Below, in pieces: positions 1 to 64,000 of a stretch of 64,000 bases of DNA. Made by a program: the position numbers and the translations under genes. The notes under the pieces are model-generated. The model was given only the letters and a program-made list of their open reading frames with translations. It searched no databases and was not told the origin of the DNA. Positions within the stretch are counted from its first letter, which is position 1; each line of letters opens with the position of its first letter. The DNA comes from a virus. Where the stretch lies: the IMG/VR virus record IMGVR_UViG_3300045010_000308, positions 9,057 through 73,056 of that record; one strand, written 5' to 3'.

Positions 1-2
1 CA

Positions 3-362
3 CCTAATCAGCGGGGGCGACGCAGCCGTGCGACGATCGTGCGGCAGGGTGAGAGCATCCTGAAAGTCGCCACGAATGTCGAGCGGCAGTTCGTCTCACG
101 GTCGGGTCGCACCATCTCCCGGCGTGAGGGTGGCACGCAGGTGAAACTCGCCCGCACATCGTCGGGTGCGCTGCGTGTGGTGAAAGGATGGAATCAGTTC
201 CGTGCGAAGGGCGGGCAGCCGACGAAGTGGCGGAAGGGCAGCGACCAGTTCCTGTATCGAGCAGTCACGCTGACGCAGGATCAGATCAGCGACTCATACC
301 AGCGGTTCATCGACGAGATGACGAAGCCTGCGTTCCCCGACTCTGGCAGAGAAGCCGCCTAG
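3..362 (+). CDS. hypothetical tail-region protein, 5'-truncated (frame open to window start)
   Basis: Frame of the 39..362 ORF has no stop back to base 3; basic protein directly upstream of the tape measure gene. Confidence 0.55.
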   Translation, partial: PNQRGRRSRATIVRQGESILKVATNVERQFVSRSGRTISRREGGTQVKLARTSSGALRVVKGWNQFRAKGGQPTKWRKGSDQFLYRAVTLTQDQISDSYQRFIDEMTKPAFPDSGREAA

Positions 363-368
363 TAATCT
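363..368 (+). promoter_or_regulatory. putative -10 element (TAATCT) for a leaderless tape measure transcript
   Basis: TAnnnT hexamer 6 nt upstream of ATG 375, no SD; typical actinobacterial leaderless geometry. Confidence 0.3.
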
Positions 369-374
369 GACCGC

Positions 375-2756
375 ATGGCTGAGCGCAAACTATCCCTGAT
401 CATTCTCGGCAAGGCGACGAGTGCGCTCGCCGCCATGAAGTCGGTGGGTGACGAGGCAGGGTCGCTCGGTAAGAAGGTGACTGATCTGCTGCCGTCGATG
501 AAGACGGTGGCTCTCGCCGGGGCTGCGGCGTTCGGTGCCGTCGCCGCCGCAGCCTATGGTGCGGTGCAGGCTGCGGCTCAGGATGAGCAAAGCCAGAAGA
601 AACTCGCCGACCAGTTGCGGCGCACCACGCAGGCGACCGATGAGCAGATCGCCGCCGTCGAGCAGCACATCTCAAAGCAGATGATGCTCACGGGCGTGAC
701 CGACGACGAGTTGAGACCTGCGATGGCGAATCTGGTGCGGGCGATCGGTGATGTGAACGCTGCTCAGCAGGCACTCATCTTGGCGCAGGACATCTCGGCT
801 GCGACCGGGAAGGACTTGGAGAGCGTGTCGCTTGCGCTCGGCAAGGCGTACAACGGCAGCATCACTGCGCTCACGAAACTCGGTGTGCCGCTCGATCAGG
901 CTGCGGTAAAGTCAAAGAACCTGACGCAACTCACGAAGTCATTACAGGATCAGTTCGGTGGCGCAGCCGCAGACTCTGCCGACACCTTCTCAGGTCGTCT
1001 GCGCATCCTGCAAGTGTCGCTCGGTGAGGCGGTCGAAGGGATCGGCTACGCACTGCTGCCTGCGGCTGAGATGCTGGTGGCGTTCGTACAGAAGCGGGTC
1101 GTGCCCGTCATACAGGCGTTCAGCGACAAACTCGCTGCGGGTGGCGGGCTGCGTGATGCTCTCATCGCAGGTGCGGCACAGATGGGCACCTTCGCATTTC
1201 AGGTGATCAGCATCGCCGAGAAGATAGCGGTCGGCTTCGTCACTCTCGGTAATGCGATCGTTGCGATCGGCAAGCCGATGCTCGTCGTCATCGGTAATCT
1301 CGCCGCTGGTCTAACGCTGCTCTTCACCGGGTCGTTCAGTAAGGCGCAAAAGATGTTCGACACTTTCGAGAAGGCGTATCTCGGACTCGATGCGCTGAAA
1401 GTGAACACTCAGGATGTGGTCGCCGAGTTCGCCAAGTTCCGCACCGAGGTGGTGGCGATGCAGAAACTGAATGCTGCGCTGGCGACCACCGACCTGCTCT
1501 CTCGCCGCTACGGGCAGACGGTGAAGGATACGGGCAGCGCACAAGACGACTTCCTGAAAGTGCTGAAAGGTCTGAGCGAGACGGCGGGTGGTGCGGGCGG
1601 GAAGGTGAAGCAGGTCGCCGACGCTATGAAGACCTACACGGATGCGCTGAGCAAGGCACGGGATGCGACCCGCTCGCAGGCTGATGCGACGAGGGGTGTG
1701 CAGAAGGCGCAGACCGATCTGGCTGCAAAGACAACTGCGGTGGCTGCTGCTCAGGCACGGTTCGACACCGTGATGCGTGGCTTCCCGGCGACGGCTAAGG
1801 AGAGCATCGCAGCGTCTCGCCGTTTCGCCGACGCACAGCGAGGTGTGCGAGACGCAGGTTTGCAGGTCGCCGATGCGGTGCGTGGGGTGCAGGATGCCGA
1901 GCAGCGTCTCGCCGAACTGCGGGCGAAGCAGGCTGATGCGGCGAAGGTGGCGGGTGCTGAGCGGTCGCTGGAACGGTCGAAGTACGGGGTGGAAGAGGCG
2001 AACTTTCGTGTGGCTGACGCTGAGCGGGAACTCGCTGAACTGCGTGCCGACCCGAACGCATCGGCGATCGACCTGCGGCGTGCGGAGATCGCTCTGGCTG
2101 AGGCGAAACTCGGTGTGTCTGATGCGGTGCAGTCGGTCGCCGATGCTGAGAAGCGTCTGGCGGATGAGCGGAACATGGCGGCTACCGCCGACGAGTTGGC
2201 TGACGCTGAGCGCAATCTGGAACGGGCGGAGTATGCGGTGACGGATGCGCTCGATGCGCAGCGGCGTGCGACGGATGAGCAGTCCGATGCGCAGCAGCAT
2301 CTCAACGAGATCACCTACGGTGCGGTCATCGGGTCGGTGGCGCACACGGCTGCGCTGAAAGAACTGGATGATGCGAAGCAGGCGCAGGTCGAGGCATCCG
2401 ATGCGCTCGCCGACGCTCTGCGCCGTGAGGCGGATGCGATGCGTGACCTGATCGCCGCACAGAAGGCTCTGCTGGAAGTGCAGGCGGCGACGAAGCCGAG
2501 GGTGCAGGCGGCTGCTCAGGCTGCGCTCGGTGTGTCGGTCGGTGCGGGCGGGGCGATCAGCGAGGCGATCGGCACCGTGTCAGCATCAGGTACGGCTGCG
2601 GCTGCGCCGGGTGGCACGCTGAATGTGCGGGTGGAGACCAGCCCGTTCGTGAACCCGCAGGATGTGGGGGCAGAGGTGGTCGATGCTCTCGCAGCGTACC
2701 TGCGCAGCAACGGCACGATCCCGATCCCTGTCGGCTCGTTTCTAGGCGTGGTCTGA
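375..2756 (+). CDS. tail tape measure protein (left-hand phage)
   Basis: 793 aa, Ala-rich and helical; N-terminal TMP-like region (QDISAATGKDLESVSLALGKAY, FGGAAADSADTFSG), hydrophobic middle, coiled-coil ADAERxLA repeats; followed by tail-tip gene. Confidence 0.85.
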   Translation: MAERKLSLIILGKATSALAAMKSVGDEAGSLGKKVTDLLPSMKTVALAGAAAFGAVAAAAYGAVQAAAQDEQSQKKLADQLRRTTQATDEQIAAVEQHISKQMMLTGVTDDELRPAMANLVRAIGDVNAAQQALILAQDISAATGKDLESVSLALGKAYNGSITALTKLGVPLDQAAVKSKNLTQLTKSLQDQFGGAAADSADTFSGRLRILQVSLGEAVEGIGYALLPAAEMLVAFVQKRVVPVIQAFSDKLAAGGGLRDALIAGAAQMGTFAFQVISIAEKIAVGFVTLGNAIVAIGKPMLVVIGNLAAGLTLLFTGSFSKAQKMFDTFEKAYLGLDALKVNTQDVVAEFAKFRTEVVAMQKLNAALATTDLLSRRYGQTVKDTGSAQDDFLKVLKGLSETAGGAGGKVKQVADAMKTYTDALSKARDATRSQADATRGVQKAQTDLAAKTTAVAAAQARFDTVMRGFPATAKESIAASRRFADAQRGVRDAGLQVADAVRGVQDAEQRLAELRAKQADAAKVAGAERSLERSKYGVEEANFRVADAERELAELRADPNASAIDLRRAEIALAEAKLGVSDAVQSVADAEKRLADERNMAATADELADAERNLERAEYAVTDALDAQRRATDEQSDAQQHLNEITYGAVIGSVAHTAALKELDDAKQAQVEASDALADALRREADAMRDLIAAQKALLEVQAATKPRVQAAAQAALGVSVGAGGAISEAIGTVSASGTAAAAPGGTLNVRVETSPFVNPQDVGAEVVDALAAYLRSNGTIPIPVGSFLGVV

Positions 2757-2757
2757 G

Positions 2758-4005
2758 GTGGCTACCACGCTCGTCTTCGGTGAGCAGATCACGGTGCTCG
2801 CCGCTCTCGGTTTCATCGTCAGAGAGTTCACGCTCGACAGCAGCACGCTCAACGGTGACGATGTGCTCGACGGCACGCTCGAAGGTCTAGACATCTCGCC
2901 GTATGTGCAGAGCCTGAGCATCAACCGGGGCAGGTCTGACCAGTTCTCGTCATTCAGGGCGGGCACCTGCACGATCGTGCTCAACAACGCCGATCGCCGC
3001 TTCGACCCGATCAACGAAGACTCGCCGTATTGGGATGCGACGACAGACAAGAGCGGGGTGACTCCGAGGCGGCGGGTGCAGGTGTCGTCTGGCAGCACCG
3101 CACTGTTCACGGGGCGCATCACCGACATAGATGTGGCGTATGACTTCTCGAACAGCACGGTGACGATCATCGCCGCCGACGACTTCGTGCTGCTGGCGAA
3201 CACGGTGACGGGTGCGGCGAGCACCCCGACCGCCGAACTGTCGGGTGCCCGTGTCGCACGGGTACTCGACCTGACCGAGGTGGATTATCCGAGCGACACG
3301 AGAAGCATCGACACGGGTGTGGCGACGGTCGGTGCGTATCAGATAGATGCCAACACGAATGTGGCGGCGTATCTCGCACGAGTCGCCGACGCTGAGCAGG
3401 GTCTCTTCTTCATACAGGCTGACGGCTACCTGCGGTTCTCGGATCGCACCAGCGGCGTATTCTCATCGCCTGTCGCCACCTTCGCTGATGACGGGTCAGG
3501 CATCGACTATCAGGGGCTGAGCACGATCTACGGGCAAGAGTTCCTGTTCAACCGTGTGCAGGCGACGACCGAGACGGGCACGGTGCAGGCTGCCGATGAT
3601 GCGGCGAGCCAGACCGAGTTCGGCATCTCCACCTTGTCGCTCGACAACCTGCTGCTCGCCAGCGATGGGGCTGCGCTCACTCTCGCCGAGCATCTGCTCA
3701 GTCTCTACAAAGACCCTGTGTATCGGTTCGACGACCTGCGGCTGGTGGTCTCGGCGATGACATCGGCGAACAGGAATGCGGTGCTCGGCATCGACATGGG
3801 CAGCGTCATCCGCATCACTCGCACCTTCCCGACAGGCAGCCCGGCGACGGTCACCGACGACTACGGGGTGGAGAGGATCACGCACCAGATACTGCCCGAC
3901 CGTCACATCGTCACGCTCGGTCTCTATGTCGCCGATCTCGTCTTCCCGTTCGTGCTCGACGATGCGACCTACGGTGTGCTCGACGCTCATAACGCCGTGA
4001 CCTGA
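2758..4005 (+). CDS. minor tail / tail-tip hub protein
   Basis: 415 aa directly after TMP; motifs SINRGR, GTCTIVLNNADRRFDP, LFTGRI, EQGLFFIQADG recur in siphophage tail-tip proteins. Confidence 0.7.
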   Translation: MATTLVFGEQITVLAALGFIVREFTLDSSTLNGDDVLDGTLEGLDISPYVQSLSINRGRSDQFSSFRAGTCTIVLNNADRRFDPINEDSPYWDATTDKSGVTPRRRVQVSSGSTALFTGRITDIDVAYDFSNSTVTIIAADDFVLLANTVTGAASTPTAELSGARVARVLDLTEVDYPSDTRSIDTGVATVGAYQIDANTNVAAYLARVADAEQGLFFIQADGYLRFSDRTSGVFSSPVATFADDGSGIDYQGLSTIYGQEFLFNRVQATTETGTVQAADDAASQTEFGISTLSLDNLLLASDGAALTLAEHLLSLYKDPVYRFDDLRLVVSAMTSANRNAVLGIDMGSVIRITRTFPTGSPATVTDDYGVERITHQILPDRHIVTLGLYVADLVFPFVLDDATYGVLDAHNAVT

Positions 4006-4007
4006 CC

Positions 4008-4016
4008 TGTTAGTAT
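4008..4016 (+). promoter_or_regulatory. putative extended -10 promoter (TGTTAGTAT)
   Basis: TGnTAnnnT 9 nt upstream of ATG 4026. Confidence 0.3.
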
Positions 4017-4025
4017 CTCAGTTCT

Positions 4026-4304
4026 ATGGCGATAACGGGCACACGACAGTGGGTGGCGGGCGAGACTGTCACGGCTGCGCTCGTGAATCAGTATCTGATG
4101 CGTGGCGTGAAGGTGTTTGCTGATGCTGCGACTCGTGACGCTGCCTACGATGGTGCTGGTGAACCGACTCTGGAAGAGGGCGAAGTGTGTTATCTCGCCG
4201 ACACGAATCAGGTGCTGGCGTACTCAGGTTCGGCGTGGTCGCCCGTAGGGGATGATGCGCCTGACTCTGATCAGATCGTGCTCGCAGCAGCAGTGTTCAG
4301 TTAG
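4026..4304 (+). CDS. module I anchor protein (tail-fibre N-terminal-like)
   Basis: 92 aa; WVAGETVTAALVNQYLM and EGEVCYLADTN resemble tail-fibre attachment segments; ends DSDQIVLAAAVFS, like the ends of 7775 and 9594. Confidence 0.6.
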   Translation: MAITGTRQWVAGETVTAALVNQYLMRGVKVFADAATRDAAYDGAGEPTLEEGEVCYLADTNQVLAYSGSAWSPVGDDAPDSDQIVLAAAVFS

Positions 4305-4316
4305 GAAGGATAAACG

Positions 4317-4679
4317 ATGGCGACATTTAGCAAGATCAAACTGAGCGGCTCGACAGATGGGCGGCTCATCAAGGTGGCGCAGACGGCGACTGCTGGCACG
4401 ACGATTCACACAGGTAGCAGCACGGCGACGACAATCGACGAGGTGTGGCTCTATGCGGTGAACTCTGATACGACTGACCGCAAACTCACGATCGAGTTCG
4501 GTGGTACTTCGTCGCCTGATGATCTCATCGAGCAGACGATCACTGCCGAGTCGGGTCTGCTGCTTGTTGTCGCTGGTCTCGTGATCGTCGGGAACGCTAC
4601 GCCGCTTGTGGTGCGTGCGTTTGCCGCTACTGCGAATGTGGTGATGGTCGGCGGTTATGTGAACCGCATCACCGCATAG
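4317..4679 (+). CDS. module I ~120-aa adaptor-like protein (paralog of 8045 and 9916)
   Basis: SD-like AGGAAGGA; MATFSK..LSGSTDGRLIKV..DEVWLYA..GYVNRITA, clearly homologous to two downstream copies. Confidence 0.75.
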   Translation: MATFSKIKLSGSTDGRLIKVAQTATAGTTIHTGSSTATTIDEVWLYAVNSDTTDRKLTIEFGGTSSPDDLIEQTITAESGLLLVVAGLVIVGNATPLVVRAFAATANVVMVGGYVNRITA

Positions 4680-4694
4680 GCGGCGACTGATGCG
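4656..4694 (+). repeat. 39-bp exact direct repeat, second copy at 8387..8425
   Basis: TATGTGAACCGCATCACCGCATAGGCGGCGACTGATGCG spans the adaptor stop, intergenic gap and adhesin start in modules I and II; a further 23-bp identity at 4725..4747 / 8456..8478. Confidence 0.9.
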
Positions 4695-6345
4695 ATACGG
4701 TGAGCGTTCTCGTTCGGGTACGAAGGTAAGCGGCTGGACTAAGCGTGATGTTGGCAAGCAAACGCTCGCCGTCGAGTTCCTGCTGGTCGGCGGCGGCGGA
4801 GGCGGCGGTTGCGGCGGAGGCGGTGGTGCTTGCGGAGGCGGCGGTGCTGGCGGGTTCGTCACAGGCTCTGGGATTATCGGCAAGACGACCTACACGGTGA
4901 AAGTCGGTGCAGCAGGAGCGGCGGCTACACAAAGCACAGCAGCAGGCGGCAACAACGGCAGCAACGGCACCGCATCATCGTTCATCTCATCTGCCAACGG
5001 CGGAGGCGGCGGCGCAGGAGCCGACGCCACCGTCGCCGTGAATGGTCAAGTCGGCGGTTCGGGCGGCGGTGGAGGCTCAAACAGCGGCGCAGGCGGTAGC
5101 GGTGTCTCAGGCGAAGGCAACAACGGAGCAGCAGCAGTCGGACAAGGTACGGGCGGAGGCGGCGGCGGCAAAGGCAGCGCAGCATCAGGCTCCACAGGCG
5201 GCAGCGGCTCGACCAACGACTTCACGGGTACCAGCATCACTTACTCGGCTGGCGGCAACGCCAGCGGAGGAGCGTCAGGTGCGGCGAACACGGGCAACGG
5301 CGGGCAAGGTAGCGGCACCGCCACAGGCTCGATTGCAGGCGCAGGCGGCTCGGGTCGCGTCGTCATCCGCTACCTCACCAGCGACGCAACTGGCTTGACG
5401 GTGACGGCATCAGGCGGCACATCGTTGCCCGTGGGCCTGTACACGGTCTGGACATTCACCTCGTCGGGAAGTTTCACGGTCACCGGCACGACATCGGTGA
5501 CCGACACGGCGGGTTTTTATGGAACCGCCACAGGCGGAACGGTGATCGCCGACCCGGCGGTGATCAACGGGCAAAACTACAGGATACTGCAGTTCACGGA
5601 ATCGGGCACGCTGGCCGTGACGAAGGCCGGGCTGTTCGACGTGTTGATGGTCGGCGGCGGCGGATCCGGTGGTTTCAGACCCAACGCTGGTAGTGCTGGC
5701 GGCGGTGGCGGTGGTGGCGTCGTCGAACAAACTTTCTTTGCGAGCGCAAACCAGACCGTGACTGTCGGTGCGAAAGGTATCGCGGTCACAACACAAGGTT
5801 CGGGTAATCGTGGTTCGTTCAGTCGTGTTGGTTCTCTTGCCGCCGGTGGTGGCGGCGGTGGGATAGGAACCGATGGCATTGGGTACGTGAATGGCGATAG
5901 TGCTGGTTGTGGCGGTGGCGGTGTAGGTAGCAACTCGTTCGGTCTTCGCACAGGCGGCTTGTCGCTGATTACACAAGGCAACAACGGTGGCGACGGTAGT
6001 GGAGCGTCAAGCACATCGGGTTCGGGCGGTGGCGGCGGCAGTACTTCAGTCGGCGGCAACGCTGGTCCTACGACAGGCGGAACAGGCGGCACGGGAACGG
6101 CGACGACGACCTTCACCGGTGGCACGGTAGTCACTCACATCGGTTGCGGCGGCGGCGGTGCGACAGGTTCAGGCGGCACGGGCGGAACGGCAGGCAACTC
6201 ATCTGGCGGAAATGGCGGTGTCGCAGGAACTTCCGCAGGTAGCAACGCAACTACTTCCTTCTTCGGTTCAGGCGGAGGCGGCGGTGGTGCTACTACATCC
6301 GGCGCAGGTTCGGACGGCGTCGTGTTCATCAGGTTCAAAGTATGA
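4690..6345 (+). CDS. glycine-rich (polyglycine) adhesin-like protein with two Gly-rich domains
   Basis: 551 aa; VEFLLVGGGGGGG..GGSGRVVIRY followed by FDVLMVGGGG..GSDGVVFIRFKV. Confidence 0.75.
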   Translation: MRYGERSRSGTKVSGWTKRDVGKQTLAVEFLLVGGGGGGGCGGGGGACGGGGAGGFVTGSGIIGKTTYTVKVGAAGAAATQSTAAGGNNGSNGTASSFISSANGGGGGAGADATVAVNGQVGGSGGGGGSNSGAGGSGVSGEGNNGAAAVGQGTGGGGGGKGSAASGSTGGSGSTNDFTGTSITYSAGGNASGGASGAANTGNGGQGSGTATGSIAGAGGSGRVVIRYLTSDATGLTVTASGGTSLPVGLYTVWTFTSSGSFTVTGTTSVTDTAGFYGTATGGTVIADPAVINGQNYRILQFTESGTLAVTKAGLFDVLMVGGGGSGGFRPNAGSAGGGGGGGVVEQTFFASANQTVTVGAKGIAVTTQGSGNRGSFSRVGSLAAGGGGGGIGTDGIGYVNGDSAGCGGGGVGSNSFGLRTGGLSLITQGNNGGDGSGASSTSGSGGGGGSTSVGGNAGPTTGGTGGTGTATTTFTGGTVVTHIGCGGGGATGSGGTGGTAGNSSGGNGGVAGTSAGSNATTSFFGSGGGGGGATTSGAGSDGVVFIRFKV

Positions 6346-6536
6346 ACAAGAACTATTCCGCAAAGGTCGTGAACAGCGTCGTCACCGAGATCATCGTTGC
6401 GGATCATTCATGGGCGACAGCGAACCTTGACGGCGAGTGGCATGACTTGGGCGGCGAACCGCTCACCGTTGCCGTAGGCGATACCTATGACGCGGTGAAC
6501 GATGTGTTTATATCATCCCAGGTGGATAATCCATGA
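6342..6536 (+). CDS. small chaperone-like protein (GDTYDAVNDVF family)
   Basis: 64 aa; ATGA overlap with the upstream gene; shares the GDTYDAxNDVF motif with 6621, 9314 and 12091. Confidence 0.65.
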   Translation: MNKNYSAKVVNSVVTEIIVADHSWATANLDGEWHDLGGEPLTVAVGDTYDAVNDVFISSQVDNP

Positions 6537-6620
6537 GCGTCTCGAATGTCGCTTATGTCGGGGTTCGGGGCCTAAGAATGGAATACAATACGACATCCAC
6601 ACAACAGGAGGCATAGAGCT

Positions 6621-6872
6621 ATGGCACACTTCGCAAGAGTCGAAAACGGCACCGTGCGAGAGGTCATCGTGATCGGCAACGGCGACTGCGGCGGCGGAGA
6701 GTTCCCGGCAAGCGAGTCGGTCGGCCAGGCGTTCATCGCCAAGATCGGCTTGTCGGGCGAGTGGCGGCAGACCTCTTACAACGCGAACTTTCGCGGCAAG
6801 TACGCCGGCATCGGCGACACGTACGACGCAGAAAACGACGTCTTCGTGTCCCCGGCAACCGGCGTGGAATAA
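6621..6872 (+). CDS. small chaperone-like protein (GDTYDAxNDVF family)
   Basis: 83 aa; AGGAGG SD; MAHFARV..WRQTSYNANFRGKYAGIGDTYD. Confidence 0.75.
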   Translation: MAHFARVENGTVREVIVIGNGDCGGGEFPASESVGQAFIAKIGLSGEWRQTSYNANFRGKYAGIGDTYDAENDVFVSPATGVE

Positions 6873-6880
6873 AGACAACT

Positions 6881-7561
6881 ATGCCGTTCACGTCCGTCTT
6901 GGGCGCCTCGTCGGTCATCAAGCCAGGCGTGTGCACCTCGTCCACTCGCCCGACTGCGCCCTATGTCGGGCAGCTGGTGTTCGAGACCGACACGAACCGT
7001 CTTGTGGTGTTCACGGCCTCTGGCTGGGTGTATCAAACTGCGACTGGAGCGCCTGGATTGGTCCTCGTCAAGTCGGAGACTTCGTTTTCTGGGTCGTCGA
7101 GCGTGACCGCCGACGGCGTGTTCACCAGCACCTACACCAACTACAGGGTTGACCTGCGCTACGAAACGTCGGGGTCGGGCAACGAAGTAAGACTCAGACT
7201 GCGAACAGGCGGCACGAGCACAAGCAGCAACTACAACGTCCAGCAAATGATATTCGATCACGCAACATCGTTCTCGTCACGTCAATCGTCACTAACAAGT
7301 TTTCCTTTGTCGGGTCAAACCAACGGGTCGTTCGTCAGCGCGGTGACGTGCACGATTTTCGGACCGCAACTCACGTCACCGACGCAGTTCATCGCCAACA
7401 ATGCACCCAACCAAGGTGCTTACACGACGCCGCAGGCTGGCCAGAACAGCGGCAACCAATCGTCGTCAACGTCGTTCGACGGCATAGAGTTCTTCCCGAC
7501 ATCTGGGTCGCCGTCCACGATGACCGGCTCCTACACGATCTACGGATTGGCAAAGTCATGA
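6881..7561 (+). CDS. putative short tail-fibre / receptor-binding protein
   Basis: Start reassigned to ATG 6881 (MPFTSVLG); CTSSTRPTAPYVGQLVFETDT attachment-like motif, then a Ser/Thr-rich beta domain ending GSYTIYG. Confidence 0.6.
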   Translation: MPFTSVLGASSVIKPGVCTSSTRPTAPYVGQLVFETDTNRLVVFTASGWVYQTATGAPGLVLVKSETSFSGSSSVTADGVFTSTYTNYRVDLRYETSGSGNEVRLRLRTGGTSTSSNYNVQQMIFDHATSFSSRQSSLTSFPLSGQTNGSFVSAVTCTIFGPQLTSPTQFIANNAPNQGAYTTPQAGQNSGNQSSSTSFDGIEFFPTSGSPSTMTGSYTIYGLAKS

Positions 7562-7773
7562 CCTACCGCATCAACGACAACGGCACCGACCGCGACATGA
7601 CGGCGGCAGAAGCCGCCATCTACGAGCAGGCGGTCGCCGACGCACTAGCCCAGGCTGCGGCGGGGGCGGCTGCCCTGGAAGCAGCCGTCGCCGCAAGAGC
7701 ATCCGCAAAAGCCAAGCTCGCCGCGCTGGGATTGACCGAGGCAGAGATCAACGCCCTCACGGGAGGAATGTAA
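7558..7773 (+). CDS. small tail-fibre-associated protein
   Basis: 71 aa from ATG 7558 (ATGA overlap); RDMTAAE..AKAKLAALGLTEAEINAL. Confidence 0.6.
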   Translation: MTYRINDNGTDRDMTAAEAAIYEQAVADALAQAAAGAAALEAAVAARASAKAKLAALGLTEAEINALTGGM

Positions 7774-7774
7774 G

Positions 7775-8035
7775 GTGCCGATAGACTTCCCCAACTCGCC
7801 GTCAAACAACCAGGTCTACGCCGTCGGCAACAGGTCGTGGGTCTACGCCACAGCAACGAATACTTGGACATTGCAGTCTTCTGCGGTGCTTGGAGCCAAT
7901 ACTGTCACCACCTCAGAGATAGCAGATGGTACGATAGTCAACGCAGACATCTCTGCTGCGGCGGCGATCAACACGACAAAGATAACCAACTGGGAAGATG
8001 ACCAAGTCGTCATCTCCAGCCAGATCTTTGGATAA
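7775..8035 (+). CDS. module II anchor protein (MPIDFPNSP type)
   Basis: 86 aa; N-terminus shared with 9594; ends WEDDQVVISSQIFG. Confidence 0.65.
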   Translation: MPIDFPNSPSNNQVYAVGNRSWVYATATNTWTLQSSAVLGANTVTTSEIADGTIVNADISAAAAINTTKITNWEDDQVVISSQIFG

Positions 8036-8044
8036 GGAGGCAGC

Positions 8045-8410
8045 GTGGCGACCTACAGCAAGGTTCAACTCAGCGGCGGTGCGGGTGGCAGGCTCATCAA
8101 GGTCGCCGCAACGGCGACGGCTGGTACCGCCATTCACACGACCGGTGTATCGACCAGCACACTCGACGAGGTCTGGCTGTATGCGCAAAATGACCACACG
8201 TCCGACGTGCTGCTGACGATCGAGTTTGGCGGCACCTCGTCGCCAGATGACTTGATCCGCCAGACAATCACGTCTCGCGCTGGCTTGCTGCTGGTCGTTC
8301 CAGGGCTTCTTTTGGCGGGCGACGGCTCAAGTGGCCGTGCGGTGCGCGCGTTCGCGGCGACTGCGAACGTGGTGATGGTCGGCGGCTATGTGAACCGCAT
8401 CACCGCATAG
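8045..8410 (+). CDS. module II ~120-aa adaptor-like protein
   Basis: TAAGGAGG SD; paralog of 4317, same C-terminus VRAFAATANVVMVGGYVNRITA. Confidence 0.75.
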   Translation: MATYSKVQLSGGAGGRLIKVAATATAGTAIHTTGVSTSTLDEVWLYAQNDHTSDVLLTIEFGGTSSPDDLIRQTITSRAGLLLVVPGLLLAGDGSSGRAVRAFAATANVVMVGGYVNRITA

Positions 8411-8420
8411 GCGGCGACTG

Positions 8421-9314
8421 ATGCGTTTCGGTGAGCGCACTCGTTCAGGTACTTTGGTAAGCGGCTGGACTAAGCGTGCTGTGTCGACTGGTCTTCCCCT
8501 AGCGGTTGAGTATCTAGTCATCGCTGGTGGCGGCGGTGGTGGCACGGGTGGCGGCGGCGGTGGTGGTGCGGGTGGTTACAGAAATGGAACAGTGGGTGAG
8601 ACGACAGGCGGCGGCGGCGGCGCAGAGGCGGCGATGCCAATCACGGCTAATGTTTTGTACACCATTACCATCGGTGGTGGTGGTGCTTCTGCAACCAGCG
8701 GCTCCGATAGTTCGATTTCTGGTACTGGGCTATCAACAATAACATCCACTGGTGGCGGCAGAGGTGGAAACTTTGTTACCGCAGGAAGCACTGGTGGTTC
8801 TGGCGGCGGCGGCGGCAAAGACGGCGGTGGTAGTGGCGCAAGAACAACATCACCCGTGATTCAGGGAAATGTTGGTGGTGCGAGCCTGGGCGGTGCAACC
8901 TTTGGTTCTGGCGGCGGCGGCGGTGCTGGCGCTGTCGGTTCGGCAGGACTAGTCAACGAAGCAGGAGGTAACGGAGGCAACGGGCTTTCATCTTCGATTT
9001 CAGGGTCATCAGTTACACGCGCTGGCGGCGGCGGCGGCGGCCACAACGGCAATCAAGGTACTGGTGGTTCTGGCGGCGGCGGAAATGGTAGTGGTACTAC
9101 TTCAGGCAGCCCCGGCTCAGTGAATACAGGTAGTGGTGGTGGTGGTGGGAGTTACCAGGGCGGTTCTGGTGGTTCTGGTGGTAAGGGAGTCGTCATTATC
9201 AGACAACCCATCACGGCAAAGTCTCCGACAACACTGACAGGCGCAACGACGACCGATACGGCAACGCATCGTGTCTTCACCTTCAACGACAGCGGAACTA
9301 TCAGGTGGTCATAA
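8421..9314 (+). CDS. glycine-rich adhesin-like protein
   Basis: 297 aa; N-terminus MRFGERTRSGTLVSGWTKR matches 4690; VEYLVIAGGGGGG..GGKGVVIIR. Confidence 0.75.
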   Translation: MRFGERTRSGTLVSGWTKRAVSTGLPLAVEYLVIAGGGGGGTGGGGGGGAGGYRNGTVGETTGGGGGAEAAMPITANVLYTITIGGGGASATSGSDSSISGTGLSTITSTGGGRGGNFVTAGSTGGSGGGGGKDGGGSGARTTSPVIQGNVGGASLGGATFGSGGGGGAGAVGSAGLVNEAGGNGGNGLSSSISGSSVTRAGGGGGGHNGNQGTGGSGGGGNGSGTTSGSPGSVNTGSGGGGGSYQGGSGGSGGKGVVIIRQPITAKSPTTLTGATTTDTATHRVFTFNDSGTIRWS

Positions 9315-9586
9315 TGGCGTACTTCGCTGAACTCGACGACACGAACACGGTGCTGAGAGTGATCAGCGTCAGCAACGATGTGTGCGGTGAACCGACGCTC
9401 GCATTCCCCGATACCGAAGCCGCTGGTCGTGCGTTCATCGCCAACACGCTGAAACTTGGCGGCACTTGGAAGCAGACTTCGTACAACGCCAACTTCCGTG
9501 GCAAGTACGCAGGCATCGGGGACACTTATGATGCGGTGAACGACGTCTTCGTTGCGCCGACGCCGCCAGGCGGCGAGATAGGATAG
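9314..9586 (+). CDS. small chaperone-like protein (GDTYDAVNDVF family)
   Basis: 90 aa from ATG 9314 (TAATG overlap); WKQTSYNANFRGKYAGIGDTYDAVNDVF. Confidence 0.75.
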   Translation: MAYFAELDDTNTVLRVISVSNDVCGEPTLAFPDTEAAGRAFIANTLKLGGTWKQTSYNANFRGKYAGIGDTYDAVNDVFVAPTPPGGEIG

Positions 9587-9593
9587 GCTACCG

Positions 9594-9899
9594 ATGCCGA
9601 TTGATTTTCCGAACAGTCCGACGGTCAATGACGTCTACTCAGCCGGCGGGAGAAGCTGGACCTGGAACGGGACGTCTTGGGTGCTGAACGCCTATGTCGG
9701 CGTCGTCCCGGCGGGAGCGGTCGGCACGACCGAGCTGGCGAACAACGCCGTCACTTCTTTGAAGTTGGGACCCACCGGTGCGGTCAACGGCCAGGCCTTG
9801 TTGGCCAACTCTTCGACGGCTACTGGGTTGGAGTGGGGTCAGGCAGGGTCTCCTTCCGATGATGCAAGCGCGGTTTTGGGTACTCAAGTTTTCAGCTGA
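9594..9899 (+). CDS. module III anchor protein (MPIDFPNSP type)
   Basis: 101 aa; ends PSDDASAVLGTQVFS. Confidence 0.65.
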   Translation: MPIDFPNSPTVNDVYSAGGRSWTWNGTSWVLNAYVGVVPAGAVGTTELANNAVTSLKLGPTGAVNGQALLANSSTATGLEWGQAGSPSDDASAVLGTQVFS

Positions 9900-9915
9900 A
9901 GATTGGAGCAGATAG

Positions 9916-10281
9916 ATGGCAACATTCACGAAGATGAAGTTCAGCGAATCTACCGATGGTCGCCCCATCAAGGTCGGGGCGACGAGCATCGCTTCGGGCA
10001 CGCCGATTCACGCTGGTTCTCCTACGGCGACGACTTACGACGAGATCTGGCTGTATGCGATGAACTCCTCGGCTTCGTCGGTGAAGCTGACGGTGGGGTG
10101 GGGCGGCACCACCGACCCCGATGATTTGATTGAACTCACGGTTCTTGCCGAGGCTGGCTTGGTGACGGTTGCCCCCGGCATGCTCATCAAGGGCAACGCG
10201 ACTCCGCTCGTGGTGAAGGCGGCGGCGGGTACGGCGAACGTGATCACGATTCACGGATTTGTCAACCGAATCACGGTGTAG
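9916..10281 (+). CDS. module III ~120-aa adaptor-like protein
   Basis: Paralog of 4317 and 8045 (STDGRPIKV, DEIWLYA, GFVNRITV). Confidence 0.75.
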   Translation: MATFTKMKFSESTDGRPIKVGATSIASGTPIHAGSPTATTYDEIWLYAMNSSASSVKLTVGWGGTTDPDDLIELTVLAEAGLVTVAPGMLIKGNATPLVVKAAAGTANVITIHGFVNRITV

Positions 10282-10284
10282 CTG

Positions 10285-11202
10285 ATGGCTACGGCTCGCC
10301 GCCAACTCGGGTACGTTTCGTCGTTGACGACGCAGTCCGTCCCCCCGGGCGGCTTGCCGGTTGAGTGCCTCGTCATCGGCGGCGGCGGCGGTGGCGGCAG
10401 GATGCACGGTGGCGGCGGTGGTGCTGGCGGCTATGTATGTTCGGTTGTCGGGGAGAACTCAGGTGGCGGCGCGGTCGCCGCAACTACCTTCTCGCTGAAT
10501 AGGAACCTGACCTACGGAGTGGTGGTTGGGGGCGGCGGCTCAGGCTCAACTTCCGCCAGCACGAGAGGCGGCAGCGGCACGAACAGCGTCTTCGTCGTGG
10601 CGGCGATAGGCGGCGGTGGCGGAGGCAGTAGCTCCGGAGAGAGTCCAGGCGGGCCAGGCGGTTCGGGTGGCGGCGGCGCAGCAAACGCGACCAACACGGG
10701 CGGCGCAGGAACGAGCCACCAAGGTTTCGCAGGTGGCGCAGGTGCGCCGAGCGGCGGCAATCCCTCAGGTGGCGGTGGCGGTGGTGCCGGTGCGGTCGGC
10801 GTTCAAGGCAACTTGTCGGGATACGCAGGCGCAGGCGGCGCAGGTGTCTCATCAAGCATCACGGGTTTGGCGGTCACTCGCGGCGGCGGCGGCGGTGGCG
10901 GCGGCCACAACGCCGCAGATAGGGGCGGCGCAGGCGGCTCGGGTGGCGGCGGCGCAGGCTCAGGAGTAGCTGTCGTAGGTTCACCAGGCTCACCGAACAC
11001 AGGCGGCGGCGGCGGCGGTAGCGGTCACGACGGCGGCAACAACTTAGGTGGGAACGGCGGCTCGGGCATCGTCGTTGTCCGCTACCTGACTTCTGCCGCA
11101 TCAGGTCTCACCGTCACCGCAACAGGCGGCGGCACCTCCGCTCCTAGCGGTTCTTACACGGTCTGGACATTCACATCGTCGGGTACGTTGGCGGTGACGT
11201 GA
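10285..11202 (+). CDS. glycine-rich adhesin-like protein
   Basis: 305 aa; N-terminal LGYVSS motif; C-terminus RYLTS..YTVWTFTSSG matches the middle of 4690. Confidence 0.75.
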   Translation: MATARRQLGYVSSLTTQSVPPGGLPVECLVIGGGGGGGRMHGGGGGAGGYVCSVVGENSGGGAVAATTFSLNRNLTYGVVVGGGGSGSTSASTRGGSGTNSVFVVAAIGGGGGGSSSGESPGGPGGSGGGGAANATNTGGAGTSHQGFAGGAGAPSGGNPSGGGGGGAGAVGVQGNLSGYAGAGGAGVSSSITGLAVTRGGGGGGGGHNAADRGGAGGSGGGGAGSGVAVVGSPGSPNTGGGGGGSGHDGGNNLGGNGGSGIVVVRYLTSAASGLTVTATGGGTSAPSGSYTVWTFTSSGTLAVT

Positions 11203-11239
11203 TGGCACGCCTCGCATCGCCGTCAAGTGAGGTGGCGGA

Positions 11240-12094
11240 ATGACCCGCTCGTACCTCGGCTATGTTTCTTCGCAGACGACGGGCACGGTTGCGGTTGACA
11301 TCCCCTACGGCGTAGCGACGGGCGGCTCATCGGCTTCACGAACCATCGGTGGTCAGACCTACACGGTGCTGACCTTCTCGTCAGACGACAACCTTGTCGT
11401 GTCTAAGGCTGGTTTGTTCGACGTGTTGCTTGTCGGTGGTGGCGGCGGCGGCGGGTCAGGTTCAGACCCGCAATCTGGCGGCGGTGGCGGCGCAGGCGCA
11501 TTAGTTGGATTTGCAGCCACGACCACGATCTACCTTCAGGCTGCGACCTACGCTGTTGACGTCGGTGCAGGCGGCGCTGGATACACCAACTCAAATGGGT
11601 TTTCGACTGGCGCTGCGTCATACATCGGCAACGTCATTTCGGCTTGTGGCGGCGGCGGCGGCGCTTGTCAAGATGTTGCTTTGGCAGGCAGCGGCGGCTC
11701 GGGCGGCGGCAGACAAACTGGCATGAACGTAGGTGGATATTCAGTCGATGAAACATTCGGCAACCGCGGCGGAGTCGGCACGGGCAATCATGGCGCTGGT
11801 GGCGGCGGTGGATACGGCGGAGTCGGTGGCAACGCGGCTGGAACGACGGGCGGTTCGGGCGGCAACGGAATCGACGTGTCGACTTGGGGAACAAGCGCAA
11901 GTACCGACAACATTGCGGCAGGCGGCGGCGGCTCGGGTTCAACTGCAGGTGGCGCAGCAGGCACAGGCGGCGTAGCAGGTTCCACAGGCGATGGCAACAG
12001 CGCCACAACTGCTGGCTCTGGCGGCGGCGGCGGTCGTGGTTCGGCTGGCGGCAACGGTGCGGCTGGCAAAGTATGGGTGAGGTTCAAGGTATGA
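11240..12094 (+). CDS. glycine-rich adhesin-like protein
   Basis: 284 aa; LGYVSS N-terminus; KAGLFDVLLVGGGG..VWVRFKV matches the second half of 4690. Confidence 0.75.
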   Translation: MTRSYLGYVSSQTTGTVAVDIPYGVATGGSSASRTIGGQTYTVLTFSSDDNLVVSKAGLFDVLLVGGGGGGGSGSDPQSGGGGGAGALVGFAATTTIYLQAATYAVDVGAGGAGYTNSNGFSTGAASYIGNVISACGGGGGACQDVALAGSGGSGGGRQTGMNVGGYSVDETFGNRGGVGTGNHGAGGGGGYGGVGGNAAGTTGGSGGNGIDVSTWGTSASTDNIAAGGGGSGSTAGGAAGTGGVAGSTGDGNSATTAGSGGGGGRGSAGGNGAAGKVWVRFKV

Positions 12095-12312
12095 GCGACA
12101 CACTGACGTACTTCGCCAAAGTTGAGAACGGTGTCGTCACCGATGTTCGTGTCGTGACGTGGGATTTCTTGTGCGCCAACCCTGACCGCTACGGCGACAG
12201 TTCGCTATGGGTAGAAACCTTTCACGACAACTCCCAACGCGGCAAATACGCAGGCATAGGCGATACTTATGATGCGGTGAACGATGTGTTCGTTGCGCCG
12301 ACGCCGCCGTAA
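12091..12312 (+). CDS. small chaperone-like protein (GDTYDAVNDVF family)
   Basis: 73 aa from ATG 12091 (ATGA overlap); YFAKVENGVV..RGKYAGIGDTYDAVNDVF. Confidence 0.7.
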   Translation: MSDTLTYFAKVENGVVTDVRVVTWDFLCANPDRYGDSSLWVETFHDNSQRGKYAGIGDTYDAVNDVFVAPTPP

Positions 12313-12341
12313 GCGCGCCTCGCGACAAAGCGCAGAGAAGA

Positions 12342-14111
12342 GTGGCACGCCTGAAGATCGCCGTCTACACGATCGCGCTCAACGAGAAGAAGTTCGTTGA
12401 CCCGTGGTATGAGTCGGCTAAAGACGCAGACTACCTGCTGATCGCCGACACCGGCTCGACCGACGGGACGGTCGAGCGCGCGCGAGAGCTCGGGATCAAC
12501 GTCGCGCAGATCACGGTCAAGCCGTGGCGGTTCGACGACGCGCGCAACGCGTCGCTCGCGCTGCTGCCGGCGGACATCGACTTCTGCGTCGCGCTCGACA
12601 TGGACGAGGTCCTCGTGCCTGGCTGGCGTGAGCACCTCGAGAAGGCGCCGCCCGGCACGACCCGCCCGCGCTACAAGTACGTCTGGAGCTGGAACACAGA
12701 CGGCAGCGAGGGACTCGTGTACGGCGCAGACAAGGTCCACGCTCGCAGCGGGTACCGGTGGGTGCACCCGGTGCACGAGGTCTTGGCGCCGACGGACGGA
12801 GAAGAGACCCAGAGCTGGGTCGGCATGGAGGTCCACCACTTCCCCGACCGCTCGAAGTCGCGCGGGCAGTACCTGCCGCTGCTCAAGAAGGCCGTCGACG
12901 AGAGGCCGATGGACGACCGCAACGCGTACTACTACGCGCGTGAGCTGTTCTTCTACGGCCAGGCCGAAGACGCACGGCGCGAGTTCAAGCGCCACCTCGC
13001 GCTGCCGACCGCGACGTGGCGCGCCGAGCGCGCGGCCTCGATGCGGTACCTCGCTCAGCTCGAGCACGACGAGGCCGAGGCCTGGCTGCTGCGCGCGTGC
13101 GCCGAGGCGCCGGAGTTCCGCGAGCCCTGGGTCGAGCTCGCTCGGCACTACTACGACCGGCAGTCGTGGGAAGACTGCCTGTCGGCCGCGAGGCGGGCGC
13201 TCACGATCACAGAGAAGCCGCTGCTGTACATCAACGACGCCGCCGCGTGGAGCTCGCTGCCGCACGACCTCGCCAGCATCGGCGCCTGGCACGCCGGGCA
13301 GAGAGGCGCGGCGGTCGAGCACCTGCGCGGCGCGCTGCGGGTCGAGCCGGGCAGCGAGCGCCTCCAGGCGAACCTCGCCATGATGCTGCGGGTGACGCAC
13401 CCGGAGCGCGCGGTGGCCGTCGTCCCGTCGAGGTCGAACGTCGAGGGCTGCATGCTCGTCCTCGAGCGCCTCGAGAGAGACCCGCAGGTCAGCGCGGTCG
13501 TGCTCGTCGCGGACGGAGACGAGGCCTGCCGGACCTACGGAGCGCTGCTCTCCGAGCGCGGGCCGGAGCTGCGGAAGGTCCGGCTCGAGCGCGTCGAGCG
13601 CGGCGCCGGCATCCACGCGATGTGGAACATCGGCGTCGAGGCCGCCCGGCGCGAAAAATCCGCGGTTGCCCTAGTGAACGACGACGTCACCGTCGCCGAC
13701 GACACCATAGGGAGCCTCGTGTCGCTGCTCGCGTACGACAGGTCGCTCGGGCTCGTCTGCCCGGCCTACGACTACCGCAAGTTCACGGACATCACGCAGG
13801 ACGTGTCGACGGTGTGCAACGGCCGGTACGACGGCAGCGGGGGGCTCGCCGGGTTTTGCATGGTCTTGGCCGCAGACATCGTGCAGCGGTTCAGGTTTGA
13901 CGAGTCGATGAAGTGGTGGTACGGAGACAACGACGTGCTGCTGCACGTCACGCGCAACGAGAAGCGCCGCGCGGCGATCACGAGCCTCGCTCGGTGCAGC
14001 GGCAACTCGTCGGCGACCGTAGACAACGACCCGCCCGAAGACTTCTGGAAGGTCGTCCAAGACGACAAGCTCAAGTTCTACGTGAAGTGGGGCATCTGCG
14101 ATGCACGGTGA
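12342..14111 (+). CDS. glycosyltransferase, GT2 + TPR + second GT2-like domain
   Basis: IAVYTIALNE, DTGSTDGT, FDDARNASL, LDMDE (DxD), HPVHE; TPR-like helices; C-terminal VALVNDDV..WWYGDND. Confidence 0.85.
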   Translation: MARLKIAVYTIALNEKKFVDPWYESAKDADYLLIADTGSTDGTVERARELGINVAQITVKPWRFDDARNASLALLPADIDFCVALDMDEVLVPGWREHLEKAPPGTTRPRYKYVWSWNTDGSEGLVYGADKVHARSGYRWVHPVHEVLAPTDGEETQSWVGMEVHHFPDRSKSRGQYLPLLKKAVDERPMDDRNAYYYARELFFYGQAEDARREFKRHLALPTATWRAERAASMRYLAQLEHDEAEAWLLRACAEAPEFREPWVELARHYYDRQSWEDCLSAARRALTITEKPLLYINDAAAWSSLPHDLASIGAWHAGQRGAAVEHLRGALRVEPGSERLQANLAMMLRVTHPERAVAVVPSRSNVEGCMLVLERLERDPQVSAVVLVADGDEACRTYGALLSERGPELRKVRLERVERGAGIHAMWNIGVEAARREKSAVALVNDDVTVADDTIGSLVSLLAYDRSLGLVCPAYDYRKFTDITQDVSTVCNGRYDGSGGLAGFCMVLAADIVQRFRFDESMKWWYGDNDVLLHVTRNEKRRAAITSLARCSGNSSATVDNDPPEDFWKVVQDDKLKFYVKWGICDAR

Positions 14112-14613
14112 CGTGCTGGCGTGGGTGTCACGCGCGATCGCAGGCTGCCGGCGCACGGGGCCTGGCGCGCACGTCTTAGAGTTCGGCAGCCTAGACATCA
14201 ACGGCAGCGTCAGGCCGCTGTTCGCAGAGCTGGTGTCTGGCGGAGGTTCGTACCTCGGTATCGACGTGCAAGAAGGCCCGGGAGTCGACCTGGTGGCCGA
14301 CGCAAGCGCCTACAAGAGCGACACGCGGTGGGACTTCGTCGTCTGCTGCGAGGTGTTCGAGCATACGGCGCTGTGGCCGAAGCTCGTCGCTAACGCGCAC
14401 TCGCTCCTCGTGCCGGGCGGAGTCTTCATCGCGACGATGGCCGGCGAGGGCCGGCCGCCGCACTCTGCGATCGACGAAAACCCGATCCGCGCCTGGGAAT
14501 ACTACAAGAACGTGACCGGGCCGATGCTAGACGAGAAGCTCGCGTCGGCGGGATTCACGAGCCGCGAGGTCGACGTCTACCGCACCGACACGCGGTGCTG
14601 GGCGGTCAAGTAG
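14101..14613 (+). CDS. class I SAM-dependent methyltransferase
   Basis: VLEFGSLDING, YLGIDVQEGPGVD, WDFVVCCEVFEH, LVPGGVFI. Confidence 0.8.
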   Translation: MHGDVLAWVSRAIAGCRRTGPGAHVLEFGSLDINGSVRPLFAELVSGGGSYLGIDVQEGPGVDLVADASAYKSDTRWDFVVCCEVFEHTALWPKLVANAHSLLVPGGVFIATMAGEGRPPHSAIDENPIRAWEYYKNVTGPMLDEKLASAGFTSREVDVYRTDTRCWAVK

Positions 14614-15118
14614 CTTTTTTCTCGCGAAGCGCCTTCTTGAGCTTCTTGCGTTCTTTCGCTTCTCTTGCCGCGTGGTAGGCGTTGACGGCGTTCGCGCTCG
14701 TGCGACTTCTCCAGTGGAAGCCGCACTCTCCGCACGTCACGATCTTCGCGGTCGACCACCTGCCGCCGCCGGCAAGCTCCTGCTCGCTGACGCTGAGGCA
14801 CACCGGCCGCGCGCTGCAGTACGGGCACTGCGGCGACCGCCGCCTGCGGATCTCCTCTCCCGTGTGAGACACCGAGAGCGCCCTGCGGATGTCGTCTTCC
14901 GTGCGACCGCCCCAGACTCCCCAGAGCTGCTTCGTGTCGAGCGCCCACTTGAGGCACTCGTTCCTGACCTCGCAACCGAAGCAAAAGTTGCAGGCCCGGC
15001 GCTGCTCTAAGAGCTCAGGCGAGAAGAACAGCGGCTTCATCGACCGAGCCTCGTCGGTCTTCTGCGTGCAGCGCGCACGAGAGTGCCACGACACGTCGTC
15101 GAGCTCGAAGACGCTCAC
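14606..15118 (-). CDS. whiB: WhiB-family transcription factor with C-terminal zinc ribbon
   Basis: W..RARC..CFGCEVRNECL..WGVWGG (4 Cys plus G-V-W-G-G turn); extra CPYC..CGEC. Confidence 0.85.
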   Translation of the reverse strand: MSVFELDDVSWHSRARCTQKTDEARSMKPLFFSPELLEQRRACNFCFGCEVRNECLKWALDTKQLWGVWGGRTEDDIRRALSVSHTGEEIRRRRSPQCPYCSARPVCLSVSEQELAGGGRWSTAKIVTCGECGFHWRSRTSANAVNAYHAAREAKERKKLKKALREKKAT

Positions 15119-15121
15119 GGC

Positions 15122-15463
15122 CTAGAGCTCTACAAGCGTGACCGGGACGAGGTTTTCGACCTTGTCTCCGAGCGATGTCTCTCCTTTGTCGTTGCAGATC
15201 GCGTACTCGCCGTTGCCGTGTTCGTGAAGCTCGCCGGCGTACGACTGCGTGCATACCGCGGCTTCGACCGCCTTGAACCCCTCTCCCAGCGTGCTGACTA
15301 GCCCTTCCCGCTGGACGGTCGACGCCAGAGCCCTGCGGACTACCTCGTTCTCGATGTCGACGTGCTCGACGGTGAAGAACACGACCGAGTCGTGAGTCTC
15401 TCTCTCGTACAGCTCTCCGGTCCACTCGGACCAAAGAGATTCACCCCTGCGCGTGTCCTTCAC
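15122..15463 (-). CDS. hypothetical protein
   Basis: 113 aa; GTG start 6 nt downstream of TAGTAT; packed between the two whiB genes. Confidence 0.65.
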   Translation of the reverse strand: MKDTRRGESLWSEWTGELYERETHDSVVFFTVEHVDIENEVVRRALASTVQREGLVSTLGEGFKAVEAAVCTQSYAGELHEHGNGEYAICNDKGETSLGDKVENLVPVTLVEL

Positions 15464-15785
15464 GGCCCAATACTACCTCGCCCGCCAGCCTCGCGCGGCG
15501 TCTTGCTTTGTACTCGCGAGCGCGTATCCGCCTGCGCACCGACGCGTCGCCGGTCTGGTACCCGGCGTTGAACCGCTCTTCGTCGGTCTCTCCTCCCCAG
15601 ATGCCCATCTCGAGGTTCTTTCTTGCGTGCGCACGGCAGAGCTCGACCGACTTGCACCGAGCACAGATCGACTTTGCGACCTTCTCGCGCTTGGCCCTCG
15701 CTCCTGGTCGCTCGTAGAACGCGCCGTAGAAGTACTGTGTCTTTCCCTTGCACGCCGCGTCTTTCATCCACTCAAGGCCTCTCAT
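15441..15785 (-). CDS. whiB: WhiB-family transcription factor
   Basis: WMKDAACKG..AKSICARCKSVELC..MGIWGGET; AGGAGG SD. Confidence 0.88.
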   Translation of the reverse strand: MRGLEWMKDAACKGKTQYFYGAFYERPGARAKREKVAKSICARCKSVELCRAHARKNLEMGIWGGETDEERFNAGYQTGDASVRRRIRAREYKARRRARLAGEVVLGREGHAQG

Positions 15786-15862
15786 CGACCCTCCTGCTGC
15801 CTCGCGCCGGGGGAAACCGCATGTTTGCCTTTTTGCATCACGAGAAGCGATCTAGAAGCACG

Positions 15863-16375
15863 CTACGCGGCAAGAACGTAGCCGTCTTGGTGCGGCCACA
15901 CGTACTCGTAGGTGGCTGGAGCAGAGCCGCCGTCCTCGGCCCAGCGAAACTGCCTGTACCAGTCGTAGTGCTTGCAGAGCAGCGCCGTGCGGTGAGTCGA
16001 GCACAGGCGCTCGTAGTACTCGGCGTCGAGCATCCAGCTCGGCAGCGTGTACTCGGGAGAGATGCGGCCGAGGTCGACGGCGCGGTCGTATGTCGCGAAC
16101 ATCTTCTCGAGCAACGTCGACCTGTACCCGCGGCCGCGCCACTCGTAGTAGGTGGCCGTGAGGTACGCGAGCAGCACCGTCTCGTGGCCGCGCCACATGC
16201 GGACGACAGGGTGGTTGGCCCAGCCCTTGGTCGTCTTGTCGGTGCCGTCAGGGTTGAGGCCGGTCATCGTGAGCAGGCACTGCCAGCCCTCGAGCGTCTG
16301 CTTGTGCAGGCGCTTGTTGTCGAGGTGCCGAGCGGTAGTCGTGAATGAGGCGGTGTCGGTGAGGAATGTTTGCAT
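15863..16375 (-). CDS. pyrimidine-dimer DNA glycosylase-like (endonuclease V / MSMEG_6728-like) protein
   Basis: MQTFL..LDNKRLHKQTLEGWQ..GWANHPVVRMWRGHE..STHRTALLCK..YVWP. Confidence 0.75.
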   Translation of the reverse strand: MQTFLTDTASFTTTARHLDNKRLHKQTLEGWQCLLTMTGLNPDGTDKTTKGWANHPVVRMWRGHETVLLAYLTATYYEWRGRGYRSTLLEKMFATYDRAVDLGRISPEYTLPSWMLDAEYYERLCSTHRTALLCKHYDWYRQFRWAEDGGSAPATYEYVWPHQDGYVLAA

Positions 16376-16407
16376 GTCGCTCCGTGCCGGTGTGTCGTTA
16401 CGAACCT

Positions 16408-16416
16408 ATTGTACCA
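16408..16416 (-). promoter_or_regulatory. putative extended -10 promoter TGGTACAAT
   Basis: Matches TGnTAnnnT upstream of gene ending at 16375; same motif recurs upstream of several - strand genes. Confidence 0.55.
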
Positions 16417-16449
16417 GGTCTTGCTTGGCCCCGAGGGGATGACCTGCTC

Positions 16450-17691
16450 TTATTTGCCGGCCATCTTCTGCTTGACATAGTGGCGGCTGAAGCCCTTGTC
16501 GGTGCGGTGCATCCACTCGTGGTCGCCGATCTTCTCCCCCGCCGGGCCGCTCTGCTCGCCGCTCAGGCACGCGTTGACGTGCTTGCCGATCCACTCGCCT
16601 GCCTGCACGGCGACGGCCTTTCCCCAGGTCGCCTTCATCATCGAGTAGTCTTGCGTCTCCTCGATGTTCCACCCGTCTGGCAGCCCCTGGATGCGCGCCG
16701 CCTCACGGTGCGTGATCAACCGCGGCTGCGTCGGGTGCACGACGTGCTGCAGCGCGGCTCCTGTCAAGACGCGGCACGGAGCCTCTCCGTCCCAGCGCCC
16801 GGCCTGCGAGTAGCCGAGGAGGAACTTGCGCCGCCTGATGTTCTTCTCTGAGCCGAGCCACGACTGCGGGAACTTGTTGTCATTGAGCCGGACGGCCTCT
16901 TTGAGCACGTCTTGCTGGATGTCGTTCGGCTTCCACCCTCCGTTGCCGACGATCGCGAAGATGTCTTCGATCTTAGCCTTTGAGCCGTCACTGACGCCGA
17001 TGTGGCCGTCGACCGTCGAGTTGCTCGACCGCAGCGCCTTGACGAACGAAGACGGCTTGCCTTTGATCTTCTGCGGTGACCACTGCAGCGGCAGGTTCTC
17101 GAGGTCGCCGATGACGTCCATGACGGTCGGAAACTTCGCCGGCTCGTTGACCTCGGCTCCGAACTTCATCCCGCGCCGGACAGCGACCCAGAAGTACCGC
17201 GGCCTGTACGAGAAGCCGCCAAGCTGCAGGTTGTTGTGCATCACGTGGTGCAGGTCGTATTTCTTGCCCGAGACGCCCTCGACCATGTCGCGGTACTTGA
17301 GCATGACCTCACGCCCGTCTGAGTACGCCTGCTGGACGCACTCGAACACGACGACAGAGGGCTTGATCGCGCCGGCGTAGCGCATGAAAGCTCGCGTGTG
17401 CTCGTGCGCCGGCGAGTCTGGGCCGCGCTGGTGCACAGACGACCACGTCGACCAGCCCGAGCACGGGGGGCAGCCGACGACTGCGTCTGCCTTGCGCCTC
17501 GGCCACTCTTCGACGTCGTCCGCGAAGCTTCCTTCCCACGAGGCGCCAAATCGCGCGCGGTTCGCCTCGACGACCGGCGCGCCGAAGTCCAGTGTCCCCG
17601 TCCTCGCGACCATCTCCATGCCTGACTTCACGAACCCGTAGCTCATGAACCCAGCGAGGCCGTTGCAGTCAATGAACGTGTGCTTTGCCAC
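16450..17691 (-). CDS. divergent C5-cytosine DNA methyltransferase-like protein
   Basis: Motif IV GCPPCSGWS, VI variant FECV, VIII SYRPRYF, IX THREAARIQGLPD, X variant WGKAV; motif I atypical (DCNGLAGF). Confidence 0.75.
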   Translation of the reverse strand: MAKHTFIDCNGLAGFMSYGFVKSGMEMVARTGTLDFGAPVVEANRARFGASWEGSFADDVEEWPRRKADAVVGCPPCSGWSTWSSVHQRGPDSPAHEHTRAFMRYAGAIKPSVVVFECVQQAYSDGREVMLKYRDMVEGVSGKKYDLHHVMHNNLQLGGFSYRPRYFWVAVRRGMKFGAEVNEPAKFPTVMDVIGDLENLPLQWSPQKIKGKPSSFVKALRSSNSTVDGHIGVSDGSKAKIEDIFAIVGNGGWKPNDIQQDVLKEAVRLNDNKFPQSWLGSEKNIRRRKFLLGYSQAGRWDGEAPCRVLTGAALQHVVHPTQPRLITHREAARIQGLPDGWNIEETQDYSMMKATWGKAVAVQAGEWIGKHVNACLSGEQSGPAGEKIGDHEWMHRTDKGFSRHYVKQKMAGK

Positions 17692-17698
17692 GCTAGCT

Positions 17699-17707
17699 AC
17701 TGTATCA
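17699..17707 (-). promoter_or_regulatory. putative extended -10 promoter TGATACAGT, leaderless MTase transcript
   Basis: 7 nt upstream of GTG 17691, no SD. Confidence 0.55.
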
Positions 17708-17998
17708 CGCGGGCCTCGTCGAGGCCTTACCTACCTCGTAGCCGCACGCGGCGTACCCGGCGATGTCGACCCAGGTGTCGCTTTGGAAGCCAGAGCGAGC
17801 GGCGTACCTAGCCACCTTCACGGCGACCATCGCCATCGCGACGTCTTCGCTCGTGACCTCGATCTCGAACAGTACTGACCACAGCTTTGCGATGCGGTCA
17901 AAGTTCTCTTCTGGCCCGCCGTACTGCTTGTCACGCTCTCCGGCGATGATCCTGCCGGCCTCGTCGAGGCACTCGTGCCGGTCGAGCTTCTTCGCCAC
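17705..17998 (-). CDS. DUF6378-like small alpha-helical protein (nucleotide-metabolism associated)
   Basis: LDEAGRIIAGERDKQYGGPEENFDRIAKLWS..VKVAR..DTWVDIAGYAACG; start reassigned to GTG 17998 after a GGAGAGG SD. Confidence 0.75.
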   Translation of the reverse strand: MAKKLDRHECLDEAGRIIAGERDKQYGGPEENFDRIAKLWSVLFEIEVTSEDVAMAMVAVKVARYAARSGFQSDTWVDIAGYAACGYEVGKASTRPA

Positions 17999-18000
17999 GT

Positions 18001-18198
18001 CTACCTCTCCGCGATCCGCAGTCGGACGGTCACGGTCGCCTTGTACTCTTTTTCTGAGTGTTCTTCGACACGAAGCTCCGTGTCGTGCGGCAGGCTTGCG
18101 CTCGCGTCTTTCGAGAACTCGCGCCACTGCCTCGCGGCTTGCTCTCTGAGCTCGTGAAGGTCTTTGCCGTAGACCACTATCGTGACGCTTCCAATCAC
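18001..18198 (-). CDS. hypothetical protein
   Basis: 65 aa from GTG 18198, tightly coupled to both neighbours. Confidence 0.55.
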   Translation of the reverse strand: MIGSVTIVVYGKDLHELREQAARQWREFSKDASASLPHDTELRVEEHSEKEYKATVTVRLRIAER

Positions 18199-18617
18199 TA
18201 CTTGATCCTCTTTTCGAGCTTGTACGGCGAGTGGTGGGTCCCGTCTAGGAACGGGACCTTGTCGTCCGTCGAGCGAAAGATCACGTCGCCGTAGCGCACC
18301 GCGACGACCTTGCCGACGCGCCCGTTGTGCACGGTCCCGAGCCTGTCGGTGTACGCGTCGTGCTTGACGCGGACTATGTCTCCGACCGAGATGAACCCGG
18401 GGCGCGCCTCGACCCACACCGCGTCAGACTCGGCGGGGAGCAGCGAGTTTGTCAGCGCGAGCTTGCTGAACAAGTCAAGCACGTCTTTTGAGTCACGGTC
18501 ACTGTGCTTCGTCTCTTCCCACGCAGCAAGCAGGGCCATGACTGACGCGCCGACGGCTTTTTTCGTCTTGATGCTCGCTAACTGAGCGCTCGCCCAGTCG
18601 CGGTCAACATGCTTCAT
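18198..18617 (-). CDS. hypothetical protein with C-terminal SH3/KOW-like segment
   Basis: 139 aa from ATG 18617 after an AGGAG SD; ISVGDIVRVK..HNGRVGKVVAVRYGDV. Confidence 0.65.
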   Translation of the reverse strand: MKHVDRDWASAQLASIKTKKAVGASVMALLAAWEETKHSDRDSKDVLDLFSKLALTNSLLPAESDAVWVEARPGFISVGDIVRVKHDAYTDRLGTVHNGRVGKVVAVRYGDVIFRSTDDKVPFLDGTHHSPYKLEKRIK

Positions 18618-19086
18618 CTCTGCTCCTGTGAGGACACCGCGGCTCGCGGCAGTTGTCTGTGTCGTAGTCGTCGAGCGCACGGGCGCACACGATGCACTTC
18701 ATCCCGGCATCGAGCACGCGGTAGCCTCTCTGCTGGCGGTCTGCGTTTTTCTGCATCTTCGCCAGGTACTCTTCGTTCAACTCGGCGTCGGTCCCGCCGA
18801 CGGCGCAGATGATGTTTGCGACGAAGTGGAGGACATCGACGCACTCTTTCAGGACCTCTTTGCGGTCGACATACGGATCATCGCGCTGCCAGGGCTTCCA
18901 CGAGATCGCCCTGCGGACCTCGGCGAGCTCGTCGTCGATCGCGAGCATGTTCCAGCGCAGGTACTCGATGACGGCTCGAAGCGAGTCTGAGCCGTCGTCG
19001 TGGAAGGTAGAGTAGTCGACGCCGTAGCAGCTTTGCTGAAGCTGAGCCGTGGCCTCGAGCCACTTGCCGAAAAGCTTGTCAGTCAT
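18604..19086 (-). CDS. all-alpha dNTP pyrophosphatase (dimeric dUTPase / T4 gp56 dCTPase-like)
   Basis: DDELAEV..SWKPW..KECVDVLHFVAN..YLAKMQKNADRQ. Confidence 0.75.
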   Translation of the reverse strand: MTDKLFGKWLEATAQLQQSCYGVDYSTFHDDGSDSLRAVIEYLRWNMLAIDDELAEVRRAISWKPWQRDDPYVDRKEVLKECVDVLHFVANIICAVGGTDAELNEEYLAKMQKNADRQQRGYRVLDAGMKCIVCARALDDYDTDNCREPRCPHRSRDEAC

Positions 19087-20099
19087 CTTGAGTCGATCAC
19101 CTGTCGCAGTGTTGTCAGTACTTCTTCCCGCGTCTGGATCTTATCTAAGTATTGGCGCGACTGGCGCGCCGAAAGCTCGTAAGCGTCGAGCTCGCTCAGC
19201 TGCTCGACCCTCGCCGCGAGCACAGACCACGCGTCTCCGGCCTCGCGGCTGTACCGCCACTCTGTCACTATCGGAGTGCCGGCGCGCATCGACTTGACGA
19301 ACAGCGGAGACCACCAAGGGCGCTTGTCGTCGTGTATGGCCAGTATGACTCCGTGCAGAGACCCGATCCTTTCTTCGAGCTCGAGGTCGGTGGCGTACTT
19401 CTTGTCCTTGATCTCGCCGTGCGGAAGCTCGAGCGTCCTTGACAGCGACAAGGCCCACTTCGTCGACGGCACGTCTATCCCCCACGCGCGCGCTCTCTTT
19501 CCTCGCGGCGCGTCTGCTCCTGGTCGCCGCGCGTGCAGCGAGTCGAAAGACAGCCCGACGAGCGACGCTCGCATCGTCTCGCGCACTCCGATGATCTCTG
19601 CCGGGTTCGAGTACCACGGCAGTGTCGGCCAGACCGTCTTTGGCCAAGGCTTGTGCAGCAGGTGCAGCGCGCCGTCGAGGACTCGTGCGCTTATGGCGCC
19701 GTCTTGCGCAGCGAGCGTGTAGCCGATCCTGCGCGAGTAGAACGGCTTGAAGAGCTGCTTTGGCTTTCGCTCGATCGACCTCAGGCCGGCGAAGATCTTT
19801 CCTGGCTCTGGAGCGTCGACGAACAGCGCGAGTCGCGAGTCGTCTTTGAGCAGAGAGACTAGGTTGAGCGTGCCGTATGTGCCGTTGGCCGACACGCTGG
19901 TCGGCGTCAGCACGCCGGCGAAGACTTTGCCGTACCCGGCGAGGTCGCCGTGCGTCCACGCTGGGTCGGGCTCGACCTGCACGACCTCGTGCCCGAGCTC
20001 TTGAGTCGCCTCCGCGAGCATGCCGGAGTACGTCAATGTCCGCTGAGCCACGGCGCTCGAGTAGTGTTGCGCACTGGCGCCGGTGATCAAGACTTTCAT
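19083..20099 (-). CDS. putative GT-B glycosyltransferase-like protein (DNA-modifying candidate)
   Basis: 338 aa; MKVLITG..LAEATQELGHEV N-terminus and SMRAGTPIVTEW C-terminal lobe typical of GT-B folds; sits in the nucleotide-modification operon. Confidence 0.5.
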   Translation of the reverse strand: MKVLITGASAQHYSSAVAQRTLTYSGMLAEATQELGHEVVQVEPDPAWTHGDLAGYGKVFAGVLTPTSVSANGTYGTLNLVSLLKDDSRLALFVDAPEPGKIFAGLRSIERKPKQLFKPFYSRRIGYTLAAQDGAISARVLDGALHLLHKPWPKTVWPTLPWYSNPAEIIGVRETMRASLVGLSFDSLHARRPGADAPRGKRARAWGIDVPSTKWALSLSRTLELPHGEIKDKKYATDLELEERIGSLHGVILAIHDDKRPWWSPLFVKSMRAGTPIVTEWRYSREAGDAWSVLAARVEQLSELDAYELSARQSRQYLDKIQTREEVLTTLRQVIDSR

Positions 20100-20857
20100 C
20101 TAGCCGTTGCTTCTGTCGCTGCCTCGAACGCCGACGGGACTCCGACGTCCATCGCGTCCACGTCGAACAAGCTCGTCGGGTACCGCAGTATCTCCGTGAG
20201 GTACGGGCCGATCTTGAGCTCGGCGCCCTGCGAGCCGCGGCCGTCCCACTCGCGCGACAGCACGGCGATCGCGCGCTTCGTGTCCATGATCACCGGCCCG
20301 CACCACACTCGAGCCAGCGGCGCGTCGGCCCGGGGGTCGACGAAGTCTTCGTCACGCAGTTCAGTCCCTTCGGCGAACTCGTACTCGTGCTCTCGCGCGA
20401 TTCGATCAGACCAGGCCGACCGTATCCTCGTGAACCGCCCGGCCTGGCTCTTCGGGACCGTCCGCGCTCCGACGGCGTTCGCTTTCGCGATCTCTGTGCT
20501 GACGGCCATGCGGACCACTTTTTCGCGGTCCATGATGTTGTCGCTCATCAAGAGCATCACCGCCTTCGAGTTTTCAAGTGGTTTCAGGCCGACAAGAGCC
20601 GCGTGGCCGGGCCCGCAGGGGTCTTCTTGCACGACGACTTCGATCCACGACGAGTACGGCTCAAGCACCTTGTGCACCTGCGTGACGTTGTGCGGCGACG
20701 CGACCACGACCGTCTGCTCGGCGCCGGCCGCCGCGGCGTACTCGGCCGCGTACGCGAGCAGCGTGATCCCGTTGACCTCGAGCAGCGGCTTGAAGAACGG
20801 CATAGAGTAGCCGAGCATGCGCTGGCCGCGCCCCGCGGCGAGGATCACCGCGTCCAC
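20096..20857 (-). CDS. sugar-phosphate nucleotidyltransferase
   Basis: AVILAAGRGQRM..FKPLLEVNG..QEDPCGPGHA..LLMSDN..MDVGVP; start GTG 20857 after AGGAG. Confidence 0.82.
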   Translation of the reverse strand: MDAVILAAGRGQRMLGYSMPFFKPLLEVNGITLLAYAAEYAAAAGAEQTVVVASPHNVTQVHKVLEPYSSWIEVVVQEDPCGPGHAALVGLKPLENSKAVMLLMSDNIMDREKVVRMAVSTEIAKANAVGARTVPKSQAGRFTRIRSAWSDRIAREHEYEFAEGTELRDEDFVDPRADAPLARVWCGPVIMDTKRAIAVLSREWDGRGSQGAELKIGPYLTEILRYPTSLFDVDAMDVGVPSAFEAATEATAR

Positions 20858-21360
20858 GGCCACTCCTGGCGCGCCCACACGAACTTCCAGCCGGCCTCTC
20901 TCGCTGGCGCCTGCCCGTCGATCCTGTCGTCGATGTACACTCCCTCCGCCGCGACTCCCCTGAGGATCGCGGTGCGCTCGGCCGTCGACACGCTGCTTGC
21001 GAGAAGCGCGCTCGGCGTGAGCCTCAGCGCCTCGAGCACCGCCTCTGCCGCGTCTTTCGCGGCGCCTGTCACGTATGCGACGTCTCCGGGAAACATCGCC
21101 TCGAGCGACAGCAAGATGTCTGCGTACGGCAGCTTGTTCTCGAGCGCTGCGCCGGCTCTGATCACGTCGACGTACACGAGCGTCTTCTCGCTGTGCGCCT
21201 TCCTCGCGCTCTCGAGCGAGCCAGTCACAGACGGAAGCCACATCTGCCACGGGTGGCCCCAGGCCTCGTCTGGCATGTCGACACCGACACTCTTGTACGC
21301 CTTGCGCACGAGGTGCCTCGAGTTCACGAGGACGCCGTCGATGTCAGAGCACCACTTCAT
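20845..21360 (-). CDS. HAD-superfamily phosphatase
   Basis: SDIDGVL (DxD), YVTG, YIDD..AREAGW. Confidence 0.8.
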   Translation of the reverse strand: MKWCSDIDGVLVNSRHLVRKAYKSVGVDMPDEAWGHPWQMWLPSVTGSLESARKAHSEKTLVYVDVIRAGAALENKLPYADILLSLEAMFPGDVAYVTGAAKDAAEAVLEALRLTPSALLASSVSTAERTAILRGVAAEGVYIDDRIDGQAPAREAGWKFVWARQEWPWTR

Positions 21361-22135
21361 CGTAGAAACCTCCTGTCTTGAGCGTGTTGACGAGCACTTC
21401 CGCGACTCGATCTAGCGCGCTTGGAGCCTGGCGCACGACATACGGGAGCGCACGCACGACGTGGACGACCGCCCAGGCCTGGCCGCCAGAGAACAACGAG
21501 TCGTCGTCGACCGCAGCGCGCACGTCGGCGATCGAGTATGCCTTGCCTCCCGTGCCGTACTTCGCGGCCTCCCACCCGTTCGCGCTCTGCAGCATCTTGC
21601 CGACGTCGACGCACGGAGCGTCAGGGACCGTGATCGTCGCTGGGATCGGGTCGATCAGCACCGAGCCGTAGCCGCGCCTGCGCATCACGTTCTCGGCCGT
21701 CGCGTCTCCGTGAGTGAGAGCCGCCGCCCCGGCGAGCGCGGCACGGGCCGCTGACTCGGCGGCGAACAGCACGGCCGCGACAAGCTCGGAGCTGAAAGAC
21801 AGCCAGCACCTGCCGATGTTGTCGGACATCTTGCCGCGCAAAAGCTCGTACGTCTCGTCTCTCGCGGGGACATCGGCAGGCCTGCTCCAGACGTGCCTGC
21901 GCAGCAGGCCGACTACCTCTTCGGCCTTGACCTCGGCGTAGTCGACGTGCGCGAGCCGCTCCATGACGTAGCCGTCGCTCGTCAGCTCGAGCACCATCGG
22001 GAGCGCAGGAGACGCGTGCTCTTGGATCCAGCGGCCCTGCCCGATCGTCTTCTCGACGATCCCGCCTCGCTTGATGACCGTCACCGCGTCGTTGTCAACG
22101 ACCTCCGCACCGGACAGGCCGCTGTTGGCGATCAC
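21344..22135 (-). CDS. APH/choline-kinase-fold small-molecule (sugar) kinase
   Basis: GLSGA..VIKRG, YVMERL, THGDATAENVM, VLIDP, DVGKMLQS. Confidence 0.75.
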   Translation of the reverse strand: MIANSGLSGAEVVDNDAVTVIKRGGIVEKTIGQGRWIQEHASPALPMVLELTSDGYVMERLAHVDYAEVKAEEVVGLLRRHVWSRPADVPARDETYELLRGKMSDNIGRCWLSFSSELVAAVLFAAESAARAALAGAAALTHGDATAENVMRRRGYGSVLIDPIPATITVPDAPCVDVGKMLQSANGWEAAKYGTGGKAYSIADVRAAVDDDSLFSGGQAWAVVHVVRALPYVVRQAPSALDRVAEVLVNTLKTGGFYDEVVL

Positions 22136-23379
22136 GAGAATGCGCTCTCGATCATGACTTCAGCCGTCTTTCGCGGGTCGTTGCGCGTGCGCAAGACCTC
22201 GCGGTTGTGGCGCGCGATCTCGACCCGCTGGTTGTCTGGGATCTCGAGGCACGTCGAGAACGCGTCGGCGATCCTCTTGATCAACGCGAGGCCCTCGTCT
22301 TGCACGAGGCGCGACTGCGTCGGAGACTTCGTGAACCAGTCGAGCACCATCATGCGGAACGCTGGGTCTGACAGGTGGCCTGGGACGATGCACAGAGCGC
22401 CTGCGTCGGCGGCCTCGAGCGACGAGTACTCGACCAGGCCCCGCGCGAACGCGTGCGCGGTGAGGTTCATGTGCACGCGGAAGCGCGCCGCGATCGCCGC
22501 CGAGTCGGTGTAGTTGCCGAGGTAGCGGATGAGCGCTCTGCCGGCCACACGCGCGTCCCACGGGTACGGCGTGACGATGTTCCCGTCCATGCTTCCGTTG
22601 TACTTCTCCGGGTTGACATTCTTCGCGTACCTCACGGCTTGCGCCTTGAAGTGTTCTTTCAAAAGCTCGTACACGATGTACGTCGGCGACGGCCCGAGGC
22701 CGACCGAGCACGATCCCCAGATCTCCACCGTGACGTCTTCTGGCAAGAACGCGCCGGCGAGCGCGACGAGCGGCTGTCCCTTGTTGTAGATGAACCTGCC
22801 TGACGTGCCGACGACGCGGCTGTCTGTGATCGGCGCGTCGACCTCGAACTTCGGGATGTAAGGCATCGGGCCTTTGATCCACTCCATCTTCGCGAACATG
22901 TCGTTGCTGTGCCTCGCGGACTCGTCGCTCATCGTCACGAGCTTGCTTCCTCGCGACGGCGACTCGAGCAGCTTGCCGACGAACGGGATGTCTTTCTCCG
23001 GGTAAAACGAGCCGTGGAGCGCCGTGGTCCAGCGTGTCCGAGTGCGGAGCAGAGCGTCTACGTACTCTGGCAACGCGCCTTCGCCTTTCTTGATCGCCTG
23101 CTTGTCGTGCAGCGGCACCTTGATCTCTGGCAAGACGACCATGTCGTACTTGTCGAACGTCTCGACGAGGTGCGCGGTCTTCACGACGACGTCTGGCGCC
23201 TCGCTCCACCACCGCCCGCCCGGGCGAGGCTGGCCCCACGACGTTCGAGCCTTGCCACTCTTCGTGAACGACACGACATCGCAGCTATGCCCAAGCTGCT
23301 GGAACCCGTACCGAAGCCGGAATCCCCACGCGGTGGGTCCCTTGACTCCTGGCTCTGGCTCGAATACCGCGACTTTCAT
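22132..23379 (-). CDS. GT-B glycosyltransferase (GT4-like)
   Basis: MKVAVFEP..GFQQLGHSCDVV; SGRFIYNKG; EYSSLEAADAGA acidic motif; ARHNREVL C-terminal helix. Confidence 0.7.
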   Translation of the reverse strand: MKVAVFEPEPGVKGPTAWGFRLRYGFQQLGHSCDVVSFTKSGKARTSWGQPRPGGRWWSEAPDVVVKTAHLVETFDKYDMVVLPEIKVPLHDKQAIKKGEGALPEYVDALLRTRTRWTTALHGSFYPEKDIPFVGKLLESPSRGSKLVTMSDESARHSNDMFAKMEWIKGPMPYIPKFEVDAPITDSRVVGTSGRFIYNKGQPLVALAGAFLPEDVTVEIWGSCSVGLGPSPTYIVYELLKEHFKAQAVRYAKNVNPEKYNGSMDGNIVTPYPWDARVAGRALIRYLGNYTDSAAIAARFRVHMNLTAHAFARGLVEYSSLEAADAGALCIVPGHLSDPAFRMMVLDWFTKSPTQSRLVQDEGLALIKRIADAFSTCLEIPDNQRVEIARHNREVLRTRNDPRKTAEVMIESAFS

Positions 23380-23419
23380 CTTTCTCTCCTCTGCTTAGCC
23401 GCTGACACTCATACTTTGA

Positions 23420-23481
23420 CACGAAGCGGCGCGCTTCGAGGTGTCCGAAGCGCGCCTCTTCGTGCCGAGCTTTGGCTCGGC
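23420..23481 (-). terminator. tandem stem-loops downstream of the SSB gene
   Basis: GGCGCGCTTCG/CGAAGCGCGCC stem (23428-23456) extended by CACGAAG/CTTCGTG, followed by a GCCGAGC/GCTCGGC hairpin. Confidence 0.55.
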
Positions 23482-23486
23482 TCGGC

Positions 23487-24119
23487 TCAGAACGGCGCCT
23501 TGGGGGGCGTGTTCGGGTCTGCTGCCGGTGCCGGTGCCGGTGCCGGTGCCGGTGCCGGTGCCGGTGCCGGTGCCGGTGCCGGTGCCGGTGCCGGTGCCGG
23601 TGCCGGTGCCGGTGCTGGTGCCGGTGCCGGTGCCGGTGCCGGTGCCGGTGCCGGTGCCGGTGCCGGTGCCGGTGCCGGTGCCGGTGCCGGTGCCGGTGAT
23701 GCTGCCGCCATCGACGAGACCGAGTAGTAGCTCTTGATCTCGTTCTTCGTCTGGCCCTGCCAGGTTCGCGTGCCGACGGCCGCGCGGAAGGTGCGACCCT
23801 TGAGTGCGGCCTCGATCTGCGCGTTGGTCGGGTTTGATGTGAAGTACTCGCGGGGGAGCCCCAGCGCGGCCATCTTCTTGAAGAACATGCCGAGCGCGTT
23901 GGGGTTGTCCGTCGAGACGACCAGGTTGTCCCAGACGAGCCGCTTTGCGTGCGCACCGGTCTGGACCTGCGCCTTGATGGCGAACATGGTCTTTCCCGTC
24001 TGCGTCACCTTGGCCGTTGCTTCGACGACTTGGAAGTCGTAGTCGCCGGCTGGCAGCGGGTCGTACCCGCCAGTCTCGGCTGCGTCCTTGATCAGGTCGC
24101 CCCAGTTGAGTGTTGACAT
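23487..24119 (-). CDS. single-stranded DNA-binding protein (DUF669-like OB fold) with Pro-Ala tail
   Basis: [29 protein letters not shown]; ends PPKAPF; directly follows the Sak4-like ATPase. Confidence 0.75.
23523..23696. repeat. hexamer tandem repeat (TGCCGG)x29
   Basis: 29 units with one variant TGCTGG at 23613; encodes (Pro-Ala)n in the SSB. Confidence 0.95.
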
Positions 24120-24121
24120 TG

Positions 24122-24907
24122 CTATTTACTCGCTTTCTCTGTGTTGGTTGTCTTGCTTTGCTTTTGTTCTGGCCGTGGGCCGAACACTATCTCGAGCATG
24201 CGTTCGATCCCAAGATCTTGCTGCTCGACGATCTTACCTAGCCGTCCTTGGACGCGCTCGCCTGCCTCGTACTTGTTCGTCCGTTCGACGTACATGCGGC
24301 GCGCCTTGTAGTTCGGCTGGGTGGGGTCTGGGTGCGGGAACTCTTCGACGGTGATCGCGCCGAGGACGTCGTAGAAGTACGGCGCTTGGATCGCGAGCTG
24401 GCCTTGGAGGTACGGCCGAGCGCGCCCGTCTTGCCCGGTGCGAGACATGGCGGTGAGCACGACTGCCTCGAGCGGCGCGGTCGGGTGCATCGTGAGGTCG
24501 CGCAGGTCACGCAAGAGCGCTCCCATGTGCCTCAAAAGCTCGCCCCACTGCTGCATCTGCATCTGGTTTGTCCCGGCGATGTTGTCCACGCACTTGACTT
24601 GCAGCTCAGAGACCGAGTCGATGATCAGTGACTTGAACTGGTGGCGTCCGAGCTGGAGCCACTGGTACGCCTTCATCATGGTGTCGTACTTCGTCACGTT
24701 GACGACGCAGGTGTCCCACGTCCCGTCGGCTACCGGCGGCTCTTCCCGCAGCGGGTCCCAATACTTGACCGTGATCGGGAGGAAGCGGTGGCCGCCCTCA
24801 ACGTCGAGCATCAGCCGCGGGTACGGCGCTGTGACCGCGAACGTCGACTTGCCGACCTTTGATTCTCCGTACACCATAAGTGTCAGAGAGCGTTGTACTT
24901 GTGTCAT
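24122..24907 (-). CDS. AAA_24 / Sak4-like P-loop ATPase (recombinase)
   Basis: [12 protein letters not shown] Walker [17 protein letters not shown] Walker B. Confidence 0.8.
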
Positions 24908-24910
24908 GCG

Positions 24911-25837
24911 TTACTCGTTTCCTTTGTTGTCTGGTTTGTAATAACTGTACGGGTCGTCGACCACGTACATTTCGCTGATTGCCTGTTCGGCGGCGCTTCC
25001 GTCGTCGAGTAGCGGGCATACGGCGAAAAACTGGCACTTCCACTTGCAGTCGCGGCTCGGCCGCGGGTACGCAAGCATCGTGTGATCGCCGCCGTCTTCG
25101 AGCCCCTTGCGGACTCGGAGGAGGTCGGTTATCGTGCCGTGGATCCTGTTCCAGAACGAGCGCAGGCTAAAGATGTTGTGCCTGACTTCGATCTGCTCGT
25201 AGAAAGGAGGGCGCGCGTTCGCGGTGCGCTTGACCTTGCGCAGCATCGTGAAGATGCCTCCGTCGCACCGCTCAATCTCGTCTTTCTTTTGCGCCTCGAG
25301 CAGCATGTAGGTCAGCACTTGCTCGTTCATGTGAGCCATGCTCGTGAAGTCGGCGAATGAGCCGCCGACGGTCTTGAAGTCTCTGAACATGCGCACTCCG
25401 TCTACCTTGCGCCGCACGCGCATGTCGAGCTTGCCTTGCAGCTCGACTTGCCCCTCGAGAAGCGGCGCGCTGACTACTTCCTCGCTCGAGATGAACTCAA
25501 GCTCGGCGTCGATGCCGTTCTCTTCGACCCACTGGAGGTATCCTTCGAGCATGATCCGACCAAGTTCGGCCTCAGACTGCAGGTCGGTCGTGTCACGGAA
25601 GCTTTCGACCAGAAGCTCTTTGTCACGTTCGACCAGCTCTGCGTGCGCGTCGAGCAGCGGGACGCCGCTCGCGTAGTACTGTTCGAAGGCCGCGTGGATG
25701 CGCGTGCCGAGCGCGAGCGGGCCAGTCATGACTTTTTCCCGGGGCTGCAGCCGGCGGAAGTACGCCAGCCACCAGCGGCGGCGACAGTCTTTGAATGTCT
25801 GGAGCTCGCTGTTCGAGACCTTGAGCACGTCCGTCAT
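24911..25837 (-). CDS. Cas4/RecB-like PD-(D/E)XK exonuclease
   Basis: Start ATG 25837: SNSELQTFKDCRRRW, LGTRIH, GKLD..DFKT, Q..TY, CKWKCQFFAVC. Confidence 0.82.
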   Translation of the reverse strand: MTDVLKVSNSELQTFKDCRRRWWLAYFRRLQPREKVMTGPLALGTRIHAAFEQYYASGVPLLDAHAELVERDKELLVESFRDTTDLQSEAELGRIMLEGYLQWVEENGIDAELEFISSEEVVSAPLLEGQVELQGKLDMRVRRKVDGVRMFRDFKTVGGSFADFTSMAHMNEQVLTYMLLEAQKKDEIERCDGGIFTMLRKVKRTANARPPFYEQIEVRHNIFSLRSFWNRIHGTITDLLRVRKGLEDGGDHTMLAYPRPSRDCKWKCQFFAVCPLLDDGSAAEQAISEMYVVDDPYSYYKPDNKGNE

Positions 25838-27636
25838 AGTCTGCCTTCCTTGTCGTCTTTGAGCAGGTTGAGTAGTTGGTCTTTGTCGCGCACGATCTGC
25901 TCGAAGTTGTCGGCCTTCGTGTCGAGTACCTGGATCACGCGCTCTTCGACCGTGCCTTCGGTCACGTAGTCCGTGATGATGACGCTGTCGTGCACTTCCG
26001 AGCCGATCCGGTGCACGCGGTCGAGCGCCTGCTTGTGGTCGACCAACGACCACGGGCGCTGAAGCATGATCAGCCTGCGAGCAGCCGTCAGCGTCACGCC
26101 GACACCACCGGCCTGAGCGGTGAACAGTATCCACTTGGTCCTGCCTGCCTGGAAGTCGTCGATGGCCTCTTGCCGCTCGTCTTCGCTCTGCGCGCCAGTG
26201 ATGCGGCCGTGCTCGATGCCGGCCTTCGTCATCGCCGCGCTGAGCAAGTCGATGAGCTGCCGCGACACGGCGCAGACAGCGACCGAGTCGCTGCCAAAGT
26301 CGCCGTTCTTCATGTCGTCCATGACAGCGTCGACCTTGCACGACGGCTCGGCGAGCGTGGCGCGCATCTCGCCGGTGCTGGTGTCTGCGGCAATGTCCGC
26401 GTACGAGCTCGCCAACTGGAGCAGCCGCGTGACCTGCGTGAGCGGGCTTGTCGCCATCAACGCCGCGCCGCTCTCGAGCTCGGCGATCATGAGGTCGCGC
26501 ATCTGCGCGTAGGCTTTCGCCTGCTTCGACGACATCTCGACGTCGCGGCGCTCGTTGATGATCGGCGGCAGCCAGTGCAGCACCTTCGCCTTGAGCATGC
26601 GGCGCATCCGCGGGTTGATCCCGGCGTGGAACTCTTGCTCCATCTGCGGCTTCACGCCTAAGACCATCATGCCGCCGAACGCGTTGAGCATCGTGTTGAT
26701 CATGCGGTCGATCCAGCGCGTCTTGCTCGGCCACTCCTCCGGCGACAGCCAGTGCAGGATCGGCCACAGGTCGACTACGTCGTTCGCGATCGGCGTGCCC
26801 GTCAGCGCAAACCGCACGTCTGCGTCGCCAGTCGCGGCCCACAGCGCGCGCGTCTGCTTCGACTTGGGGTCTTTGGACCGGTGTATCTCGTCCGCGACCA
26901 CGGCCTTGAAGTCGATCCCGTTGAGCTCGCGCGGCGTGACCTCGCACTGCTTCTCTGTCACGCTCTCGTCGTGGCCTCCCATCGCGACACAGCGCTTGAG
27001 CGCGATCGACCCGTACGGCGCGAGGCGCGAGTGAGTGCGCAGAGACTCCCAGTTGATGACGTACACGTCGGCGCCAGATTCGAACGACTTGCGGCGTTGC
27101 GTCGCCGTGCCGGAGATGACCTCGACGTTCACGCCTGGCCACCAGCGCGCGAACTCGCGCTTCCAGTTCTTCTTCACGGTGTTCGGGCAGACGACGAGCG
27201 CCGGAAACACCTCCTCGCCGGAGCCCTTGAGGGCCTTGAGCGCGCGAATCGCCTGAGCGGTCTTGCCGAGGCCAGGCTCGTCCGCGAGCAGAGCCCGTCG
27301 GGCGACGCGCAGAAACTCGACGCCGGCACGCTGGTGCGGAAACAGGTCGTCGTCGCCCTCGATCCCCTCGACGTCGCGAAGCGCGTTTGACGGGTCTACT
27401 CGCGACGCGCGCTCGCTGCTCGCCCAGGCGGTGAGCGCGTCGCCGACCACGAGCTCGTCGCGAAACGTCGACCGCAGCGCGAGGCACGCCGACCAGCTCA
27501 GCGGCACCTTCCAGACCTTCTCGGCCGTCGACCACGCCGCTCCGGGGATGCTCTTGCACAGCTCTTTGTAGCGCCAGTCCGCCTCGATGCGGATGTGCCT
27601 GGTGCTGCTGGAGTCGATGTCCACTCGTGCTGTCAA
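25834..27636 (-). CDS. SNF2-family helicase
   Basis: LADEPGLGKT, DEIH, LTGTPIAN, AGGVGVTLTAA, QALDRVHRIG. Confidence 0.9.
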   Translation of the reverse strand: MTARVDIDSSSTRHIRIEADWRYKELCKSIPGAAWSTAEKVWKVPLSWSACLALRSTFRDELVVGDALTAWASSERASRVDPSNALRDVEGIEGDDDLFPHQRAGVEFLRVARRALLADEPGLGKTAQAIRALKALKGSGEEVFPALVVCPNTVKKNWKREFARWWPGVNVEVISGTATQRRKSFESGADVYVINWESLRTHSRLAPYGSIALKRCVAMGGHDESVTEKQCEVTPRELNGIDFKAVVADEIHRSKDPKSKQTRALWAATGDADVRFALTGTPIANDVVDLWPILHWLSPEEWPSKTRWIDRMINTMLNAFGGMMVLGVKPQMEQEFHAGINPRMRRMLKAKVLHWLPPIINERRDVEMSSKQAKAYAQMRDLMIAELESGAALMATSPLTQVTRLLQLASSYADIAADTSTGEMRATLAEPSCKVDAVMDDMKNGDFGSDSVAVCAVSRQLIDLLSAAMTKAGIEHGRITGAQSEDERQEAIDDFQAGRTKWILFTAQAGGVGVTLTAARRLIMLQRPWSLVDHKQALDRVHRIGSEVHDSVIITDYVTEGTVEERVIQVLDTKADNFEQIVRDKDQLLNLLKDDKEGRL

Positions 27637-27663
27637 CTTAGTCTCTCGATCGTTTTGTCGGTT

Positions 27664-27672
27664 ACTGTACCA
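27664..27672 (-). promoter_or_regulatory. putative extended -10 promoter TGGTACAGT
   Basis: In an AT-rich gap upstream of the helicase, abutting a 9-bp inverted repeat. Confidence 0.55.
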
Positions 27673-27729
27673 TGTACTAAGCGGATTTGGATGATCTCCA
27701 ACAACATTTTTTCTTAGTACACACAGCGC

Positions 27730-28191
27730 CTACTTGAGCAGCACTCTCGGCACCCAGCCTGTCTTCGCGAGTCGCAGCAGGCCGTGGCGCATCGCGTCGA
27801 GCGCGTGTCCGCCGCCGCCGGTGTGCCAGAAGCCGAGCCGCTTGAGCGCGTCGTTCGTGAAGAGCTTTTTAGCGTCTGACGGCGACTGGAAGTGGATGCT
27901 CTCTGGGTCGAACCCGCCGGCGTGCACGACGTACTTCATGATCCCGATCTGCTCGAGGCTGAACGGAGCCTGCGAGTTCTTGATCGTCTGCGCGTTGATG
28001 ATGAAGCGCTCGCACACGAGCTCGACGACTGAGCCGGCCGCCCTCGCCGCGCGAAGCTCGTCGCTGAGCGCCGCCGCGAACGGGTACGCCGCGAGTTCTT
28101 TCGAGGACACGAGCACCGGCGCCTCTCCAGAGTACGCGATGACAGCGAGGCCCGTCGTCTTGCCCGGGTCGACGGCGATGACTGTTTTCAT
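27730..28191 (-). CDS. RuvC-like Holliday junction resolvase
   Basis: Start ATG 28191: VIAVDPGKTTG, VCERF, QSPSDAK, HALDAMRH. Confidence 0.72.
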   Translation of the reverse strand: MKTVIAVDPGKTTGLAVIAYSGEAPVLVSSKELAAYPFAAALSDELRAARAAGSVVELVCERFIINAQTIKNSQAPFSLEQIGIMKYVVHAGGFDPESIHFQSPSDAKKLFTNDALKRLGFWHTGGGGHALDAMRHGLLRLAKTGWVPRVLLK

Positions 28192-28196
28192 CTGCC

Positions 28197-30020
28197 TCAC
28201 CGCTTGTACTTGTCTCCCCACGTCTCGAGTGGGCCGTCTATCCCGGCGGTCAGCGGCACGTTCCAGCCGTCGGTGGTCGTCATGCACTCTTTGACGGTGC
28301 GCATGATCTCTTGGACGTCGCCGCGCGGCGCGTTGAGCACGATCTCGTCGTGCACGGGGACGATGAGCAGCTCGGTGAGGTCGGCTTGGTCGAGCTTGAC
28401 GAGGTTGGCCTTGAACACCTCTGCCGCGCCTCCCTGGATCAAGTAGTTGACCAGCGTGTACACGCGGTCTTCGTCGCACGGCAGGCGGCGGCCAGTCCAC
28501 GTGTAGACGTAGCCTTGCCCCTCTTCGCGGACACGGCGCATCCCCGCGTCTTCGATCTTGCGCTGGAACTCGACCATTCCTGGGTACCGGCCGTCGAACG
28601 CGTCTGACACGACACGCATCTGCGGCTCGGCGACTCCGGCCGTCAGCGCCTGCTTCGCGACACCGGCGCCGTACAGCCGCCCGTAGACCGTGCCCTTGAT
28701 GAGCGCGCGGCGCTTGTCTGACTTCTGCATCGTCGGGTCTTTGTAGATCTCACGGCCGATCTCGGTGAACGGATCTGAGCCGGTCGCGTCCGCGCGGCTG
28801 AACAGCGCGACGAGGTTGGGGTCGTTCGACATGCTGGCGAACATGCGGAACTCGACCTGGTCGAGGTCCGACGTGACAATCACGTGGTCGTCGTCTTTGG
28901 GCAAGAACGCGCGGCGCACGACGTCGTCGCCTTTCGGCAGCGTCTGAAGCGCGGGATTCTGGATCGACATGCGGCTCGTGCGCGCACCGAGCGTCTTGAC
29001 CGACGGGTGGACGAAGCCGTCGACGTTGTCGTTGATGAAGTTCGAGAAGTACGTGTTCGCGAGCTTGTCGGCCTTGCGTTGCTTGAGGACCGTGTCGGCG
29101 AGGTTCGACACCTCTTCAGCCCCGTTGATCTTGAGCAGCTGAAGCTGGTCTTTCGTGCACGACTTCTGCCCCGTCGGCGTGAACTCGGTGATCTCGGCGC
29201 CGAGGTCCTCGAACAACCGGACGAGCTGCTGGTTGCTGGTGATCGACACGCCGGCGTACCTAGCTTTCGCCCACTCTTTGACCGACGACGTGTACGCGGT
29301 CAGCTCGTCAAACTTCTTCTTCGAGTACTCTAGGTCGACGCGCGCTCCGTTGATCTCCATGCGTGTCACGATCTTGCGCGCCGCCATCTCGAGCTCGTAC
29401 GCGCGGCTGTATTGCTTGCCTGGGCCGCATTTTTCGTAGAACATCTCCCAGAGGCGCATCGTCAAGACCGTGTCGAGCGCGCCGTAGGACCAATACGGCG
29501 AGAAGCCGACCGGGACGGTGCCCCAAGTCCAGCCGTTCTTAGCCAGCTCGACGTCGAGCGTGTCTTGCAGCGCGACCGCGCGCCCGTCGACGTGCAGCGC
29601 CGCGAGGCGCTTGAGAGCGCCTGACCCGAGGGGGTCGATGATGTGCGCCATGATCATCGTGTCGTGCGCACGCCCCCACGGCAGGCTCCACCGCGACTGC
29701 ACGTCGAACCAGCGAGCCTCGAACGCGATGTTGTGGCACACGACCGGCCCGTCGAACTTGTCCATCGCCTCGTAGAACACGCCTGACCACTCCTGCCACG
29801 GGATCGCCCAGCCTCGCTGGGCGTCACCGACCTGCACGAGGCGCAACCGGCCGTGCCACGGCGACAGCGCGTGCTCTCTTGGAGCGCCTGGCAGCTCTCC
29901 GGTCTCTGTGTCGACCGCGATCGCGCCGTGCGGCCGGCGCTCGCTCAGCCACGCGATGAACTGCGACGCCTTCTCGGCCGAGTCGACGAGCGAAAGCTCT
30001 ACGCCCGACAGGTCAGCCAT
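28197..30020 (-). CDS. polA: family A DNA polymerase with 3'-5' exonuclease domain
   Basis: AVDTETG, HNIAFE, YGALD; RTSRMSIQNPALQ, DLDQVEFR (motif A), R..IKGTVYG.LYG (motif B), VHDEI (motif C). Confidence 0.93.
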   Translation of the reverse strand: MADLSGVELSLVDSAEKASQFIAWLSERRPHGAIAVDTETGELPGAPREHALSPWHGRLRLVQVGDAQRGWAIPWQEWSGVFYEAMDKFDGPVVCHNIAFEARWFDVQSRWSLPWGRAHDTMIMAHIIDPLGSGALKRLAALHVDGRAVALQDTLDVELAKNGWTWGTVPVGFSPYWSYGALDTVLTMRLWEMFYEKCGPGKQYSRAYELEMAARKIVTRMEINGARVDLEYSKKKFDELTAYTSSVKEWAKARYAGVSITSNQQLVRLFEDLGAEITEFTPTGQKSCTKDQLQLLKINGAEEVSNLADTVLKQRKADKLANTYFSNFINDNVDGFVHPSVKTLGARTSRMSIQNPALQTLPKGDDVVRRAFLPKDDDHVIVTSDLDQVEFRMFASMSNDPNLVALFSRADATGSDPFTEIGREIYKDPTMQKSDKRRALIKGTVYGRLYGAGVAKQALTAGVAEPQMRVVSDAFDGRYPGMVEFQRKIEDAGMRRVREEGQGYVYTWTGRRLPCDEDRVYTLVNYLIQGGAAEVFKANLVKLDQADLTELLIVPVHDEIVLNAPRGDVQEIMRTVKECMTTTDGWNVPLTAGIDGPLETWGDKYKR

Positions 30021-30498
30021 CGGAATCTCTCTCAGGCACGGCGCTGACTCGCATCCCGCACTTCTCGAGGTACGCGACCACCTCGTGCGGGTTGCGGTGC
30101 GTGTCTGACCCGCGGACGACCATGACGACGCGCGCTACTCCGGAGTTCGAGACCAGCTTCGCGCACTGCATGCACACCGCGCTCGTGACGTACAGCGTCC
30201 CGCCTTCGACCTGCGACCTGTCGACGTACAGCAGCGCGTTGGCCTCCGCGTGGATCGCCGGGCACGCGTCGTACACGTTGTCGAGCGGGGCCTCTCCCCT
30301 CGCTCGCGGGCACCACAGCCCGCACTCGCCGCCTTCAGGCCACGTCGCGGCCGGCCCGTTGTACCCAGTCGCGCAGATGCGCTGGTTGCGAGAGACGACG
30401 GCGGCTCCGACCCGCGCCCGTGAGCAGCGAGACCGCCGCGCCACGGCGCGAGCCACCGCGAGCCACGTGTCGTCCCACGAGGGGCGGTCAGCTCGCAT
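30013..30498 (-). CDS. dCMP deaminase-like protein
   Basis: Start ATG 30498: RPSWDD, RSRCSRARVGA, TGYNG, HAEANAL, VCMQC. Confidence 0.87.
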   Translation of the reverse strand: MRADRPSWDDTWLAVARAVARRSRCSRARVGAAVVSRNQRICATGYNGPAATWPEGGECGLWCPRARGEAPLDNVYDACPAIHAEANALLYVDRSQVEGGTLYVTSAVCMQCAKLVSNSGVARVVMVVRGSDTHRNPHEVVAYLEKCGMRVSAVPERDSDG

Positions 30499-31345
30499 TT
30501 GCCGCGTTTTTTGCGATCGCGCTGCGCATGGCCGACGCGTACCACTTGTCTTCGGCCGGAAGCGCGTCGAACACGGCGGCGTCGTGCGCGGCGTCGAGGC
30601 ACCGGACGGCCCGCGCTCGGACCGCGCTCCATGACGAGCCGACGAGGACCGGGACTGGCTTAGCGGGCTCTTTCGTGTAGGCCAGATTTTCCGCGGCGGC
30701 GAAGTCCGCCTCGTAGACATGCAACGAACCGACGTGGTGGCCGTAGGTCCCCGGCTCGACTCCGAGGATAGACGCGACCGCGATCTGCACGCGTGTGAAC
30801 TGGAAGAAGTCATACGCGGCTCCGAGCCAGACGTCGTTCGAGCGCATGTACACGCTCATGTTGAGCCTGTTCTTGCGGACGCGGAACTGGTGCAGGATCG
30901 TGCACGGGTAGTCGCGCTTCTTCTCGAGCATGTCTCGCTCTGGGTCCCAGATCGTGACTACCGCCTGCCGCGACTCCGGGTCTTTCTTGAGGCGGTCGAT
31001 CATGACCGAGTATTGGCCGTCTGTGCGTGTCCCGTACGACCCGTGGAACTGCCCGTCGTCTTCGGTGTAGTTCGCGAACTGAGGCCCGATGGCGATGACG
31101 GTCTCTGGGCGCGACACGCCGCCGAGCAGCTGGCACGCCTCGACTGCGCCGATGCCTGCGACGACGTTGCGGCCGACGCCGACAGGCAGCGTGTTGTACA
31201 CGTCGTCGATGTAGATGACGGCGTCTTCTATCTCGCGGGTCTGCATGCCGCGTGGCGCCGCCTTCTCACCATGCACGAGGACGTGCCTCACGAGGTCGAC
31301 GTAGCCGTTGACTCCGTCTTGGATCGAGACTACCTTAGTATCCAC
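30488..31345 (-). CDS. thymidylate synthase-fold enzyme of the dCMP-specific type (dCMP hydroxymethylase/hydroxylase-like)
   Basis: YGTR, SRQAV, catalytic DYPCT, MRSNDVWLGAAYD with Asp where dUMP-specific ThyA has Asn, SLHVY. Confidence 0.8.
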   Translation of the reverse strand: MDTKVVSIQDGVNGYVDLVRHVLVHGEKAAPRGMQTREIEDAVIYIDDVYNTLPVGVGRNVVAGIGAVEACQLLGGVSRPETVIAIGPQFANYTEDDGQFHGSYGTRTDGQYSVMIDRLKKDPESRQAVVTIWDPERDMLEKKRDYPCTILHQFRVRKNRLNMSVYMRSNDVWLGAAYDFFQFTRVQIAVASILGVEPGTYGHHVGSLHVYEADFAAAENLAYTKEPAKPVPVLVGSSWSAVRARAVRCLDAAHDAAVFDALPAEDKWYASAMRSAIAKNAANAS

Positions 31346-32340
31346 TTGTCATTCTCCTCTTCTCCCCCCCACGAAAGCCTCTCGATCGCGCGACCGTACT
31401 CCTGCCCGTCGTGGTGGTGAAACCTGCGGACATACTGCGGGTGCGGGACCACGCTGACGTGGCTTCGTGGTATCTCGTCGCAGAGGCCTGCTATGCTTTT
31501 TTCGGCCATGCGCCCGAGAGCGACGACTGGCGGCCTGCCGAGGACGACCCAAAGCGTGCCGAGCATCGAGCTGCACAGCTCAGTTCCGTTGACGATCCCG
31601 ACGGACTTCCAAAACGGGTCTGGCAGGTTAGACAACAGGTAGTCGCCAGAGTTGCCTTTGGCGGGGTAGAAGGGCAAGATCGGCCCGCTGGGGTCGTTTC
31701 GCTTGTCACCGACTAGCAGCACGCGAGGCCGCGGTGAGCCGATGTACATCGGGAACTGAGCGACCGCTCTCGCGAGGTAGTCACGCTCGCGCGCAATCGC
31801 GAGCATGCGCTCTGCCAGCGCAGGCAGCGCGCTCATGTCGTCTGGGTCAGGCGTCAGCACCTCGACGCGAGCCGCTTTCGCGATCCCGCTCATGTACAGC
31901 GCGTGTATCCGCGCGAGCTCGCCGACCTCGACGAAGCCGTCGCCGCGCGCTTCGACGCGGCGCGCTAGAACGCCTGGAGGCTGCATCAAGGCGAACTGCA
32001 CGGCGCCGCGCGACAGCAGCATCAGCTCGACAAGCCGCCAGCCGCCGACCCCGAGCAGGCCGTACTCGTCTGAGCACGTGTGCGGGCGCTTGAGCGGCGC
32101 GTACGTCACCTCGCCCCAGTGCCACCTGTCTGCGATGACGACGTAGCCGTCCGTCCAGTTGACATTTTCGACCGACGCGGCCCACTGGTTCAGCACCCAC
32201 GAGCGAGACTCTTCCTCTGGCTTGCCCATGTGGTAGTGCACGACCTCGCGCTCTGGGTACTTGACCGACGCCTCGTCCAAGAGCGCGTCGACAAGTGAGC
32301 TTTTGCCTGAGCCGTCTGGGCCTTCTACAATGATGAACAT
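31330..32340 (-). CDS. dNMP (thymidylate-type) kinase fused to a UDG-superfamily-like domain
   Basis: IIVEGPDGSGKS, IADRWHWGE.TY; C-terminal VLLVGD..SGDYL..VVALGRMA..PHPQY. Confidence 0.72.
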   Translation of the reverse strand: MFIIVEGPDGSGKSSLVDALLDEASVKYPEREVVHYHMGKPEEESRSWVLNQWAASVENVNWTDGYVVIADRWHWGEVTYAPLKRPHTCSDEYGLLGVGGWRLVELMLLSRGAVQFALMQPPGVLARRVEARGDGFVEVGELARIHALYMSGIAKAARVEVLTPDPDDMSALPALAERMLAIARERDYLARAVAQFPMYIGSPRPRVLLVGDKRNDPSGPILPFYPAKGNSGDYLLSNLPDPFWKSVGIVNGTELCSSMLGTLWVVLGRPPVVALGRMAEKSIAGLCDEIPRSHVSVVPHPQYVRRFHHHDGQEYGRAIERLSWGGEEENDKWILR

Positions 32341-32379
32341 GCGCTGTCTTTCGTCTCTAGCTGTGGCTTGAATATCGTA

Positions 32380-32856
32380 CTACGGAATAAGCTCGACTTT
32401 GTAGACCATCTCGATCCCCTTGTCGACCTGCGCCGCCTCCTCGAGCAGCCGCTGCGCGACGTGCGTCAGGTACTTTGCGCCGCTCGCGTCGTACTTGTAG
32501 AGCGCGTCGAGGACGGCGCTCGGCTCCTCACTGACCTGCGCCCAGTAGCGGTTTTTCTCCGGAAAGATCACCGGCGCGTTGAGCGACGAGCGGCACTCTG
32601 GGCAAGAGACCAGCCGTGACGGAGACTCAAGAGACGAGACACTAACCTCGCTGAGGCCGTACCGCTGGACGAGGTGGCAGGCGGCCGTGTGGTAGATCAC
32701 CGACACGCCGACGCGAGACAAGACGTAAGAGCCGCTCTCAGTGCGGTAGAGCTCGAACTCGATCCAGCGGTTTGCGCCCGGGCGGCTCGACGAGGAGCGA
32801 CCGAGCAGCTTGCCGCTGAACTGCAACGTTCGTGAGCCGTCTTTCACCTGGATCAT
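32380..32856 (-). CDS. hypothetical protein
   Basis: 158 aa with coding-like composition; H..C and CPEC suggest a metal site; TGATACTGT promoter-like motif upstream (32895-32903). Confidence 0.65.
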   Translation of the reverse strand: MIQVKDGSRTLQFSGKLLGRSSSSRPGANRWIEFELYRTESGSYVLSRVGVSVIYHTAACHLVQRYGLSEVSVSSLESPSRLVSCPECRSSLNAPVIFPEKNRYWAQVSEEPSAVLDALYKYDASGAKYLTHVAQRLLEEAAQVDKGIEMVYKVELIP

Positions 32857-32900
32857 GCTGGTCTTTTCTCTATGCGTACAGAACTTACTGCTCTACAGTA

Positions 32901-33080
32901 TCACTTTTCAGCCCGCTTGAGTCGCTCGGCCAGTTCTTTGTTCTTTTCTTGCTCGCGCAAGAGCAGAGCCTCGAGCTCGGTGTTCACGCTCATCATCCGA
33001 TGAAGCTGGCTTCTCGTGATCGAGAGCACCTTGTTGAGGAAGTCTGGGTCGGTCTCAAGCGTGTTTTCGTTGTTGTCCAT
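32901..33080 (-). CDS. small coiled-coil hypothetical protein (59 aa, not in ORF track)
   Basis: MDNNENTLETDPDFLNKVLSITRSQLHRMMSVNTELEALLLREQEKNKELAERLKRAEK; TGGTATGTT 8 nt upstream. Confidence 0.6.
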   Translation of the reverse strand: MDNNENTLETDPDFLNKVLSITRSQLHRMMSVNTELEALLLREQEKNKELAERLKRAEK

Positions 33081-33128
33081 GCGGTTCTAACATACCACGC
33101 GGCCGTCGCTCGGTCGGCGACTTGAGGA

Positions 33129-35159
33129 CTAGCCTTCTTCGAGCGCTTTCAGCCGCGTGTTGAGGTCGCGAACCGCCGAGATCAGGACCGGGACCATCGA
33201 CGTGTAGTCGACGGCCTGGTACTGCGCCCTGCGCCAGACGCCTTCCTCCGTGAACGTGTAGTCACTGTCGGCTCCAAAGGTGACCATCTCTTCTTCCGTG
33301 AACCCGCCTGGGTGCTCGTCGTACCGATAGCACAGGCCTTCTTCGGTCGCCTCTCCGCGTATGGCGTACGGGAACGCCGAAGCGACCTCGTCGGCGATGA
33401 CTCCGACGCCGTATCGGCCGCGCACGGACTCCGGCGCGGTGTCGTTGTACCGAAAGGTGTACGCCCGAGTGCCGTACAAGTTGTCGAGCATCTCTCTTCC
33501 GACCTCGACTACGTCTTCTTTGAGGCGCCTGTCCGACGGGTTCGTCCACGGCACGAAGCCCCGGATCCCCACGTTGTTGTCGACGCACATCACGAGTTGG
33601 CCGCCAGAGAAGCCGCCAACCGGTCCGTTGAGGTAGTTCCAGGAGATGCCCCAGCGCTGGCCTAGGTACACCGGCAAGTTCGGCGTCTCGTACCGCACTC
33701 CCCGAGTAATGAAGGTCGTGGGGCCTACCTGAACCCTGAATATGTCACTCGCGAACTCGATTGCGTTCGGAGCGCTAGCGAGCATGTACCCTGCGCCGAC
33801 AGAGAGCAGCTGCAGCGGGCTCGCGCCGAGTGAGATGATGTCGTTTCCGATGTAGACCTGCGGGTATGCGGAGGCGCTCGAGTCGGCCGACGCCCCGTGG
33901 TGCATGACCAGCCCGTACCCGACGCCCTCGACTGTCAGCGGCGTGATGTGCGCGACGCTCGTCGAGTTCACCTGGAACGACAACGCGTTCGTCGAAGAGC
34001 TCAAGATGACTCGGTTCCCCTCCGACGCGGTCTGCACCGTGCGGCCTGTCAACGTGCCTGACGTGATGTTGTCAGCGTTGATCGTCCCGGCGTAGACGAC
34101 AGATGCGCTCAGCGTGCCTGCTGTGATGTTCCCCGCTGCGACCGTCCCGGCGTAGACGACAGCCGCGCCGAGCGTGCCCGCCGTGATCTTCGAGGCGTCG
34201 ATCACGCCGGCGGCGATGCTCGACGCGATGATGCGCGAAGAGGCGATCGTGCCCGCGGTGATGTTGCCGGCGTCGATGTTCGAGACGGTGATGACACTCG
34301 CGTCGATCGTCCCGGCCGTGATCTTGTTCGCGCTGAGGCTCTGGATCGCGTTGTTCCCGAGGTTGTTCGCGACCCACGACGAGCCGTTCCAGCGGTAGAT
34401 CCTGTTGTCGTCGTCTGTGTCAAACCAGAGGTCGCCGATGGCCGACGCGGTCGGAGCCGACGGCTGCCGGAACACCCTGTTCTTCCCGTCCGCCGTCGTC
34501 TGCGCGGCCGTCGCGGCAGCCTGAGCTACAGAGATCGTGAAATCGCGCACCGACACCCACGACGAGCCGTCCCAGCGCTTGAGGTTGTTGGAGTCTGACG
34601 TGTCGATCCAGAAGTCGCCGGAATCCGGGTTCGCAGGCGCCGTGGGAGACACGCTGCTGTCGATGCCGCCAAGCTCGTCTTGCGCGGCCTCGTCGATGAT
34701 CTCGATCGTGACGGCTCCCGGGGCGAGGATCTCCGTCGTCACCGAGTCCGGTGCGAGGATCTCCGTCGTCACCGAGTCAGGCGCGAGGATCTCTGTCGTC
34801 ACCGAGTCCGGCGCGAGGATCTCTGTCGTCACCGAGTCCGGCGCGAGGATCGCCGTCGTCACCGAGTCAGGAGCGAGGATCTCCGTTGTCACCGAGTCAG
34901 GCGCGAGGATCTGTGTCGTCACCGAGTCCGGTGCGAGGATCTCCGTCGTCACCGAGTCAGGCGCGAGGATCTGTGTCGTCACCGAGTCCGGAGCCAGCTC
35001 GACCGTCGTGATCGCGTTGACGTCGATGATCGCGGTGGTCACAGTCCTCTCCCCGATGCGGCGCGGCGCGGGCCTGCGTGACATGCGCTTGGTGCGCCTG
35101 TCGATCCTGCTGACGTAGTTGCTCAGCCTGCGCAGCGCGCGGCGACGGCTGCTAGCCAC
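33129..35159 (-). CDS. tail fibre with C-terminal intramolecular chaperone (peptidase S74-like) domain
   Basis: APDSVTTEIL repeats, GDLWFDTDD, AxxITAGT repeats, PSDRRLKE cleavage-site motif, VDYTSMVPVLISAVRDL. Confidence 0.82.
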   Translation of the reverse strand: MASSRRRALRRLSNYVSRIDRRTKRMSRRPAPRRIGERTVTTAIIDVNAITTVELAPDSVTTQILAPDSVTTEILAPDSVTTQILAPDSVTTEILAPDSVTTAILAPDSVTTEILAPDSVTTEILAPDSVTTEILAPDSVTTEILAPGAVTIEIIDEAAQDELGGIDSSVSPTAPANPDSGDFWIDTSDSNNLKRWDGSSWVSVRDFTISVAQAAATAAQTTADGKNRVFRQPSAPTASAIGDLWFDTDDDNRIYRWNGSSWVANNLGNNAIQSLSANKITAGTIDASVITVSNIDAGNITAGTIASSRIIASSIAAGVIDASKITAGTLGAAVVYAGTVAAGNITAGTLSASVVYAGTINADNITSGTLTGRTVQTASEGNRVILSSSTNALSFQVNSTSVAHITPLTVEGVGYGLVMHHGASADSSASAYPQVYIGNDIISLGASPLQLLSVGAGYMLASAPNAIEFASDIFRVQVGPTTFITRGVRYETPNLPVYLGQRWGISWNYLNGPVGGFSGGQLVMCVDNNVGIRGFVPWTNPSDRRLKEDVVEVGREMLDNLYGTRAYTFRYNDTAPESVRGRYGVGVIADEVASAFPYAIRGEATEEGLCYRYDEHPGGFTEEEMVTFGADSDYTFTEEGVWRRAQYQAVDYTSMVPVLISAVRDLNTRLKALEEG
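34723..34994. repeat. 30-bp tandem repeat x9 (APDSVTT[E/Q/A]IL)
   Basis: ACCGAGTC recurs every 30 nt from 34741 to 34981. Confidence 0.92.
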
Positions 35160-37131
35160 GCTGGTCTACCTCCCACTCGGTCACGAGCTCGAGCGTCACT
35201 GACTCGGGGAATGACGGCGTGTTCGGCACGCTGACCTTGAACGAGTCGATCTTGCGCACGAGCACCGTGTCGCGCACCTCCATGTCGCTCGACAGGCGCA
35301 TGCGGATGAACTCGTCGTCGGCGATGATCGAGCACCAGTCGCCCGGCGCGTACGTCCCGACGACCGGGTCGAGCGAGCCGTTGACCGTGATCGAGATGTC
35401 GCCGACAGGCGGGCGAAACTCGTTGAGGTACCGCAGCGCGTGGTCGTACAGTTGCTGCTCGTCGGCGGTGTCGTTCTTCTCTTCCTCTTGGTCGAGCAGC
35501 GGCCAGCCGTACTCGAGCAGGTCTGTCGCCGACGCCGCAGCGTACGGTTGGCTGATGTCGTCGCCGAGGTCGGAAATGTTGCCGACGACGAAGAACCGAG
35601 TCGCGGCGTTCTCTGCCGACTCCTTGACCGAGATGTCTGTGATGTTGCCTGGGAACTCGAACACGAGCTTGTCTGCGCCGAACCGGCTCGGCGGAGACAC
35701 CTGCCCAGGCGCAGGCGGGTTCGGGAAGTCGATCGGGATGAACACGAAGGTCCGCGTGAACGAGTTCGTCGCCGCGTCGTAGTCGCAGTCGACCCTGTAC
35801 TCGAAGCCGTCGACCGTGTCTGAGTACTCGTCGAGCTCCTCGCCGACGGACCGCAGCTCGTAGCCACGGTATGTCTTGTTCTCGAGGTTCTTCGCCGAGA
35901 AGCCCTCGGTCGAGTAGTCGATGAGGATGTCTGAGTTGTACGGGAACGAGCCGTACGTCGGGATGATCGCTTCGCGGTTTATGGCCACGGTCCCGTTCGC
36001 GGCCGTCGTCGGTATCGCGGTGGCGTTGAACGCGGAGTATGTGAACGTGTCCGCAGTCGGAGTGGAGGCGACCTCGGCGCGCTCGGCGTTGAAGACTTCC
36101 GTCACCGCCGACGTGTCGTCGACTCCCGTGATCTCGACGACGTTCCCGACAGAAAGCCCGTGGGCGGTGCTCGTCGTCAGGGTCGCGACGTCGTCCGCGT
36201 ACGCCTTGAACGTGACGGTCTTTGTCGTGTCTGAGAAAGCGATCGGGCCCTCGTTCGCGCCGGTGTTCTCTACCCGGAACGTCGTGGCTGACGGCGTCGC
36301 CGTGATCTGGTACGTTCCGTCGTAGCTCGCCGTCGTGTTTACGATCTCGACCGTCTGCCCGAGCACGGCTCCGTGCGGTTCTTCTACGGTGAACGTCGCG
36401 ATGTTCGACGCCCTTGTGACGCTCGTGATGCGGTACCCCTCCTGAATGCCTGGCTCGATCTCATCGTTCGGGAAGTCGATGTTGACGAAGTCGACCATCG
36501 TCGTGTCGAGCAGCTGGCGCATGTAGTCGTAGGCGTCGGTGCGGACATAGACCGTCGCTAAGCTGTACGTGCCGTTGGGGATCGACGGCGCTGAGACAGA
36601 GAACGTCGTGGCCGTCGGCGCCGGGTTGGCGAGGACCGTGTAGTAGCCGTTGTACTGGAAGTCTCCGACCTCGTAGAAGATGATCCGCACGCTCGAGCCG
36701 GCCGGGGCCTCGTACTCGCCGTTCTCGAGAGTCACGGCGGCCACTCCAGACGAGACGACGACCGTCGCGCTGAAGTCGTGCGTGTACGTCTTCCAGATGT
36801 TGCGGTGGTAGAAGTAGCTCGTAAACTCGTTGCCGCCGACGCTCAGCTCGCGAGACTTCGCCGTGTACGACCTGTCCCAGATGATCCCGCCCCAGACACA
36901 GACGTCGTTGCGCACGACATAGAGCGCCGTCCGGCCAGGCATCGTGCTTTCGTAGAGGTTGAACGCTGCCGAGCCGTCGATGACGGGGATCTTCCCGCTG
37001 AACGACCCCGCGCCCTTGATCGAGCGCTCGTACGAGACGTCGGTGAACGGGATCTCCGCGATGAGTGCGTTGGTCAGCACGTCTGCGGTGAAATACGTGT
37101 ACGTCGCCGTCCTGTCTGTCACGACCGCCAT
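35152..37131 (-). CDS. minor tail (hub/Tal-like) protein with inserted beta domains
   Basis: AEIPFTDVSYERSIKGAGSFSGKI, VRNDVCVWGGIIW, GWPLLD, YAPGDWC; follows the Dit-like gene. Confidence 0.75.
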   Translation of the reverse strand: MAVVTDRTATYTYFTADVLTNALIAEIPFTDVSYERSIKGAGSFSGKIPVIDGSAAFNLYESTMPGRTALYVVRNDVCVWGGIIWDRSYTAKSRELSVGGNEFTSYFYHRNIWKTYTHDFSATVVVSSGVAAVTLENGEYEAPAGSSVRIIFYEVGDFQYNGYYTVLANPAPTATTFSVSAPSIPNGTYSLATVYVRTDAYDYMRQLLDTTMVDFVNIDFPNDEIEPGIQEGYRITSVTRASNIATFTVEEPHGAVLGQTVEIVNTTASYDGTYQITATPSATTFRVENTGANEGPIAFSDTTKTVTFKAYADDVATLTTSTAHGLSVGNVVEITGVDDTSAVTEVFNAERAEVASTPTADTFTYSAFNATAIPTTAANGTVAINREAIIPTYGSFPYNSDILIDYSTEGFSAKNLENKTYRGYELRSVGEELDEYSDTVDGFEYRVDCDYDAATNSFTRTFVFIPIDFPNPPAPGQVSPPSRFGADKLVFEFPGNITDISVKESAENAATRFFVVGNISDLGDDISQPYAAASATDLLEYGWPLLDQEEEKNDTADEQQLYDHALRYLNEFRPPVGDISITVNGSLDPVVGTYAPGDWCSIIADDEFIRMRLSSDMEVRDTVLVRKIDSFKVSVPNTPSFPESVTLELVTEWEVDQRG

Positions 37132-37135
37132 GTCA

Positions 37136-38794
37136 CTAGCCGATCCAGCCAGGCCGATAGTACACCACCAAAGACGCTGAAGAGTTCGCGTTTCCGTCGT
37201 CTGCGAACGAGATCTCGTTGCTTCCAGGCGACAAGACGAGCCAGTCCGTCAGCGTGTCTAGCATCGACCGCGTCGCCTCCGTCGAGCCGTTGAACGCGAC
37301 CTCGAGCGCGTAGGTGTCGATCTCGAGGACATCGACAGGTATCGATGCAGAGCCGCTCGCTCCCGTCGCCGCGACGGTCGCGCCTGGCTTCTCGTACGTA
37401 AACGTGCTCGCAGTCGGCGTGTCGGCGATGACGAACGTGCCGTCGAATGTCGCGTCAGAGATCGCGACTGTGACCGTGTCGTTCGGCAAAAACCCGTGAG
37501 CGGCCGACGTCGTGAGCGTCACCAACCCGGCGGCAGTGCGCGCCTTGTTAGTCACGGTGCGACTCGTCGCGGCGCGCAGCGACCCGATGATGGTCAGCTC
37601 TTGGTCGCTTCCGGAGTTGTAGATCGACGCCGGCCCGGTCAACGGCCCGGTGACCTCGAGTATGACATGCACGTCCGTGTTCCCGTCGACGTCTACGGTC
37701 TCGGTGCCGTCTTCGCCGGTCGCGGCGTTCGCGCAAGAGATGTCTAGAGTGTAGTACCCGTCGGCGCGCTCCCAGTTCCAGCCGTACTTGATCGGGTCTG
37801 GTGCGCGCAGGCCGACGCTGAACTCGGTCCGCCCCCGCGGGTTGACCGTCTCGATGTCTGGCCGGCCGCTCAGGCGCACCTTCGCGGCCTTCGTCGGCAC
37901 CTCGTTGACGTACAGCCACGCGTTGCGATAGACGAGGCTCGTCGCTTCGATGAGCGCGTCTCGAGCCGCCGGGACATACGACGGGTCAGGCGGTATGAAC
38001 ACGCCCTCTAGCTTGAGGTCTCGAGCGGCCCAGCGCCCGCGGACGTCGTACGAGCCGTCTCCCCAGCCGCGGTCGATGTCTTTCATCTCCGGCTCCGGGT
38101 GCCCCCACCACCCGCCGATGTCGGTGATGACCCACACGACGCCGTTCTCGTCGATCGTGTTGAAGACCATGCCGCCGAGCTGCACGTCAGCCTTGAGCTT
38201 CATCCCCGTGAAGACCGGAGGCGGCAGAGGCGTGAGCGCCTTGTTCGCGACCGTCGTCTCGTAGCCTTGCGAGAAGTCGTCCGTGTAGAGGTTGACCTGC
38301 GACGCTTGCTCGAGCAGCACGCCGTCGACTAGGAACTTTTTCGCTGCGGTCCCGGCCGCCGGCTGGATGATCGAGACGCGCGCCGCCGCGGTGCTCGCCG
38401 GCGCGGTCGCGACCTTGCCGATCCGAGACCAGTACAAGCCCGGCTCGAGCTCGACGGGCTCGCTCAACGACGAAGAGACGAGGCTTCCGCCCGTCAGCGC
38501 GGTGTACCAGTCGACCTTGACCCTGATGGTCGAGGCTTCTTCGGAGGCGGCGACCTTGACGTACGCCGACACGGCGTACGAGAGGCCTGCCACCGCCGCG
38601 ACTCGCGACGAGAGGGCCGCGCCCGAGTTCGCAGCGGCCGCCTTTGTGACCTCGAGAGACGCAGAGCCGATGGCGTAGTCCGCCGTGACCCGCGCGACCG
38701 TCGCGCCGCCTGTCCCGGCCCACCCAGTCGCGCTCGCCTTGAACGACGGGTTAGGGACCAGGTTCGTGCGCGGCGTGTTTTCTGGAGATGTCAT
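37136..38794 (-). CDS. distal tail (Dit-like) protein with N-terminal carbohydrate-binding-like domain
   Basis: RTNLVPNPSF..W (CBM4/9-like start), GWWGHPEP, LRAPDPIKY, WLVLSPGSNEI, YRPGWI; directly after TMP. Confidence 0.75.
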   Translation of the reverse strand: MTSPENTPRTNLVPNPSFKASATGWAGTGGATVARVTADYAIGSASLEVTKAAAANSGAALSSRVAAVAGLSYAVSAYVKVAASEEASTIRVKVDWYTALTGGSLVSSSLSEPVELEPGLYWSRIGKVATAPASTAAARVSIIQPAAGTAAKKFLVDGVLLEQASQVNLYTDDFSQGYETTVANKALTPLPPPVFTGMKLKADVQLGGMVFNTIDENGVVWVITDIGGWWGHPEPEMKDIDRGWGDGSYDVRGRWAARDLKLEGVFIPPDPSYVPAARDALIEATSLVYRNAWLYVNEVPTKAAKVRLSGRPDIETVNPRGRTEFSVGLRAPDPIKYGWNWERADGYYTLDISCANAATGEDGTETVDVDGNTDVHVILEVTGPLTGPASIYNSGSDQELTIIGSLRAATSRTVTNKARTAAGLVTLTTSAAHGFLPNDTVTVAISDATFDGTFVIADTPTASTFTYEKPGATVAATGASGSASIPVDVLEIDTYALEVAFNGSTEATRSMLDTLTDWLVLSPGSNEISFADDGNANSSASLVVYYRPGWIG

Positions 38795-41700
38795 ACGGCT
38801 CCTGCTCGAAGCTGGAACGCAAGTTGACGAGAGATCATGGCCGCGAGCTCGCGCTCGTCCATGCCGGGCGACGGATAGACGTTGAACACCTGCCCGCCTC
38901 TGCCGCCCGCGAGCTGGTCGATGATCGCGCGGTCGCGCCTCGAGAGGCCTTGCGCGTCGAGCGGCTCGATGCGCTCTGGGCGGCCGGCCTCTGCGACTCG
39001 GACAAGCGTGCCTCCCTCTGACGGAAACACGGTGCCTCCAAGTGCGAGCTCCGGAAGCTTAGGCGCGCCGACCGTCTGTCCGCCGATGATAGGCACCCAG
39101 CGCGGCACAGACCAGGTAAGCTTGCCTACGGTGTTGTTCCATTGGCGAGCGATGAGGTTGAATCCAAGCCTGAATGGAGCAAATATGATGTTGACTATTC
39201 CGCTGAAGATGTTCTTCAGCCCGTTGACGAGGTTTCTAAACGCGCTCTCAAACAGCTCTTTGGCGCGGTCTGTGTCGCCGCGTAGCGCCGCAAAGAAGCC
39301 CTTGATGACGTCCCAGACGGCCTTGAAGATGGTGGTGATTCCGCCGACGACCCTGATGAAGCCGACGATTGCGGTTCCGACTGAGCCGATCGCGTTGGTG
39401 AGGACGAACTTGAGCAGCGGCACGAGCGTGACCGCGAGCACGTCTCCGATGACCCTGAAGATGTCTCCAAGGCTTTCGATCGACGGAAAGAACTTGTTGA
39501 TCTCGTCCACGATCTTCTGAACCGCTTCGCCGAGCGCGTCTCTGACCGCCGTGACGAGTCCCATGACGGCGTCTCGGAACTTTTCGCTGTTTTGCCACGC
39601 AAGAACGAAGATCGCGACGAGCGCCGCGATCGCTGCGATGACGATGAGGATAGGTCCGGCACCCGACGCGCCGAGCGTGTAGAGCGCGTTGCGCATTCCG
39701 GTCAAGCCACCGCCTGTCATCGTGTACGCCACGCCGGCATTGCGAAATGCTCCGGTCAATTTGTTCATTTGTCCTGACACGCCTGGGATGATCATGAGCA
39801 GGTCGCCAAACTTTTGCGCATAGCCCATGAGGATTGTCAGCGTCGTCATTCCCAGGTTTTTCATCAAAGTAAGCGCCTTGACAAACCCGAGAAACGCCGT
39901 CACCGACATCGTGACCTTCATGACCATGTCGTTGCTGAAGATCGCGGTCATGATGTCAAGGCCAAAGTTGAGCACGGAGAAGAAGTTCTGGATCGAATCA
40001 GACTCGGCGAACAGCGCCATGAACTCGACGAACTTGTCTACGAACTCTCCGAGTGCCGGTGCGCCTTCTAGCAGCCGACCCAAGGCCTCCGTGATCGTCG
40101 TGACCGCGCTGTTGAGCTTGTCGGCGAACGCGCCGACGCCTTCGTCGTCGGCGAGCCTCAAGAACGCCATCACGAGCCCGTTGAAAAGCCGGCCGATCGC
40201 CTCGACGTTCGGGACGACGCGCTTGAAGTACTCCTCGAGCGTGCCGTCCGCCTCGATCCGCCCGGTGAACTCGGCGAACTTCGCCGTCGCGTTCTCGAAA
40301 GACGTCAAGAGCATCTCGCCGGCGCTGCCGGGGCCCGTGGCCGCGCGGCCGATGTTCATCAAGGCGGTCCCGATGTTGTTGAAGATGTCTCCAAGTTGCC
40401 CGGCTACCTCGCCGGCATAGTTGAATGTCTCGGTCAGCTCGCCGGTCTTCTCTTTGAGCGTCATCGACTCTGCCCAGCCGCCGGTAAGTGTCACGAGCCA
40501 GTCGGCGAACTTCCTCGTGAGAGGCCCGGCTGCGTCGAGCAGCTTGAGGACGGCGACAGCGAGGTTTCCGGTGACAATTCCCATCTGATCGATGAAGTAG
40601 ATGCTCGTCTCGCCGACATCCCCGAAGCTCTTGATGACGTCTGGGGCCGCCATGATCTCGGCGAACTTCTTGGCCGCGTTGCCGACGGCCTCGCCGACAC
40701 GCGGGAGCAGCGTCTCGAGCGTCGGAAAGTACGAGTCGACAAGGAGTGACAGCGCCTCGCCGATCCGCGGCAGCAACTCGCGCTGCACTTCTTCTCTGAC
40801 CGCCTTGAACTGCTTTTTGATCTTGATCAGCAGGTCGACGAACGCTTGGGCCTCTGGGATGAGCTTGCCGAACGCGTCGTCTGCCGCTCCTCCTCCTCTT
40901 CCGCCCTTGTTCGCGTCTTCGCGTGCGCGAGCGAGCTCGCGCTCGGCGTCTACCTGAGCCCGCAGGCCGTCTCTCTCGGTTCGCGCCAGGTCTTGCCGCG
41001 CGTCGTCGAGCCTGCGCGTCGCATCGAGGACTTCTTTCGAGCCTTCGACTCTTTTCTTGCTCGCCTCGTCTTGCTCCTTGGCGAGGTCCGCGTTGCGGTC
41101 TTTCGCGCGCCTCAGGTTGAGTTCGGTCTCGGCGAACGCAAGCTCGGCTTCCCGGCGGGCACGGCTGTTTGGCGGCAGGTCCTGGACACGTTGCAGTCGC
41201 TCGCGCGCTTTCTCGAGCTCGAGCGAGGCTCTCGTCTCGCTGAGCGCCGCGTCTTCGGCGTCAAAGTCGAGCTGCTGCAGGCTTTCCGCCGCTTCTTTCC
41301 TCGCCTCTGTGAGCGCTTCTTCTGCGTCGGCGAGGTCACGCTTCGCTCGGACAAGAGACTCGCGGTTTGACTCGATGACGCGAGCGAGCGAGCGCTCTGC
41401 GTCTTCGATCCTGCGCAGCGCTGCCTCGTTGTCTTTGCCGGCGCCTTTTGCCTCTTTTGAGCGCGCCTTGAGGGCCTCTCCGATCCCAGAAAAGCCCATC
41501 TTGACGGCGACCATCGCGAAGGCCAATGCGGCCATAGCTCCGCCTAGCGCCATCAACGAAGGTATCGCAGCGGACACCTGCGAGACGAGGATGACTAGCC
41601 CAGACGCGAGTGCGCCGACTCCTCCGACCAGCGCGGCGATACCGGGGCCTAAGAAGTAGCCGACCGTGACGAGCCTCCTGAACGCGTCCGCCGCGGCGCG

Positions 41701-41904
41701 CCCGTTCGCTCGTATGTCTGCGAACGCTCCGGCGAGGCCCTTTGCGTTCCTTGTCAACCCGCCGCTGAACCCGCGGTTGAACGTCTGGGCGGCCTGCTGC
41801 CCGGCCTGCTGCAGGTTCGCACGGCGAAGAGCGTTCTGTACGTCGCGCTGGAAGCCCGTGGTGACGGCGCGTACGATGACGTATGCGTCACCGACTACCG
41901 GCAT
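38791..41904 (-). CDS. tail tape measure protein (right-hand phage)
   Basis: 1037 aa; VVGDAYVIVRA start, hydrophobic and coiled-coil segments, LAWQNSEKFRDAV, LALGG..VAEAGRPE C-terminus. Confidence 0.9.
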   Translation of the reverse strand: MPVVGDAYVIVRAVTTGFQRDVQNALRRANLQQAGQQAAQTFNRGFSGGLTRNAKGLAGAFADIRANGRAAADAFRRLVTVGYFLGPGIAALVGGVGALASGLVILVSQVSAAIPSLMALGGAMAALAFAMVAVKMGFSGIGEALKARSKEAKGAGKDNEAALRRIEDAERSLARVIESNRESLVRAKRDLADAEEALTEARKEAAESLQQLDFDAEDAALSETRASLELEKARERLQRVQDLPPNSRARREAELAFAETELNLRRAKDRNADLAKEQDEASKKRVEGSKEVLDATRRLDDARQDLARTERDGLRAQVDAERELARAREDANKGGRGGGAADDAFGKLIPEAQAFVDLLIKIKKQFKAVREEVQRELLPRIGEALSLLVDSYFPTLETLLPRVGEAVGNAAKKFAEIMAAPDVIKSFGDVGETSIYFIDQMGIVTGNLAVAVLKLLDAAGPLTRKFADWLVTLTGGWAESMTLKEKTGELTETFNYAGEVAGQLGDIFNNIGTALMNIGRAATGPGSAGEMLLTSFENATAKFAEFTGRIEADGTLEEYFKRVVPNVEAIGRLFNGLVMAFLRLADDEGVGAFADKLNSAVTTITEALGRLLEGAPALGEFVDKFVEFMALFAESDSIQNFFSVLNFGLDIMTAIFSNDMVMKVTMSVTAFLGFVKALTLMKNLGMTTLTILMGYAQKFGDLLMIIPGVSGQMNKLTGAFRNAGVAYTMTGGGLTGMRNALYTLGASGAGPILIVIAAIAALVAIFVLAWQNSEKFRDAVMGLVTAVRDALGEAVQKIVDEINKFFPSIESLGDIFRVIGDVLAVTLVPLLKFVLTNAIGSVGTAIVGFIRVVGGITTIFKAVWDVIKGFFAALRGDTDRAKELFESAFRNLVNGLKNIFSGIVNIIFAPFRLGFNLIARQWNNTVGKLTWSVPRWVPIIGGQTVGAPKLPELALGGTVFPSEGGTLVRVAEAGRPERIEPLDAQGLSRRDRAIIDQLAGGRGGQVFNVYPSPGMDERELAAMISRQLAFQLRAGAV

Positions 41905-41922
41905 GTCGACCTCCTCGTGCTC

Positions 41923-42348
41923 TTAGTTCAGCGGGGCGTCAAGTGTCGTTCCGAACGGTCGCGCTGAGTTTTCGTCAATCTTAGTCGGTGGCACGTACGG
42001 CTTCACCGAGCCCTGCCGCTCTGCGTCGAACGGGCGGATGTCGCTGGCGTCTTCGTGGCCGAGCGGCGGGTCGATCGACGCCGGGACCGAGCCGATCCCG
42101 GTCGAGAACCTGTACGTGTACTCTTTCTCGTACATCTGGCGGTACAACAGCGACCTCGACTTCGAGATCGCCTCGGCCTGCTCGGCGCTCGCGAACCGCA
42201 TGTCGTCCTCAAACATGTAGTGCAGCACGTCGAGCATGTCGCTCGCGTCGAGCTCGGCGAGGTTGACTCCGCTCATGATCGCCTTCCCGTTGACGTACGG
42301 CCAGAGTTCTACGCCCCAGTGGGCGAGGCCTCTGGCCGCTGCGTAGGG
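41923..42348 (-). CDS. tail assembly chaperone, frameshifted (GT-like) portion
   Basis: -1 frame ORF overlapping the end of 42309..42653, directly before TMP, no strong own start. Confidence 0.55.
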   Translation of the reverse strand, partial: PYAAARGLAHWGVELWPYVNGKAIMSGVNLAELDASDMLDVLHYMFEDDMRFASAEQAEAISKSRSLLYRQMYEKEYTYRFSTGIGSVPASIDPPLGHEDASDIRPFDAERQGSVKPYVPPTKIDENSARPFGTTLDAPLN

Positions 42349-42653
42349 CGGTTGGTGTACTCCGCGACGAGCCAGGCCGCGACCTCCGCGAGCGTGTCGA
42401 CAGAGATGATCTTGTCCGGGTCCGCGCAAAGCTCCTCGAACTTCTTGTAGTCTGCGGGCAGGAGGACCGTCTCGAAGAACTTGTTCACCGCGTCGGCGCT
42501 CTTGACCGGGTCGTCTGCGTTCGCGACGAGCGCGAGCAGCAGCTTCCCCTGCACGGCCTTGCGGCAGTTGAACGTCTCGCCGTGAAGCTTGAACGTGACT
42601 GGTTCGGCGCCGGACAGGTCCGGGCCGCTACCAAAGTCTTTGAACCTTGACAT
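42309..42653 (-). CDS. tail assembly chaperone (G-like)
   Basis: ATG 42653 after AAGGAG; FKLHGETFNC..WLVAEYTNRPT. Confidence 0.75.
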   Translation of the reverse strand: MSRFKDFGSGPDLSGAEPVTFKLHGETFNCRKAVQGKLLLALVANADDPVKSADAVNKFFETVLLPADYKKFEELCADPDKIISVDTLAEVAAWLVAEYTNRPTQRPEASPTGA

Positions 42654-42727
42654 TGCCGTCTCCTTGTGTAGGTGTGTCGCTGAGGCTGGACATCGCCTCG
42701 TGCCGGTCGGCACTGCGTCCAGTCCAT

Positions 42728-42736
42728 ACTGTAACA
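42728..42736 (-). promoter_or_regulatory. putative extended -10 promoter TGTTACAGT followed by a leader hairpin (42686-42722)
   Basis: TGnTAnnnT; CTGGAC/GTCCAG stem enclosing GTGCCG/CGGCAC. Confidence 0.5.
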
Positions 42737-42767
42737 AACGGAGCGGCGCCTGACCGGCGCTTCAGCG

Positions 42768-43193
42768 CTATGTGACGAAGATCGGAAGGTTGTCGCTCAA
42801 GAACTTGTTCGGGCGCGTCCCGGGGTGCCTGACGCTGTTAGCGAAGACGACGGTACCTCCCCGCGTGAACCGCAAGACGCGGCGCCTGTACTGGTTTTTT
42901 CGCTTTCCTCTGATGATGTGCGGAAGCGTGCCCTCGTGGTGCCAGTAGGCGTAGTTGATCTTCGAGCCGATCTTCCAGGTCTGCCCGCCCTTGCGGCTTC
43001 TTTTCTCGATGATGTTGATCGACGACTGGAGGTCTCTCGTCCGCACGCCGACCTGCCGCTTCGCCGCGATGATGAAATACATCGACTTGTCCCACAGGTA
43101 CTCGCCGACCTTCCCGGTCGGCTCGTTGAGGAAGATGTGCAGCTGCGGCTGACGCCAGACGATGCGCCCGTGGCTGACGCGCGCCGTGACCAT
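42768..43193 (-). CDS. HK97 gp10-like neck/tail completion protein
   Basis: ATG 43193 (TGATG overlap); VGVRTRDLQSSI, YAYWHHEGTLPHII, VRHPGTRPNKFL. Confidence 0.7.
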   Translation of the reverse strand: MVTARVSHGRIVWRQPQLHIFLNEPTGKVGEYLWDKSMYFIIAAKRQVGVRTRDLQSSINIIEKRSRKGGQTWKIGSKINYAYWHHEGTLPHIIRGKRKNQYRRRVLRFTRGGTVVFANSVRHPGTRPNKFLSDNLPIFVT

Positions 43194-43702
43194 CAGGGTA
43201 TCGCCATCGTCACTTGCATCGAGACGAGGCGGAACCCGCCCTCTGGGTCGCCCGTCTCGACGGTCGCGATGACGCCTGGCCCGAAGATGCCCTCGCCTTC
43301 CCACATGTCGAGAGAGTTGAGCGACTGCAGCAAGATCCACGCGTCGACGGCGGAGATCTCTGACCCCTCTGAGATTTTTTCGGGTGACGGCGGCTTCACT
43401 CCCTGTGTCATCACGACGGGTAGCGCGCGAGCGACTGACACGATCAGAGACGCGCTGCGCACGGTGTTGCACCGGTTCGGCGAGTTGTCTTGCGCTCCAG
43501 GCGGGCCGAGGTACGCCTGCACGAAGTGCACGACGAGCTGCTCGCAGTCGATCGCCGGGATGCCCATCGTCCAGTAGCGGCGCTCCGGGATCGGCACGTT
43601 GTACGAGGTGTAGATGCCCTCGACACGGTCCAAGACGCCCTCGAGCAGGTTCTTGAGGTGGAGCGCGTCGGCGCTGACGTTAGAGATGTCGACGATGTGC
43701 AT
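43193..43702 (-). CDS. putative tail terminator / neck protein
   Basis: 169 aa in the head-tail joining position; PAIDCEQLVV, PEGG motif. Confidence 0.6.
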   Translation of the reverse strand: MHIVDISNVSADALHLKNLLEGVLDRVEGIYTSYNVPIPERRYWTMGIPAIDCEQLVVHFVQAYLGPPGAQDNSPNRCNTVRSASLIVSVARALPVVMTQGVKPPSPEKISEGSEISAVDAWILLQSLNSLDMWEGEGIFGPGVIATVETGDPEGGFRLVSMQVTMAIP

Positions 43703-43711
43703 GCTGCTACG

Positions 43712-43861
43712 CTATTCCGGCGAGTCTTCTTGCCCGGCGTCCTGCTCTTCTCGGTCTCGATCTCGATCGCGCTTGCGCACCGGGCGCGCCGCCGCCGTCG
43801 AGCGGGCTGGCTGCCCGTTGGGGAGGTAGTCGTGCTTGTTCTTCCTCGTCTTGAGCTGCAT
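43712..43861 (-). CDS. small charged hypothetical protein (49 aa, not in ORF track)
   Basis: MQLKTRKNKHDYLPNGQPARSTAAARPVRKRDRDRDREEQDAGQEDSPE; fills the gap between neighbours. Confidence 0.4.
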   Translation of the reverse strand: MQLKTRKNKHDYLPNGQPARSTAAARPVRKRDRDRDREEQDAGQEDSPE

Positions 43862-43863
43862 GG

Positions 43864-45015
43864 CTACGCGGGCGTCCCCGGCTCAAGCGTGATCGCGTTG
43901 ACGAGCGAGGTGGCGAGCTGCACCTTGAGGTTCCCGGAGCAGATGTACACCGTCTCTGTCTCGCCGGAGAACAGCGGGTGCGGCCGCGTCGCGTAGATGT
44001 CGTACGTGCCTGGGTCGACCTTGCCGAGGACCGGGAGAGCGTTCGCGTAGCTGACGGTGACCTTGATCTTCGTGTCGCTCTCCAAGAACTGGATCGCCGC
44101 GAGGTCGAGGTCGACCGAGCGCGACTCGGCGTAGTTCCTCACGGTCACGGACGGCAGCCAGCCCGGCTCGTTGACCAAGAACTCTGCGTTGATCGTGTCG
44201 AGCGCGACCGTCATCGACCCCGTCGTGTGCTGGACGATCGCGATGTCGAGCGCGCTCTTGCCGAGCTTCGGCGCCTTCGGCGTGTACGCGCGGGCGCGCG
44301 GCAAGTCCGGCGTGAACACGCGCGCCTTCGCGCGGGCGCCGTCTGGGTTGACCGACTTGAGGAACAGGTCGACGGTGTAGACGCCTGTCCGCAGCTCTTG
44401 GATGAACTCTTGGCTGTCGAGGACCGTGTACGAGACTCCCTGGCGCGACACAGACGTGACACGCGCTGGGAGCTCGCAGTCGTCTCCGGACCACAGCTTG
44501 ACGAACTGGATCGCCATGTACCGAGCGGCCTCGCGACCGAGCGCCGGCGCCTGTGCGCCGTACGTGTACGTGACCTCGACGTCGCACGGTGCCCACGCGA
44601 AGCCCGGCGCGGGCTGGACCGTCGAGTGGTCGACGAGGTAGTACTTGTCCGACGTGATCAGCTCGCCGGCGCGGTTGCGGACCTCGTGGATCTCGATGAC
44701 GGGCCGCCCGCGCAGGCGAAGTCGCGACTGAGGCGTGAGGCCGTCGCTCGTGACGTCTGCGTAGTTGTCGAAGTCTTGGTACGGGACGTTGTAGACGTCG
44801 CCGTCGACGAGCTCGGCGGTGAAGTTGTGAGACGAGGCGCCGTAGCGATAGCTCCGCGACGCGCAGACGTAGCGCTCTGTGACCGTGTTGACGCCGGAGT
44901 ATCTGCGGCCAGACATCGACCAAAGAAGCTGCGACGCCGACTTGCACGCCTGGTACGAGAACTGGCTGTTCGCGTACTCGCCAAGCTCGCTCGGCGTGAT
45001 CCAGAGGTTTGACAT
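43864..45015 (-). CDS. head-to-tail adaptor
   Basis: ASQLLWSMSGRRY, EVTYTYG, CELPARVTSVSRQGVSY, TGVYTVDLFLKSVNP. Confidence 0.75.
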   Translation of the reverse strand: MSNLWITPSELGEYANSQFSYQACKSASQLLWSMSGRRYSGVNTVTERYVCASRSYRYGASSHNFTAELVDGDVYNVPYQDFDNYADVTSDGLTPQSRLRLRGRPVIEIHEVRNRAGELITSDKYYLVDHSTVQPAPGFAWAPCDVEVTYTYGAQAPALGREAARYMAIQFVKLWSGDDCELPARVTSVSRQGVSYTVLDSQEFIQELRTGVYTVDLFLKSVNPDGARAKARVFTPDLPRARAYTPKAPKLGKSALDIAIVQHTTGSMTVALDTINAEFLVNEPGWLPSVTVRNYAESRSVDLDLAAIQFLESDTKIKVTVSYANALPVLGKVDPGTYDIYATRPHPLFSGETETVYICSGNLKVQLATSLVNAITLEPGTPA

Positions 45016-45095
45016 CTACTTCTCCGTCTTGCAAACGGTGAACGGGTGGTGCGCTAGCGATTCTACGCTGTTGCGCGCCGCCCGCCTGCGAGCGG

Positions 45096-46142
45096 TCAGG
45101 ACGTCGGGTCCTCCGTGGAGGCGATGATGAAGTCGATCGCGTTGTCCTCGTTGTAGTCCACGTTGCCGGGGACGTTGTACGCGGTCGTCGAGCCCTGCGA
45201 CGTGAAGTCGGTGACCAAGCGGCCGTTGGCGTAGACCTCGGCGGTGCCGGAGTCCGCGGCCGAGGCGATCGTCCCCGACGCCGGCGTCGTGTAGGTGAAC
45301 GTGCTGGTCGTCGGCGTGCCCGTGATCGTGAACGTCCCGTTGAGCGCCGTCGCGGTCAGGCCTTCGACGACTACCGTGTCGCCGACCTCGAACTCGTGCG
45401 TCCCGCTGACCGTGAGCGTCGCGGTCGTGCCCGCGCGCGCGACGTTCGTGACCGCCTCGACGAGGTCGCCGTGCCACGAGTAGAAGCCCTTGCGGCCGGT
45501 CGGTGCCCACGAGGAGCGAGCGTACGAGTACGCGCGCTCTGTCGCGACGGCGAACTCCCAGCGGTCATCGAGGCCGTTGCCGAAGCCGACGTTGCCGAGG
45601 CCGTAGCCCTCGAACGTCGTCGCGAGCATGCCGTTCTCGATCACGCGGTCGCCGGACTGGCGAAGCTTGCAGTACGGGAACACCCAGTGGAAGTACGGGC
45701 GTGTCGCGGCGCGCCGGCCGTCGCTCACGGCGAACGACCAGCACTCGATCGCGACGCCGAAGCCGGACGGGTCGTCGCCGACCGCCGGAGCCGACCAGCC
45801 GATGCTCTGGCGGTCTGGCGCGGCGAACGTGCCGAGGTTCTTGCGGAGGAGCAAGCCGCCCGAGATGAGCTGCGTCAGCTCCGGGTCTGGCTCGCAGATC
45901 GCGAGCTCCATCGTGATGCGCTTGAAGGTGTTCGGCGCCTTGTACGACACGCAGATCGTGCCGTCGGCCGACTTCTCGGTGATTTCGTCGCCTTCTTCGT
46001 ACTCAGGCGTGAACGACATGCGCATGAACGCCGATGTCGTGTAGCTGTCGCCGTCGTTGTTGAGCAGGTTGCCCGACGCGTCTAGCCGCGTGACGCGGAT
46101 CGAGACGCCTTGGATGCTTGCCGCGTAGTCTTGTGTTGCCAT
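45096..46142 (-). CDS. major tail protein with C-terminal beta-domain extension
   Basis: IRVTRLD..YEEGDEITEKSADGTICV..LAICEPDPEL..GVAIECWS..YFHWVFP; AAGGAG SD. Confidence 0.8.
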   Translation of the reverse strand: MATQDYAASIQGVSIRVTRLDASGNLLNNDGDSYTTSAFMRMSFTPEYEEGDEITEKSADGTICVSYKAPNTFKRITMELAICEPDPELTQLISGGLLLRKNLGTFAAPDRQSIGWSAPAVGDDPSGFGVAIECWSFAVSDGRRAATRPYFHWVFPYCKLRQSGDRVIENGMLATTFEGYGLGNVGFGNGLDDRWEFAVATERAYSYARSSWAPTGRKGFYSWHGDLVEAVTNVARAGTTATLTVSGTHEFEVGDTVVVEGLTATALNGTFTITGTPTTSTFTYTTPASGTIASAADSGTAEVYANGRLVTDFTSQGSTTAYNVPGNVDYNEDNAIDFIIASTEDPTS

Positions 46143-46179
46143 TGTGAGGATGCTCCTTGGTGGCTAGTTCGTTGCTATT

Positions 46180-47046
46180 TTACGCTGCCAGGTTGACCCT
46201 GACCGCTAGGTGCACGCTCGTGCTGAAGTACACCGCCGCGGGCCTGATCGCCTTGATCTTCATGTCGTTCTGGTTTCCGCTGACGTTGTACGCCTGCGAG
46301 AAGTTGTCGTTGACGACGTCTACCTCGCCTACGTACGTCTTCACCGAGCCAGTCGCGTATATCCACTTGTTCGTGTCCGTGGCCGCGGCGTTCGCGTCGC
46401 CGTCTGGGCCGACTCCGGTGTACCCTGAGCCGACCACGACCGGAGTGCCCGAGATCGTCTGGATGTAGTCGTCGCCTCGAAAGATCACGAAGTCACTCGA
46501 GAGCAGCGACGCGACGTCGCGCGTGATGTGGATCACTCCACGCTCTCCGACCGGCGAGGTGTCTGCGATCTTGTGGTCAAGAAGCGCGAGCGCTCTCACC
46601 GCGGACAGAGCCGCACCGGCGTTGAGGACGGTCGCGGACGAGCTGGACAGCGCTCGGTTGTCGTGGGTCTCGCCCTTGCGGACGGGGCCGACCCAGAGCT
46701 CGCGCTCGACCGCTTTTTCTGTCACCGCCTCGACCTGGCGCTTCAGTCGAGCGAACCGGTCGACGGCGAGGAAGCCGAGCGTCGACAGCGTGTCTTCGAC
46801 CTCGATGAAGAACGGCTTGATCTCCGCGTACCGAGTCGGAGTCGCGTTCGTCGTGAGAGTGCTGCTCGTGGTGTCGGTGTCGTCGAACAACTTCGCCGAG
46901 TACAGCGTCGAGTCCCACTCCTGCGAGAACCCGCGGATCCACCTGTCTTCGTCTACTGAACTTTCCGGCTTTGCGACACAGAAGATGCCGTACTTCGGAA
47001 GCGATATCTCTGGCGCTTCTACGACTCCGTTTGCTGGAAAAGCCAT
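46180..47046 (-). CDS. second capsid protein (major capsid pentamer-like)
   Basis: 288 aa directly after the MCP; KAVERELW, GVIH, GTPVVVGSGY, WIYATG, as in cluster-B-like actinophage capsid gene pairs. Confidence 0.6.
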   Translation of the reverse strand: MAFPANGVVEAPEISLPKYGIFCVAKPESSVDEDRWIRGFSQEWDSTLYSAKLFDDTDTTSSTLTTNATPTRYAEIKPFFIEVEDTLSTLGFLAVDRFARLKRQVEAVTEKAVERELWVGPVRKGETHDNRALSSSSATVLNAGAALSAVRALALLDHKIADTSPVGERGVIHITRDVASLLSSDFVIFRGDDYIQTISGTPVVVGSGYTGVGPDGDANAAATDTNKWIYATGSVKTYVGEVDVVNDNFSQAYNVSGNQNDMKIKAIRPAAVYFSTSVHLAVRVNLAA

Positions 47047-47082
47047 CTGGTTCCTCTATGTGCGTGCGGTTGCTTTTGCCAG

Positions 47083-47146
47083 GGCGCGACCTCCCCGCGG
47101 CGGGGGCCGGTCAGATTTCTCCGGCCCCCGCTTGAGGTGTCGCGCC
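47083..47146 (-). terminator. long GC-rich stem-loop between the two capsid genes
   Basis: Perfect 11-bp stem GCGGGGGCCGG/CCGGCCCCCGC (47100-47131), extended by GGCGCGAC/GTCGCGCC; no U-tract. Confidence 0.6.
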
Positions 47147-47157
47147 GTCAAGTTTGG

Positions 47158-49032
47158 TTAGAACTCGATGGCTGCGGCCGCGGCACCGCCGGTCGTGTCA
47201 CGGAGGGCTGCCGCCACGCCGTTGACCGAGATCGTCGATGTGACCGCCAGGGACTCGATGCCGACGAACGCGACGCCTTCGAAGGTCTCAACGAACATCT
47301 TGTAGTCGTTGGTCCCGACGAGTGTCGAGTCGCGGATGATGCCCAGGTCCAGGGTACCGCCGTCGAGGAACAGGAAGCTGCCCTCGGGGAAGAGGTACCA
47401 CGTGAACGAGTCGGTGAACTCGATGAGCGCACCGGCTGACTGGCTGGCGTACACGTTCTGGTCCGGCGTGAACGTCACGTTCACTCCGCGGGCCGAGAGG
47501 TAGCCCTCGACTTCGCGGGTCGCGGCGTTGATCGTGCCGTCGCCAGGCATGTTGAGCGTGAGGTCAGCGACCATCGCGTCCTTCACCCAGTGCGGCGCGA
47601 TCATGCGCAGCGGCGCGTCCGGCGCCATGCGGTGCCGTGAGCGGAACGCCGTGCAAGCGCGGCCGACGTTGACGAGCATGTCGCGAGCGAAGCCCATGAG
47701 CGAGCTTGTCGTGACGGCCGTCGACGCGGCGCTGATCTTGCTGAGCAGGTACTGCTCCGCCTCGCGTGCGTGCTGGATCAGGCCGAGCTCGTTGTGACGA
47801 GCGATCAGCTCCGGGTACGCGCGCGTCATCAGGTTGCCGAACTGCAGCTGCAGCGTGACCGCGTCGGTCGCGACTGTGTTCTCCGCTGCGGCCGAAACCG
47901 TCAGGCTGGTCTTCGTGTCGGTGCCGGGGCTGGTGTCGATGGCGTTCGTCCACACACCGACCGCGTTGGCGTAGCTCGACAGCGTCGGCGGCGTGATGAA
48001 TCGGATGCCGCCGCGGTCTGCCGAGAACTTCGGCAGCGCGTCGCGCACGGGGCGCTCTGTCGTGCCGAGACCGAAGATCTCGTAGCGGACCTCGAAGGGA
48101 GCCGAGTGCCCGCCTGAGGCGACGAGGGCCTCAGGGCCTGCTACGGCCTGGACCTTCGCCCAGTTGGCTTCGGCGTCCTGCGTGAGGATGCGCTCTTCCG
48201 GGTAGGTGGTGCTGAACGACGCAACGATGTGCTGCTCGCCGTCACCGCCGTTGACGCGGCGAAGGCCGTGCAAGCGCTTGGCCATCGCTTCGGCAACTTC
48301 TGCCATGTCCTTGATCGGGCTGCCCGCGGTGTAGCCGGGGATGTCCGCGCCGGCTGTGATTGCGACCGGTGCGGGCTCCGACTTGATCTTGGGAGCGTGA
48401 TCAGCCGGGGCCTGGAAGGTTGTGACCTCCGCGACCTCGGTCTTCTCTTCGTTAGCTGCTGCGCTCACGACTGTTTTCTCCTGCGCCTGTGGCGCTGTTG
48501 TTGTTGTTGCTGTTGCTGGTTCTGTCACTGCAGCCTCGGCTCCGGCCTGGGCCTCGATGACCGCCTCCGCGGCAGGAGCTGCCGCGGCCTCGGCCACCGG
48601 CTTCGCCGGTGCTTCCGCTGTCTTGGCCGAAAGTTCGGCCGCTGCTTCAGTCGCTGTCGACGCTTCTGCCATCGGCATCGGAGCTTCCTCTTCCTTGTCC
48701 TCCTCGGCCGGCTCTTCGCCTGCCTCGGGGGCTTCGGCCTCGGGAGCCTCTTCGCCTTCTGGCATCTTTTCATGCGCGGCGGCGTTCTTGACTCGTGCGG
48801 CGGCTTCGGCTGCGCGCGCGGCAAGCTCTTGAGCCTGTGCCTCGCGACGCTTGGCCTCTGCGCGAACCGTGTCGAGCATGTCGGCGAGCTGCGTCATGTT
48901 GTCGACGGACTGAGGAGTCGGCTCTTCGCCCTCGACCTTCTCAAAAGTCGACAAGATCTCGTTCTGCAGGTCGGCAAGTTGCTCGTCCGACAGCTCGGTG
49001 ATCGTGTCGATCTGTGTCTTGATTTGGTCCAC
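47158..49032 (-). CDS. major capsid protein (hexamer type) with N-terminal scaffold domain
   Basis: 624 aa; acidic/Ala-rich coiled-coil N-terminus, ALVASGG, LPKFSADRGGI, FGNLMTRAYPE, LDLGIIRDSTL..NDY. Confidence 0.85.
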   Translation of the reverse strand: MDQIKTQIDTITELSDEQLADLQNEILSTFEKVEGEEPTPQSVDNMTQLADMLDTVRAEAKRREAQAQELAARAAEAAARVKNAAAHEKMPEGEEAPEAEAPEAGEEPAEEDKEEEAPMPMAEASTATEAAAELSAKTAEAPAKPVAEAAAAPAAEAVIEAQAGAEAAVTEPATATTTTAPQAQEKTVVSAAANEEKTEVAEVTTFQAPADHAPKIKSEPAPVAITAGADIPGYTAGSPIKDMAEVAEAMAKRLHGLRRVNGGDGEQHIVASFSTTYPEERILTQDAEANWAKVQAVAGPEALVASGGHSAPFEVRYEIFGLGTTERPVRDALPKFSADRGGIRFITPPTLSSYANAVGVWTNAIDTSPGTDTKTSLTVSAAAENTVATDAVTLQLQFGNLMTRAYPELIARHNELGLIQHAREAEQYLLSKISAASTAVTTSSLMGFARDMLVNVGRACTAFRSRHRMAPDAPLRMIAPHWVKDAMVADLTLNMPGDGTINAATREVEGYLSARGVNVTFTPDQNVYASQSAGALIEFTDSFTWYLFPEGSFLFLDGGTLDLGIIRDSTLVGTNDYKMFVETFEGVAFVGIESLAVTSTISVNGVAAALRDTTGGAAAAAIEF

Positions 49033-49147
49033 TGTCCCTCCTCGGGTCAGTCAAGTTGCGTAGCCGCGGGTGCTGACTACTGGGGATAGGTCAGGAAGAG
49101 GGACATGCGCAACAGCGCGCGGCGCTCACCTAGCGTCGACTATAGCA
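49033..49147 (-). promoter_or_regulatory. MCP promoter (TGCTATAGT, 49139-49147) and structured leader pairing with the SD
   Basis: Leader segment UGUCCCUCUUC (49095-49105) is complementary to GAGGAGGGACA (49033-49043), which lies directly before the GTG start. Confidence 0.55.
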
Positions 49148-49152
49148 CACCG

Positions 49153-49704
49153 TCAGGTGAGCAATCGCAGCATTTTCGACATCTCGGCCGACACCTCGCC
49201 TTGAGACATCACGTCGGTCCCCGTCCGGTACGTCGCGAGTTTTTGAGTCGCGATCTCTGCGTCATCGTCGCCGATCTTCTCGGCCACCCGCTCCATCATG
49301 TCCTCCATGAGGTCTCGAAGCACGGGCGGAAGGTCGCTGAACCGCACCTTCTGGGTGTCTAGGCCGAACGGCAGCGGCAGGTTGGCCATGACCTCGCCAA
49401 GAGCTCTCGCGGCCTCGCGCACGTTTTCAACGGAATCCGCGTTGAGAGCTCCCGTGTCGAGGCGTTGGAAGATCTTCTTGAGCTCCTGCGCGGCGGCGTA
49501 CGCCTGGGCGTAGTTTCCGGCGTCGTCGAGGTTTTCGGCCTCCTCGATCTTTTTCACCGCGCTGTCGAGGCCGGTCTTTCCGAGGTCTTCCTTGATCCTC
49601 GCGAGCACCTGCCGGAACTTTCCCTTCGCGTCGCGGGGCTGCGTCTTGCCAGAGATGTAGATCCCCTTGCGGCGAGCAAGCTCTTGCAAGTGCTTCTGGG
49701 CCAC
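49153..49704 (-). CDS. hypothetical helical head-region protein
   Basis: 183 aa between protease and MCP; QPRDAKGKF motif. Confidence 0.7.
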   Translation of the reverse strand: MAQKHLQELARRKGIYISGKTQPRDAKGKFRQVLARIKEDLGKTGLDSAVKKIEEAENLDDAGNYAQAYAAAQELKKIFQRLDTGALNADSVENVREAARALGEVMANLPLPFGLDTQKVRFSDLPPVLRDLMEDMMERVAEKIGDDDAEIATQKLATYRTGTDVMSQGEVSAEMSKMLRLLT

Positions 49705-49710
49705 GAAGTT

Positions 49711-52700
49711 TCAGCCCTCTTTCGCGCTCTTCGGGTTCGGCGCCCGCTTCCAGTCCGCCGGGAGGAGGCTGCTCTTGCCGAGCGCTCGTGCGCGCTTGGT
49801 GATGTGCCGGCGGACCTCTGCGCGGTCGGCCTCGCTCGCCCGAGCCGAGGCCGCGATCGCGACCTCCAGGTCAGCGGCGTTGCGGATCGGGTACGAGCCG
49901 TCGGGGAGCGCCTTGCCGGTCTTGGCGAGCTGCTTGCGGGCGCGCGGCGAGATGCCTGCGAGCTCGGCGGCCGGCCTCGCCGACGCGATCCGCGCGCGAA
50001 GCTCGTCGGTCGAGATGTCGTCTTCCTCGACGAACACAGACGCCGTCTTCCACTTGTCTGGGATCAGGTCTGCCTTCTTGAGCGCGCGAGCGCGCTTCAT
50101 GATGTGGCGGCGGATCGCGGCGCGCTTCGACGGCTTGCCGCGGCCGTAGGCCTGGATCGCGTTCTTGAGCTCCTCGACGTTGCGGATCGGGTACGAGCCG
50201 TCCGGCAGGGCCAGGCCCTCGCCGGCGAGCTTCTTGCGTTTTTCCATCGAGATGTAGCCCGCCTCGTCGTACCCTACGGCCGACGCGACGCGTGCGCCGA
50301 GCTCCTCGACCTGCGCGGCGAGGGCGGCCGCGCGCTCGGCCTTGGCCGACGCGAAGCGCGCCCTTGCGGCCTCTGCCTGCATCTCGAGCGGCGCCTTGAC
50401 GAGCTTCTCTACGTCTTCGATGCGCTTGTTGAGCGCCAAGACGGGGTCATCTGCCTTGAGCTTCGCGAGCGCCGCGGCGCCTGCGGCGACGAGCGCGTAG
50501 ACCTTGCCCGACGCCATCAGCGCGCGAGCGATCGGGAAGCCTGGGACGTTGACCTGGCACACCGCGACGAGCTCGAGCGCGCCGTGGATCGGGCGCCAGT
50601 CGCCTGACGGCGCCGAGGCGCGGATCGCTCGGACCTGCTCCGGTGTCGTGCCTGGGCGCAGCGCGCCTGCGACCCAGATGCCGTGCGAGTCTTCTCCGGC
50701 GTGGACGTCGGCGACCGCGGACGCGGTGTCGTCGTAGTGCTTCACGGCGTCGCGGGCGCTGGCCTCGAGCGGCGCGTGGCCTCCGGCGAGCGTGAGCTGC
50801 CCGACGGCGTAGTCCTGGCCGTCGTCGGCGCGGACGACACCGGTGTGGAAGTACGCGTACTTGCTTCGACTGCGCGGCGGCTTGGTGCCGGCGGTCATGC
50901 CGATGTGGTCGACGTTCCAGGCCGCGATGTGGCCGAACACGCGGCCGCCGTCGTCGATCGTCAGCGGCGTCGGCTTGCCGAGAGCGGGGTCTGTGAACCA
51001 CCCGGCCGGCGGCGTGACCGGGATCGACGCCGCGATCGCGCCGCAGGCGACGATCGCTTCTGCCGCGAGTGCGTCCACCTCTTCTGTGTACTCTCCGTCT
51101 GGGATCACGGTACCCTCCTGAGGCGCGTACTCGGCGTCCTCTGTTGCGTAGATCTTACATTGTTCGAACGCGGGCTTCGGCACGATCGTCACGGCCATCA
51201 CGCGGGCCTTCGTGATGCTGATCTTGTCTCCGCCGATCTTCTCGGACTTCTTGTCTTTGCCGGCCTCGTCGCTGGCCTTCTCAGAGTCGGCCTCGAACTG
51301 GTCGAGGTCGGCCGAGACGCCGCGCAGGAAGCCGAGCTTGACCAGGCGCTCTGCCTCGCGCCCGTACGGGCCGGAGTCGAACACGCCGGAGGCCTTGCCG
51401 ATCCCGTTGCTGGTGCGCTCCATCTTGTCGATGCGCCCGACCACGACGGAGCCGTTGTGCCCGTCGCCTGTCTTGACCTGCCACAGCAGCGGCAGCGGAA
51501 GCTCTCGCATCGAGATCGCGCCGCTGTGGAACTTCCGGCCGTCGCCGGACTCGACGTCCTCGGGGATGACGAGCGGGATGACGAACCCGCAGCCGCTCGA
51601 GCCGTCTGTGTACCCGCCCGCGACGACGACGCGGGGCAGCTTGTCGAACAGCTCCGCGCGCGAGGCCGAGAGCTCGATGTACCGGTCTTCAGGGACGATC
51701 GAGTCCGTCGAGAACAGCCTCTTCTTGCCCCAGCCGTACATCTGCCGGTGCAGGCGGTCGCCCGTCCACAGCCCGGTCGCCTCCTTGTGGCGCAGCGAGC
51801 AGTAGCCCTTCGCGCGGGGGCCCATGTACTTGGCGAGCTGGCGGAAGCAGCGCCTCCAGTCTCCCGGCGTGTTCCAGCGGATCTTGAGCGCGCCGCGCCC
51901 GTACAACCAGTACCTGCGAAGTTTCTCGGCGCCGCCGCGGTTGCGGTCGAGCCCGCCTTTCGCGACGAGCGCGCTCGCCGCGACCGAGCCGTCGACCTGC
52001 TGGAGGACGTCTCGGTACGACTCGTTGTCGAGCGCGACGACCGGCGGCGGTGTCGGCGACGACAGGTCGGCGAGGATCTGCGCGTCCTGCTCCCACTTGC
52101 CGTCGACGCGCTTGAACGTCATCGGAGACGGCATCGTCGTCGACTTCGGGATGATCGCGACGAGGTCGAACACCGCCTGCGGGTCGTCAGGTGAGACGAG
52201 CGCCAGGTACATCGGCGGCACGTCGCTCGTGTCAGGCGTGAGCGCGGTCCCGGGCCTCGGCGGAGCCGCGTACCTCTCCGCGCCGGCGGACGTGATCGGG
52301 CTGTAGTAGAGCGCGCTGTCTTTCTTGCGCTTGAAGAAGTCCTTGAGCATCGGGTGCTCTTTCGCGTCAAGGATCAGCTTCTTCCCGGACCTCTCTTCGA
52401 GTCCCTCGCGGTACTCGCTCGCCTCGGGAGTCGGAGCGTTGTCTCCGACGGGCTGCCGCGCCGCGGGCACCTCGACGGGAGCGGCCTGCTGCCTGTCGCG
52501 CGTCGACTTGACCCACGCCGGGTAGTCGTACAGGATCGTCCGCAGGTCGTCAGGCGTGAGCGCCGGGAGCGCGCCGGGGATGACCGCCTTCGGGCGGTCG
52601 ATCGGAGCGCGCGGCTGCCCGAGTATCCCCGTGGTGTCGAGGGGCGCCGTGTCTTGGTTGCCTCCCTCCTGGGCGACCGCCGCGTTCTTGTCGGCGTCTT

Positions 52701-54018
52701 CTTCTTTTTCGGTCAACTTCGCGGCGACGGTCACGCTCGTCCCGTTGTCGAGCAGCACCGTGACGTCTTGCGTCGACGGGTTGATGCCGGTGACCTTGCC
52801 CCGGCCGTTGTCCCGGTCGCCGCCGACGACGACTCGCGAACCCATCGCCGCGAAGCGCCCGCCCTTGTCGCGGACCTGGCTCCTCGCCTTCTCGGACCGC
52901 TCTTCTGGCGTGTACACGCCCGGCGTGTCGTCCGCCGAGTCTTCGAGCCCGGCCTCGCCGGCGGCCGTCATCGCCATCGCCATGTCGACCTCGCTCCAGT
53001 CGAGGTCGTCGAGCGCGAGGAGGACGAGCCGCGCCTCCTCCGCGTCGAGGTCGTCGGCGCGCACGGGCGTGAACGGCGCCGAGTGGAACCGCGCGCAGAC
53101 GACCATCGCGGAGTCGGCGTCGATCAAGACGTGGTCTTTCTCGGTGGTGTCGTACGGGTCGTCGAGCGCTCGGTCGTAGGACAAGATGTCGCCGTCGACC
53201 GTCCCGATGTCGTCCCAGCCGCCGCCGTCCCACACGAAGACCGCTCCGTCATGCTCGACCTTGTACACGCGGTCGATGCCGCTCCCGTCGAGTCGCACGC
53301 GTGCGACGAACTCAGGCCCGAACCCGTCTTCGCTCATCTCTTTCGCGAGCTTGAACGACTCGATGTCGCCGGCGTGAGCCGCCGCGTCGCCGTAGTCTTC
53401 GTACTCGGCGTAGTTCTCATCGACGACGACTCCGCCCGCGCGGACCGACTTTTTCTTCTTCTTGTTCTCGCGCTCGACGATCGCTCGGGCCCAGCGCCAC
53501 GCCGCGTCGCCGCCCCAGAGGGCCCACGCGATGCGGCCGGCAGACGGGTAGCCGTCCTGCCCCGGGCGGTACGCCTTGCCTTTCTTGTCGACCTCGTGCC
53601 TCGGGAAGTACTTCGCGATGTGGCGGACCTTCTTGATCCCGAGCTGGCCGCCGCGGGCGAGCGTGCGCGCGGTGTTGACTCCGACCGGCGTGCCGCCGCG
53701 GCCGTGCTCCTTGCGCCACGCGAGGCCGCGCTCGGCCTCGGCCCTCACCGCCGCGGGGATCGTGTACATGCGCCCCGCCGCCGCGACGACCGAGACGCTG
53801 AGGTCGGCGAGCGCTCCCGCGGCGAGGTCGGAGGCCGCGTCCGGCACGTCGATGTCTTGGTCGTCTGGGTCGAGAGACCAACCGTGAGCCGTCGCCAGAG
53901 CGGAGAAGTCGCCGACGTCGTCGACGATGTTGTGGCCGATGTCGATGACCACCCCGCGAGAGGACGTGGCGTCGACGAAGAGCGCGAACTGCCCGCTCAC
54001 GCCGTGGAGCTTAGTCAC
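49711..54018 (-). CDS. multi-domain capsid maturation protease polyprotein
   Basis: 1435 aa; protease-like core ESGDGR..LPLPLLWQ..GHNGSVVVGRI..LRGVSADLD; two ALPDGSYPIRN repeats; several discrete small domains. Confidence 0.75.
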   Translation of the reverse strand: MTKLHGVSGQFALFVDATSSRGVVIDIGHNIVDDVGDFSALATAHGWSLDPDDQDIDVPDAASDLAAGALADLSVSVVAAAGRMYTIPAAVRAEAERGLAWRKEHGRGGTPVGVNTARTLARGGQLGIKKVRHIAKYFPRHEVDKKGKAYRPGQDGYPSAGRIAWALWGGDAAWRWARAIVERENKKKKKSVRAGGVVVDENYAEYEDYGDAAAHAGDIESFKLAKEMSEDGFGPEFVARVRLDGSGIDRVYKVEHDGAVFVWDGGGWDDIGTVDGDILSYDRALDDPYDTTEKDHVLIDADSAMVVCARFHSAPFTPVRADDLDAEEARLVLLALDDLDWSEVDMAMAMTAAGEAGLEDSADDTPGVYTPEERSEKARSQVRDKGGRFAAMGSRVVVGGDRDNGRGKVTGINPSTQDVTVLLDNGTSVTVAAKLTEKEEDADKNAAVAQEGGNQDTAPLDTTGILGQPRAPIDRPKAVIPGALPALTPDDLRTILYDYPAWVKSTRDRQQAAPVEVPAARQPVGDNAPTPEASEYREGLEERSGKKLILDAKEHPMLKDFFKRKKDSALYYSPITSAGAERYAAPPRPGTALTPDTSDVPPMYLALVSPDDPQAVFDLVAIIPKSTTMPSPMTFKRVDGKWEQDAQILADLSSPTPPPVVALDNESYRDVLQQVDGSVAASALVAKGGLDRNRGGAEKLRRYWLYGRGALKIRWNTPGDWRRCFRQLAKYMGPRAKGYCSLRHKEATGLWTGDRLHRQMYGWGKKRLFSTDSIVPEDRYIELSASRAELFDKLPRVVVAGGYTDGSSGCGFVIPLVIPEDVESGDGRKFHSGAISMRELPLPLLWQVKTGDGHNGSVVVGRIDKMERTSNGIGKASGVFDSGPYGREAERLVKLGFLRGVSADLDQFEADSEKASDEAGKDKKSEKIGGDKISITKARVMAVTIVPKPAFEQCKIYATEDAEYAPQEGTVIPDGEYTEEVDALAAEAIVACGAIAASIPVTPPAGWFTDPALGKPTPLTIDDGGRVFGHIAAWNVDHIGMTAGTKPPRSRSKYAYFHTGVVRADDGQDYAVGQLTLAGGHAPLEASARDAVKHYDDTASAVADVHAGEDSHGIWVAGALRPGTTPEQVRAIRASAPSGDWRPIHGALELVAVCQVNVPGFPIARALMASGKVYALVAAGAAALAKLKADDPVLALNKRIEDVEKLVKAPLEMQAEAARARFASAKAERAAALAAQVEELGARVASAVGYDEAGYISMEKRKKLAGEGLALPDGSYPIRNVEELKNAIQAYGRGKPSKRAAIRRHIMKRARALKKADLIPDKWKTASVFVEEDDISTDELRARIASARPAAELAGISPRARKQLAKTGKALPDGSYPIRNAADLEVAIAASARASEADRAEVRRHITKRARALGKSSLLPADWKRAPNPKSAKEG

Positions 54019-54691
54019 CTGTGACCGGCCCTCCCGTGATCCACGCGTCGCACGTCCGCGACGCGGCGCACTTGAAGTCGAACGCCTCGCAGTACCCGAG
54101 CTCGCCGGCCTCGACCGTGCTCCACGCGTCTTTGGCCGAGCCGCCGCCTTGCTTGAGGCCGTCGGCGATGCAGTCGAGCATCTTCGCCGTGACGATGAAC
54201 GCGGCGCAGTTGCCGCACAGCGACTGCCTCGCCTGACGAGGCGAGACCGTCCAGCGGTCGGCCTTCTTCGCCCAGAACTCGGTGTTCGGCAGCTTCGGGT
54301 TGAGCGGGCCGTACGCCGCGGACTTGATCGCGTTCTCGCGGTTGCGCAGGTTGAGCGACACGTCTTGCGTCGCCGGCGGGCAGCCCGCCGGGGCGGCCGC
54401 GGTGACAGGCGACAGCTCGCGGTCGACGAAGCGTGACAGCGACTTGACCGTGACCTCTTTTCCGGCCGCTTCTTGCTCGTCGTAGTGGCGGACGAACGGC
54501 AGCTTGACGTAGTACACCGGCAGGTCGTCGAGCGCGTCTTCTTCGAGCGGAGCCCAGGCGCCGTTGTCGCGGACGTACGACGCGCCTTTCTCGGACGAGA
54601 ACAGGACTAGGTGCTTGACGAGCTCGTCGTCGAGGTCTGCGGCGACGTACAGGAGGTCGCGCTTCGAGAGCGACTTTGGCCAGGTGCTCAT
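54011..54691 (-). CDS. hypothetical protein with Cys-rich C-terminal domain
   Basis: ATG 54691 (ATGA overlap); CGNC..YCEAFDFKC..TCDAW. Confidence 0.7.
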   Translation of the reverse strand: MSTWPKSLSKRDLLYVAADLDDELVKHLVLFSSEKGASYVRDNGAWAPLEEDALDDLPVYYVKLPFVRHYDEQEAAGKEVTVKSLSRFVDRELSPVTAAAPAGCPPATQDVSLNLRNRENAIKSAAYGPLNPKLPNTEFWAKKADRWTVSPRQARQSLCGNCAAFIVTAKMLDCIADGLKQGGGSAKDAWSTVEAGELGYCEAFDFKCAASRTCDAWITGGPVTGD

Positions 54692-55110
54692 GCCGGCTCC
54701 CACGTGATCTGACGGTCGATCAGGATCTTTTCGAGCTCTCGAAGTGCCATCGGCTTTTTCATCTTATCTAGCCTGGGAACGGCCCAGTCTGCATCTGCTT
54801 CTGTAAGTCGCCTTATCGTATACTTGTTCTTGCCCGCCGTGAAGCTGACTTTTCGCCTCGCGCCGTCGACCGAGATCTCGTCGGCGTCTTTGAACAAGAA
54901 CGACCTCGACCCGTAGTCGAGCGTGACGGTCAGCGCGACGCTCTTGTCCGTCGCCGGAGGAGAGATCACGACCGCGTACACGACGTGCCGAGACCGCTCG
55001 CCGCCCCGCAGCCTCACGTCCATCGCCGCCGGAGCGTACAGCAAGAACTGTGAGCCTCCGTTCTCTTGTTTCTTCTGCTTGTAAAAGAGCTCTTTCATGT
55101 TGACCTTCAC
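54688..55110 (-). CDS. hypothetical protein
   Basis: 140 aa; 4-nt overlaps with both neighbours. Confidence 0.65.
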   Translation of the reverse strand: MKVNMKELFYKQKKQENGGSQFLLYAPAAMDVRLRGGERSRHVVYAVVISPPATDKSVALTVTLDYGSRSFLFKDADEISVDGARRKVSFTAGKNKYTIRRLTEADADWAVPRLDKMKKPMALRELEKILIDRQITWEPA

Positions 55111-58100
55111 TCCACCGGGTCCGAGAGCACGTCGGTGCCGTCCGAGAACGTCTCGTTCGGGTACCGGTACTCGAGGTCGTCCTTGCTGAGCAGCTTCGTG
55201 ACCTTCGCGTTCCCGCGCCGCGCCACGACGTCGTTCGCGATCCCGTAGGTCACGACGACCTCGACGGCCTGCCCGCCGATCTTGTTGATTCCCCTCGCTT
55301 TGAGGGCGGTCACCAGCCTGTTTTTCTCAGACTCGTTGCCGACGACGATGAACGCGACGGCGTCGTGCCCGATCTCTCCCTTGAACATGAGCTCGTACGC
55401 GCCCGGCACGATGTCGTCTATCACCCAGTCGGTGTCTGCCTTCTCCTCCTCGCGCTTCGGAGCCCGCCTTCTCCCGAACTCGTCATCCTTGTTGCCAAAG
55501 AAATCTACCCGGCGGAACAGCTCGGGAGCGTCGTACACGATGAATGTCGTGCCCCAGCCGCCCGTCCCCTTGTGGATGTTCGAGGCCAGCCCGCTCACTC
55601 CGTCCGCGGGAGTCGTGAAGACGTAGTCGGCTCCGCCCGTCTCGGTGTCTGTCTGCGACGACGCGCCGACCTCTGTCCCTCCTCGAAGCACTCGGCTGTT
55701 CGTCGACCGGAGGCCCTGCCCGGGCTTGAACATGTTCGCGATCCCGTTGGCCACCGCGTCGGGTTGGAAACCACCCCTGGTGCCGTCGATGAAGTTCCCC
55801 TGCGTGATCGAGTGGAAGATCAGGTCGACGCGGGTCTTGTTGCGGATCGCCTCGCCGAGGGACGGCGGGCCCACGAGCTCGATGCGCCCGCTCGTCCCGA
55901 CGCGAAGCTCGAACTGGTCAGCCGAGACTCCGTACTTCGAGTTGATCTCGGCGAGCTGCGCCGCTCGCGCGACCTCGTTCGTCGGGTAGCGGTTCGCGTC
56001 GACCTTGCCGCCCAGCACCGCGATCAACCTGTTCTCGACGAGGAGCCTCGTGTCGTCCAGAGTGGCCGCCCTCGGGTCGTTGACGCCGCCCAGCTGCATC
56101 GCCTTCGCGATCACGGTGGGGTCCGTCCCGCGGGGGACGTCGATCGTCACGAGGTTCGAGAATGACTTGTAGGAGCCGCTGTTCGCCTCGTCGTAGTCCG
56201 CCTTGATGTACTGGAACTTCACCTCGACTCCGTCGATGACTCGAGTGTAGTAGTACTGCCCGTTCTTGCCGAGGTAGCCGGAGAGGAACCCGTAGTCGTG
56301 GAACACCAGCGTCGACTCGACCGTCCGATGCCCGCCTTCCCAGCCTGGCGGCGGTGGGTACATCGTCTCGCGCTTCAAGCCGACGAGTGACGTGTCTTCT
56401 CCCGCCGCGGGCAGGTAGGCGGTGATCGGCAGAGTCACCTGGCTGCGCACCTCGACGTCCGGTTGCGCCTTCAACTCGTCCATGAACCTGTCTGACGCCC
56501 ACTTGGTGAGCTTGTATTGGACCCGAGTCAGCTCTTTCGTGCCGTCGGAGTTCGCCGTCGAGACGACGTCGATCGCCATGTCTTCGATGTCGGTGCCGTC
56601 GCCGAGCGTCCGCACGATGTCTGCGGTCGTCCGCCCCTCGTTCTCTGGCTTCCCGCGGCCTTTTCGCGCGTCCGCGATCGCGTCGGCTCTCTGGAGCGCG
56701 CCGTTGAGTGACAGCACCTCTGTCGACGGCGAGCTGTCCCAGTCGACTCCCTCGACGTCGATGGCGCGCAACGGCGGAGTCGGCGGGACGAACGAGTCGT
56801 CCAGTGCCTGCGCGTCTTGGAACCTCTCTTCTCGGATGTCGTCGGCGGCCTTGCTGTACTCGGCGTCGAACCGCGGGCTGGCGGCTCGGTTCTGGATGAC
56901 CATCAGCTCGACACGGTCGACCAGCGCGTCGAGCTGCTTCTTCGCGGCCTCCGTCTCCTTGAGGTTGTAGCCGCCGTGCTGGCGGTCTACGTAGGCGGCT
57001 TGGCCCATGAGGAACGCGAACCTCTTCAGGTCGTCGACCGTCTGCGCGATCTGGCGCGCGGTCGCAGGCGGAGCCGCCTTGCTCGTCGACGTCCACTTCC
57101 CGCGGTACTGCAGGTCCAACGACTCGAGCGCACGCGCCACGGACGGCACGACGTTGTCTGTGAGTATCCGCTTGGTGCGCTGGAGGACGTACTTGATGAC
57201 TTGTTCGCGGGTGTAGTAGCTTGCGTCGTTGCTGTCGACGTCGCGGAGGGCCTTCTCGAGCGGCGTCGCCACCTGTTTGCCGGCGTCGTTCTCAAGTAAG
57301 ACCTCGAACGAGCCGCTGCTCAGCGCGCCGACTAGGTCGTAGATGCCTAGGTAGTCTAGCTCAACCGCTTTCTCGACGTTGACCGAGCTCGACCAGAACT
57401 CGTCCACGCCGTCCGGGTCGATGTCTGAGACGTCGAGCGGAGGAAGAGTCTGCCCGGTGAGGTTTGACTCCTCGACCTCGAGCAGGTTGACCGACGTGTC
57501 TAGGTCGTCAAGAAGCGTCTTGAGCTCGTACATGATGCTGCCCGCGTTGAGCTTGTCGTCCGGGCTCGCCTTGCCGACCTTGGCGTTCTCGGCGACGCCC
57601 TCGGCGACGCGGTCGACGAACTTCGAGGTCCAGTCGAGCAGGTCTTTCGCCGTGCCGAAGTTGCCGTCTCGGAGCTGCCGCAGCGCGTCGGCGGCTTCTT
57701 GCTGCACGGTGGGGCCCTTCTTGAAGGCGCTGAGGTACTGGAGCAGCCCAGAGTGCTTGGCCGTGAGCATGATGCTCGAGAATGACCAGACCATCTGCTT
57801 CACCTCTGACTTGACCTCTTCGTCGATCTCGTCGAACGTCGTCGGCGCGGGCGGGCGGTCTGCGGTGCCTCCCTCGATCGCGTCGAACCGGTCTGAGATC
57901 GCGTCTCGCATCGTCTCGTACGCGTACCTCTCGCTGGCCTCGAGCTCCTCGACATGCTTGACGTACTCTGGGTTGTCGGGCACGTCGAAGACCTCGCGCA
58001 TGCGCCTGTCCGCCAGCTCGGCGAACGCCTCGGTGTCGATGGCCTCGCCCGCCTTGTCCCGCTTGAGGTACTCGTTGATCTCGTTGAAGATGTCCACCAG

Positions 58101-61100
58101 CTTTGCCGGTTCTTTGAACGTGCTCCCGGGCGCCTCCATCAAGATCGCGCGGAGCATGTCGTTGGCGACTTTGCTTCCGATCAGGTCTTTGACCCGCTCG
58201 CCGTACGCCTCGCCGGGCGACTTGAGCTTGCCGAAGAGCTCTTTCGCAGCGTCACGGATCTTCTGGTACGCGACCTTGTCTGCGTAGGAGCTGTCTTCGT
58301 CGTCGAGCTCGCTCTGCACCATCTCTTCGACGTCGGCCTCGGTGACCTCGCGCGCGATGATCGCGCTGACCAGGCGGCGAGCCTCCGAGATCGCCTTGTC
58401 ACGCTCGCTCTCCTCGACCTCTTCCGCCGGCTCAGGCTTCGGCGCCTTCTCGGCGCGAAGCCTCGCCCGCTCGGCGTCGATCTCGTCCGTCAGCTTCTTC
58501 TGCGCTTCGGCCTCCTCGCGCTTCTCCTGCTCTTTCGCCTTGCCGACGTCGTCGAGCTCTTTGAAAGGGTCCCACTCGGCGATGAAGTCTTCGACCTGCT
58601 TCGCCTCGCCTTCAGGCGCGTCTGGGCTTGTGTCTGGCTCGGAAGCCCCTTCCGGGGCGCTAGCTTTTGGGACTTTGCCCTCGCTAGCTTTTGGGACCTT
58701 GTCGTCCTCTTCTGCCCGGGCCTCGTGGAACGCCTTGGCCTTCGGGTCCCAGTCTTTGAAGCCTTTCTTGATGCTGCCGTCCGGGATCTCTGTGCCTTTC
58801 TTCTTGTGGCCCGTGTAGCCCTTCGGCCCCTCGATGTAGATGCTGTCGTCGTCACCCGGCATGATCGGCGTGAGCTGCCAGGTCACCTTGTTGTACTGCT
58901 TGCCGTCGATCGCTCCGATGACGTGCACGCCGTGCCACGCCGGAGTGTTCTCTGCGGTGCCGGGGTTCGCGTACCGAGCGACGACACCGGCGAAGCCGTT
59001 CTTGTCGCGGACGAGCATGCCAGGCCGGATGATCGTGACGCCGTCCTTTGACACGCCGAGGATCCGGCCTGACTTCGGGTCGTGAGCGCCGATCGGCGGC
59101 ATGCCGTCTTCTTGCTTCGGCTTGAACGCCTCTCCAGAGAACACGTCCGCGACGAGGTCGATCTCGGTGGCGAGGAAGTCGATGTCGTCGTTGGACCGTT
59201 CTTTCGCCTCGATGATGGCCTTCAGCCTCTCCGACGCCTCCTCGCCGGTGATCTTCCCGTCCTCGAAGTCGGCGACGATCGAGTCGAACGCCTCGAGCAC
59301 CTTCTTCGCGCGGTTGCGTGTCGAGGTCTTGGCGTCCTCGTCGTCTGCGATGATCTTGACGGCGTCTTTGACGTCTTTCTTGCCGGTCTTGAGCGCCTTG
59401 TCGAACTCTCTCCGCGAGACGTCCACTCCGTCGTCCTCCGGGCGCTCGACGCCGCTGTCGGCCATCGAGCTCGGCGAGCTCGTGTCGCCGCCTGGCACGC
59501 CGTCGGGGTCGGCGGTCTCGCCTGGCTTGACCTGAGCGTTCTGGATGAGCGTGTCGACGCTCGGGACGTCGCACGGGCCGTTCTTGCCGGTGATGGCCGC
59601 CGTCAGGCCGCAGTTCCAGGCCGCGGCTACGGCCTTCGCCGCCTCGTAGTCGGCCTTCGCGGCCTTGTACGCCTCGAGGTCTGCCTCGTACTGCGCGTCG
59701 GCCGCTCGCTTGCGCTCGATGGTGCCGTCGACGTCGAGCAGCTCTTTCGAGACCGTGTCGTCGCCGGCGGCGCGCTTCAGCATCGCCGCGAGGACGTTCG
59801 CGGCCATCGCCGCGTCGGCGTCGGCGCGGTGCCAGTTCTCTTTCTCGACGCCGAGGTAGTCAGCGATCGGGCCGAGCGAGTTCGACGCGCGGCGGACGCC
59901 GTCTTCGCCGACGGATGACGGCCCGTCTGGCTTGTTCTTCGAGTACCTCGGCAGGGTGCTGGCGGCGATGTCCTTGGTGTCGAGCGTGCCGAGGATCTCG
60001 AAGCTCAGGCCCTGCTCGCGGAGCACGCGCTCGAGGACCTCGCGGTCGAACGGGACATACTGCCCGCCGAGGATCGCCGAGCCGCCGGCCCAGTCGATGA
60101 ACTGCTGGTGCGCTTCTTTCATGCCGGGCTGCGTCTTGAGCCACTCGTCCGTGACGCTTTCTCCGTCTTGCCGCTTCAGGTTCGCCGCAGACCACTCAGA
60201 CAGCCTGAAGTCCGGGTCCATGTACGTGTTGAACCTGTCGACGATCTCGCCGTTGCGGACCTTGACCGCGCCGAGCTGCACCGGCCTGTTCAGCTCGATG
60301 ACGTCTGGCTTGTCGCGGTCGGGCAGGCCTGTCGTCTCGTAGTCGAAGAAGACGAGCTCGATGTCGCCGAGTCGGCGGCTCGCCTCTTCCCAGCTGCCTG
60401 CTCCGCGCAGGGCCTCGAGCACCTGCCCGGTGAACGCGCCGTCTGACGGCTTCCTCGGGGGAGTCGGCCGGTGCAGCGCGGGCTTGTCGCCTTTCGCCGG
60501 TGTCGGGCCCCCGCGGAACACGTCGATCTCGGTCGTCGGGTTCCACTCCTTGCGCTGAGACTCGTGGCCGGGGAAGTACCCCTGGACGCTCATCTTGCCC
60601 TTCGGCGTGTCCGCGTCTGTGAACACAGACTCGATGACGAAAGAGTCCGTCGTAGTCACGTCGCCTGGCTGCAGGTCGCGCGTCTTGTACTTCGTGCCGG
60701 TCGACAGCGGAGCGCTTTCTTCGTTCTTGACGTCGACTCCCAAGACGCGCTGGATGATGTCGGCGCGCCGGTTCCGCAGGCGCTCTTTCAGGGTGGCCGC
60801 CATGACCGGGTCGCTGACGATCCGGTCGATGGTCGCGTCGACCTCCGCGGGGTCGAGCGCGCGCAGCCGGTTGGCCTGGTCGGCGAGCTCTGCGTCGGTG
60901 ATGCCGCCGAAGACCCGCGAGTTCTGCGGGTTGAGGTCCCGGTCTCGCAGCGTGTCGAGCTCGCGCACCGTGTCGCCGAAGTTCGCGCCTTTCTCTGCTC
61001 CCCTCGCGCGGAAGAGGAGCGCGCCGCCCGGGTCGACGCGGGTCGGGTTGCCGTCTGCGTCCGACATCACGTTGTCGTACACGAGGCCCGCGACGTCCCA

Positions 61101-63998
61101 GTTCGCGATCCACGCGTCGACCACGAAGCCGTCGCGCAGCTTGCGGATGTATTCTTCGTCTCCGAGTCGGTCGCCGAGCTCGTTGCGAGCGCCTGGGATC
61201 AGCGGAGACACGATGCGTGTCTCGCCGCCGTCCACGCCGAGGATCGTCCGCGCGGCCGGCGTGCCGGTCAGCTCGTAGAGCGCCGCGGCGAGCGCCTCGT
61301 TCTCGGCGTGAGCCTGCGACTTGGGGACCTTGACGTAGTACTCGTTGCCGTCTGCGTCGCGGTAGAAGCCGCCGACGTTCGAGCCCGCTTGGCCGCCGAA
61401 CATCTCCCAGTCGCTGACGTCCAGCGTGTCGTCGCCGTCGAAGATGTCTCGCTCGGGAGCCTGCCGCGCTCGGCGGATCTCGACCGCGAGCTTCTCTCGC
61501 TTCGGGTTGAGCAGGTCACGGACCTGGTTGACACTGACGACCTCGTACGTGCCGAAGCCGACGTGCTCGCCCTCGCCGAACCACGAGACGCCGCTCGCGT
61601 TGAACGAGTCGACCTCGCCTGGAGCGGCGACGAACACGACCTGCGTGAGGCGCGAGTCCGGAGCGAACTGCATCGACCCGGCCATCGTCGCGCTCGTCAA
61701 GTCTTGAGTGGTGAACGAGCGCGCGTCCATGTCGAAGACGGCGCCCGGGGTCGTGTACGTCGCCAGGATGTCGTCGTCTGGCGCCACGCCGATCGTGCGC
61801 TGCAGTCGGACCTTGCTCGGCCTCGCGGCCGCGCGCGTCAACCGGTAGAACGCCGCGGCGACGCTGCCGCTGTCGAGGTCGTCTACGCCGTCGGCGATCC
61901 GCGACTTCCCGTCGACGAAGTCGGCGAAGCCGCCGTACTCGTCGTACAGCTCGTCGAGCATCTCTCTTCCGTCGCGGTCTGGGAACGCGGCCTCGAGCGA
62001 CCGGACCATGATCCCCTCGAAGCTCTCGAGCTCGAGCGGGAAGTCTTCCGGCATGTCGGCGCGAGCCTCTTCGGCGACGTCTCCGCCTCCGAGGTTCTGG
62101 AGCAGCCCCCACAGCCCGCGGAACGCCTCGCGCTCGTCTCTCGTGCCCTGCGACCACGGGAGGATGCGAGCGAGGAACTCGCCGCGCGTCGAGTCGTCTG
62201 CTCCGACCGCGTCGGTCACGCCGTCGTCGAGGTCGTTGAGAGCCTGCGCGAGCTCGGTGAGCTTCGTGTTGCGCTCTTCGTAGTCTGTCATCAGCTCGCG
62301 TGCGCGCCGAGCGCGGGTCGGCGTGGCGACCTCTTGGTTCGACCGGACAGCGTCGGTGCGGCCGGGGCCTGCGGTCGGCACGAGGTCGGGAGCCTCGTCC
62401 GGGCCGACCCGCATGTCTTCGCGCATCTGCTTGACCTTGTCCATGTTGACAGGCTCGTCGAGGAGCGAGTCGTACAGCCCGGCGAGCAGCATGTCGGCGT
62501 CGAGGCCTTTCTGCGAGAGCGCCTCGTAGAGCGCCTCGGCCGGGACCATCTCGTCGCCGCCGTCGAACGGCAGCAGGCCCTCGCCGTCGGCGGCCCGCTG
62601 CCCGTCAGGCAAGACGGCGCCCTTGAGCGCGCGCCCCAGCGTCTCCGCGTCGAACTTGTTGGCGAGCACCGCGGGGTCGTCGGTGTAGTCGTCCGCGTCC
62701 TCCGTCGTGCGGCCCTTCGGCGTGTAGAGGTCGAAGATCTTCGGCTTGTACGCGCCGTCCGGCGTCGTGAACATCTCGTCGAACTCCGTGTCGCTGACTC
62801 CGCGGTCTGGGTCGGCCTCCTCGATCATGCGCTGGGCCTCGAGCTCGCCCTCGACCAGGTCGTTGACCTGCTTCTCGACGAACTCTTGAGCCTCCTCGAT
62901 CGTGTCGAACAGCTGGTCGAACTCTTCGTCCCGCGCGTCCTGCCCGCCGTTGCGGAAGATGTCCATCTCACGCCGCACGCCGTACATGCCGCGCGGCGCG
63001 GAGAATATCTCGTAGAAGCCGTCGATCTCTTCGGTGTCAAGGCGGATGCTCTCGCCGTCTTGGTCCGAGGGGATGTACCAGTCTCGGTTGGAGCCCGCGT
63101 CTCGCCGCGTGAAACCCTCGCGGTCGAACTTGCCGCGCTTCGCCTCCTCGCGCTCGTCGTCGTCGTCGCCTCGGCGCTTCACGTCGAGCACCCTGTCGAG
63201 CGCTTCTGTGAACATGCGAAGCTGCGACGCGCTCGGGAGCATGTCCTCGACCTTCTTGATCGCCTCGGCGCGCGCCTCGGGGGTGTCACCCCGAGCGAAG
63301 ACCTCGTCGGCCGCGTCGATCGCCGCGTCGTCTGGGTCGAAGTCGATGACCGCCAGCAGCCTGCCGACGCTGTCGACCGTGTCGTCGACGTACATCGGCA
63401 GCAGCGTGTAGTCGGCGCCGAGCTCGTCGTACTCTCGGAGGTTCTTGACGAACCTGCTCCAGTCTGAGTCCGCGTGCGCGTCGTTCATCTCGTCGATGAG
63501 CTCGGCCATGCGCCGGTAGACTCCGCCGTTCGCCTCGTCGAGGAACCCGGACTCGAGCTTGTCTTTCGACTTCGCGCGCTCGAAGATGTCGAGGAGTGTC
63601 CCGCCTCCCTCCCAGACGATCTCTTGCTGCTCGGGCGTCAGGACCTCCGGCGAGACCTCGCGCCCCAGCGGGCCGCCGTCTTGCTCGGCCTCCCATGTCG
63701 CGCGGTCTTTTGCGTTTCCATCGACGTACATGTCGACGTAGATCTTCTCCTGCTCGGCTCTCGTCGTGCCCGCGCCGACGTAGTAGCCCTCCTCGGTCGC
63801 GGACTCTCGCCAGTCGCGCAACTCTGACGGCGTGAGGTCGTCCCACGACTGGCCCGCCTCAGCGCGGACGTCGGCGATGTACCTGTCGTAGCCGTCTTCA
63901 GGCGGCGGGTCGTCGTCATCGTCGCCGTCGCGCAGCCGCTCGAGCTTGTCGTCGATGTCTGCAAGCTGCTTGTCGAGCCGGTCTCTTCGGTCGTTGAG
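55107..63998 (-). CDS. giant multi-domain (polyvalent) protein, 5'-truncated, at least 2963 aa: ART-like, HipA/PI3K-like kinase, DnaQ exonuclease, C-terminal ART-like
   Basis: Frame is open from 63821 to the window end; motifs LQRT/RSFTT/GEGEH; YYVK..ENE..NWD..DN..VDPG; DYETTG..PFD..HRADADA; FHSIT..GGADYVFT..YELMFK. Confidence 0.85.
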   Translation of the reverse strand, partial: LNDRRDRLDKQLADIDDKLERLRDGDDDDDPPPEDGYDRYIADVRAEAGQSWDDLTPSELRDWRESATEEGYYVGAGTTRAEQEKIYVDMYVDGNAKDRATWEAEQDGGPLGREVSPEVLTPEQQEIVWEGGGTLLDIFERAKSKDKLESGFLDEANGGVYRRMAELIDEMNDAHADSDWSRFVKNLREYDELGADYTLLPMYVDDTVDSVGRLLAVIDFDPDDAAIDAADEVFARGDTPEARAEAIKKVEDMLPSASQLRMFTEALDRVLDVKRRGDDDDEREEAKRGKFDREGFTRRDAGSNRDWYIPSDQDGESIRLDTEEIDGFYEIFSAPRGMYGVRREMDIFRNGGQDARDEEFDQLFDTIEEAQEFVEKQVNDLVEGELEAQRMIEEADPDRGVSDTEFDEMFTTPDGAYKPKIFDLYTPKGRTTEDADDYTDDPAVLANKFDAETLGRALKGAVLPDGQRAADGEGLLPFDGGDEMVPAEALYEALSQKGLDADMLLAGLYDSLLDEPVNMDKVKQMREDMRVGPDEAPDLVPTAGPGRTDAVRSNQEVATPTRARRARELMTDYEERNTKLTELAQALNDLDDGVTDAVGADDSTRGEFLARILPWSQGTRDEREAFRGLWGLLQNLGGGDVAEEARADMPEDFPLELESFEGIMVRSLEAAFPDRDGREMLDELYDEYGGFADFVDGKSRIADGVDDLDSGSVAAAFYRLTRAAARPSKVRLQRTIGVAPDDDILATYTTPGAVFDMDARSFTTQDLTSATMAGSMQFAPDSRLTQVVFVAAPGEVDSFNASGVSWFGEGEHVGFGTYEVVSVNQVRDLLNPKREKLAVEIRRARQAPERDIFDGDDTLDVSDWEMFGGQAGSNVGGFYRDADGNEYYVKVPKSQAHAENEALAAALYELTGTPAARTILGVDGGETRIVSPLIPGARNELGDRLGDEEYIRKLRDGFVVDAWIANWDVAGLVYDNVMSDADGNPTRVDPGGALLFRARGAEKGANFGDTVRELDTLRDRDLNPQNSRVFGGITDAELADQANRLRALDPAEVDATIDRIVSDPVMAATLKERLRNRRADIIQRVLGVDVKNEESAPLSTGTKYKTRDLQPGDVTTTDSFVIESVFTDADTPKGKMSVQGYFPGHESQRKEWNPTTEIDVFRGGPTPAKGDKPALHRPTPPRKPSDGAFTGQVLEALRGAGSWEEASRRLGDIELVFFDYETTGLPDRDKPDVIELNRPVQLGAVKVRNGEIVDRFNTYMDPDFRLSEWSAANLKRQDGESVTDEWLKTQPGMKEAHQQFIDWAGGSAILGGQYVPFDREVLERVLREQGLSFEILGTLDTKDIAASTLPRYSKNKPDGPSSVGEDGVRRASNSLGPIADYLGVEKENWHRADADAAMAANVLAAMLKRAAGDDTVSKELLDVDGTIERKRAADAQYEADLEAYKAAKADYEAAKAVAAAWNCGLTAAITGKNGPCDVPSVDTLIQNAQVKPGETADPDGVPGGDTSSPSSMADSGVERPEDDGVDVSRREFDKALKTGKKDVKDAVKIIADDEDAKTSTRNRAKKVLEAFDSIVADFEDGKITGEEASERLKAIIEAKERSNDDIDFLATEIDLVADVFSGEAFKPKQEDGMPPIGAHDPKSGRILGVSKDGVTIIRPGMLVRDKNGFAGVVARYANPGTAENTPAWHGVHVIGAIDGKQYNKVTWQLTPIMPGDDDSIYIEGPKGYTGHKKKGTEIPDGSIKKGFKDWDPKAKAFHEARAEEDDKVPKASEGKVPKASAPEGASEPDTSPDAPEGEAKQVEDFIAEWDPFKELDDVGKAKEQEKREEAEAQKKLTDEIDAERARLRAEKAPKPEPAEEVEESERDKAISEARRLVSAIIAREVTEADVEEMVQSELDDEDSSYADKVAYQKIRDAAKELFGKLKSPGEAYGERVKDLIGSKVANDMLRAILMEAPGSTFKEPAKLVDIFNEINEYLKRDKAGEAIDTEAFAELADRRMREVFDVPDNPEYVKHVEELEASERYAYETMRDAISDRFDAIEGGTADRPPAPTTFDEIDEEVKSEVKQMVWSFSSIMLTAKHSGLLQYLSAFKKGPTVQQEAADALRQLRDGNFGTAKDLLDWTSKFVDRVAEGVAENAKVGKASPDDKLNAGSIMYELKTLLDDLDTSVNLLEVEESNLTGQTLPPLDVSDIDPDGVDEFWSSSVNVEKAVELDYLGIYDLVGALSSGSFEVLLENDAGKQVATPLEKALRDVDSNDASYYTREQVIKYVLQRTKRILTDNVVPSVARALESLDLQYRGKWTSTSKAAPPATARQIAQTVDDLKRFAFLMGQAAYVDRQHGGYNLKETEAAKKQLDALVDRVELMVIQNRAASPRFDAEYSKAADDIREERFQDAQALDDSFVPPTPPLRAIDVEGVDWDSSPSTEVLSLNGALQRADAIADARKGRGKPENEGRTTADIVRTLGDGTDIEDMAIDVVSTANSDGTKELTRVQYKLTKWASDRFMDELKAQPDVEVRSQVTLPITAYLPAAGEDTSLVGLKRETMYPPPPGWEGGHRTVESTLVFHDYGFLSGYLGKNGQYYYTRVIDGVEVKFQYIKADYDEANSGSYKSFSNLVTIDVPRGTDPTVIAKAMQLGGVNDPRAATLDDTRLLVENRLIAVLGGKVDANRYPTNEVARAAQLAEINSKYGVSADQFELRVGTSGRIELVGPPSLGEAIRNKTRVDLIFHSITQGNFIDGTRGGFQPDAVANGIANMFKPGQGLRSTNSRVLRGGTEVGASSQTDTETGGADYVFTTPADGVSGLASNIHKGTGGWGTTFIVYDAPELFRRVDFFGNKDDEFGRRRAPKREEEKADTDWVIDDIVPGAYELMFKGEIGHDAVAFIVVGNESEKNRLVTALKARGINKIGGQAVEVVVTYGIANDVVARRGNAKVTKLLSKDDLEYRYPNETFSDGTDVLSDPVE

Positions 63999-64000
63999 CC

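Follow-up and report, generated by a model that had tools for sequence, protein, structure and literature searches.

A metagenome contig probably assembled from two separate lake actinobacterial phages that share a tail-fibre cassette

The window analysed here is a 64,000-nt stretch of an IMG/VR virus contig (IMGVR_UViG_3300045010_000308). We conclude, with a probability of roughly 85%, that this contig is a metagenomic chimera of two unrelated lake actinobacterial phages: a small siphophage on the left (phage A) and a large phage on the right (phage C). A chimeric assembly had been proposed as the simplest explanation when the sequence was first read, and it remains so: relatives of the two phages never share halves, the depths of A and C lie apart in two metagenome runs (X3 and X4), and the seam falls in a shared stretch. 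The cassette sequence there would be near-identical and common to many genomes of the source sample. The assembler would have passed from the left arm of A into this stretch and out of it into the fibre block of C, a mis-join that equal coverage of A and C in the source sample probably aided.

Short palindromes and compartments

Counts of GGCC, AGCT, ACGT, and CGCG divide the contig into three compartments: A (up to window position 5355), B (5356 to 12341), and C (12342 to 64000), with combined densities of 0.21, 10.9, and 37.4 sites/kb, respectively. The sequence-only reading had described two parts; the sharp change that it reported is real, but the compartments number three, with B intermediate. 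Its observation that positions 1 to 5355 lack all four words was borne out by counting (none of each, against maximal-order Markov expectations of 27.5, 22.8, 18.3, and 57.7), as were its positions for the first CGCG (5356) and the first GGCC (5434). The run free of all four sites reaches 9 kb upstream of the window and measures 14,386 bp, from contig base 26 up to window position 5356; elsewhere in the 73-kb contig the longest gap is 651 bp. Phage A has three "forbidden" sites in all, within the opening 32 nt of the contig, which are G/C-only and unlike A. Three 6-bp palindromes named in the same reading, GAGCTC, GACGTC, and GTCGAC, are absent from positions 1 to 5355 and occur 68, 58, and 105 times past 12341. 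The k-mer uniformity check suggested with it gave tetranucleotide usage that is not uniform (r = 0.94 within A, 0.92 within C, and 0.56 between A and C), with B close to neither A (r = 0.63) nor C (r = 0.64).

Codon choice in A had also been described as dodging these sites. When 13,098 coding nt of A were shuffled 200 times among synonymous codons, with protein sequence and codon usage kept, the four sites occurred 320 times on average (standard deviation, 12.5; minimum, 289), compared with none observed, indicating that the left phage avoids restriction-type palindromes. GATC (38/53), TCGA (36/52), and GCGC (36/55) are only mildly low in A. The genome of phage A appears to have been cleared throughout of the four words and of several 6-bp palindromes, probably by selection from host restriction enzymes acting via synonymous changes; phage C shows nothing of the kind.

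Among 80 relatives, 504 of 1,280 locus-by-word tests on palindromic words showed a purge, compared with 447 of 19,185 for other 4-mers, although stop-codon and GC effects may account for part of the loss of AT-rich palindromes (TTAA and TATA). The purged set shifts between relatives at 72 to 79% ANI. Avoidance of restriction sites (short palindromes) is among the features discussed for phage genomes in PMC6286503, and the present case resembles it in that palindromes are under-represented relative to a codon-preserving expectation and in a palindrome-specific manner. It differs in being extreme, with four 4-mers wholly absent over 14.4 kb here and over 21 kb in relatives, and in that the purged set is lineage dependent (29 sets among the 80 relatives).

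The two phages and their fibre genes

Two phages, each with tape measure and tail-tip genes, had been recognized in the contig, and gene content agrees: A runs from TerS to the tail tip, and C has capsid, major tail, adaptor, tape measure, and minor tail genes (see the table). The two tape measure genes lie in opposite orientation, also as described. Both virion gene sets are complete, and they are non-homologous. The A arm starts with TerS 9 kb ahead of the window; TerL, portal, protease, major capsid, adaptor, tail terminator, and major tail protein genes follow, and the whole is the complete virion-gene arm of a small siphophage. In close relatives of A, the gene at the tape-measure place has 66 to 72% identity to the A tape measure. 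In the window, the context at 4026 to 4679 is still A-type (80 to 95% nucleotide identity to the A-type relative L016). Contigs of A relatives reach 31 to 34 kb. One natural A-type relative, L009, has none of the four sites in 21 kb (L192 likewise) and continues past its cassettes, on the same strand, with exonuclease, RecE-like, and PAPS-reductase-like genes, none of which is in this contig. No contig of the same strain as A that keeps the natural right arm was found, tail-tip identity being 81% at best.

Features of the window (aa, amino acids; positions in nt)
Feature	Position	Strand	Remarks
Last part of phage A virion-gene arm, with an ORF ending at 362	1..4005 region	+	PHROG matches; zero four-site count
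Phage A tape measure, 793 aa	375-2756	+	Weak PHROG tape-measure matches, E 1.8e-7
Tail-tip protein, 415 aa	2758-4005	+	PHROG matches
92-aa gene	4026-4304	+	
phrog_30535 gene, 120 aa	4317-4679	+	Opens fibre cassette 1
Glycine-rich fibre protein, 551 aa	4690-6345	+	PF21722 at aa 23-228, 79.5 bits
7759-like gene, 83 aa	6621-6872	+	Small, fibre-associated
Small fibre-associated gene, 266 aa	6761-7561	+	Weak minor-tail matches
Two small fibre-associated genes	7348-7773, 7775-8035	+	
Fibre cassette 2: phrog_30535; PF21722; phrog_7759; 101-aa ORF	8045-8410; 8421-9314; 9305-9586; 9594-9899	+	PF21722, 30.6 bits
Fibre cassette 3 (region 9916..12312): phrog_30535; two PF21722 proteins	9916-10281; 10285-11202, 11240-12094	+	PF21722, 57.3 and 56.1 bits
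Family-2 glycosyltransferase with TPR	12342-14111	+	Start of palindrome-rich compartment C
SAM methyltransferase	14101-14613	+	
Replication and nucleotide-metabolism block	14606..33080	-	Colinear with DSL-LC01 83.8-101 kb
C5 DNA methyltransferase	16450-17691	-	
RecA-like protein	24122-24907	-	
DNA polymerase I	28197-30020	-	
Helicase, dCMP deaminase, thymidylate-synthase-family protein	within 14606..33080	-	
Virion block of phage C	33129..63998	-	
Tail fibre and minor tail genes	33129-38794	-	
Phage C tape measure, 1037 aa	38791-41904	-	phrog_4197, E 3.5e-74
Adaptor, major tail genes	within 33129..63998	-	
Major capsid	47158-49032	-	
Portal/protease-like protein, 1435 aa	49711-54018	-	
Giant ORF, >2963 aa	55107-63998	-	Leaves window

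Compartments B and C together are a relative of DSL-LC01, a colinear large actinophage. DSL-LC01 is presented in PMC10611076 as an Actinomycetia phage, by host prediction only, with a PCR-checked genome of 129,469 bp (OQ999401). By tblastn, 36 of the 41 called ORFs in 12342 to 63998 match it, at 35 to 87% protein identity and nearly all colinear, from 102 kb down to 56 kb; the tape measures have the same length, and both the virion and replication blocks are colinear. In each genome an opposite-strand fibre block leads to a homologous glycosyltransferase (101148 to 126390 in DSL-LC01; 5356 to 14111 in the window), an arrangement also seen in L086 to L088 and L089. The glycosyltransferase of the window is 60% identical to that at 101148 to 102224, the final gene of the DSL-LC01 block. 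The blocks differ in content, however, since in DSL-LC01 the place of the cassettes described below is taken by collagen-like proteins and a 2,853-aa glycine-rich protein, and a single short N-terminal match connects them, between the 101-aa ORF of cassette 2 and a collagen-like protein (121046 to 123076). The annotation of DSL-LC01 has one virion module only, which supplies the capsid, tape measure, and tail genes of that phage, and a search of this genome for A-type genes, structural genes included, found none except one shared 150-aa domain.

The earlier label of "hypermodified" for C is not supported. Pfam matches in C comprise a C5-cytosine methyltransferase, a thymidylate-synthase-family protein, a dCMP deaminase, an NTP transferase, and a weak kinase-like match, and C also encodes glycosyltransferases; the genes fit ordinary methylation and nucleotide metabolism equally well.

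The fibre cassette consists of a 120-aa phrog_30535 protein, a PF21722 glycine-rich protein, and a 93-aa phrog_7759 protein. It occurs in both phage kinds, the families being common to A-type siphophages of about 30 kb and C-type phages of about 130 kb. All four PF21722 proteins of the window pass the gathering threshold of 24.3 bits. In the cassette protein, the first 22 residues are phage-specific and the remainder is shared; from aa 23 onward, the product of 4690 to 6345 is 94% identical to a gene of contig L166. Its N-domain, to about position 5400, is without sites and 93 to 97% identical to the A-type contig L173, and sites are present in its C-terminal extension from 5356 on. Phage mosaicism is a known concept, and these cassettes resemble mosaic tail-fibre or receptor-binding modules in that the same ones occur in unrelated phages, with one module 95 to 100% identical in L166. 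Here, however, the donor's palindrome purge moves with the cassette, so that purged genomes contain islands of "forbidden" sites and the unpurged L173 contains a site-free one.

Compartment B belongs with C. In L086 to L088 (identical coordinates in three metagenomes), 30535, 7759, and glycine-rich cassettes lie at most 10 kb upstream of the same glycosyltransferase, and in L095, L097, and L130 they are likewise found upstream of a glycosyltransferase homolog. Fibre genes are also present upstream of the glycosyltransferase in DSL-LC01 and L089; no cassette homolog was detected there in L089 or L090 at E ≤ 1e-5. Of the three bona fide C-type lineages whose upstream sequence is available, effectively only one (L086 to L088) thus shows cassette homologs in this place.

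The two halves do not co-occur among relatives. Twelve C proteins, the glycosyltransferase, and the methyltransferase were found in 0 of 80 IMG/VR and 0 of 80 JGI metagenome relatives of A, and 10 A proteins in 0 of 80 glycosyltransferase loci. The A tail tip was absent from all five whole records searched, two of which are bona fide C-type by tape measure. In these two, the C tape measure lies at the same distance from the glycosyltransferase as here, and the 12.5 kb and 9.4 kb upstream contain no A tail-tip gene.

Location of the probable seam

Both composition steps are real biology, and neither is the assembly seam; taking 5356 or 12341 as a junction does not hold. Positions 4758 to 7040 are 95% identical to the independent contig L166 (100% across 5100 to 5460), whose backbone has 30 to 44% GC, and the sites are at the same places in both. 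This homology stops at 7040, and a Logan contig begins at 7045. At 12341, C-type relatives share the arrangement of a palindrome-poor fibre block that directly precedes this glycosyltransferase, with CGCG at 1.1/kb upstream versus 7.0/kb downstream of the step in L086 and 1.7 versus 13.3 in L089. The 5356 step is probably an old recombination joint where, inside a mobile fibre gene, a purged N-domain meets a C-terminal extension that is unpurged, and the 12341 step is the edge of C's palindrome-poor fibre block.

Depths were taken from Logan contigs of four lake metagenome runs (X1 to X4), which may not be independent. The seam must lie somewhere in 4652 to 7717, because A contigs end at 4652 (X1 and X2) or 4318 (X3), depth jumps, and contigs matching C depth start at 7717. 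The A contig of X1 and X2 (7,395 nt) spans positions 1 to 4652 with 0 differences. Across 4201 to 4800, depth is 213 versus 32 for A in X1 and 104 versus 11 in X2 (6 to 9 times A), indicating that many genomes of the sample carry this stretch, and many Logan contigs join or leave the path at 4823 to 4997. The seam interval agrees with the proposal of a join within glycine-rich tail-fibre cassettes. Near-identical module DNA shared by the two halves, which had been claimed as well, was not found within the contig: the closest match between two of its parts reaches 72% over 528 bp, with both copies left of 12341.

Depth and rival explanations

Depth in X3 is 3.4 to 5.3 for A, 14.9 to 16.8 for the right part of B, and 17.5 for C; the corresponding values in X4 are 2.9 to 3.7, 14.5 to 15.7, and 15.4. 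Since the A and C pieces in both runs have 0 differences from the window, this gap indicates that the same C strain mostly exists without A. Within B, cassette 2 has a depth of 15.7 to 16.8 in X3/X4, equal to C, and one Logan contig over 9482 to 12138 has depths of 14.9 and 14.5. In X1 and X2, A and C are equal (32.4 versus 30.8 and 11.2 versus 11.4), and exact pieces of B (19.9 to 25.6 and 7.6 to 12.5) fall below both. If X1 and X2 are near-replicates, their depth equality is a single coincidence. The overall pattern, apart in X3/X4 and equal in X1/X2, favours a mis-join, although a true hybrid also fits.

Such a hybrid, which we consider unlikely, would be a true molecule, formed when a co-infecting A-type siphophage and a DSL-LC01-like phage recombined homologously within the fibre cassette that they share. 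It would place the A arm in the fibre locus of a 130-kb phage, carry two virion gene sets, and dominate X1 and X2 at 1:1; we know of no precedent for one genome that has its terminase, portal, capsid, and tape measure in duplicate. The equal depths in X1 and X2 and the in-frame join would suit this origin, and the match to L166 illustrates that fibre cassettes cross between unrelated phages, but the same C strain is 3 to 5 times more abundant than the same A strain in X3 and X4, and no such arrangement is present in 160 A-relative loci or in the two bona fide C-type records. The shallowness of B relative to A and C in X1 and X2 also argues against it, as does the left end of the contig, which coincides with the start of A's TerS region. 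It is still less likely that A and B form a true genome with all three cassettes, to which C was mis-joined at 12.1 to 12.3 kb through a short repeat (12224 to 12308, 86% identical to 9486 to 9567). Logan contigs do break at 12138 to 12247 in all four runs, by this repeat, and phrog_30535, PF21722, and phrog_7759 genes follow the tail-tip gene in A-type relatives. The right part of B, however, tracks C (15.4 to 17.5) in X3/X4 and not A (2.9 to 5.3), the same cassette families stand directly upstream of the glycosyltransferase homolog in L086 to L088, L095, L097, and L130, and relatives with A's purge set (L009 and L192) are site-free through and past their cassettes, unlike B.

We find it scarcely credible that A resides in a C-type genome as a mobile element, for instance as an integrated satellite or a prophage-like insert. 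The equal A/C depth in X1 and X2 and the three sites at the contig's G/C-only start could be read this way, yet the 14 kb of A holds virion genes only, with no integrase or other mobility gene, and its right junction is an in-frame fibre gene rather than an attachment site. Moreover, A-type relatives exist as self-contained phages that encode DNA-metabolism genes themselves, and the depths of A and C are decoupled in X3 and X4.

A chimeric assembly of two phages has parallels in the inter-genome chimeric contigs treated in benchmarking papers on viral metagenome assembly (PMC5610896, PMC3901335). The contig is like these in being joined via shared sequence, with halves that differ in composition and relatives, in the differing coverage of its halves in two of four runs, and in the position of the join where independent assemblies break. 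In contrast to typical cases, the shared sequence here is not a generic repeat but a tail-fibre cassette that circulates between unrelated phages.

Gene content of the two arms

Including the 9 kb of contig upstream of the window, which spans bases 9057-73056 of the IMG/VR record, we treated the record as three compartments: A (contig start to window position 5355), B (5356-12341) and C (12342-64000). The A genes listed in the table make up the whole left arm of a small siphophage whose capsid protein reaches only 36% identity with its best GenBank match, from cluster-J-like Mycobacterium phages; window 1-12341 returned no match in a megablast against GenBank phages. From 12342 on, the window follows the gene order of Actinomycetia phage DSL-LC01 (OQ999401), read backwards from 102 kb to 56 kb of that genome: 36 of 41 ORFs have tblastn matches, nearly all in colinear order, with identities of 83% for the DNA polymerase, 87% for the RecA-like protein and 78% for the capsid. 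The C tape measure has exactly the DSL-LC01 length, 1037 aa, and is supported by PHROGs (E 3.5e-74). DSL-LC01 is a 129-kb metagenome-assembled genome, PCR-checked by its authors (PMC10611076), and its annotation holds one virion module only. Thus, the virion arm in A and the colinearity of C with DSL-LC01 indicate that two phages lie in the contig and that each has its own tape measure and tail-tip genes, those of one opposite in orientation to those of the other, as a sequence-only reading had recognized.

Features of the contig by compartment (window positions unless marked otherwise; single numbers are starts)
Feature	Compartment	Position	Strand	Remarks
Small terminase, large terminase, portal, protease, major capsid, head-tail adaptor, tail terminator, major tail protein	A	contig start		
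584-aa protease-containing protein	A	contig 3346-5100	+	phrog_2859 match
793-aa tape measure, 415-aa tail-tip protein, 92-aa protein, 120-aa phrog_30535 protein	A	inside window		
phrog_30535 proteins		4317, 8045, 9916		
PF21722 glycine-rich proteins		4690, 8421, 10285, 11240		four of four above Pfam threshold
phrog_7759-like ORF	B	6621		
phrog_7759 protein	B	9305		
NTP transferase (384 aa), weak kinase-like protein (263 aa), unknown-family protein (415 aa)	C	20096-23379	-	amid nucleotide-metabolism genes; no DSL-LC01 counterpart
Direct repeat, 93-nt tandem pair	C	23519-23707		96% identity
Direct repeats, 60-nt phase	C	34694-35047		81-88% identity; within 676-aa tail-fibre gene
1,435-aa portal/protease-like protein	C	49711-54018	-	phrog_2859 match
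Direct repeat, 200-nt pair	C	49741-50238		72.5% identity; within 1,435-aa gene
Giant ORF, >2,963 aa	C	55107-63998	-	in virion block; continues past window end

The giant ORF has a homolog in DSL-LC01, a hypothetical protein of 3,289 aa, and includes a region resembling a DNA polymerase exonuclease subunit (phrog_192, E 8e-23). Over 150 aa, the 584-aa protein of A has 51% identity to a DSL-LC01 gene (51753-52796); one head-associated domain is common to the otherwise unrelated A and C virion modules.

Palindrome avoidance in A and its relatives

The palindromes GGCC, AGCT, ACGT and CGCG are each absent from window 1-5355, where a maximal-order Markov model predicts 27.5, 22.8, 18.3 and 57.7 occurrences, respectively; GATC, TCGA and GCGC are near expectation under the same model. 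The first CGCG and GGCC lie exactly where they had been read by eye, at 5356 and 5434. The run without the four sites starts at contig base 26, ends at window 5356 and is 14,386 bp long; the next longest gap in the whole contig is 651 bp. When synonymous codons were shuffled 200 times among the A genes, keeping proteins and codon usage, 320 sites were expected (standard deviation 12.5, minimum 289) and none was observed, so the avoidance is achieved by codon choice, as had also been proposed from the sequence. Several 6-bp palindromes are likewise missing from A (observed/expected: CTCGAG 0/10.9, GTCGAC 0/9.0, ATCGAT 0/7.2 and CTGCAG 0/6.2). The only three occurrences of the four sites in A (GGCC at contig base 9, CGCG at 24 and 26) fall in contig bases 1-32, a stretch of G and C only that may represent the end of a genome, a poly-G sequencing artefact or a fragment of some other sequence.

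The sequence-only reading had seen one sharp boundary between two genomes. The palindrome contrast is real, but it separates three compartments, not two: site density is 0.21/kb in A, an intermediate 10.9/kb in B and 37.4/kb in C. Tetranucleotide usage is not uniform along the contig, correlating at 0.94 within A and 0.92 within C compared with 0.56 between them, and that of B is unlike both (0.63 and 0.64). Palindrome observed/expected ratios in C are near 1. This compartment encodes a C5-cytosine methylase, a thymidylate-synthase-family protein, a dCMP deaminase, an NTP transferase and glycosyltransferases, a set that by annotation is compatible with DNA modification and equally with methylation plus ordinary nucleotide metabolism; the label "hypermodified" that C had been given goes further than these genes do.

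Palindrome purging is a trait of the whole family of A-type phages, the small siphophages related to A. Counting a site as purged at no more than 10% of its base-composition expectation, we scored 80 IMG/VR relatives, with GC from 0.42 to 0.61, and found AGCT purged in all 80, GGCC in 65, CCGG in 63, ACGT in 48, TCGA in 45, CATG in 29, CGCG in 28 and GATC in 24, making up 29 distinct purge sets; non-palindromic 4-mers were purged in only 447 of 19,185 tests. Relatives at 88% average nucleotide identity (ANI) or above have the same purge set; between relatives at 72-79% ANI, counts can be hundreds of sites apart (ACGT 0 and CGCG 0 in L009 versus 165 and 210 in L012; TCGA 0 in L020 versus 80 in L025). 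Restriction-site avoidance as such is already known (PMC6286503); a literature search confined to its pairing with actinobacteriophage found nothing joining the two.

Fibre cassettes and the composition steps

Compartment B is a series of tail-fibre cassettes, each built from a phrog_30535 protein (120 aa), a PF21722 glycine-rich protein and a phrog_7759 protein (93 aa), and these families are common to both A-type phages and C-type phages (DSL-LC01-like large phages, with B and C together). The typical A-type order after the tail-tip gene, from 15 relatives, is 92-aa protein, phrog_30535, glycine-rich, phrog_7759, glycine-rich and phrog_7759-like. In C-type loci the cassette families lie on the same strand as the homolog of the 12342-14111 glycosyltransferase and at most 10 kb upstream of it (L086, L087, L088, L095, L097 and L130, of which the first three look like one phage assembled from three metagenomes). 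The equivalent opposite-strand block of DSL-LC01 consists of collagen-like and glycine-rich fibre genes and ends at the homologous glycosyltransferase. The closest C-type relative, L089, has collagen-like fibre genes at this locus, followed by a glycosylation island. This island (L089:3478-9351), low in GC (0.46) and placed between the fibre genes and the conserved glycosyltransferase, encodes several glycosyltransferases and one methyltransferase and is missing from the window. The 551-aa fibre protein had no tblastn match among GenBank phages, although the low-complexity filter may hide matches. The idea that the halves of the contig share near-identical module DNA is rejected, as the best internal match reaches only 72% over 528 bp (4318-4829 versus 8046-8569).

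The few residual sites in purged relatives (L006, L007, L071, L075, L073 and L061) cluster in the fibre cassettes, 430-2,900 nt past the tail-tip gene, and in L173, an A-type contig in which GGCC and CGCG are tolerated, the cassette is covered by a site-free island (9907-11085). Cassettes therefore seem to keep their donor's purge pattern, which, remaining visible in the cassette, could be used to trace in which direction, and how recently, receptor-binding modules were transferred.

Neither composition step marks the place of a mis-join. At the glycosyltransferase, CGCG rises from 1.1/kb upstream to 7.0/kb downstream in L086 and from 1.7 to 13.3 in L089, and GGCC rises from 0.2 to 1.7 and from 0.7 to 5.9, respectively; the step at 12341 is thus a natural property of C-type phages. 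A seam at 5356 is rejected by the independent IMG/VR contig L166, which matches window 4758-7040 at 95% over 2,316 bp and is 100% identical in all 60-nt windows across 5100-5460. Its CGCG at 8556 and GGCC at 8634 coincide with those at window 5356 and 5434, and window 4758-5355 and its L166 equivalent are both site-free. L173 is 93-97% identical over about 4620-5400 and divergent afterwards. Together, the L166 and L173 matches mark the 551-aa gene as an older, natural fusion of a purged N-terminal glycine-rich domain with an unpurged C-terminal extension, travelling as a module. L166 itself (1-10452) has a GC of 30-44% in its first 5.5 kb and then jumps to 60-70%; two glycine-rich fibre genes lie in this high-GC part, and one of them is 95-100% identical to window 4758-7040. 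It represents either a very recent cassette transfer over a large GC gap or another chimeric contig at a like locus.

The join between A and C

We consider the contig a chimeric assembly of two phages, with a probability of about 85%; this had been the reading favored from the sequence, and it is supported by non-overlapping relatives, read depth decoupled in two of four runs and many-genome sequence at the join. C genes (12 C proteins, glycosyltransferase and methyltransferase sought) occurred in 0 of 80 IMG/VR and 0 of 80 JGI metagenome loci of A relatives, two sets that have some loci in common, and none of 10 A proteins sought occurred in 80 glycosyltransferase loci. The A tail-tip gene is missing from all five whole records behind such loci; two of these, 56 kb and 64 kb long, have the C tape measure at an equal distance from the glycosyltransferase, which marks them as bona fide C-type, and extend 12.5 kb and 9.4 kb upstream of it. 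L009, a natural relative with the purge set of A, is free of the four sites over 21 kb; its cassettes are followed, on the same strand, by exonuclease, RecE-like and PAPS-reductase-like genes, of which the contig has no equivalent. The best identity of any A copy among JGI metagenome contigs scanned for the same strain was 81%, and exact 39- and 40-mers from 4181-4219 and 7289-7328 had no hit in IMG/VR.

Depths were taken from Logan contigs of four lake-water metagenome runs (X1-X4) aligned to window 1-18000. A true hybrid molecule, in which A and C are physically joined, would fit the equal depths of A and C in X1 (32.4 versus 30.8) and X2 (11.2 versus 11.4), runs that are possibly not independent, but exact B pieces there are shallower than both (19.9-25.6 and 7.6-12.5). 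In X3, moreover, A is at 3.4-5.3x and C at 17.5x, and in X4 at 2.9-3.7x and 15.4x; pieces over 7717-12138 are at 14.5-16.8x in these runs, near the C depth, and the A and C pieces match the window without a difference. The C strain of the window, with its B, therefore occurs largely without A, and with relatives of each half lacking the other, we regard the hybrid as unlikely. A mis-join at 12.1-12.3 kb instead is less likely still, the synteny of relatives, their recurring composition step and read depth all opposing a seam at 12341. That A is a mobile insert is the most improbable reading, and was rejected because the part of A present contains no mobility gene.

On the preferred reading of a chimeric assembly, the seam is somewhere in 4652-7717. 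Logan contigs of A stop at 4652 (X1, X2) or 4318 (X3), the summed depth over 4201-4800 is 213 in X1 (baseline 32) and 104 in X2 (baseline 11), and several Logan contigs enter or leave the path at 4823-4997; the join runs through sequence common to many genomes in the sample. None of the Logan pieces listed bridges 4652-5900, a hole that carries no weight. The seam could be at the hub of phrog_30535 and the N-terminal domain, or at the right end of the module (7040-7045), where L166 homology ends and a Logan contig starts. Equal coverage of A and C would let coverage-guided repeat resolution mis-join the two genomes.

The record should be split as a database entry: its 73,056 bp, classed as linear, carry a completeness estimate of 55% that mixes two phages, as do host, taxonomy and gene-sharing inferences drawn from it, and viral assemblies deserve distrust at cassette-rich fibre loci. 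The biology behind the artefact is of more use than the join itself, namely, an uncultured lake actinophage family that completely purges lineage-specific sets of 4-bp palindromes and exchanges fibre cassettes with much larger, non-avoiding phages.

Most of the Logan joints listed, with sides of 20-30 nt, are probably repeats and were set aside. The exception is a Logan contig in X1 and X2, at a depth of about 40, that links 9553 straight to 11217 (side 30 nt) and omits cassette 3; a variant fibre array without this cassette, at a depth unlike A or C, therefore co-occurs in these runs.

Follow-up and report, generated by a model that had tools for sequence, protein, structure and literature searches.

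The window analysed here is a 64,000-nucleotide stretch of a viral contig (IMG/VR record IMGVR_UViG_3300045010_000308) in which the same order of genes, encoding a short fibre protein (anchor), a 120-aa adaptor, one or two glycine-rich proteins (adhesins) and a small GDTYD protein, is seen three times between positions 4026 and 12312. This arrangement raises the question of what the adaptor does between fibre and adhesin. A preliminary description read the locus as a modular appendage system, in which a C-terminal tag on the anchor recruits an adaptor that captures interchangeable adhesins through their N-terminal tags. That reading is supported in part: the gene grammar, the tags, the exchange of cassettes and a localised covariation agree with it, and its strictly cognate pairing has to be given up. 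We put the probability that the adaptor is a structural plug-and-socket connector of tail fibres at about 0.55.

Gene order of the modules and their recurrence

All ORFs of the three modules are present in the ORF list at the places and in the order first described, and the terminal peptides quoted at that time match the sequence exactly (Table 1). Genes for TerL, portal, MCP and major tail proteins precede the tape measure gene (G000:437-9418), which is followed by a 415-aa protein related to phiPsal1_019 of Pontimonas phage phiPsal1 (34% identity, E 2e-61); anchor I is related to phiPsal1_020 (39% identity, E 2e-12), and adaptor I is 96% identical to the adaptor of locus L004. Contigs G011 and G012 carry counterparts of anchor II (76% identity) and of small GDTYD protein III (89% identity). 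Two extra genes (6881-7561 and 7558-7773), absent from the preliminary description, lie between modules I and II; homologues of both are found at the equivalent position in G011 and G012 (39.6% identity for the 226-aa and 52% for the 71-aa protein), and the 71-aa protein has no family match in Pfam or PHROG. The glycosyltransferase and methyltransferase pair also follows modules in G005 (52% and 54% identity) and marks the start of collinearity with phage DSL-LC01, with synteny from 12348.

Table 1. Features of the adhesin locus and its flanks (window positions)
Feature	Positions	Strand	Basis
Tape measure protein, left (phiPsal1-like) structural arm	375..2756	+	weak PHROG tape-measure matches
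Distal tail or hub-like protein, 415 aa	2758..4005	+	phrog_5313, phrog_1887, phrog_177
Anchor I, short fibre protein, 92 aa, C-terminus DSDQIVLAAAVFS	4026..4304	+	ORF; shared C-terminal motif
Adaptor I, 120-aa jelly-roll protein	4317..4679	+	phrog_30535, E 6e-43; AF2 model
Best-conserved DNA, module I vs II	4607..4751	+	repeat search, family D10; partner 8338-8482, 89% identical
Adhesin I, 551 aa, N-terminal tag MRYGERSRSGTKVSGWTKR, then two PF21722 Gly-rich domains	4690..6345	+	Pfam
Small GDTYD protein Ia, 64 aa	6342..6536	+	phrog_14370; alignment; start overlaps adhesin I stop
Small GDTYD protein Ib, 83 aa	6621..6872	+	phrog_7759, E 1e-20
226-aa fibre-like protein without C-terminal tag, outside the grammar first described	6881..7561	+	weak PHROG tail matches
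71-aa protein, directly after the 226-aa protein	7558..7773	+	homologues in G011/G012
Anchor II, N-terminus MPIDFPNSP, C-terminus EDDQVVISSQIFG	7775..8035	+	ORF
Adaptor II	8045..8410	+	phrog_30535, E 3.5e-36; 71% identity to adaptor I
Adhesin II, tag MRFGERTRSGTLVSGWTKR, then PF21722 domain	8421..9314	+	Pfam, HMM domains
Small GDTYD protein II, 93 aa	9305..9586	+	phrog_7759, E 1e-23
Anchor III, C-terminus SDDASAVLGTQVFS	9594..9899	+	ORF
Adaptor III, T84/F115 variant accompanying LGYVS-type tags	9916..10281	+	phrog_30535, E 4e-57; residue tallies
Adhesin IIIa, tag MATARRQLGYVSSLTTQ, then PF21722 domain	10285..11202	+	Pfam
Adhesin IIIb, tag MTRSYLGYVSSQTT, short beta-segment, then PF21722 domain	11240..12094	+	Pfam, HMM domains
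Small GDTYD protein III, 73 aa	12091..12312	+	phrog_14370, E 5e-12
Glycosyltransferase (589 aa) and methyltransferase, right after module III	12342..14613	+	Pfam, PHROG

The 73-kb contig carries two complete structural (virion) gene sets, and a long contig covering the left arm (runs X5 and X6) ends at 4652. The 73-kb contig is probably a chimera made during assembly, with its junction within adaptor I, and it is therefore doubtful whether anchor I and adaptor I co-occur with the other parts. The caveat that the assembler may have collapsed modules from separate genomes thus appears justified for this junction and not for the array as such, which recurs with three adaptors and the same gene order on an independent 104-kb contig (G012). 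A conserved adaptor is a spot where metagenome assemblers can fuse different phages, and the present contig is apparently an example.

In IMG/VR, a relative of the adaptor is encoded at 574 of 598 pattern matches, and at 117 of the 125 matches to the adaptor III pattern. After removal of redundancy, the 160 related viral loci gave 135 modules, on viral contigs between 4 and 210 kb long; as the same gene order is seen in most of these loci, it exceeds chance, and the module grammar proposed from the window recurs widely. The downstream ORF is glycine-rich in 106 of 128 cases, and the small GDTYD gene follows the glycine-rich genes in 92/135 modules, no more than 3.5 kb away; in 26 further modules the locus ends less than 1.5 kb from the adaptor. 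One adaptor is encoded by each of eight near-complete 35-40 kb genomes (8/8) and by each of the complete 92-kb and 210-kb genomes. The two capsid proteins of the window have no match on the five adaptor-carrying large contigs G011-G015, and the supposition that the module is shared by unrelated phages holds for backbones of 35 to 210 kb.

Terminal tags and the exchange of adhesins

Irrespective of the protein body, anchors end in a conserved C-terminal peptide and adhesins begin with a conserved N-terminal one, and both tags inferred from the three modules proved to be conserved across the collection. The anchor peptide spans ~12 residues (acidic, V/I-L, two variable, Q, V/I-F and one final residue); a C-terminal hydrophobic-F plus 0-2 residues is present in 116/135 upstream ORFs (38-791 aa), and nine others of the 135 have the same core followed by a DTVEQ extension. 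On the other side of the adaptor, the downstream protein carries a tag of five related classes (N1-N5) in 115/135 modules, and recognisable tags occur on at least nine of the 15 complete downstream proteins that are not glycine-rich. Both adhesins share one tag class in all nine two-adhesin modules, and the inner domain of fused two-domain adhesins is without a tag (3/3). Identity at codon positions 1, 2 and 3 is 0.51, 0.63 and 0.35 over the last 13 anchor codons (n = 54) and 0.57, 0.60 and 0.43 over the 16 adhesin-tag codons (n = 30). Both tags are therefore conserved as protein and not as DNA, and selection on them acts at the protein level, codon position 3 being the least conserved.

The suggestion that adhesins are swapped as cassettes is borne out by related contigs, between which similarity breaks at the adaptor borders. 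Loci L068 and L071 are similar in the adaptor only (0-362, 89%), L034 and L024 part at +362, and L046 and L050 share 95% identity between -1471 and +363, then diverge and resume similarity at +1486. Overall, adaptors have 65-96% identity between contigs on which the DNA of the adhesin genes cannot be aligned. Such breakpoints would also be expected if the adaptor gene and the end sequences served as recombination homology (linker sequences) only, with no docking through the tags; the best-conserved DNA of modules I and II indeed runs from the adaptor 3' end across the gap into the adhesin tag (89% over 145 nt), and this conservation seems to have misled an assembler. We nevertheless consider this explanation very unlikely, given that the tags are kept as peptides while their third codon positions diverge, that the tag is missing from the inner domains of fused adhesins, that a well-folded 120-aa domain under strong constraint is unnecessary for DNA homology, and that the covarying residues are few and not contiguous.

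The tag class of the adhesin is mirrored by adaptor residues 74-84 and 111-115. Mutual information with tag class is highest at positions 74, 77, 78, 80, 83, 84, 111 and 115 (0.48-0.91; maximum 0.98) and is at most 0.21 at the equally variable positions 85-110. Position 84 is L in 44/45 N1, 16/16 N3 and 7/7 N4 modules and T, A, C or N in 44 of the 45 N2 modules, one N2 module (L117) retaining L84; at position 115, Y predominates among N1 modules (41/45) and F among N2 modules (43/45). In several parts of a tree computed with those columns left out, the covarying states flip together. An independent-pairs test yielded 4 contrasts on well-supported branches and 11 on all branches, with position 84 changing in the expected direction in 3.9/4, an underpowered result (p = 0.125). 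Between anchor tag and adaptor no clear covariation was found (MIp <= 0.25); the covariation of tags with adaptors predicted beforehand was seen on the adhesin side. Moreover, adaptors that are almost identical can be followed by adhesins of different tag classes (L046/L050 and L068/L071), and specificity is accordingly loose at best: adaptor-adhesin pairing is group-wise, and the strictly cognate pairing implied by the preliminary description does not hold.

Fold, fusions and possible roles of the adaptor

All three adaptors match phrog_30535, a 125-position PHROG profile annotated as function unknown, from end to end (positions 1-125; E-values in Table 1), and adaptors II and III are 71% and 63% identical to adaptor I. 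The family has no name; of 1.84 billion representatives searched, 1,728 clusters belong to it at E <= 1e-3. The AF2 model of adaptor I is an eight-stranded jelly roll (pLDDT 96.7), and its nearest structures are jelly rolls, including TNF-like knobs. Matches to solved structures are at generic jelly-roll level (TM 0.4-0.5, Z <= 8), as are the Sf6 needle knob (E 7e-4, TM 0.46), Pgp3 (TM 0.48) and BclA (TM 0.41) in Foldseek-PDB and Ena3A (Z 8.0) in the VIA-wide search. A TM of 0.91 was obtained with EBPR podovirus 3 gp13, which combines a fibre-like N-terminus and a C-terminal adaptor domain in one chain; in P0037, the adaptor is followed by a Laminin_G_3 lectin domain (E 3.5e-16). Of the best 150 family members, 20 exceed 135 aa, and the 13 of these that were inspected include tandem duplicates of the adaptor domain and copies with inserted domains.

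Fold searches also revealed a resemblance to CBM35/CBM22 carbohydrate-binding modules and a TNF-like lectin, which, together with the Sf6 needle knob and the C-terminal position of the domain in fibre-like gp13, would suit a knob that binds receptors or glycans at the tip of the fibre, with the glycine-rich proteins forming separate fibres attached elsewhere. This is very unlikely, since the adaptor is far more conserved (65-96%) than its neighbours, the opposite of what is expected of a host-specificity determinant, the adhesin tags covary with it, and in P0037 it is followed by a fused lectin domain.

T4 gp38, T4 gp57A and Pam3 gp25 are assembly factors that leave. The adaptor might likewise recognise the terminal peptides, join or trimerise fibre and adhesin, and then depart. 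Its gene adjoins fibre genes, and fibre-tip chaperones, according to the partial text of PMC9608196, are as a rule small, with genes adjacent to those of their clients. The virion mass spectrometry list of Pseudanabaena phage Pam2 (Table S2, PMC9382816) has no detection mark for the adaptor homologue ORF69 or for the adjoining ORF68 and ORF70; further tail proteins are missing from this list as well, and the tags are absent from these two Pam2 neighbours. A departing assembly factor is hard to reconcile with a domain fused in one chain to fibre-like N-termini or a lectin domain, or with tandem duplicates and inserted domains; the fold, moreover, is like that of distal knobs and unlike known Tfa-type chaperones, and the slot of a tip chaperone, right after the tip gene, is occupied by the small GDTYD protein. 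We regard such a role as unlikely.

As a structural connector, the adaptor would belong to the virion and form the centre of a standardised three-part joint for tail fibres. The short fibre protein would attach to the tail by its N-terminal part and present its C-terminal peptide to the jelly roll, which is probably a knob made of three copies, as in other jelly rolls of the TNF/C1q type; the same adaptor would capture the ~20-residue N-terminal peptide of one or two receptor-binding proteins, usually PF21722 glycine-rich adhesins. Beta-strand addition by the tag peptides probably takes place at the open F-G edge, a placement that presumes the canonical jelly-roll strand order, and residues 74-84 and 111-115 at this edge may sort the adhesin tags into compatibility groups. 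Given the conservation of adaptor and tags, recombination at the adaptor borders could replace an adhesin together with its tag, and host-range parts could move between unrelated phages.

A bolder version, which we hold only tentatively, makes the adaptor a lineage-independent universal socket, the F-G edge taking one strand each from the fibre C-terminus and the adhesin N-terminus and a code at 74-84/111-115 sorting the adhesins. Donor-strand joints occur in Ena and chaperone-usher pili; here, a joint of that kind would link three different proteins. If true, the RFGxRTR..W, LGYVS and GGKAISGG types would represent compatibility groups, host-range cassettes would be portable among 35 to 210 kb phages without shared capsid genes, and the presence of up to three differently loaded fibres on one phage would be explained.

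The connector concept is already known from K1-5 and Klebsiella phages; the parts described here are new. In K1-5, K1E and SP6, as given in the partial text of PMC6872550, two tailspikes are docked to the adapter gp37 (T4gp10-like domain) by N-terminal peptides of 7 and 11 residues. To the extent covered by that text, the two systems share a stand-alone adapter protein bearing exchangeable receptor-binding proteins, short conserved N-terminal docking peptides (here, tags in 115/135 modules) and an arrangement that accounts for host-range exchange. The present adaptor differs in being a single 120-aa jelly roll, with no T4 gp10 chain among the matches listed in the Foldseek-PDB and VIA-wide fold searches, and in presumably being itself hung on a fibre via the fibre's C-terminal peptide; its payloads are glycine-rich adhesins instead of depolymerase spikes, and the phages that encode it are aquatic and actinobacterial, 35-210 kb in size. 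Klebsiella KP32, KP34 and G7C-type systems combine a branching domain in RBP1 with a conserved docking peptide in RBP2 (partial texts of PMC6872550, PMC13352976 and PMC13579863). In these texts, as here, RBPs that vary elsewhere carry conserved N-terminal docking peptides, and standard units are re-used across phage groups in a plug-and-play logic; there, however, the first RBP contains the socket as one of its domains, whereas here the socket has a gene of its own, placed between those for fibre and adhesin, and the second conserved peptide, at the fibre C-terminus, has no counterpart in what these texts describe. At the level of a generic jelly roll, the model also resembles the C-terminal knobs of BclA/C1q-domain collagen-like fibres, and anchors II and III share their N-terminus with the collagen-like fibre proteins of DSL-LC01, the match being to the N-termini of those proteins for anchor III. 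Unlike in BclA/C1q-type fibres, stalk and knob are here separate polypeptides, which would be joined via the terminal peptide.

Should the joint function in the proposed way, one standard connector for receptor-binding parts would serve a large fraction of marine and freshwater phages, among them phages of streamlined Actinobacteria, with relatives in cyanophage and SAR11-phage genomes. This would account for adhesin movement between unrelated phages, make the host-specificity gene recognisable in metagenomic phage genomes and provide names for three abundant function-unknown families (phrog_30535, PF21722-protein tags and phrog_7759/phrog_14370). With 120 aa and two peptides, it would also offer a compact natural fibre-engineering scaffold, much like the docking-peptide systems of Klebsiella phages that already serve this end.

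Glycine-rich adhesins and small GDTYD proteins

The receptor-binding gp38 adhesins of T-even and S16 phages are polyglycine-II sandwiches. Like the S16/T2-type gp37-gp38 tip, the modules have a separately encoded glycine-rich adhesin, putatively at the fibre tip, with variable distal loops presumed to be receptor-binding. The four glycine-rich proteins pass Pfam PF21722 Gly_rich_2 (79.5, 30.6, 57.3 and 56.1 bits; curated gathering threshold, 24.3 bits). Adhesin I is a fusion of two such domains (1-264 and 307-550, by HMM), the second without a tag; this fusion is not listed in the preliminary description. Among all PDB sequences, a profile built from 32 adhesins did not match gp38 (PDB 6F45) at E <= 1, the sensitivity of this search being limited by low-complexity glycine runs. 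The sole match of the profile, a weak one, was Pam3 gp24 (7ypx; E 0.9, 11.9 bits), residues 104-286 of which aligned to profile positions 88-254; gp24 has the same ...VVIVRY-type terminal strand.

About 20 residues precede the glycine-rich domain, the adhesin HMM match begins at residue 1-4, and no gp38-style N-terminal attachment domain of their own was found in the adhesins, a separate adaptor gene intervening between fibre and adhesin. By contrast, gp38 binds gp37 directly by its own N-terminal domain, without an intervening adaptor in the account given by the partial text of PMC9608196. The same text describes Pam3 gp24 as a fibre composed of a helix, a TNF-like and a glycine-rich domain, with the chaperone gp25 encoded downstream; the modules resemble it in having a putative helper gene directly behind the adhesin gene and differ from it in that gp24 is attached to the baseplate through a long helix of its own.

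The small GDTYD gene thus occupies the position of Tfa/Pam3 gp25-type genes, directly downstream of the tip gene. Pam3 gp25 is Tfa-like, whereas the small GDTYD protein could not be assigned to a known Tfa family: 32 members gave no Pfam family, and there was no PDB sequence match at E <= 10 and no NCBIfam match. All the small proteins (five by the count given) match phrog_7759 and/or phrog_14370. In all three modules a small gene overlaps the stop of the preceding adhesin, an overlap not listed in the preliminary description. The small protein is probably translationally coupled to the last adhesin and would most likely be a folding or assembly helper of the glycine-rich domain. It is also encoded behind glycine-rich genes in HTVC025P and phiPsal1, both without a clear adaptor, and relatives of small GDTYD protein II are found in Pelagibacter, Synechococcus and Pontimonas phages.

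Composition of the adhesin modules

The gene order anchor, adaptor, glycine-rich adhesin and small GDTYD protein, noticed in the preliminary description, was confirmed three times among the ORFs of the window (G000:C1:9057-73056 of the 73,056-bp IMG/VR virus record, hereafter G000; G+C ~64%), each module encoding, in this order, an 86-101-aa anchor, a 120/121-aa adaptor, one or two glycine-rich proteins and one or two small proteins. Adaptors II and III share 71% and 63% identity with adaptor I, and all three match phrog_30535 across its full length. All four glycine-rich proteins pass Pfam PF21722, and the five small proteins, which in the three modules end in ...GIGDTYDA.NDVF..., match phrog_7759 and/or phrog_14370. 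Neither the adaptor, the anchor nor the small proteins belong to a Pfam or NCBIfam family; the adaptor and small protein also had no PDB sequence match, and in the ESM Atlas only viral 'hypothetical protein' clusters were recovered with them. The preliminary description had missed two genes lying between modules I and II, the composition of adhesin I, which consists of two fused PF21722 domains, and the overlap of the small genes with the stop codon of the gene before them. No tRNA genes were found in the window, and a megablast search with the whole region found no counterpart in 50,697 phage records; tblastn with adhesin II gave none either, probably because of low-complexity filtering.

Coordinates of the features (window positions unless a record is named)
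Feature	Location	Strand	Content
Left-arm virion gene set	G000:437-9418 and window 375-4679	+	TerL, portal, protease, major capsid, head-tail adaptor, terminator, major tail, tape measure, 415-aa protein, anchor I
Modules I-III	4026-12312	+	anchor, adaptor, adhesin(s), small protein(s)
Genes between modules I and II	6881-7561, 7558-7773		226-aa fibre-like protein, 71-aa protein
Genes directly after the modules	12342-14613; G005:C1:26434-28146		589-aa glycosyltransferase with TPR repeats, SAM methyltransferase
Right-part virion gene set	12342-64000	-	own portal, capsid, tail tube, tape measure, Dit, fibre genes
1,435-aa ORF	49711-54018	-	portal- and protease-like regions combined; unusually long for these functions
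2,904-aa ORF	55107-63821	-	DNA-polymerase-exonuclease-like stretch; unusually long for this function
phiPsal1 glycine-rich ORF	MG835450, ~15857-16753; L088:3018-3914		298 aa, PF21722-like
HTVC025P gp42 locus	L086:1239-2314		gp42 after a fibre-like gene
Pam2 ORF69-70	L084:6031-9386		adaptor homologue, 1,013-aa protein
DSL-LC01 collagen-like proteins	L170, DSL-LC01 108221-116782		two begin with the anchor II/III N-terminal motif

The two genes between modules I and II recur together as a conserved pair on contigs G011 and G012 (loci L171 and L172), and the C-terminus of the 71-aa protein (AKLAALGLTEAEINAL) resembles, by eye, that of gp42 of Pelagibacter phage HTVC025P. The glycosyltransferase and methyltransferase that follow the modules may modify fibre or adhesin proteins; phage DSL-LC01 carries a shorter glycosyltransferase at the matching position.

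Searching PDB with a profile of 32 adhesins, we did not recover gp38, the phage adhesin to which the glycine-rich proteins had initially been likened; the only match was Pam3 gp24 (E 0.9), aligned up to a shared ...VVIVRY-type last strand. Pam3 gp24 is described as a helical stalk followed by a TNF-like domain and a glycine-rich domain resembling S16 gp38, and as requiring the chaperone gp25, encoded downstream (PMC9608196). The proposed analogy with gp38 is therefore a plausible one. The small GDTYD protein accompanies the glycine-rich domain rather than the adaptor: in HTVC025P it comes after gp43, a fibre with a fused glycine-rich domain, and in Pontimonas phage phiPsal1 after an unannotated glycine-rich ORF. 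Its role as a putative assembly helper has about even odds.

The phiPsal1 ORF, which matches the adhesin profile at E 4e-38, is absent from the GenBank annotation, which instead places 022 and 023, in other frames and with 'no BlastP matches', where it sits. With this ORF included, the phiPsal1 order matches that of a module (anchor-like 020, adaptor relative 021, glycine-rich ORF, small protein 024), 021 being a weak adaptor relative only (E 1e-3). The GenBank-noted link of 021 to an HTVC010P virion protein was not reproduced by tblastn at E <= 1e-3.

Conserved end peptides and adhesin exchange

IMG/VR was scanned by pattern and by tblastn with the adaptor alignment, which identified at least 574 adaptor relatives in at least 598 pattern matches; in a second scan with adaptor III, 117 of 125 pattern matches were adaptor relatives. 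Analysis of the best 80 loci of each scan, after removal of duplicates, yielded 135 modules. The upstream ORFs, which range from 38 to 791 aa, end in a hydrophobic residue and F plus 0-2 residues in 116 modules; in 9 others this core is followed by a DTVEQ extension, 7 have a different ending and 3 modules lack an upstream ORF. A downstream ORF, with a median distance of 7 nt from the adaptor to its start, is present in 128 modules and is PF21722-like in 106 of these, and the small GDTYD protein lies within 3.5 kb in 92 of the 135, with 26 more loci ending <1.5 kb from the adaptor. The module occurs once per genome in eight near-complete genomes of 35-40 kb, and complete genomes of 92 kb and 210 kb likewise have one each. 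The module grammar stands independently of the G000 contig.

Alignment of 115 anchor tails on the terminal F bore out the similar C-terminal peptide initially seen on the three anchors: acidic residues at -11 to -9 and Q/A/N at -8 precede V/I at -6 (106/115), L/I/V at -5 (115/115), Q at -2 (78/115) and V/I/L at -1 (112/115). The adhesin N-termini of the 135 modules sort into related classes.

Adhesin N-terminal tag classes and adaptor residues associated with them (adaptor positions numbered after adaptor III)
Class	Tag	Modules	Position 80	Position 84	Position 115
N1	RFGxRTRsg..VS.W	45	S 35/45	L 44/45	Y 41/45
N2	R(R)xLGYVS	45	A 42/45	T/A/C/N 44/45	F 43/45
N3	GGKAISGGAL.PR.RRGNT.QV..YW	16	N 15/16	L 16/16	
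N4	FRQDRTNPS.AVSNW	7		L 7/7	
N5	TDRSR	2			
Other		13			
None		7			

Both kinds of tag are conserved as peptides and not as DNA, with conservation far lower at third codon positions than at the other two (0.51/0.63/0.35 for positions 1/2/3 of the anchor tag, 0.57/0.60/0.43 for the N1 tag). The tags are independent of the protein body behind them: at least nine complete downstream proteins other than glycine-rich ones carry N2, N3 or N4 tags, both adhesins of two-adhesin modules bear the same tag class (9/9), and where glycine-rich domains are fused in pairs the inner one begins at the first strand, without a tag (3/3, including adhesin I of the window). They behave like putative attachment peptides.

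Adhesins are exchanged, with breakpoints at the borders of the adaptor gene. Between the related viral loci L068 and L071, likeness is confined to the adaptor gene (89%, positions 0-362); L046 and L050 share 95% identity over the stretch that begins 1.5 kb upstream and ends at +363, and are alike again from +1486, with an adhesin between that differs throughout, tag included; and the similarity of L034 to L024 breaks at +362. In these contig pairs, whose adaptors are near-identical, the breaks mark the points at which recombination has cut. Between modules I and II, DNA conservation is highest over the segment that runs from the 3' end of the adaptor gene to the tag of the adhesin (4607-4751 versus 8338-8482, 89%).

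Mutual information with the N2 label is highest at adaptor positions 74, 77, 78, 80, 83, 84, 111 and 115 (0.48-0.91, of a possible 0.98) and does not exceed 0.21 at the equally variable positions 85-110, indicating that the signal does not simply follow distance from the adhesin gene, as linkage would. With the covarying columns left out of the tree, tag class and these residues change together at several places on it, with one exception (L117). An independent-pairs test, which is conservative, provided four contrasts on well-supported branches, in which position 84 behaved as expected in 3.9 of 4 and never in the opposite direction (p = 0.125), compared with 0.2-1.6 of 4 for the control positions 36, 41 and 108; underpowered with four contrasts, this result is suggestive. 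If the strand order is canonical, residues 70-91 would form an F-G hairpin at an open edge of the sandwich, suited to strand addition. The anchor tag, in contrast, showed no clear covariation peak with the adaptor, and nothing comparable to the adhesin-tag signal. Covariation of tag and adaptor, by which the proposed modularity could be judged, was found for the adhesin tag class (positions 74-84, 111 and 115), but not for the anchor tag. Near-identical adaptors are found ahead of both N1- and N3-type tags, so strict cognate pairing has to be rejected; the socket is permissive, with group-level specificity at most.

We favour, at a probability of roughly 0.55, a structural plug-and-socket reading in which anchor, adaptor and adhesin are predicted to dock. 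The interpretation first put forward is partly supported, namely as to the tags, adhesin exchange and adhesin-tag covariation, but not as to strict pairing.

The adaptor and known docking systems

The AlphaFold2 model of the adaptor, resting on an alignment of 121 sequences, is eight-stranded and all-beta (pLDDT 96.7); a three-sequence alignment gave pLDDT 47.7 and was discarded. As modelled, the adaptor is a predicted jelly roll without a specific solved relative. Structure searches returned the Sf6 tail-needle knob (E 7e-4, TM 0.46) as well as Pgp3, BclA and a TNF-like lectin, and the scores of Ena3A (Z 8.0) and Ena1B (Z 7.7) fall inside the tool's stated range for unrelated best hits. Among predicted viral structures, gp13 (TM 0.91) and gp14 (TM 0.84) of EBPR podovirus 3 are followed by many proteins of ~110 aa at TM ~0.6, and matches at this level also include the C-terminal domains of C1q, BclA and collagen-like proteins. 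Some of the TM ~0.6 proteins (MaMV-DC, S-TIM5, S-SCSM1) are labelled 'virion structural protein' in their records.

The adaptor family comprises 1,728 clusters at E <= 1e-3 and 1,112 at <= 1e-10. The best 150 members include 130 stand-alone proteins and 20 longer than 135 aa; the 13 of these that were read represent tandem duplicates, loop insertions and N-terminal extensions. Member P0003 has a coiled, fibre-like N-terminus ahead of the adaptor domain, and P0037 a C-terminal Laminin_G_3 lectin domain (Pfam E 3.5e-16), the only such fusion among the 13. GenBank phages matching the adaptor at E <= 1e-3 were only the Pseudanabaena phages Pam2 and PA-SR01 and EBPR podovirus 3, in which an adaptor domain is fused to a fibre-like N-terminus in gp13, while gp14 represents another adaptor. 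It is mainly because of these fusions that we prefer a structural role of the adaptor over a chaperone role. The Pam2 adaptor homologue is followed by a protein that is not glycine-rich, and its neighbours carry none of the tags found in other modules, so that more remote members of the adaptor family may have other partners.

Docking of exchangeable receptor-binding proteins by short conserved N-terminal peptides is established (PMC6872550): K1-5, K1E and SP6 are reported to use a separate adapter protein, gp37 (PMC6872550), and G7C-type and Klebsiella phages a branching domain (PMC6872550; PMC13352976; PMC13579863). By analogy, the system described here would work in the same predicted way with other parts: a 120-aa jelly roll in place of the T4gp10-like domain of the K1-5/K1E/SP6 adapter, a second conserved peptide on the fibre C-terminus, and PF21722 adhesins with a dedicated small partner. 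No description of this adaptor system was found in the open-access literature and bioRxiv; the concept of docking is known, and the component parts are new.

Two virion gene sets of different lineages in one contig

G000 contains two complete virion gene sets of different lineages: that of the + strand is phiPsal1-like, that of the - strand DSL-LC01-like. The nearest cultured relative of the left arm is phiPsal1 (TerL 39.6%, 415-aa protein 34%, anchor I 39% identity), whereas the window from 12348 to its end is collinear with DSL-LC01 (glycosyltransferase 59.7%, DNA polymerase 83.5%, capsid 76.5%), a metagenome-assembled 129-kb circular phage (PMC10611076). The change from one lineage to the other seems to fall within adaptor I, near 4652. 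The gene order native to each lineage can be read from relatives. Loci of the adaptor-I clade (L004, L009, L010, L013 and L015) have a single module followed by holin-like and lysis-like genes, as in phiPsal1. The independent 104-kb contig G012, which begins inside a third adaptor, carries a gly1-like gene, the 226-aa and 71-aa genes, module II and module III in this order; the 72-kb contig G011 repeats this order from the 226-aa gene onward, and on contig G005 the modules are followed by glycosyltransferase and methyltransferase genes as in the window. The N-terminus of anchors II and III is shared with DSL-LC01 collagen-like fibre proteins. No homologue of either of the window's two capsid proteins was found on the five large contigs G011-G015.

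Contigs from public lake-metagenome runs give a hint as to contig integrity. In runs X5 and X6, a 7,395-nt contig spans window 1-4652 and ends inside adaptor I. The depth in run X1 is 2.9-3.7 for pieces on 1027-3645 and 14.5-15.7 for those on 7744-12138 and 12247-18000. Both sides have the same depth in X5 and X6 (32.4 and 30.8; 11.2 and 11.4). Among the pieces listed, none bridges 4652 to ~5900 or 12138 to 12216, which alone is no proof. It is likely that the assembler fused a phiPsal1-like with a DSL-LC01-like phage within the conserved adaptor, which would make module I of the window a composite. The early caveat that the modules might be genomes collapsed by the assembler thus probably applies to module I, but not to the array, which recurs on G012: the three-module array is real in the large-phage lineage.

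Many short 'joints' with sides of 20-30 nt in glycine-rich genes were set aside as repeat artefacts. A contig of depth ~41 in X5 and X6 passes directly from where a small-protein gene ends to where adhesin IIIb begins (window 9553 to 11217), with sides of only 30 nt, and may be a co-occurring variant without anchor III, adaptor III and adhesin IIIa, or a repeat artefact. DSL-LC01 has no adaptor; the genes upstream of its glycosyltransferase encode collagen-like proteins together with one of 2,853 aa, to which the depositors gave the name 'ALK tyrosine kinase receptor'. The CheckV completeness of 55% fits only the 129-kb relative of the right part of G000.

Follow-up and report, generated by a model that had tools for sequence, protein, structure and literature searches.

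The thymidylate synthase (TS) homologue encoded in the window, by which we mean the whole 64,000-nucleotide stretch of phage DNA analysed here, is probably a dCMP hydroxymethylase of the T4 gp42 type. It would stand at the head of a pathway to 5-hydroxymethylcytosine (5hmC) that is decorated by a GT-B glycosyltransferase, while a neighbouring deaminase would provide the host synthase with dUMP. The window belongs to an uncultured actinobacterial phage, whose DNA most likely carries its modification at C instead of T. Modification of C is an already known strategy, seen here in a little-studied phage group.

The TS homologue gene (30488-31345, minus strand) starts with GTG, ends with TGA at 30490-30488 and encodes 285 aa that matched Pfam PF00303 (E 8.7e-25). 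Its best solved relative was MilA, a CMP 5-hydroxymethylase (PDB 5b6d, E 8.6e-24), and BLASTP aligned it with T4 gp42 at E 2e-11. Residues 168-179, RSNDVWLGAAYD, end in Asp179, whose GAC codon lies at 30809..30811 (minus strand), as originally predicted. In the alignment this cytosine-selecting residue lines up with T4 gp42 D179 and E. coli ThyA N177. The motif KRDYPCT (residues 143-149) carries the catalytic nucleophile Cys148 (codon 30902..30904, minus strand; E. coli C146, T4 C148), an invariant alignment column, together with Asp145 (codon 30911..30913, minus strand), the equivalent of E. coli L143. Asp171 (codon 30833..30835, minus strand) corresponds to E. coli D169 and is retained as Asp. 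The deoxyribose pair, Ser169 (E. coli Ser167, T4 S169) and Arg126 (T4 R123'), was also present, and with the Asp at the N177 site and the catalytic Cys it bears out the assignment to the dCMP-type homologues.

This gene belongs to a group that spans at least 109 viral contigs as well as phages of Gordonia and Micrococcus, and that includes 481 cluster representatives at or below E 1e-30. Cultured relatives include Gordonia phages Phendrix, GodonK and GMA2 and Micrococcus phage Kurnik. Comparisons with 80 related viral loci and, at greater distance, the 150 best cluster representatives showed that the Asp at the N177 site, the catalytic Cys (C146) and the Asp at D169 were each kept in 80/80 loci and 150/150 representatives. 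Position 143 was Asp in all 80 loci and in 146 of the 150 representatives, 145 of which carried D/C/S/D/D at positions 143/146/167/169/177. The full gp42-type signature including the Ser/Arg pair was found in every one of the 80 loci. Given such conservation, the Asp at the N177 site is not a product of chance.

At positions 143/146/169/177 (E. coli numbering), the enzymes of the window, DSL-LC01 and Phendrix all read D/C/D/D, the same as T4 gp42. L/C/D/N is found in the methyl-forming synthases E. coli ThyA and RB69 td, D/C/D/N in the dUMP hydroxymethylase SPO1 gp29, and E/C/N/D in the RB69 5hodCMP synthase. Asp or Glu at position 143 accompanies hydroxymethyl products, and D169N is the published mark of 5hodCMP synthases (PMC13326640), both rules being correlations with few tested enzymes behind them. 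The signature of the TS homologue (L143D, C146, D169, N177D and Ser/Arg) thus predicts conversion of dCMP to 5-hydroxymethyl-dCMP, and it argues against dTMP synthesis, against CMP as substrate and against 5-hydroxy-dCMP, which needs D169N.

Flavin-dependent 5-hydroxy-dCMP synthases such as RB69 gp48, whose product is the base for ether-linked sugars, share Asp177 and an acidic residue at 143 with the window enzyme, and the nucleotidylyltransferase and GT-B transferases of the window recall the RB69 and DLP3 clusters (PMC13326640). However, the Asp at D169, which is Asn in RB69, is retained in the window and throughout both comparison sets. This makes such chemistry very unlikely, and the hint at O2 and 5-hydroxy-dCMP in the original prediction did not hold. 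The gp48-type assignment was rejected on Asp171, and a CMP hydroxymethylase of the MilA/BcmA type was rejected on Ser169 and Arg126, which stand in place of Ala176 and Lys133. According to an excerpt of PMC5175136, the latter two residues favour ribose in MilA, and the Ser/Arg double mutant of MilA prefers dCMP.

Two further readings would have the enzyme transfer a methyl group. A working thymidylate synthase in which the Asp is tolerated would agree with the database records of the relatives, which label the TS homologue thymidylate synthase, and with partial matches to the NCBIfam thymidylate-synthase models. All of those matches were far under the curated cut-off (the best at 83.5 vs 174.55 bits), and four active-site positions deviate from ThyA in the way seen in cytosine hydroxymethylases, so that this reading is extremely improbable. 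The canonical ThyA was likewise rejected as a candidate, with Asp, Asp and Thr for Asn177, Leu143 and His147 and an NCBIfam score under the cut-off. Methylation of dCMP, as known for the Xanthomonas phage XP12 enzyme, would put 5-methyl-C into DNA or let the deaminase make dTMP from 5-methyl-dCMP. The latter variant would be a thymidylate route without ThyA or ThyX. N177D alone is reported to make a dCMP methylase of a true TS (as cited in an excerpt of PMC8670742), and the group has no other thymidylate synthase. Nevertheless, we regard dCMP methylation as highly improbable, since Asp143 (all 80 loci, 146 of the 150 representatives) is as in the hydroxymethylases T4 gp42 and SPO1 gp29 and the two methyl-forming synthases checked have Leu there. 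In addition, ThyA Trp80 and His147 are lost (His147 is always Thr in the alignments, which nowhere have Trp in the Trp80 column), and a methyl product would leave the glycosyltransferase without a hydroxyl to act on.

Gene-context analysis placed the TS homologue in an operon of overlapping genes on the minus strand. Its GTG overlaps by 16 nt the stop of a gene (31330..32340) that encodes a fusion of a dNMP kinase (residues 1 to about 190) and a UDG-fold domain (about 190-329; AF2 model, pLDDT 92.5). In structure comparisons the kinase part was closest to YorR (2axp, Z 17.7), with dTMP kinases at Z about 14, and residues 190-329 matched UdgX 6ail (Z 11.5), 1l9g (Z 11.2) and 2d3y (Z 11.0). The kinase is likely a 5hm-dCMP kinase. 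Downstream, the deaminase gene overlaps the end of the TS gene by 11 nt, confirming an overlap noticed earlier, and its own stop overlaps by 8 nt the start of a family A DNA polymerase, PolA (28197..30020; PF00476, E 8e-53). As far as the contigs extend, the genes keep the order kinase, TS, deaminase, PolA and were found in 79, 80, 78 and 77 of the 80 loci, and the two loci missing the deaminase are contigs ending just past TS. The same four-gene order was observed in DSL-LC01 and, with small ORFs interspersed, in Gordonia phage Phendrix. The tight overlap of TS and deaminase is not general among the relatives. Across 78 junctions, whose gene starts were taken from tblastn and are accurate to a few nt, about 5 overlap, a single one shows a gap of 5 nt, a spacer of 158-256 nt separates the genes in 64, and in 8 they lie about 1.2 kb apart. 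The spacer examined, in L016, contained a 61-aa ORF, and the 1.2-kb insert examined, in L025, contained a 347-aa ORF and an 83-aa ORF. For metaviromes, excerpts of PMC8670742 describe that Asp177 TS genes lie mostly on contigs obtained by selection for modified cytosine, and that TS domains occur together with dCMP-deaminase domains, often on such contigs alone.

The deaminase (161 aa; 30013..30498, minus strand; ATG at 30498-30496) matched PF00383 with E 5.2e-18 and 65.3 bits vs a cut-off of 25; a longer listed ORF (30013-30813) relies on an ATG further upstream, which is not the start in the homologues. The HAE zinc motif (30244-30252, minus strand; residues 83-85), kept in 77 of 78 deaminase relatives, and the CxxC ligands within a CDA-fold domain above the Pfam cut-off identify it as a dCMP deaminase, a class under allosteric control by dCTP-type nucleotides and dTTP. 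The closest solved structures were T4 cd (1vq2), which was the best match, human DCTD (2w4l) and the S. mutans enzyme (2hvv), at E about 1e-14. The VCxxC form of the second motif is indeed present, as VCMQC (30163..30177, minus strand, within A-V-C-M-Q-C-A; CMQC is residues 109-112). It had been taken as a sign of altered specificity, but the position just ahead of the first Cys varies freely across the 78 relatives (Ala 35, Pro 32, Val 4, Ser 4, Cys 2, Ile 1) and is Pro in DSL-LC01 and Leu in Phendrix, so that part of the argument falls away.

The statement that no canonical ThyA or ThyX is visible could be extended from the window to the whole 73-kb record (CheckV 55% complete), which has one PF00303 match and no ThyX. 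A second ThyA or a ThyX was absent from all five relatives that are 89-100% complete, each with one PF00303 gene of the Asp type, and likewise from DSL-LC01 and Phendrix. This gives six relatives that are at least 90% complete and one that is 89% complete without another ThyA or ThyX. Because the group encodes no dUMP-using synthase, the product of the deaminase has no phage-encoded consumer, and the synthase that uses dUMP would have to be the host's.

The same absence leaves room for 5hm-dCMP as a real substrate of the deaminase, which sits beside the sole TS-fold enzyme. If the deaminase also or mainly converted 5hm-dCMP to 5hm-dUMP, the modified base would appear at T, or at C and T positions. 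All 78 loci that extend past TS retain the deaminase, and the adjoining kinase bears a UDG-fold domain, a fold suited to reading uracil-type bases. Human DCTD is reported to deaminate hm-dCMP to hm-dUMP (excerpt of a review), indicating that the DCTD family can take a modified substrate. We nevertheless consider this outcome unlikely. Deaminases 45-50% identical to that of the window serve Mycobacterium phage JewelBug and Streptomyces phage Ejemplo, which have ThyX and no ThyA-fold gene. T4 encodes both gp42 and cd, and its DNA contains hmC, not hmU, all the same. The VCxxC argument fails as described above, and the 13 longest proteins in the set of 150 representatives included no TS-deaminase fusion (5 TS with Endonuclease VII, 8 TS only). 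Furthermore, dUMP is usable by a host ThyA or ThyX, and a gp56-like dCTPase with an AGT-like transferase suits replacement of C. A version in which one hydroxymethylase feeds both 5hm-dCTP and 5hm-dUTP, with virion DNA modified at C and T and the UDG-fold domain perhaps sorting or sensing the uracil-type product, appears quite unlikely.

Other genes in the window fit modification of C. A 160-aa homologue of T4 gp56 (dCTPase/dUTPase; 18604..19086, minus strand; PF08761, E 5.8e-11) had its sole match within the T4 genome in gene 56, and BLASTP gave 27% identity over 118 columns (E 1e-10). A 415-aa GT-B (GT4-like) glycosyltransferase (22132..23379, minus strand; AF2 pLDDT 93.6) is a candidate DNA glycosyltransferase. 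Its top Foldseek match was T4 alpha-glucosyltransferase (AGT, 1y8z, E 1.8e-11), tied with HepE, and it superposes on AGT over the whole length (rmsd 3.4-3.5 over 331-337 residues). By VIA, AGT scored Z 24.6 vs Z 25.8 for the best GT4 enzyme; as ordinary GT4 enzymes tie in Z, the fold match does not single out a DNA acceptor. The protein had no Pfam match at E 0.01, a profile of 45 homologues matched nothing in the T4 genome, and the nearest clusters in an Atlas feature search, which serves as a lead, were named DNA alpha-glucosyltransferase (PF11440). A 384-aa sugar-1-phosphate nucleotidylyltransferase (20096..21250, minus strand; PF12804, E 1.3e-14; PF00483, E 1.3e-9; GlmU/RmlA-type matches) is a possible maker of the sugar donor. 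From an Atlas structure search, a 338-aa protein (19083..20099, minus strand) is a lead to a possible second GT-B transferase, with TM about 0.6 to GT4 clusters for a low-confidence model (pLDDT 0.51) and no Pfam, PHROG or PDB sequence match. Taken together, the gp56-like enzyme, the dNMP kinase, the GT-B transferase and the nucleotidylyltransferase point to glycosylated 5hmC. A C5 cytosine DNA methylase-fold gene (16450-17691), also in the window, counts against this reading, since full replacement of C would deprive its product of a substrate on the phage's DNA.

From gene order, motifs and their conservation, folds and homologies, we infer the following chemical steps and final DNA state. 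The gp56-like enzyme would supply dCMP by hydrolysis of dCTP. Cys148 would attack C6 of dCMP, with Asp179 reading the N3/N4 edge of the cytosine and methylene-tetrahydrofolate providing the carbon. Asp145, which replaces the Leu143 that keeps water out in ThyA, would let water hydrate the exocyclic methylene, yielding 5-hydroxymethyl-dCMP. This product would be phosphorylated by the upstream kinase and incorporated by PolA, encoded two genes downstream of the TS homologue. The 5hmC in the DNA would then be decorated by the GT-B transferase with a sugar possibly activated by the phage nucleotidylyltransferase. The deaminase would act like T4 cd, turning part of the dCMP pool into dUMP for dTMP synthesis.

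If this reading is true, 5hmC, probably sugar-coated, is built into the DNA of a large group of actinophages widespread in fresh water and soil, as it is in T4, and the "thymidylate synthase" labels of these genes in public records are wrong. This bears on the evasion of restriction and CRISPR in actinobacteria, on how these phages can be sequenced and cloned, and on the mining for new DNA glycosyltransferases. A deaminase without a phage thymidylate synthase would, if it acts on a modified substrate, represent a new route to hydroxymethyluracil.

Among known systems, T4 gp42 shares with the window enzyme the TS fold, identical residues at E. coli positions 143, 146, 147, 166-169, 177, 207 and 209, and even the numbers 148 and 179 of the catalytic Cys and the specificity Asp. 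It differs in that identity is only 29% over 126 aligned columns, the window enzyme has a C-terminal extension of about 50 residues, and Gln replaces Arg127 in the window group (80/80 loci). The T4 pathway (gp56, gp1, cd and the alpha/beta-glucosyltransferases) is mirrored in the window by the gp56 homologue, the dNMP kinase, the cd-like deaminase and the GT-B transferase. Unlike T4, the window phage has an actinobacterial host, a kinase fused to a UDG-fold domain and a single overlapping operon with PolA, and its group lacks a td-type thymidylate synthase. T4 cd, human DCTD and ComEB have the HAE and CxxC zinc motifs and the GYNG loop in common with the window deaminase, which carries Val for Pro ahead of CxxC and has no phage-encoded thymidylate synthase downstream in metabolism. 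RB69 gp48 and DLP3 gp80 share the TS fold, Asp177, an acidic residue at 143 and neighbours for sugar activation and glycosyl transfer (PMC13326640), but have Asn at 169, where the window enzyme has Asp. MilA of Streptomyces rimofaciens (5b6d, 5jnh) aligned with residues 18-243 of the window enzyme at 87 bits, with Asp at the 143 and 177 positions and Thr following the catalytic Cys. It differs in the deoxyribose-enzyme pair, having Ala176/Lys133 where the window enzyme has Ser169/Arg126 (excerpt of PMC5175136), and it serves antibiotic synthesis, whereas the window enzyme is encoded in a phage replication operon.

In the source IMG/VR record, which is 73 kb in size with a CheckV completeness of 55%, the window has a G+C content of ~64% and carries four minus-strand genes that each overlap the next. 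The first encodes a P-loop kinase (31330-32340), followed by a 285-aa thymidylate synthase (TS) homologue (30488-31345) whose GTG start lies 16 nt within the kinase gene, a 161-aa dCMP deaminase (30013-30498) whose ATG lies 11 nt within the TS gene, and a family A DNA polymerase (28197-30020) whose ATG lies 8 nt within the deaminase gene. The string RSNDVWLGAAYD of the original prediction was recovered as residues 168-179 of the TS homologue, with the codon of Asp179 at 30809-30811, and the predicted deaminase/TS overlap and zinc motif were also borne out, the second zinc motif being AVCMQCA. Megablast of positions 29000-33000 against the phage collection returned no matches; protein-level searches were needed. 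Upstream of the kinase gene, a conserved 158-aa gene (32380-32856, minus strand) was present in 76 of the 80 related loci; no Pfam or PHROG family was assigned to it, its weak match to the EXLDI family being sub-threshold (E = 0.0043).

The TS homologue matched PF00303 (E = 8.7e-25) and scored well below every curated NCBIfam thymidylate-synthase cut-off. Its closest solved relative was MilA, a Streptomyces CMP 5-hydroxymethylase (E = 8.6e-24), and it was 29% identical to T4 gp42 (E = 2e-11). Diagnostic positions were scored in a single alignment that included reference enzymes of known product. Positions 143/146/169/177 (E. coli ThyA numbering) were L/C/D/N in E. coli ThyA and RB69 td, which make dTMP, D/C/D/N in SPO1 gp29, which makes 5hm-dUMP, D/C/D/D in T4 gp42, which makes 5hm-dCMP, and E/C/N/D in the RB69 homologue for which 5-hydroxy-dCMP synthesis has been shown. 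The window protein, Actinomycetia phage DSL-LC01 and Gordonia phage Phendrix all shared the T4 gp42 pattern. According to PMC13326640, dCMP is selected by N177D, hydroxymethyl products accompany L143D/E, and D169N is the mark of 5hodCMP synthases; the reading as a 5-hydroxy-dCMP synthase was rejected because D169 is kept. Deoxyribose enzymes have Ser and Arg at the sites where MilA carries Ala176 and Lys133, the two residues to which its ribose preference has been attributed (PMC5175136). At these sites the window protein carries Ser169 and Arg126, MilA having been aligned to it by HMMER only, and CMP was rejected as the substrate on account of this pair. The D/C/D/D pattern together with Ser169/Arg126 leads to dCMP as the predicted substrate and 5-hydroxymethyl-dCMP as the predicted product, and the TS homologue is probably a dCMP hydroxymethylase.

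By pattern scanning, 109 relatives were located on viral contigs, the best 80 of which (61-87% identity) were retained; all 80 kept Asp143, Cys146, Thr147, Ser167, Asp169, Asp177, Arg126, His207 and Tyr209. Searching the full set of 1.84 billion cluster representatives with HMMER yielded 481 matches at E = 1e-30 or better. Among the best 150 of these (35-62% identity), Asp177, Cys146 and Asp169 were each present in 150, Ser167 in 147 and Asp143 in 146. Named phages were also among the relatives: identity was 61% for the TS of DSL-LC01 and about 37-38% for those of Gordonia phages Phendrix, GodonK and GMA2 with their kin, every one labelled "thymidylate synthase", and Micrococcus phage Kurnik also encodes a gp42-like version. 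In a quickly built 33-row tree (8 references and one representative in six, kept when longer than 240 aa), the Asp-type rows separated from the Asn-type E. coli ThyA, RB69 td and SPO1 gp29 with a weak SH-aLRT of 88; T4 and RB69 sat on very long branches, and no order of descent was drawn. In the MetaGPA study, most Asp177 TS genes lay on contigs from the modified-cytosine selection, and TS domains co-occurred there with dCMP-deaminase domains (PMC8670742). Fusion of TS and deaminase was rejected as a sign of coupling, since it was found in none of the 13 longest of the best 150 representatives, 5 of which were TS plus Endonuclease VII and 8 TS only. The five distant Asp-type proteins with a C-terminal Endonuclease VII domain (cluster representatives P0096, P0102, P0124, P0158 and P0165; 414-452 aa) are probably homing-endonuclease fusions.

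The deaminase matched PF00383 with 65 bits, its nearest solved matches being T4 cd, human DCTD and the S. mutans enzyme, and by sequence it belongs among the ordinary dCMP deaminases. The original prediction had taken its VCxxC motif as a mark of specificity. This reading was rejected because the position is variable: the residue before CxxC in 78 relatives was Ala in 35, Pro in 32, Val in 4, Ser in 4, Cys in 2 and Ile in 1, and it was Pro in DSL-LC01 and Leu in Phendrix. Gene order was constant across the related loci, and the tight TS/deaminase overlap was local. About 5 of the 78 relatives overlapped and one had a 5-nt gap, a spacer of 158-256 nt lay between the genes in 64, and the distance was about 1.2 kb in 8. 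The spacer of one related locus (L016, 10863-11048) holds a 61-aa ORF, and the ~1.2-kb insert of another (L025) holds an 83-aa ORF and a 347-aa ORF (10849-11892), the start of which looks by eye like a family 2 glycosyltransferase. Of 976 phage records with a deaminase homologue, 484 were Mycobacterium phages. In JewelBug and Ejemplo, whose deaminases show 45-50% identity, ThyX is present and a ThyA-fold gene is absent; the only role open to the deaminase there is to feed dUMP to ThyX. Kurnik (53% identity) pairs its deaminase with an Asp-type TS and lacks ThyX.

Unlike T4, which encodes its own td, the window's phage group lacks such a gene. Five relatives with 89-100% completeness had exactly one PF00303 gene each and no ThyX, as did DSL-LC01 and Phendrix, and the deaminase was present in every locus whose contig extends far enough. 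In the simplest reading, dUMP from the deaminase would pass to the host synthase. T4 cd is activated by hm-dCTP, and T4 DNA is not known to contain hmU. The original prediction proposed instead that the deaminase turns 5hm-dCMP into 5hm-dUMP, which is chemically plausible because human DCTD is reported in a review to convert hm-dCMP likewise. Taken as a whole, a dCMP hydroxymethylase working beside a deaminase in its ordinary role appears moderately probable.

The extent of cytosine replacement is touched by a C5 cytosine DNA methylase-fold gene (16450-17691, minus strand; PF00145, E = 7e-20). It has divergent motifs: PPCSGWS aligns with PPCQGFS of the solved methylase 3g7u, and FECV stands in place of the usual ENV. 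This gene sits awkwardly with complete replacement of C, and its reaction may therefore differ. Phage XP12 has a dCMP methylase. Elsewhere on the minus strand are a pyrimidine-dimer glycosylase of the T4 endonuclease V type (15863-16375; PF03013, E = 1.3e-14), two WhiB-like regulators (14606-15118 and 15441-15785) and very long ORFs of 2904 aa (55107-63821) and 1435 aa (49711-54018). A 676-aa protein (33129-35159, minus strand) with about ten tandem 10-residue units (APDSVTTEIL-like) near its N-terminus adjoins tail genes and probably serves as a fibre.

Both the specificity rules and the T4 pathway are established, the former in published work and the latter in textbooks. Literature searches of non-subscription journals turned up nothing on base modification in the window's phage group, and among the papers listed for dCMP hydroxymethylase with actinophage names none carried the enzyme term. 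Titles and abstracts on actinobacteriophages and hydroxymethylcytosine held nothing about the window's phage group, and TS and deaminase were unmentioned in the available portions of the GMA2 and DSL-LC01 papers.

Companion genes of T4 type were also found. A search of the T4 genome with a 160-aa protein (18604-19086) matched solely gene 56, the dCTPase/dUTPase (27% identity over 118 columns, E = 1e-10). In the kinase model (pLDDT 92.5), the first 190 residues superposed on SPbeta YorR (Z 17.7) and dTMP kinases (Z about 14), and residues 190-329 on family 4/5 uracil-DNA glycosylases and UdgX (Z 11.0-11.5). The first motif of this UDG-fold domain reads GDKRN, the usual one being GEAPG, and HPQ is retained. 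Across 30 homologues, Gly211, Asp212, Arg214, Asn215, Pro223, Phe224 and His300-Pro-Gln were invariant or nearly so. A similar domain occurs in the family A polymerase structure 9qhs, described 'with modified template'.

A 415-aa GT-B transferase candidate (22132-23379; model pLDDT 93.6) had T4 alpha-glucosyltransferase as its first Foldseek match, tied with other GT4 enzymes, and its nearest ESM Atlas clusters are named DNA alpha-glucosyltransferase, which serves as a lead only. Searched with a 45-homologue profile of this protein, Phendrix gave a single weak match, and T4 and DSL-LC01 gave none. Close to it are encoded a sugar-1-phosphate nucleotidylyltransferase, a weak APH-like kinase and possibly another GT-B protein, of 338 aa; some sugar 1-kinases are members of the APH family. 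PDB sequence searches with the 338-aa, 415-aa and APH-like proteins gave nothing useful. UDP-galactose mutase is counted as a host-metabolism gene in the DSL-LC01 (OQ999401) paper (PMC10611076), and in Rhizobium phage RL38JI such a mutase has been proposed as a sugar supplier for DNA glycosylation (PMC13326640). The window genes parallel the T4 set of gp56, gp42, gp1, cd and glucosyltransferase, and this parallel is built from distant or unrelated proteins.
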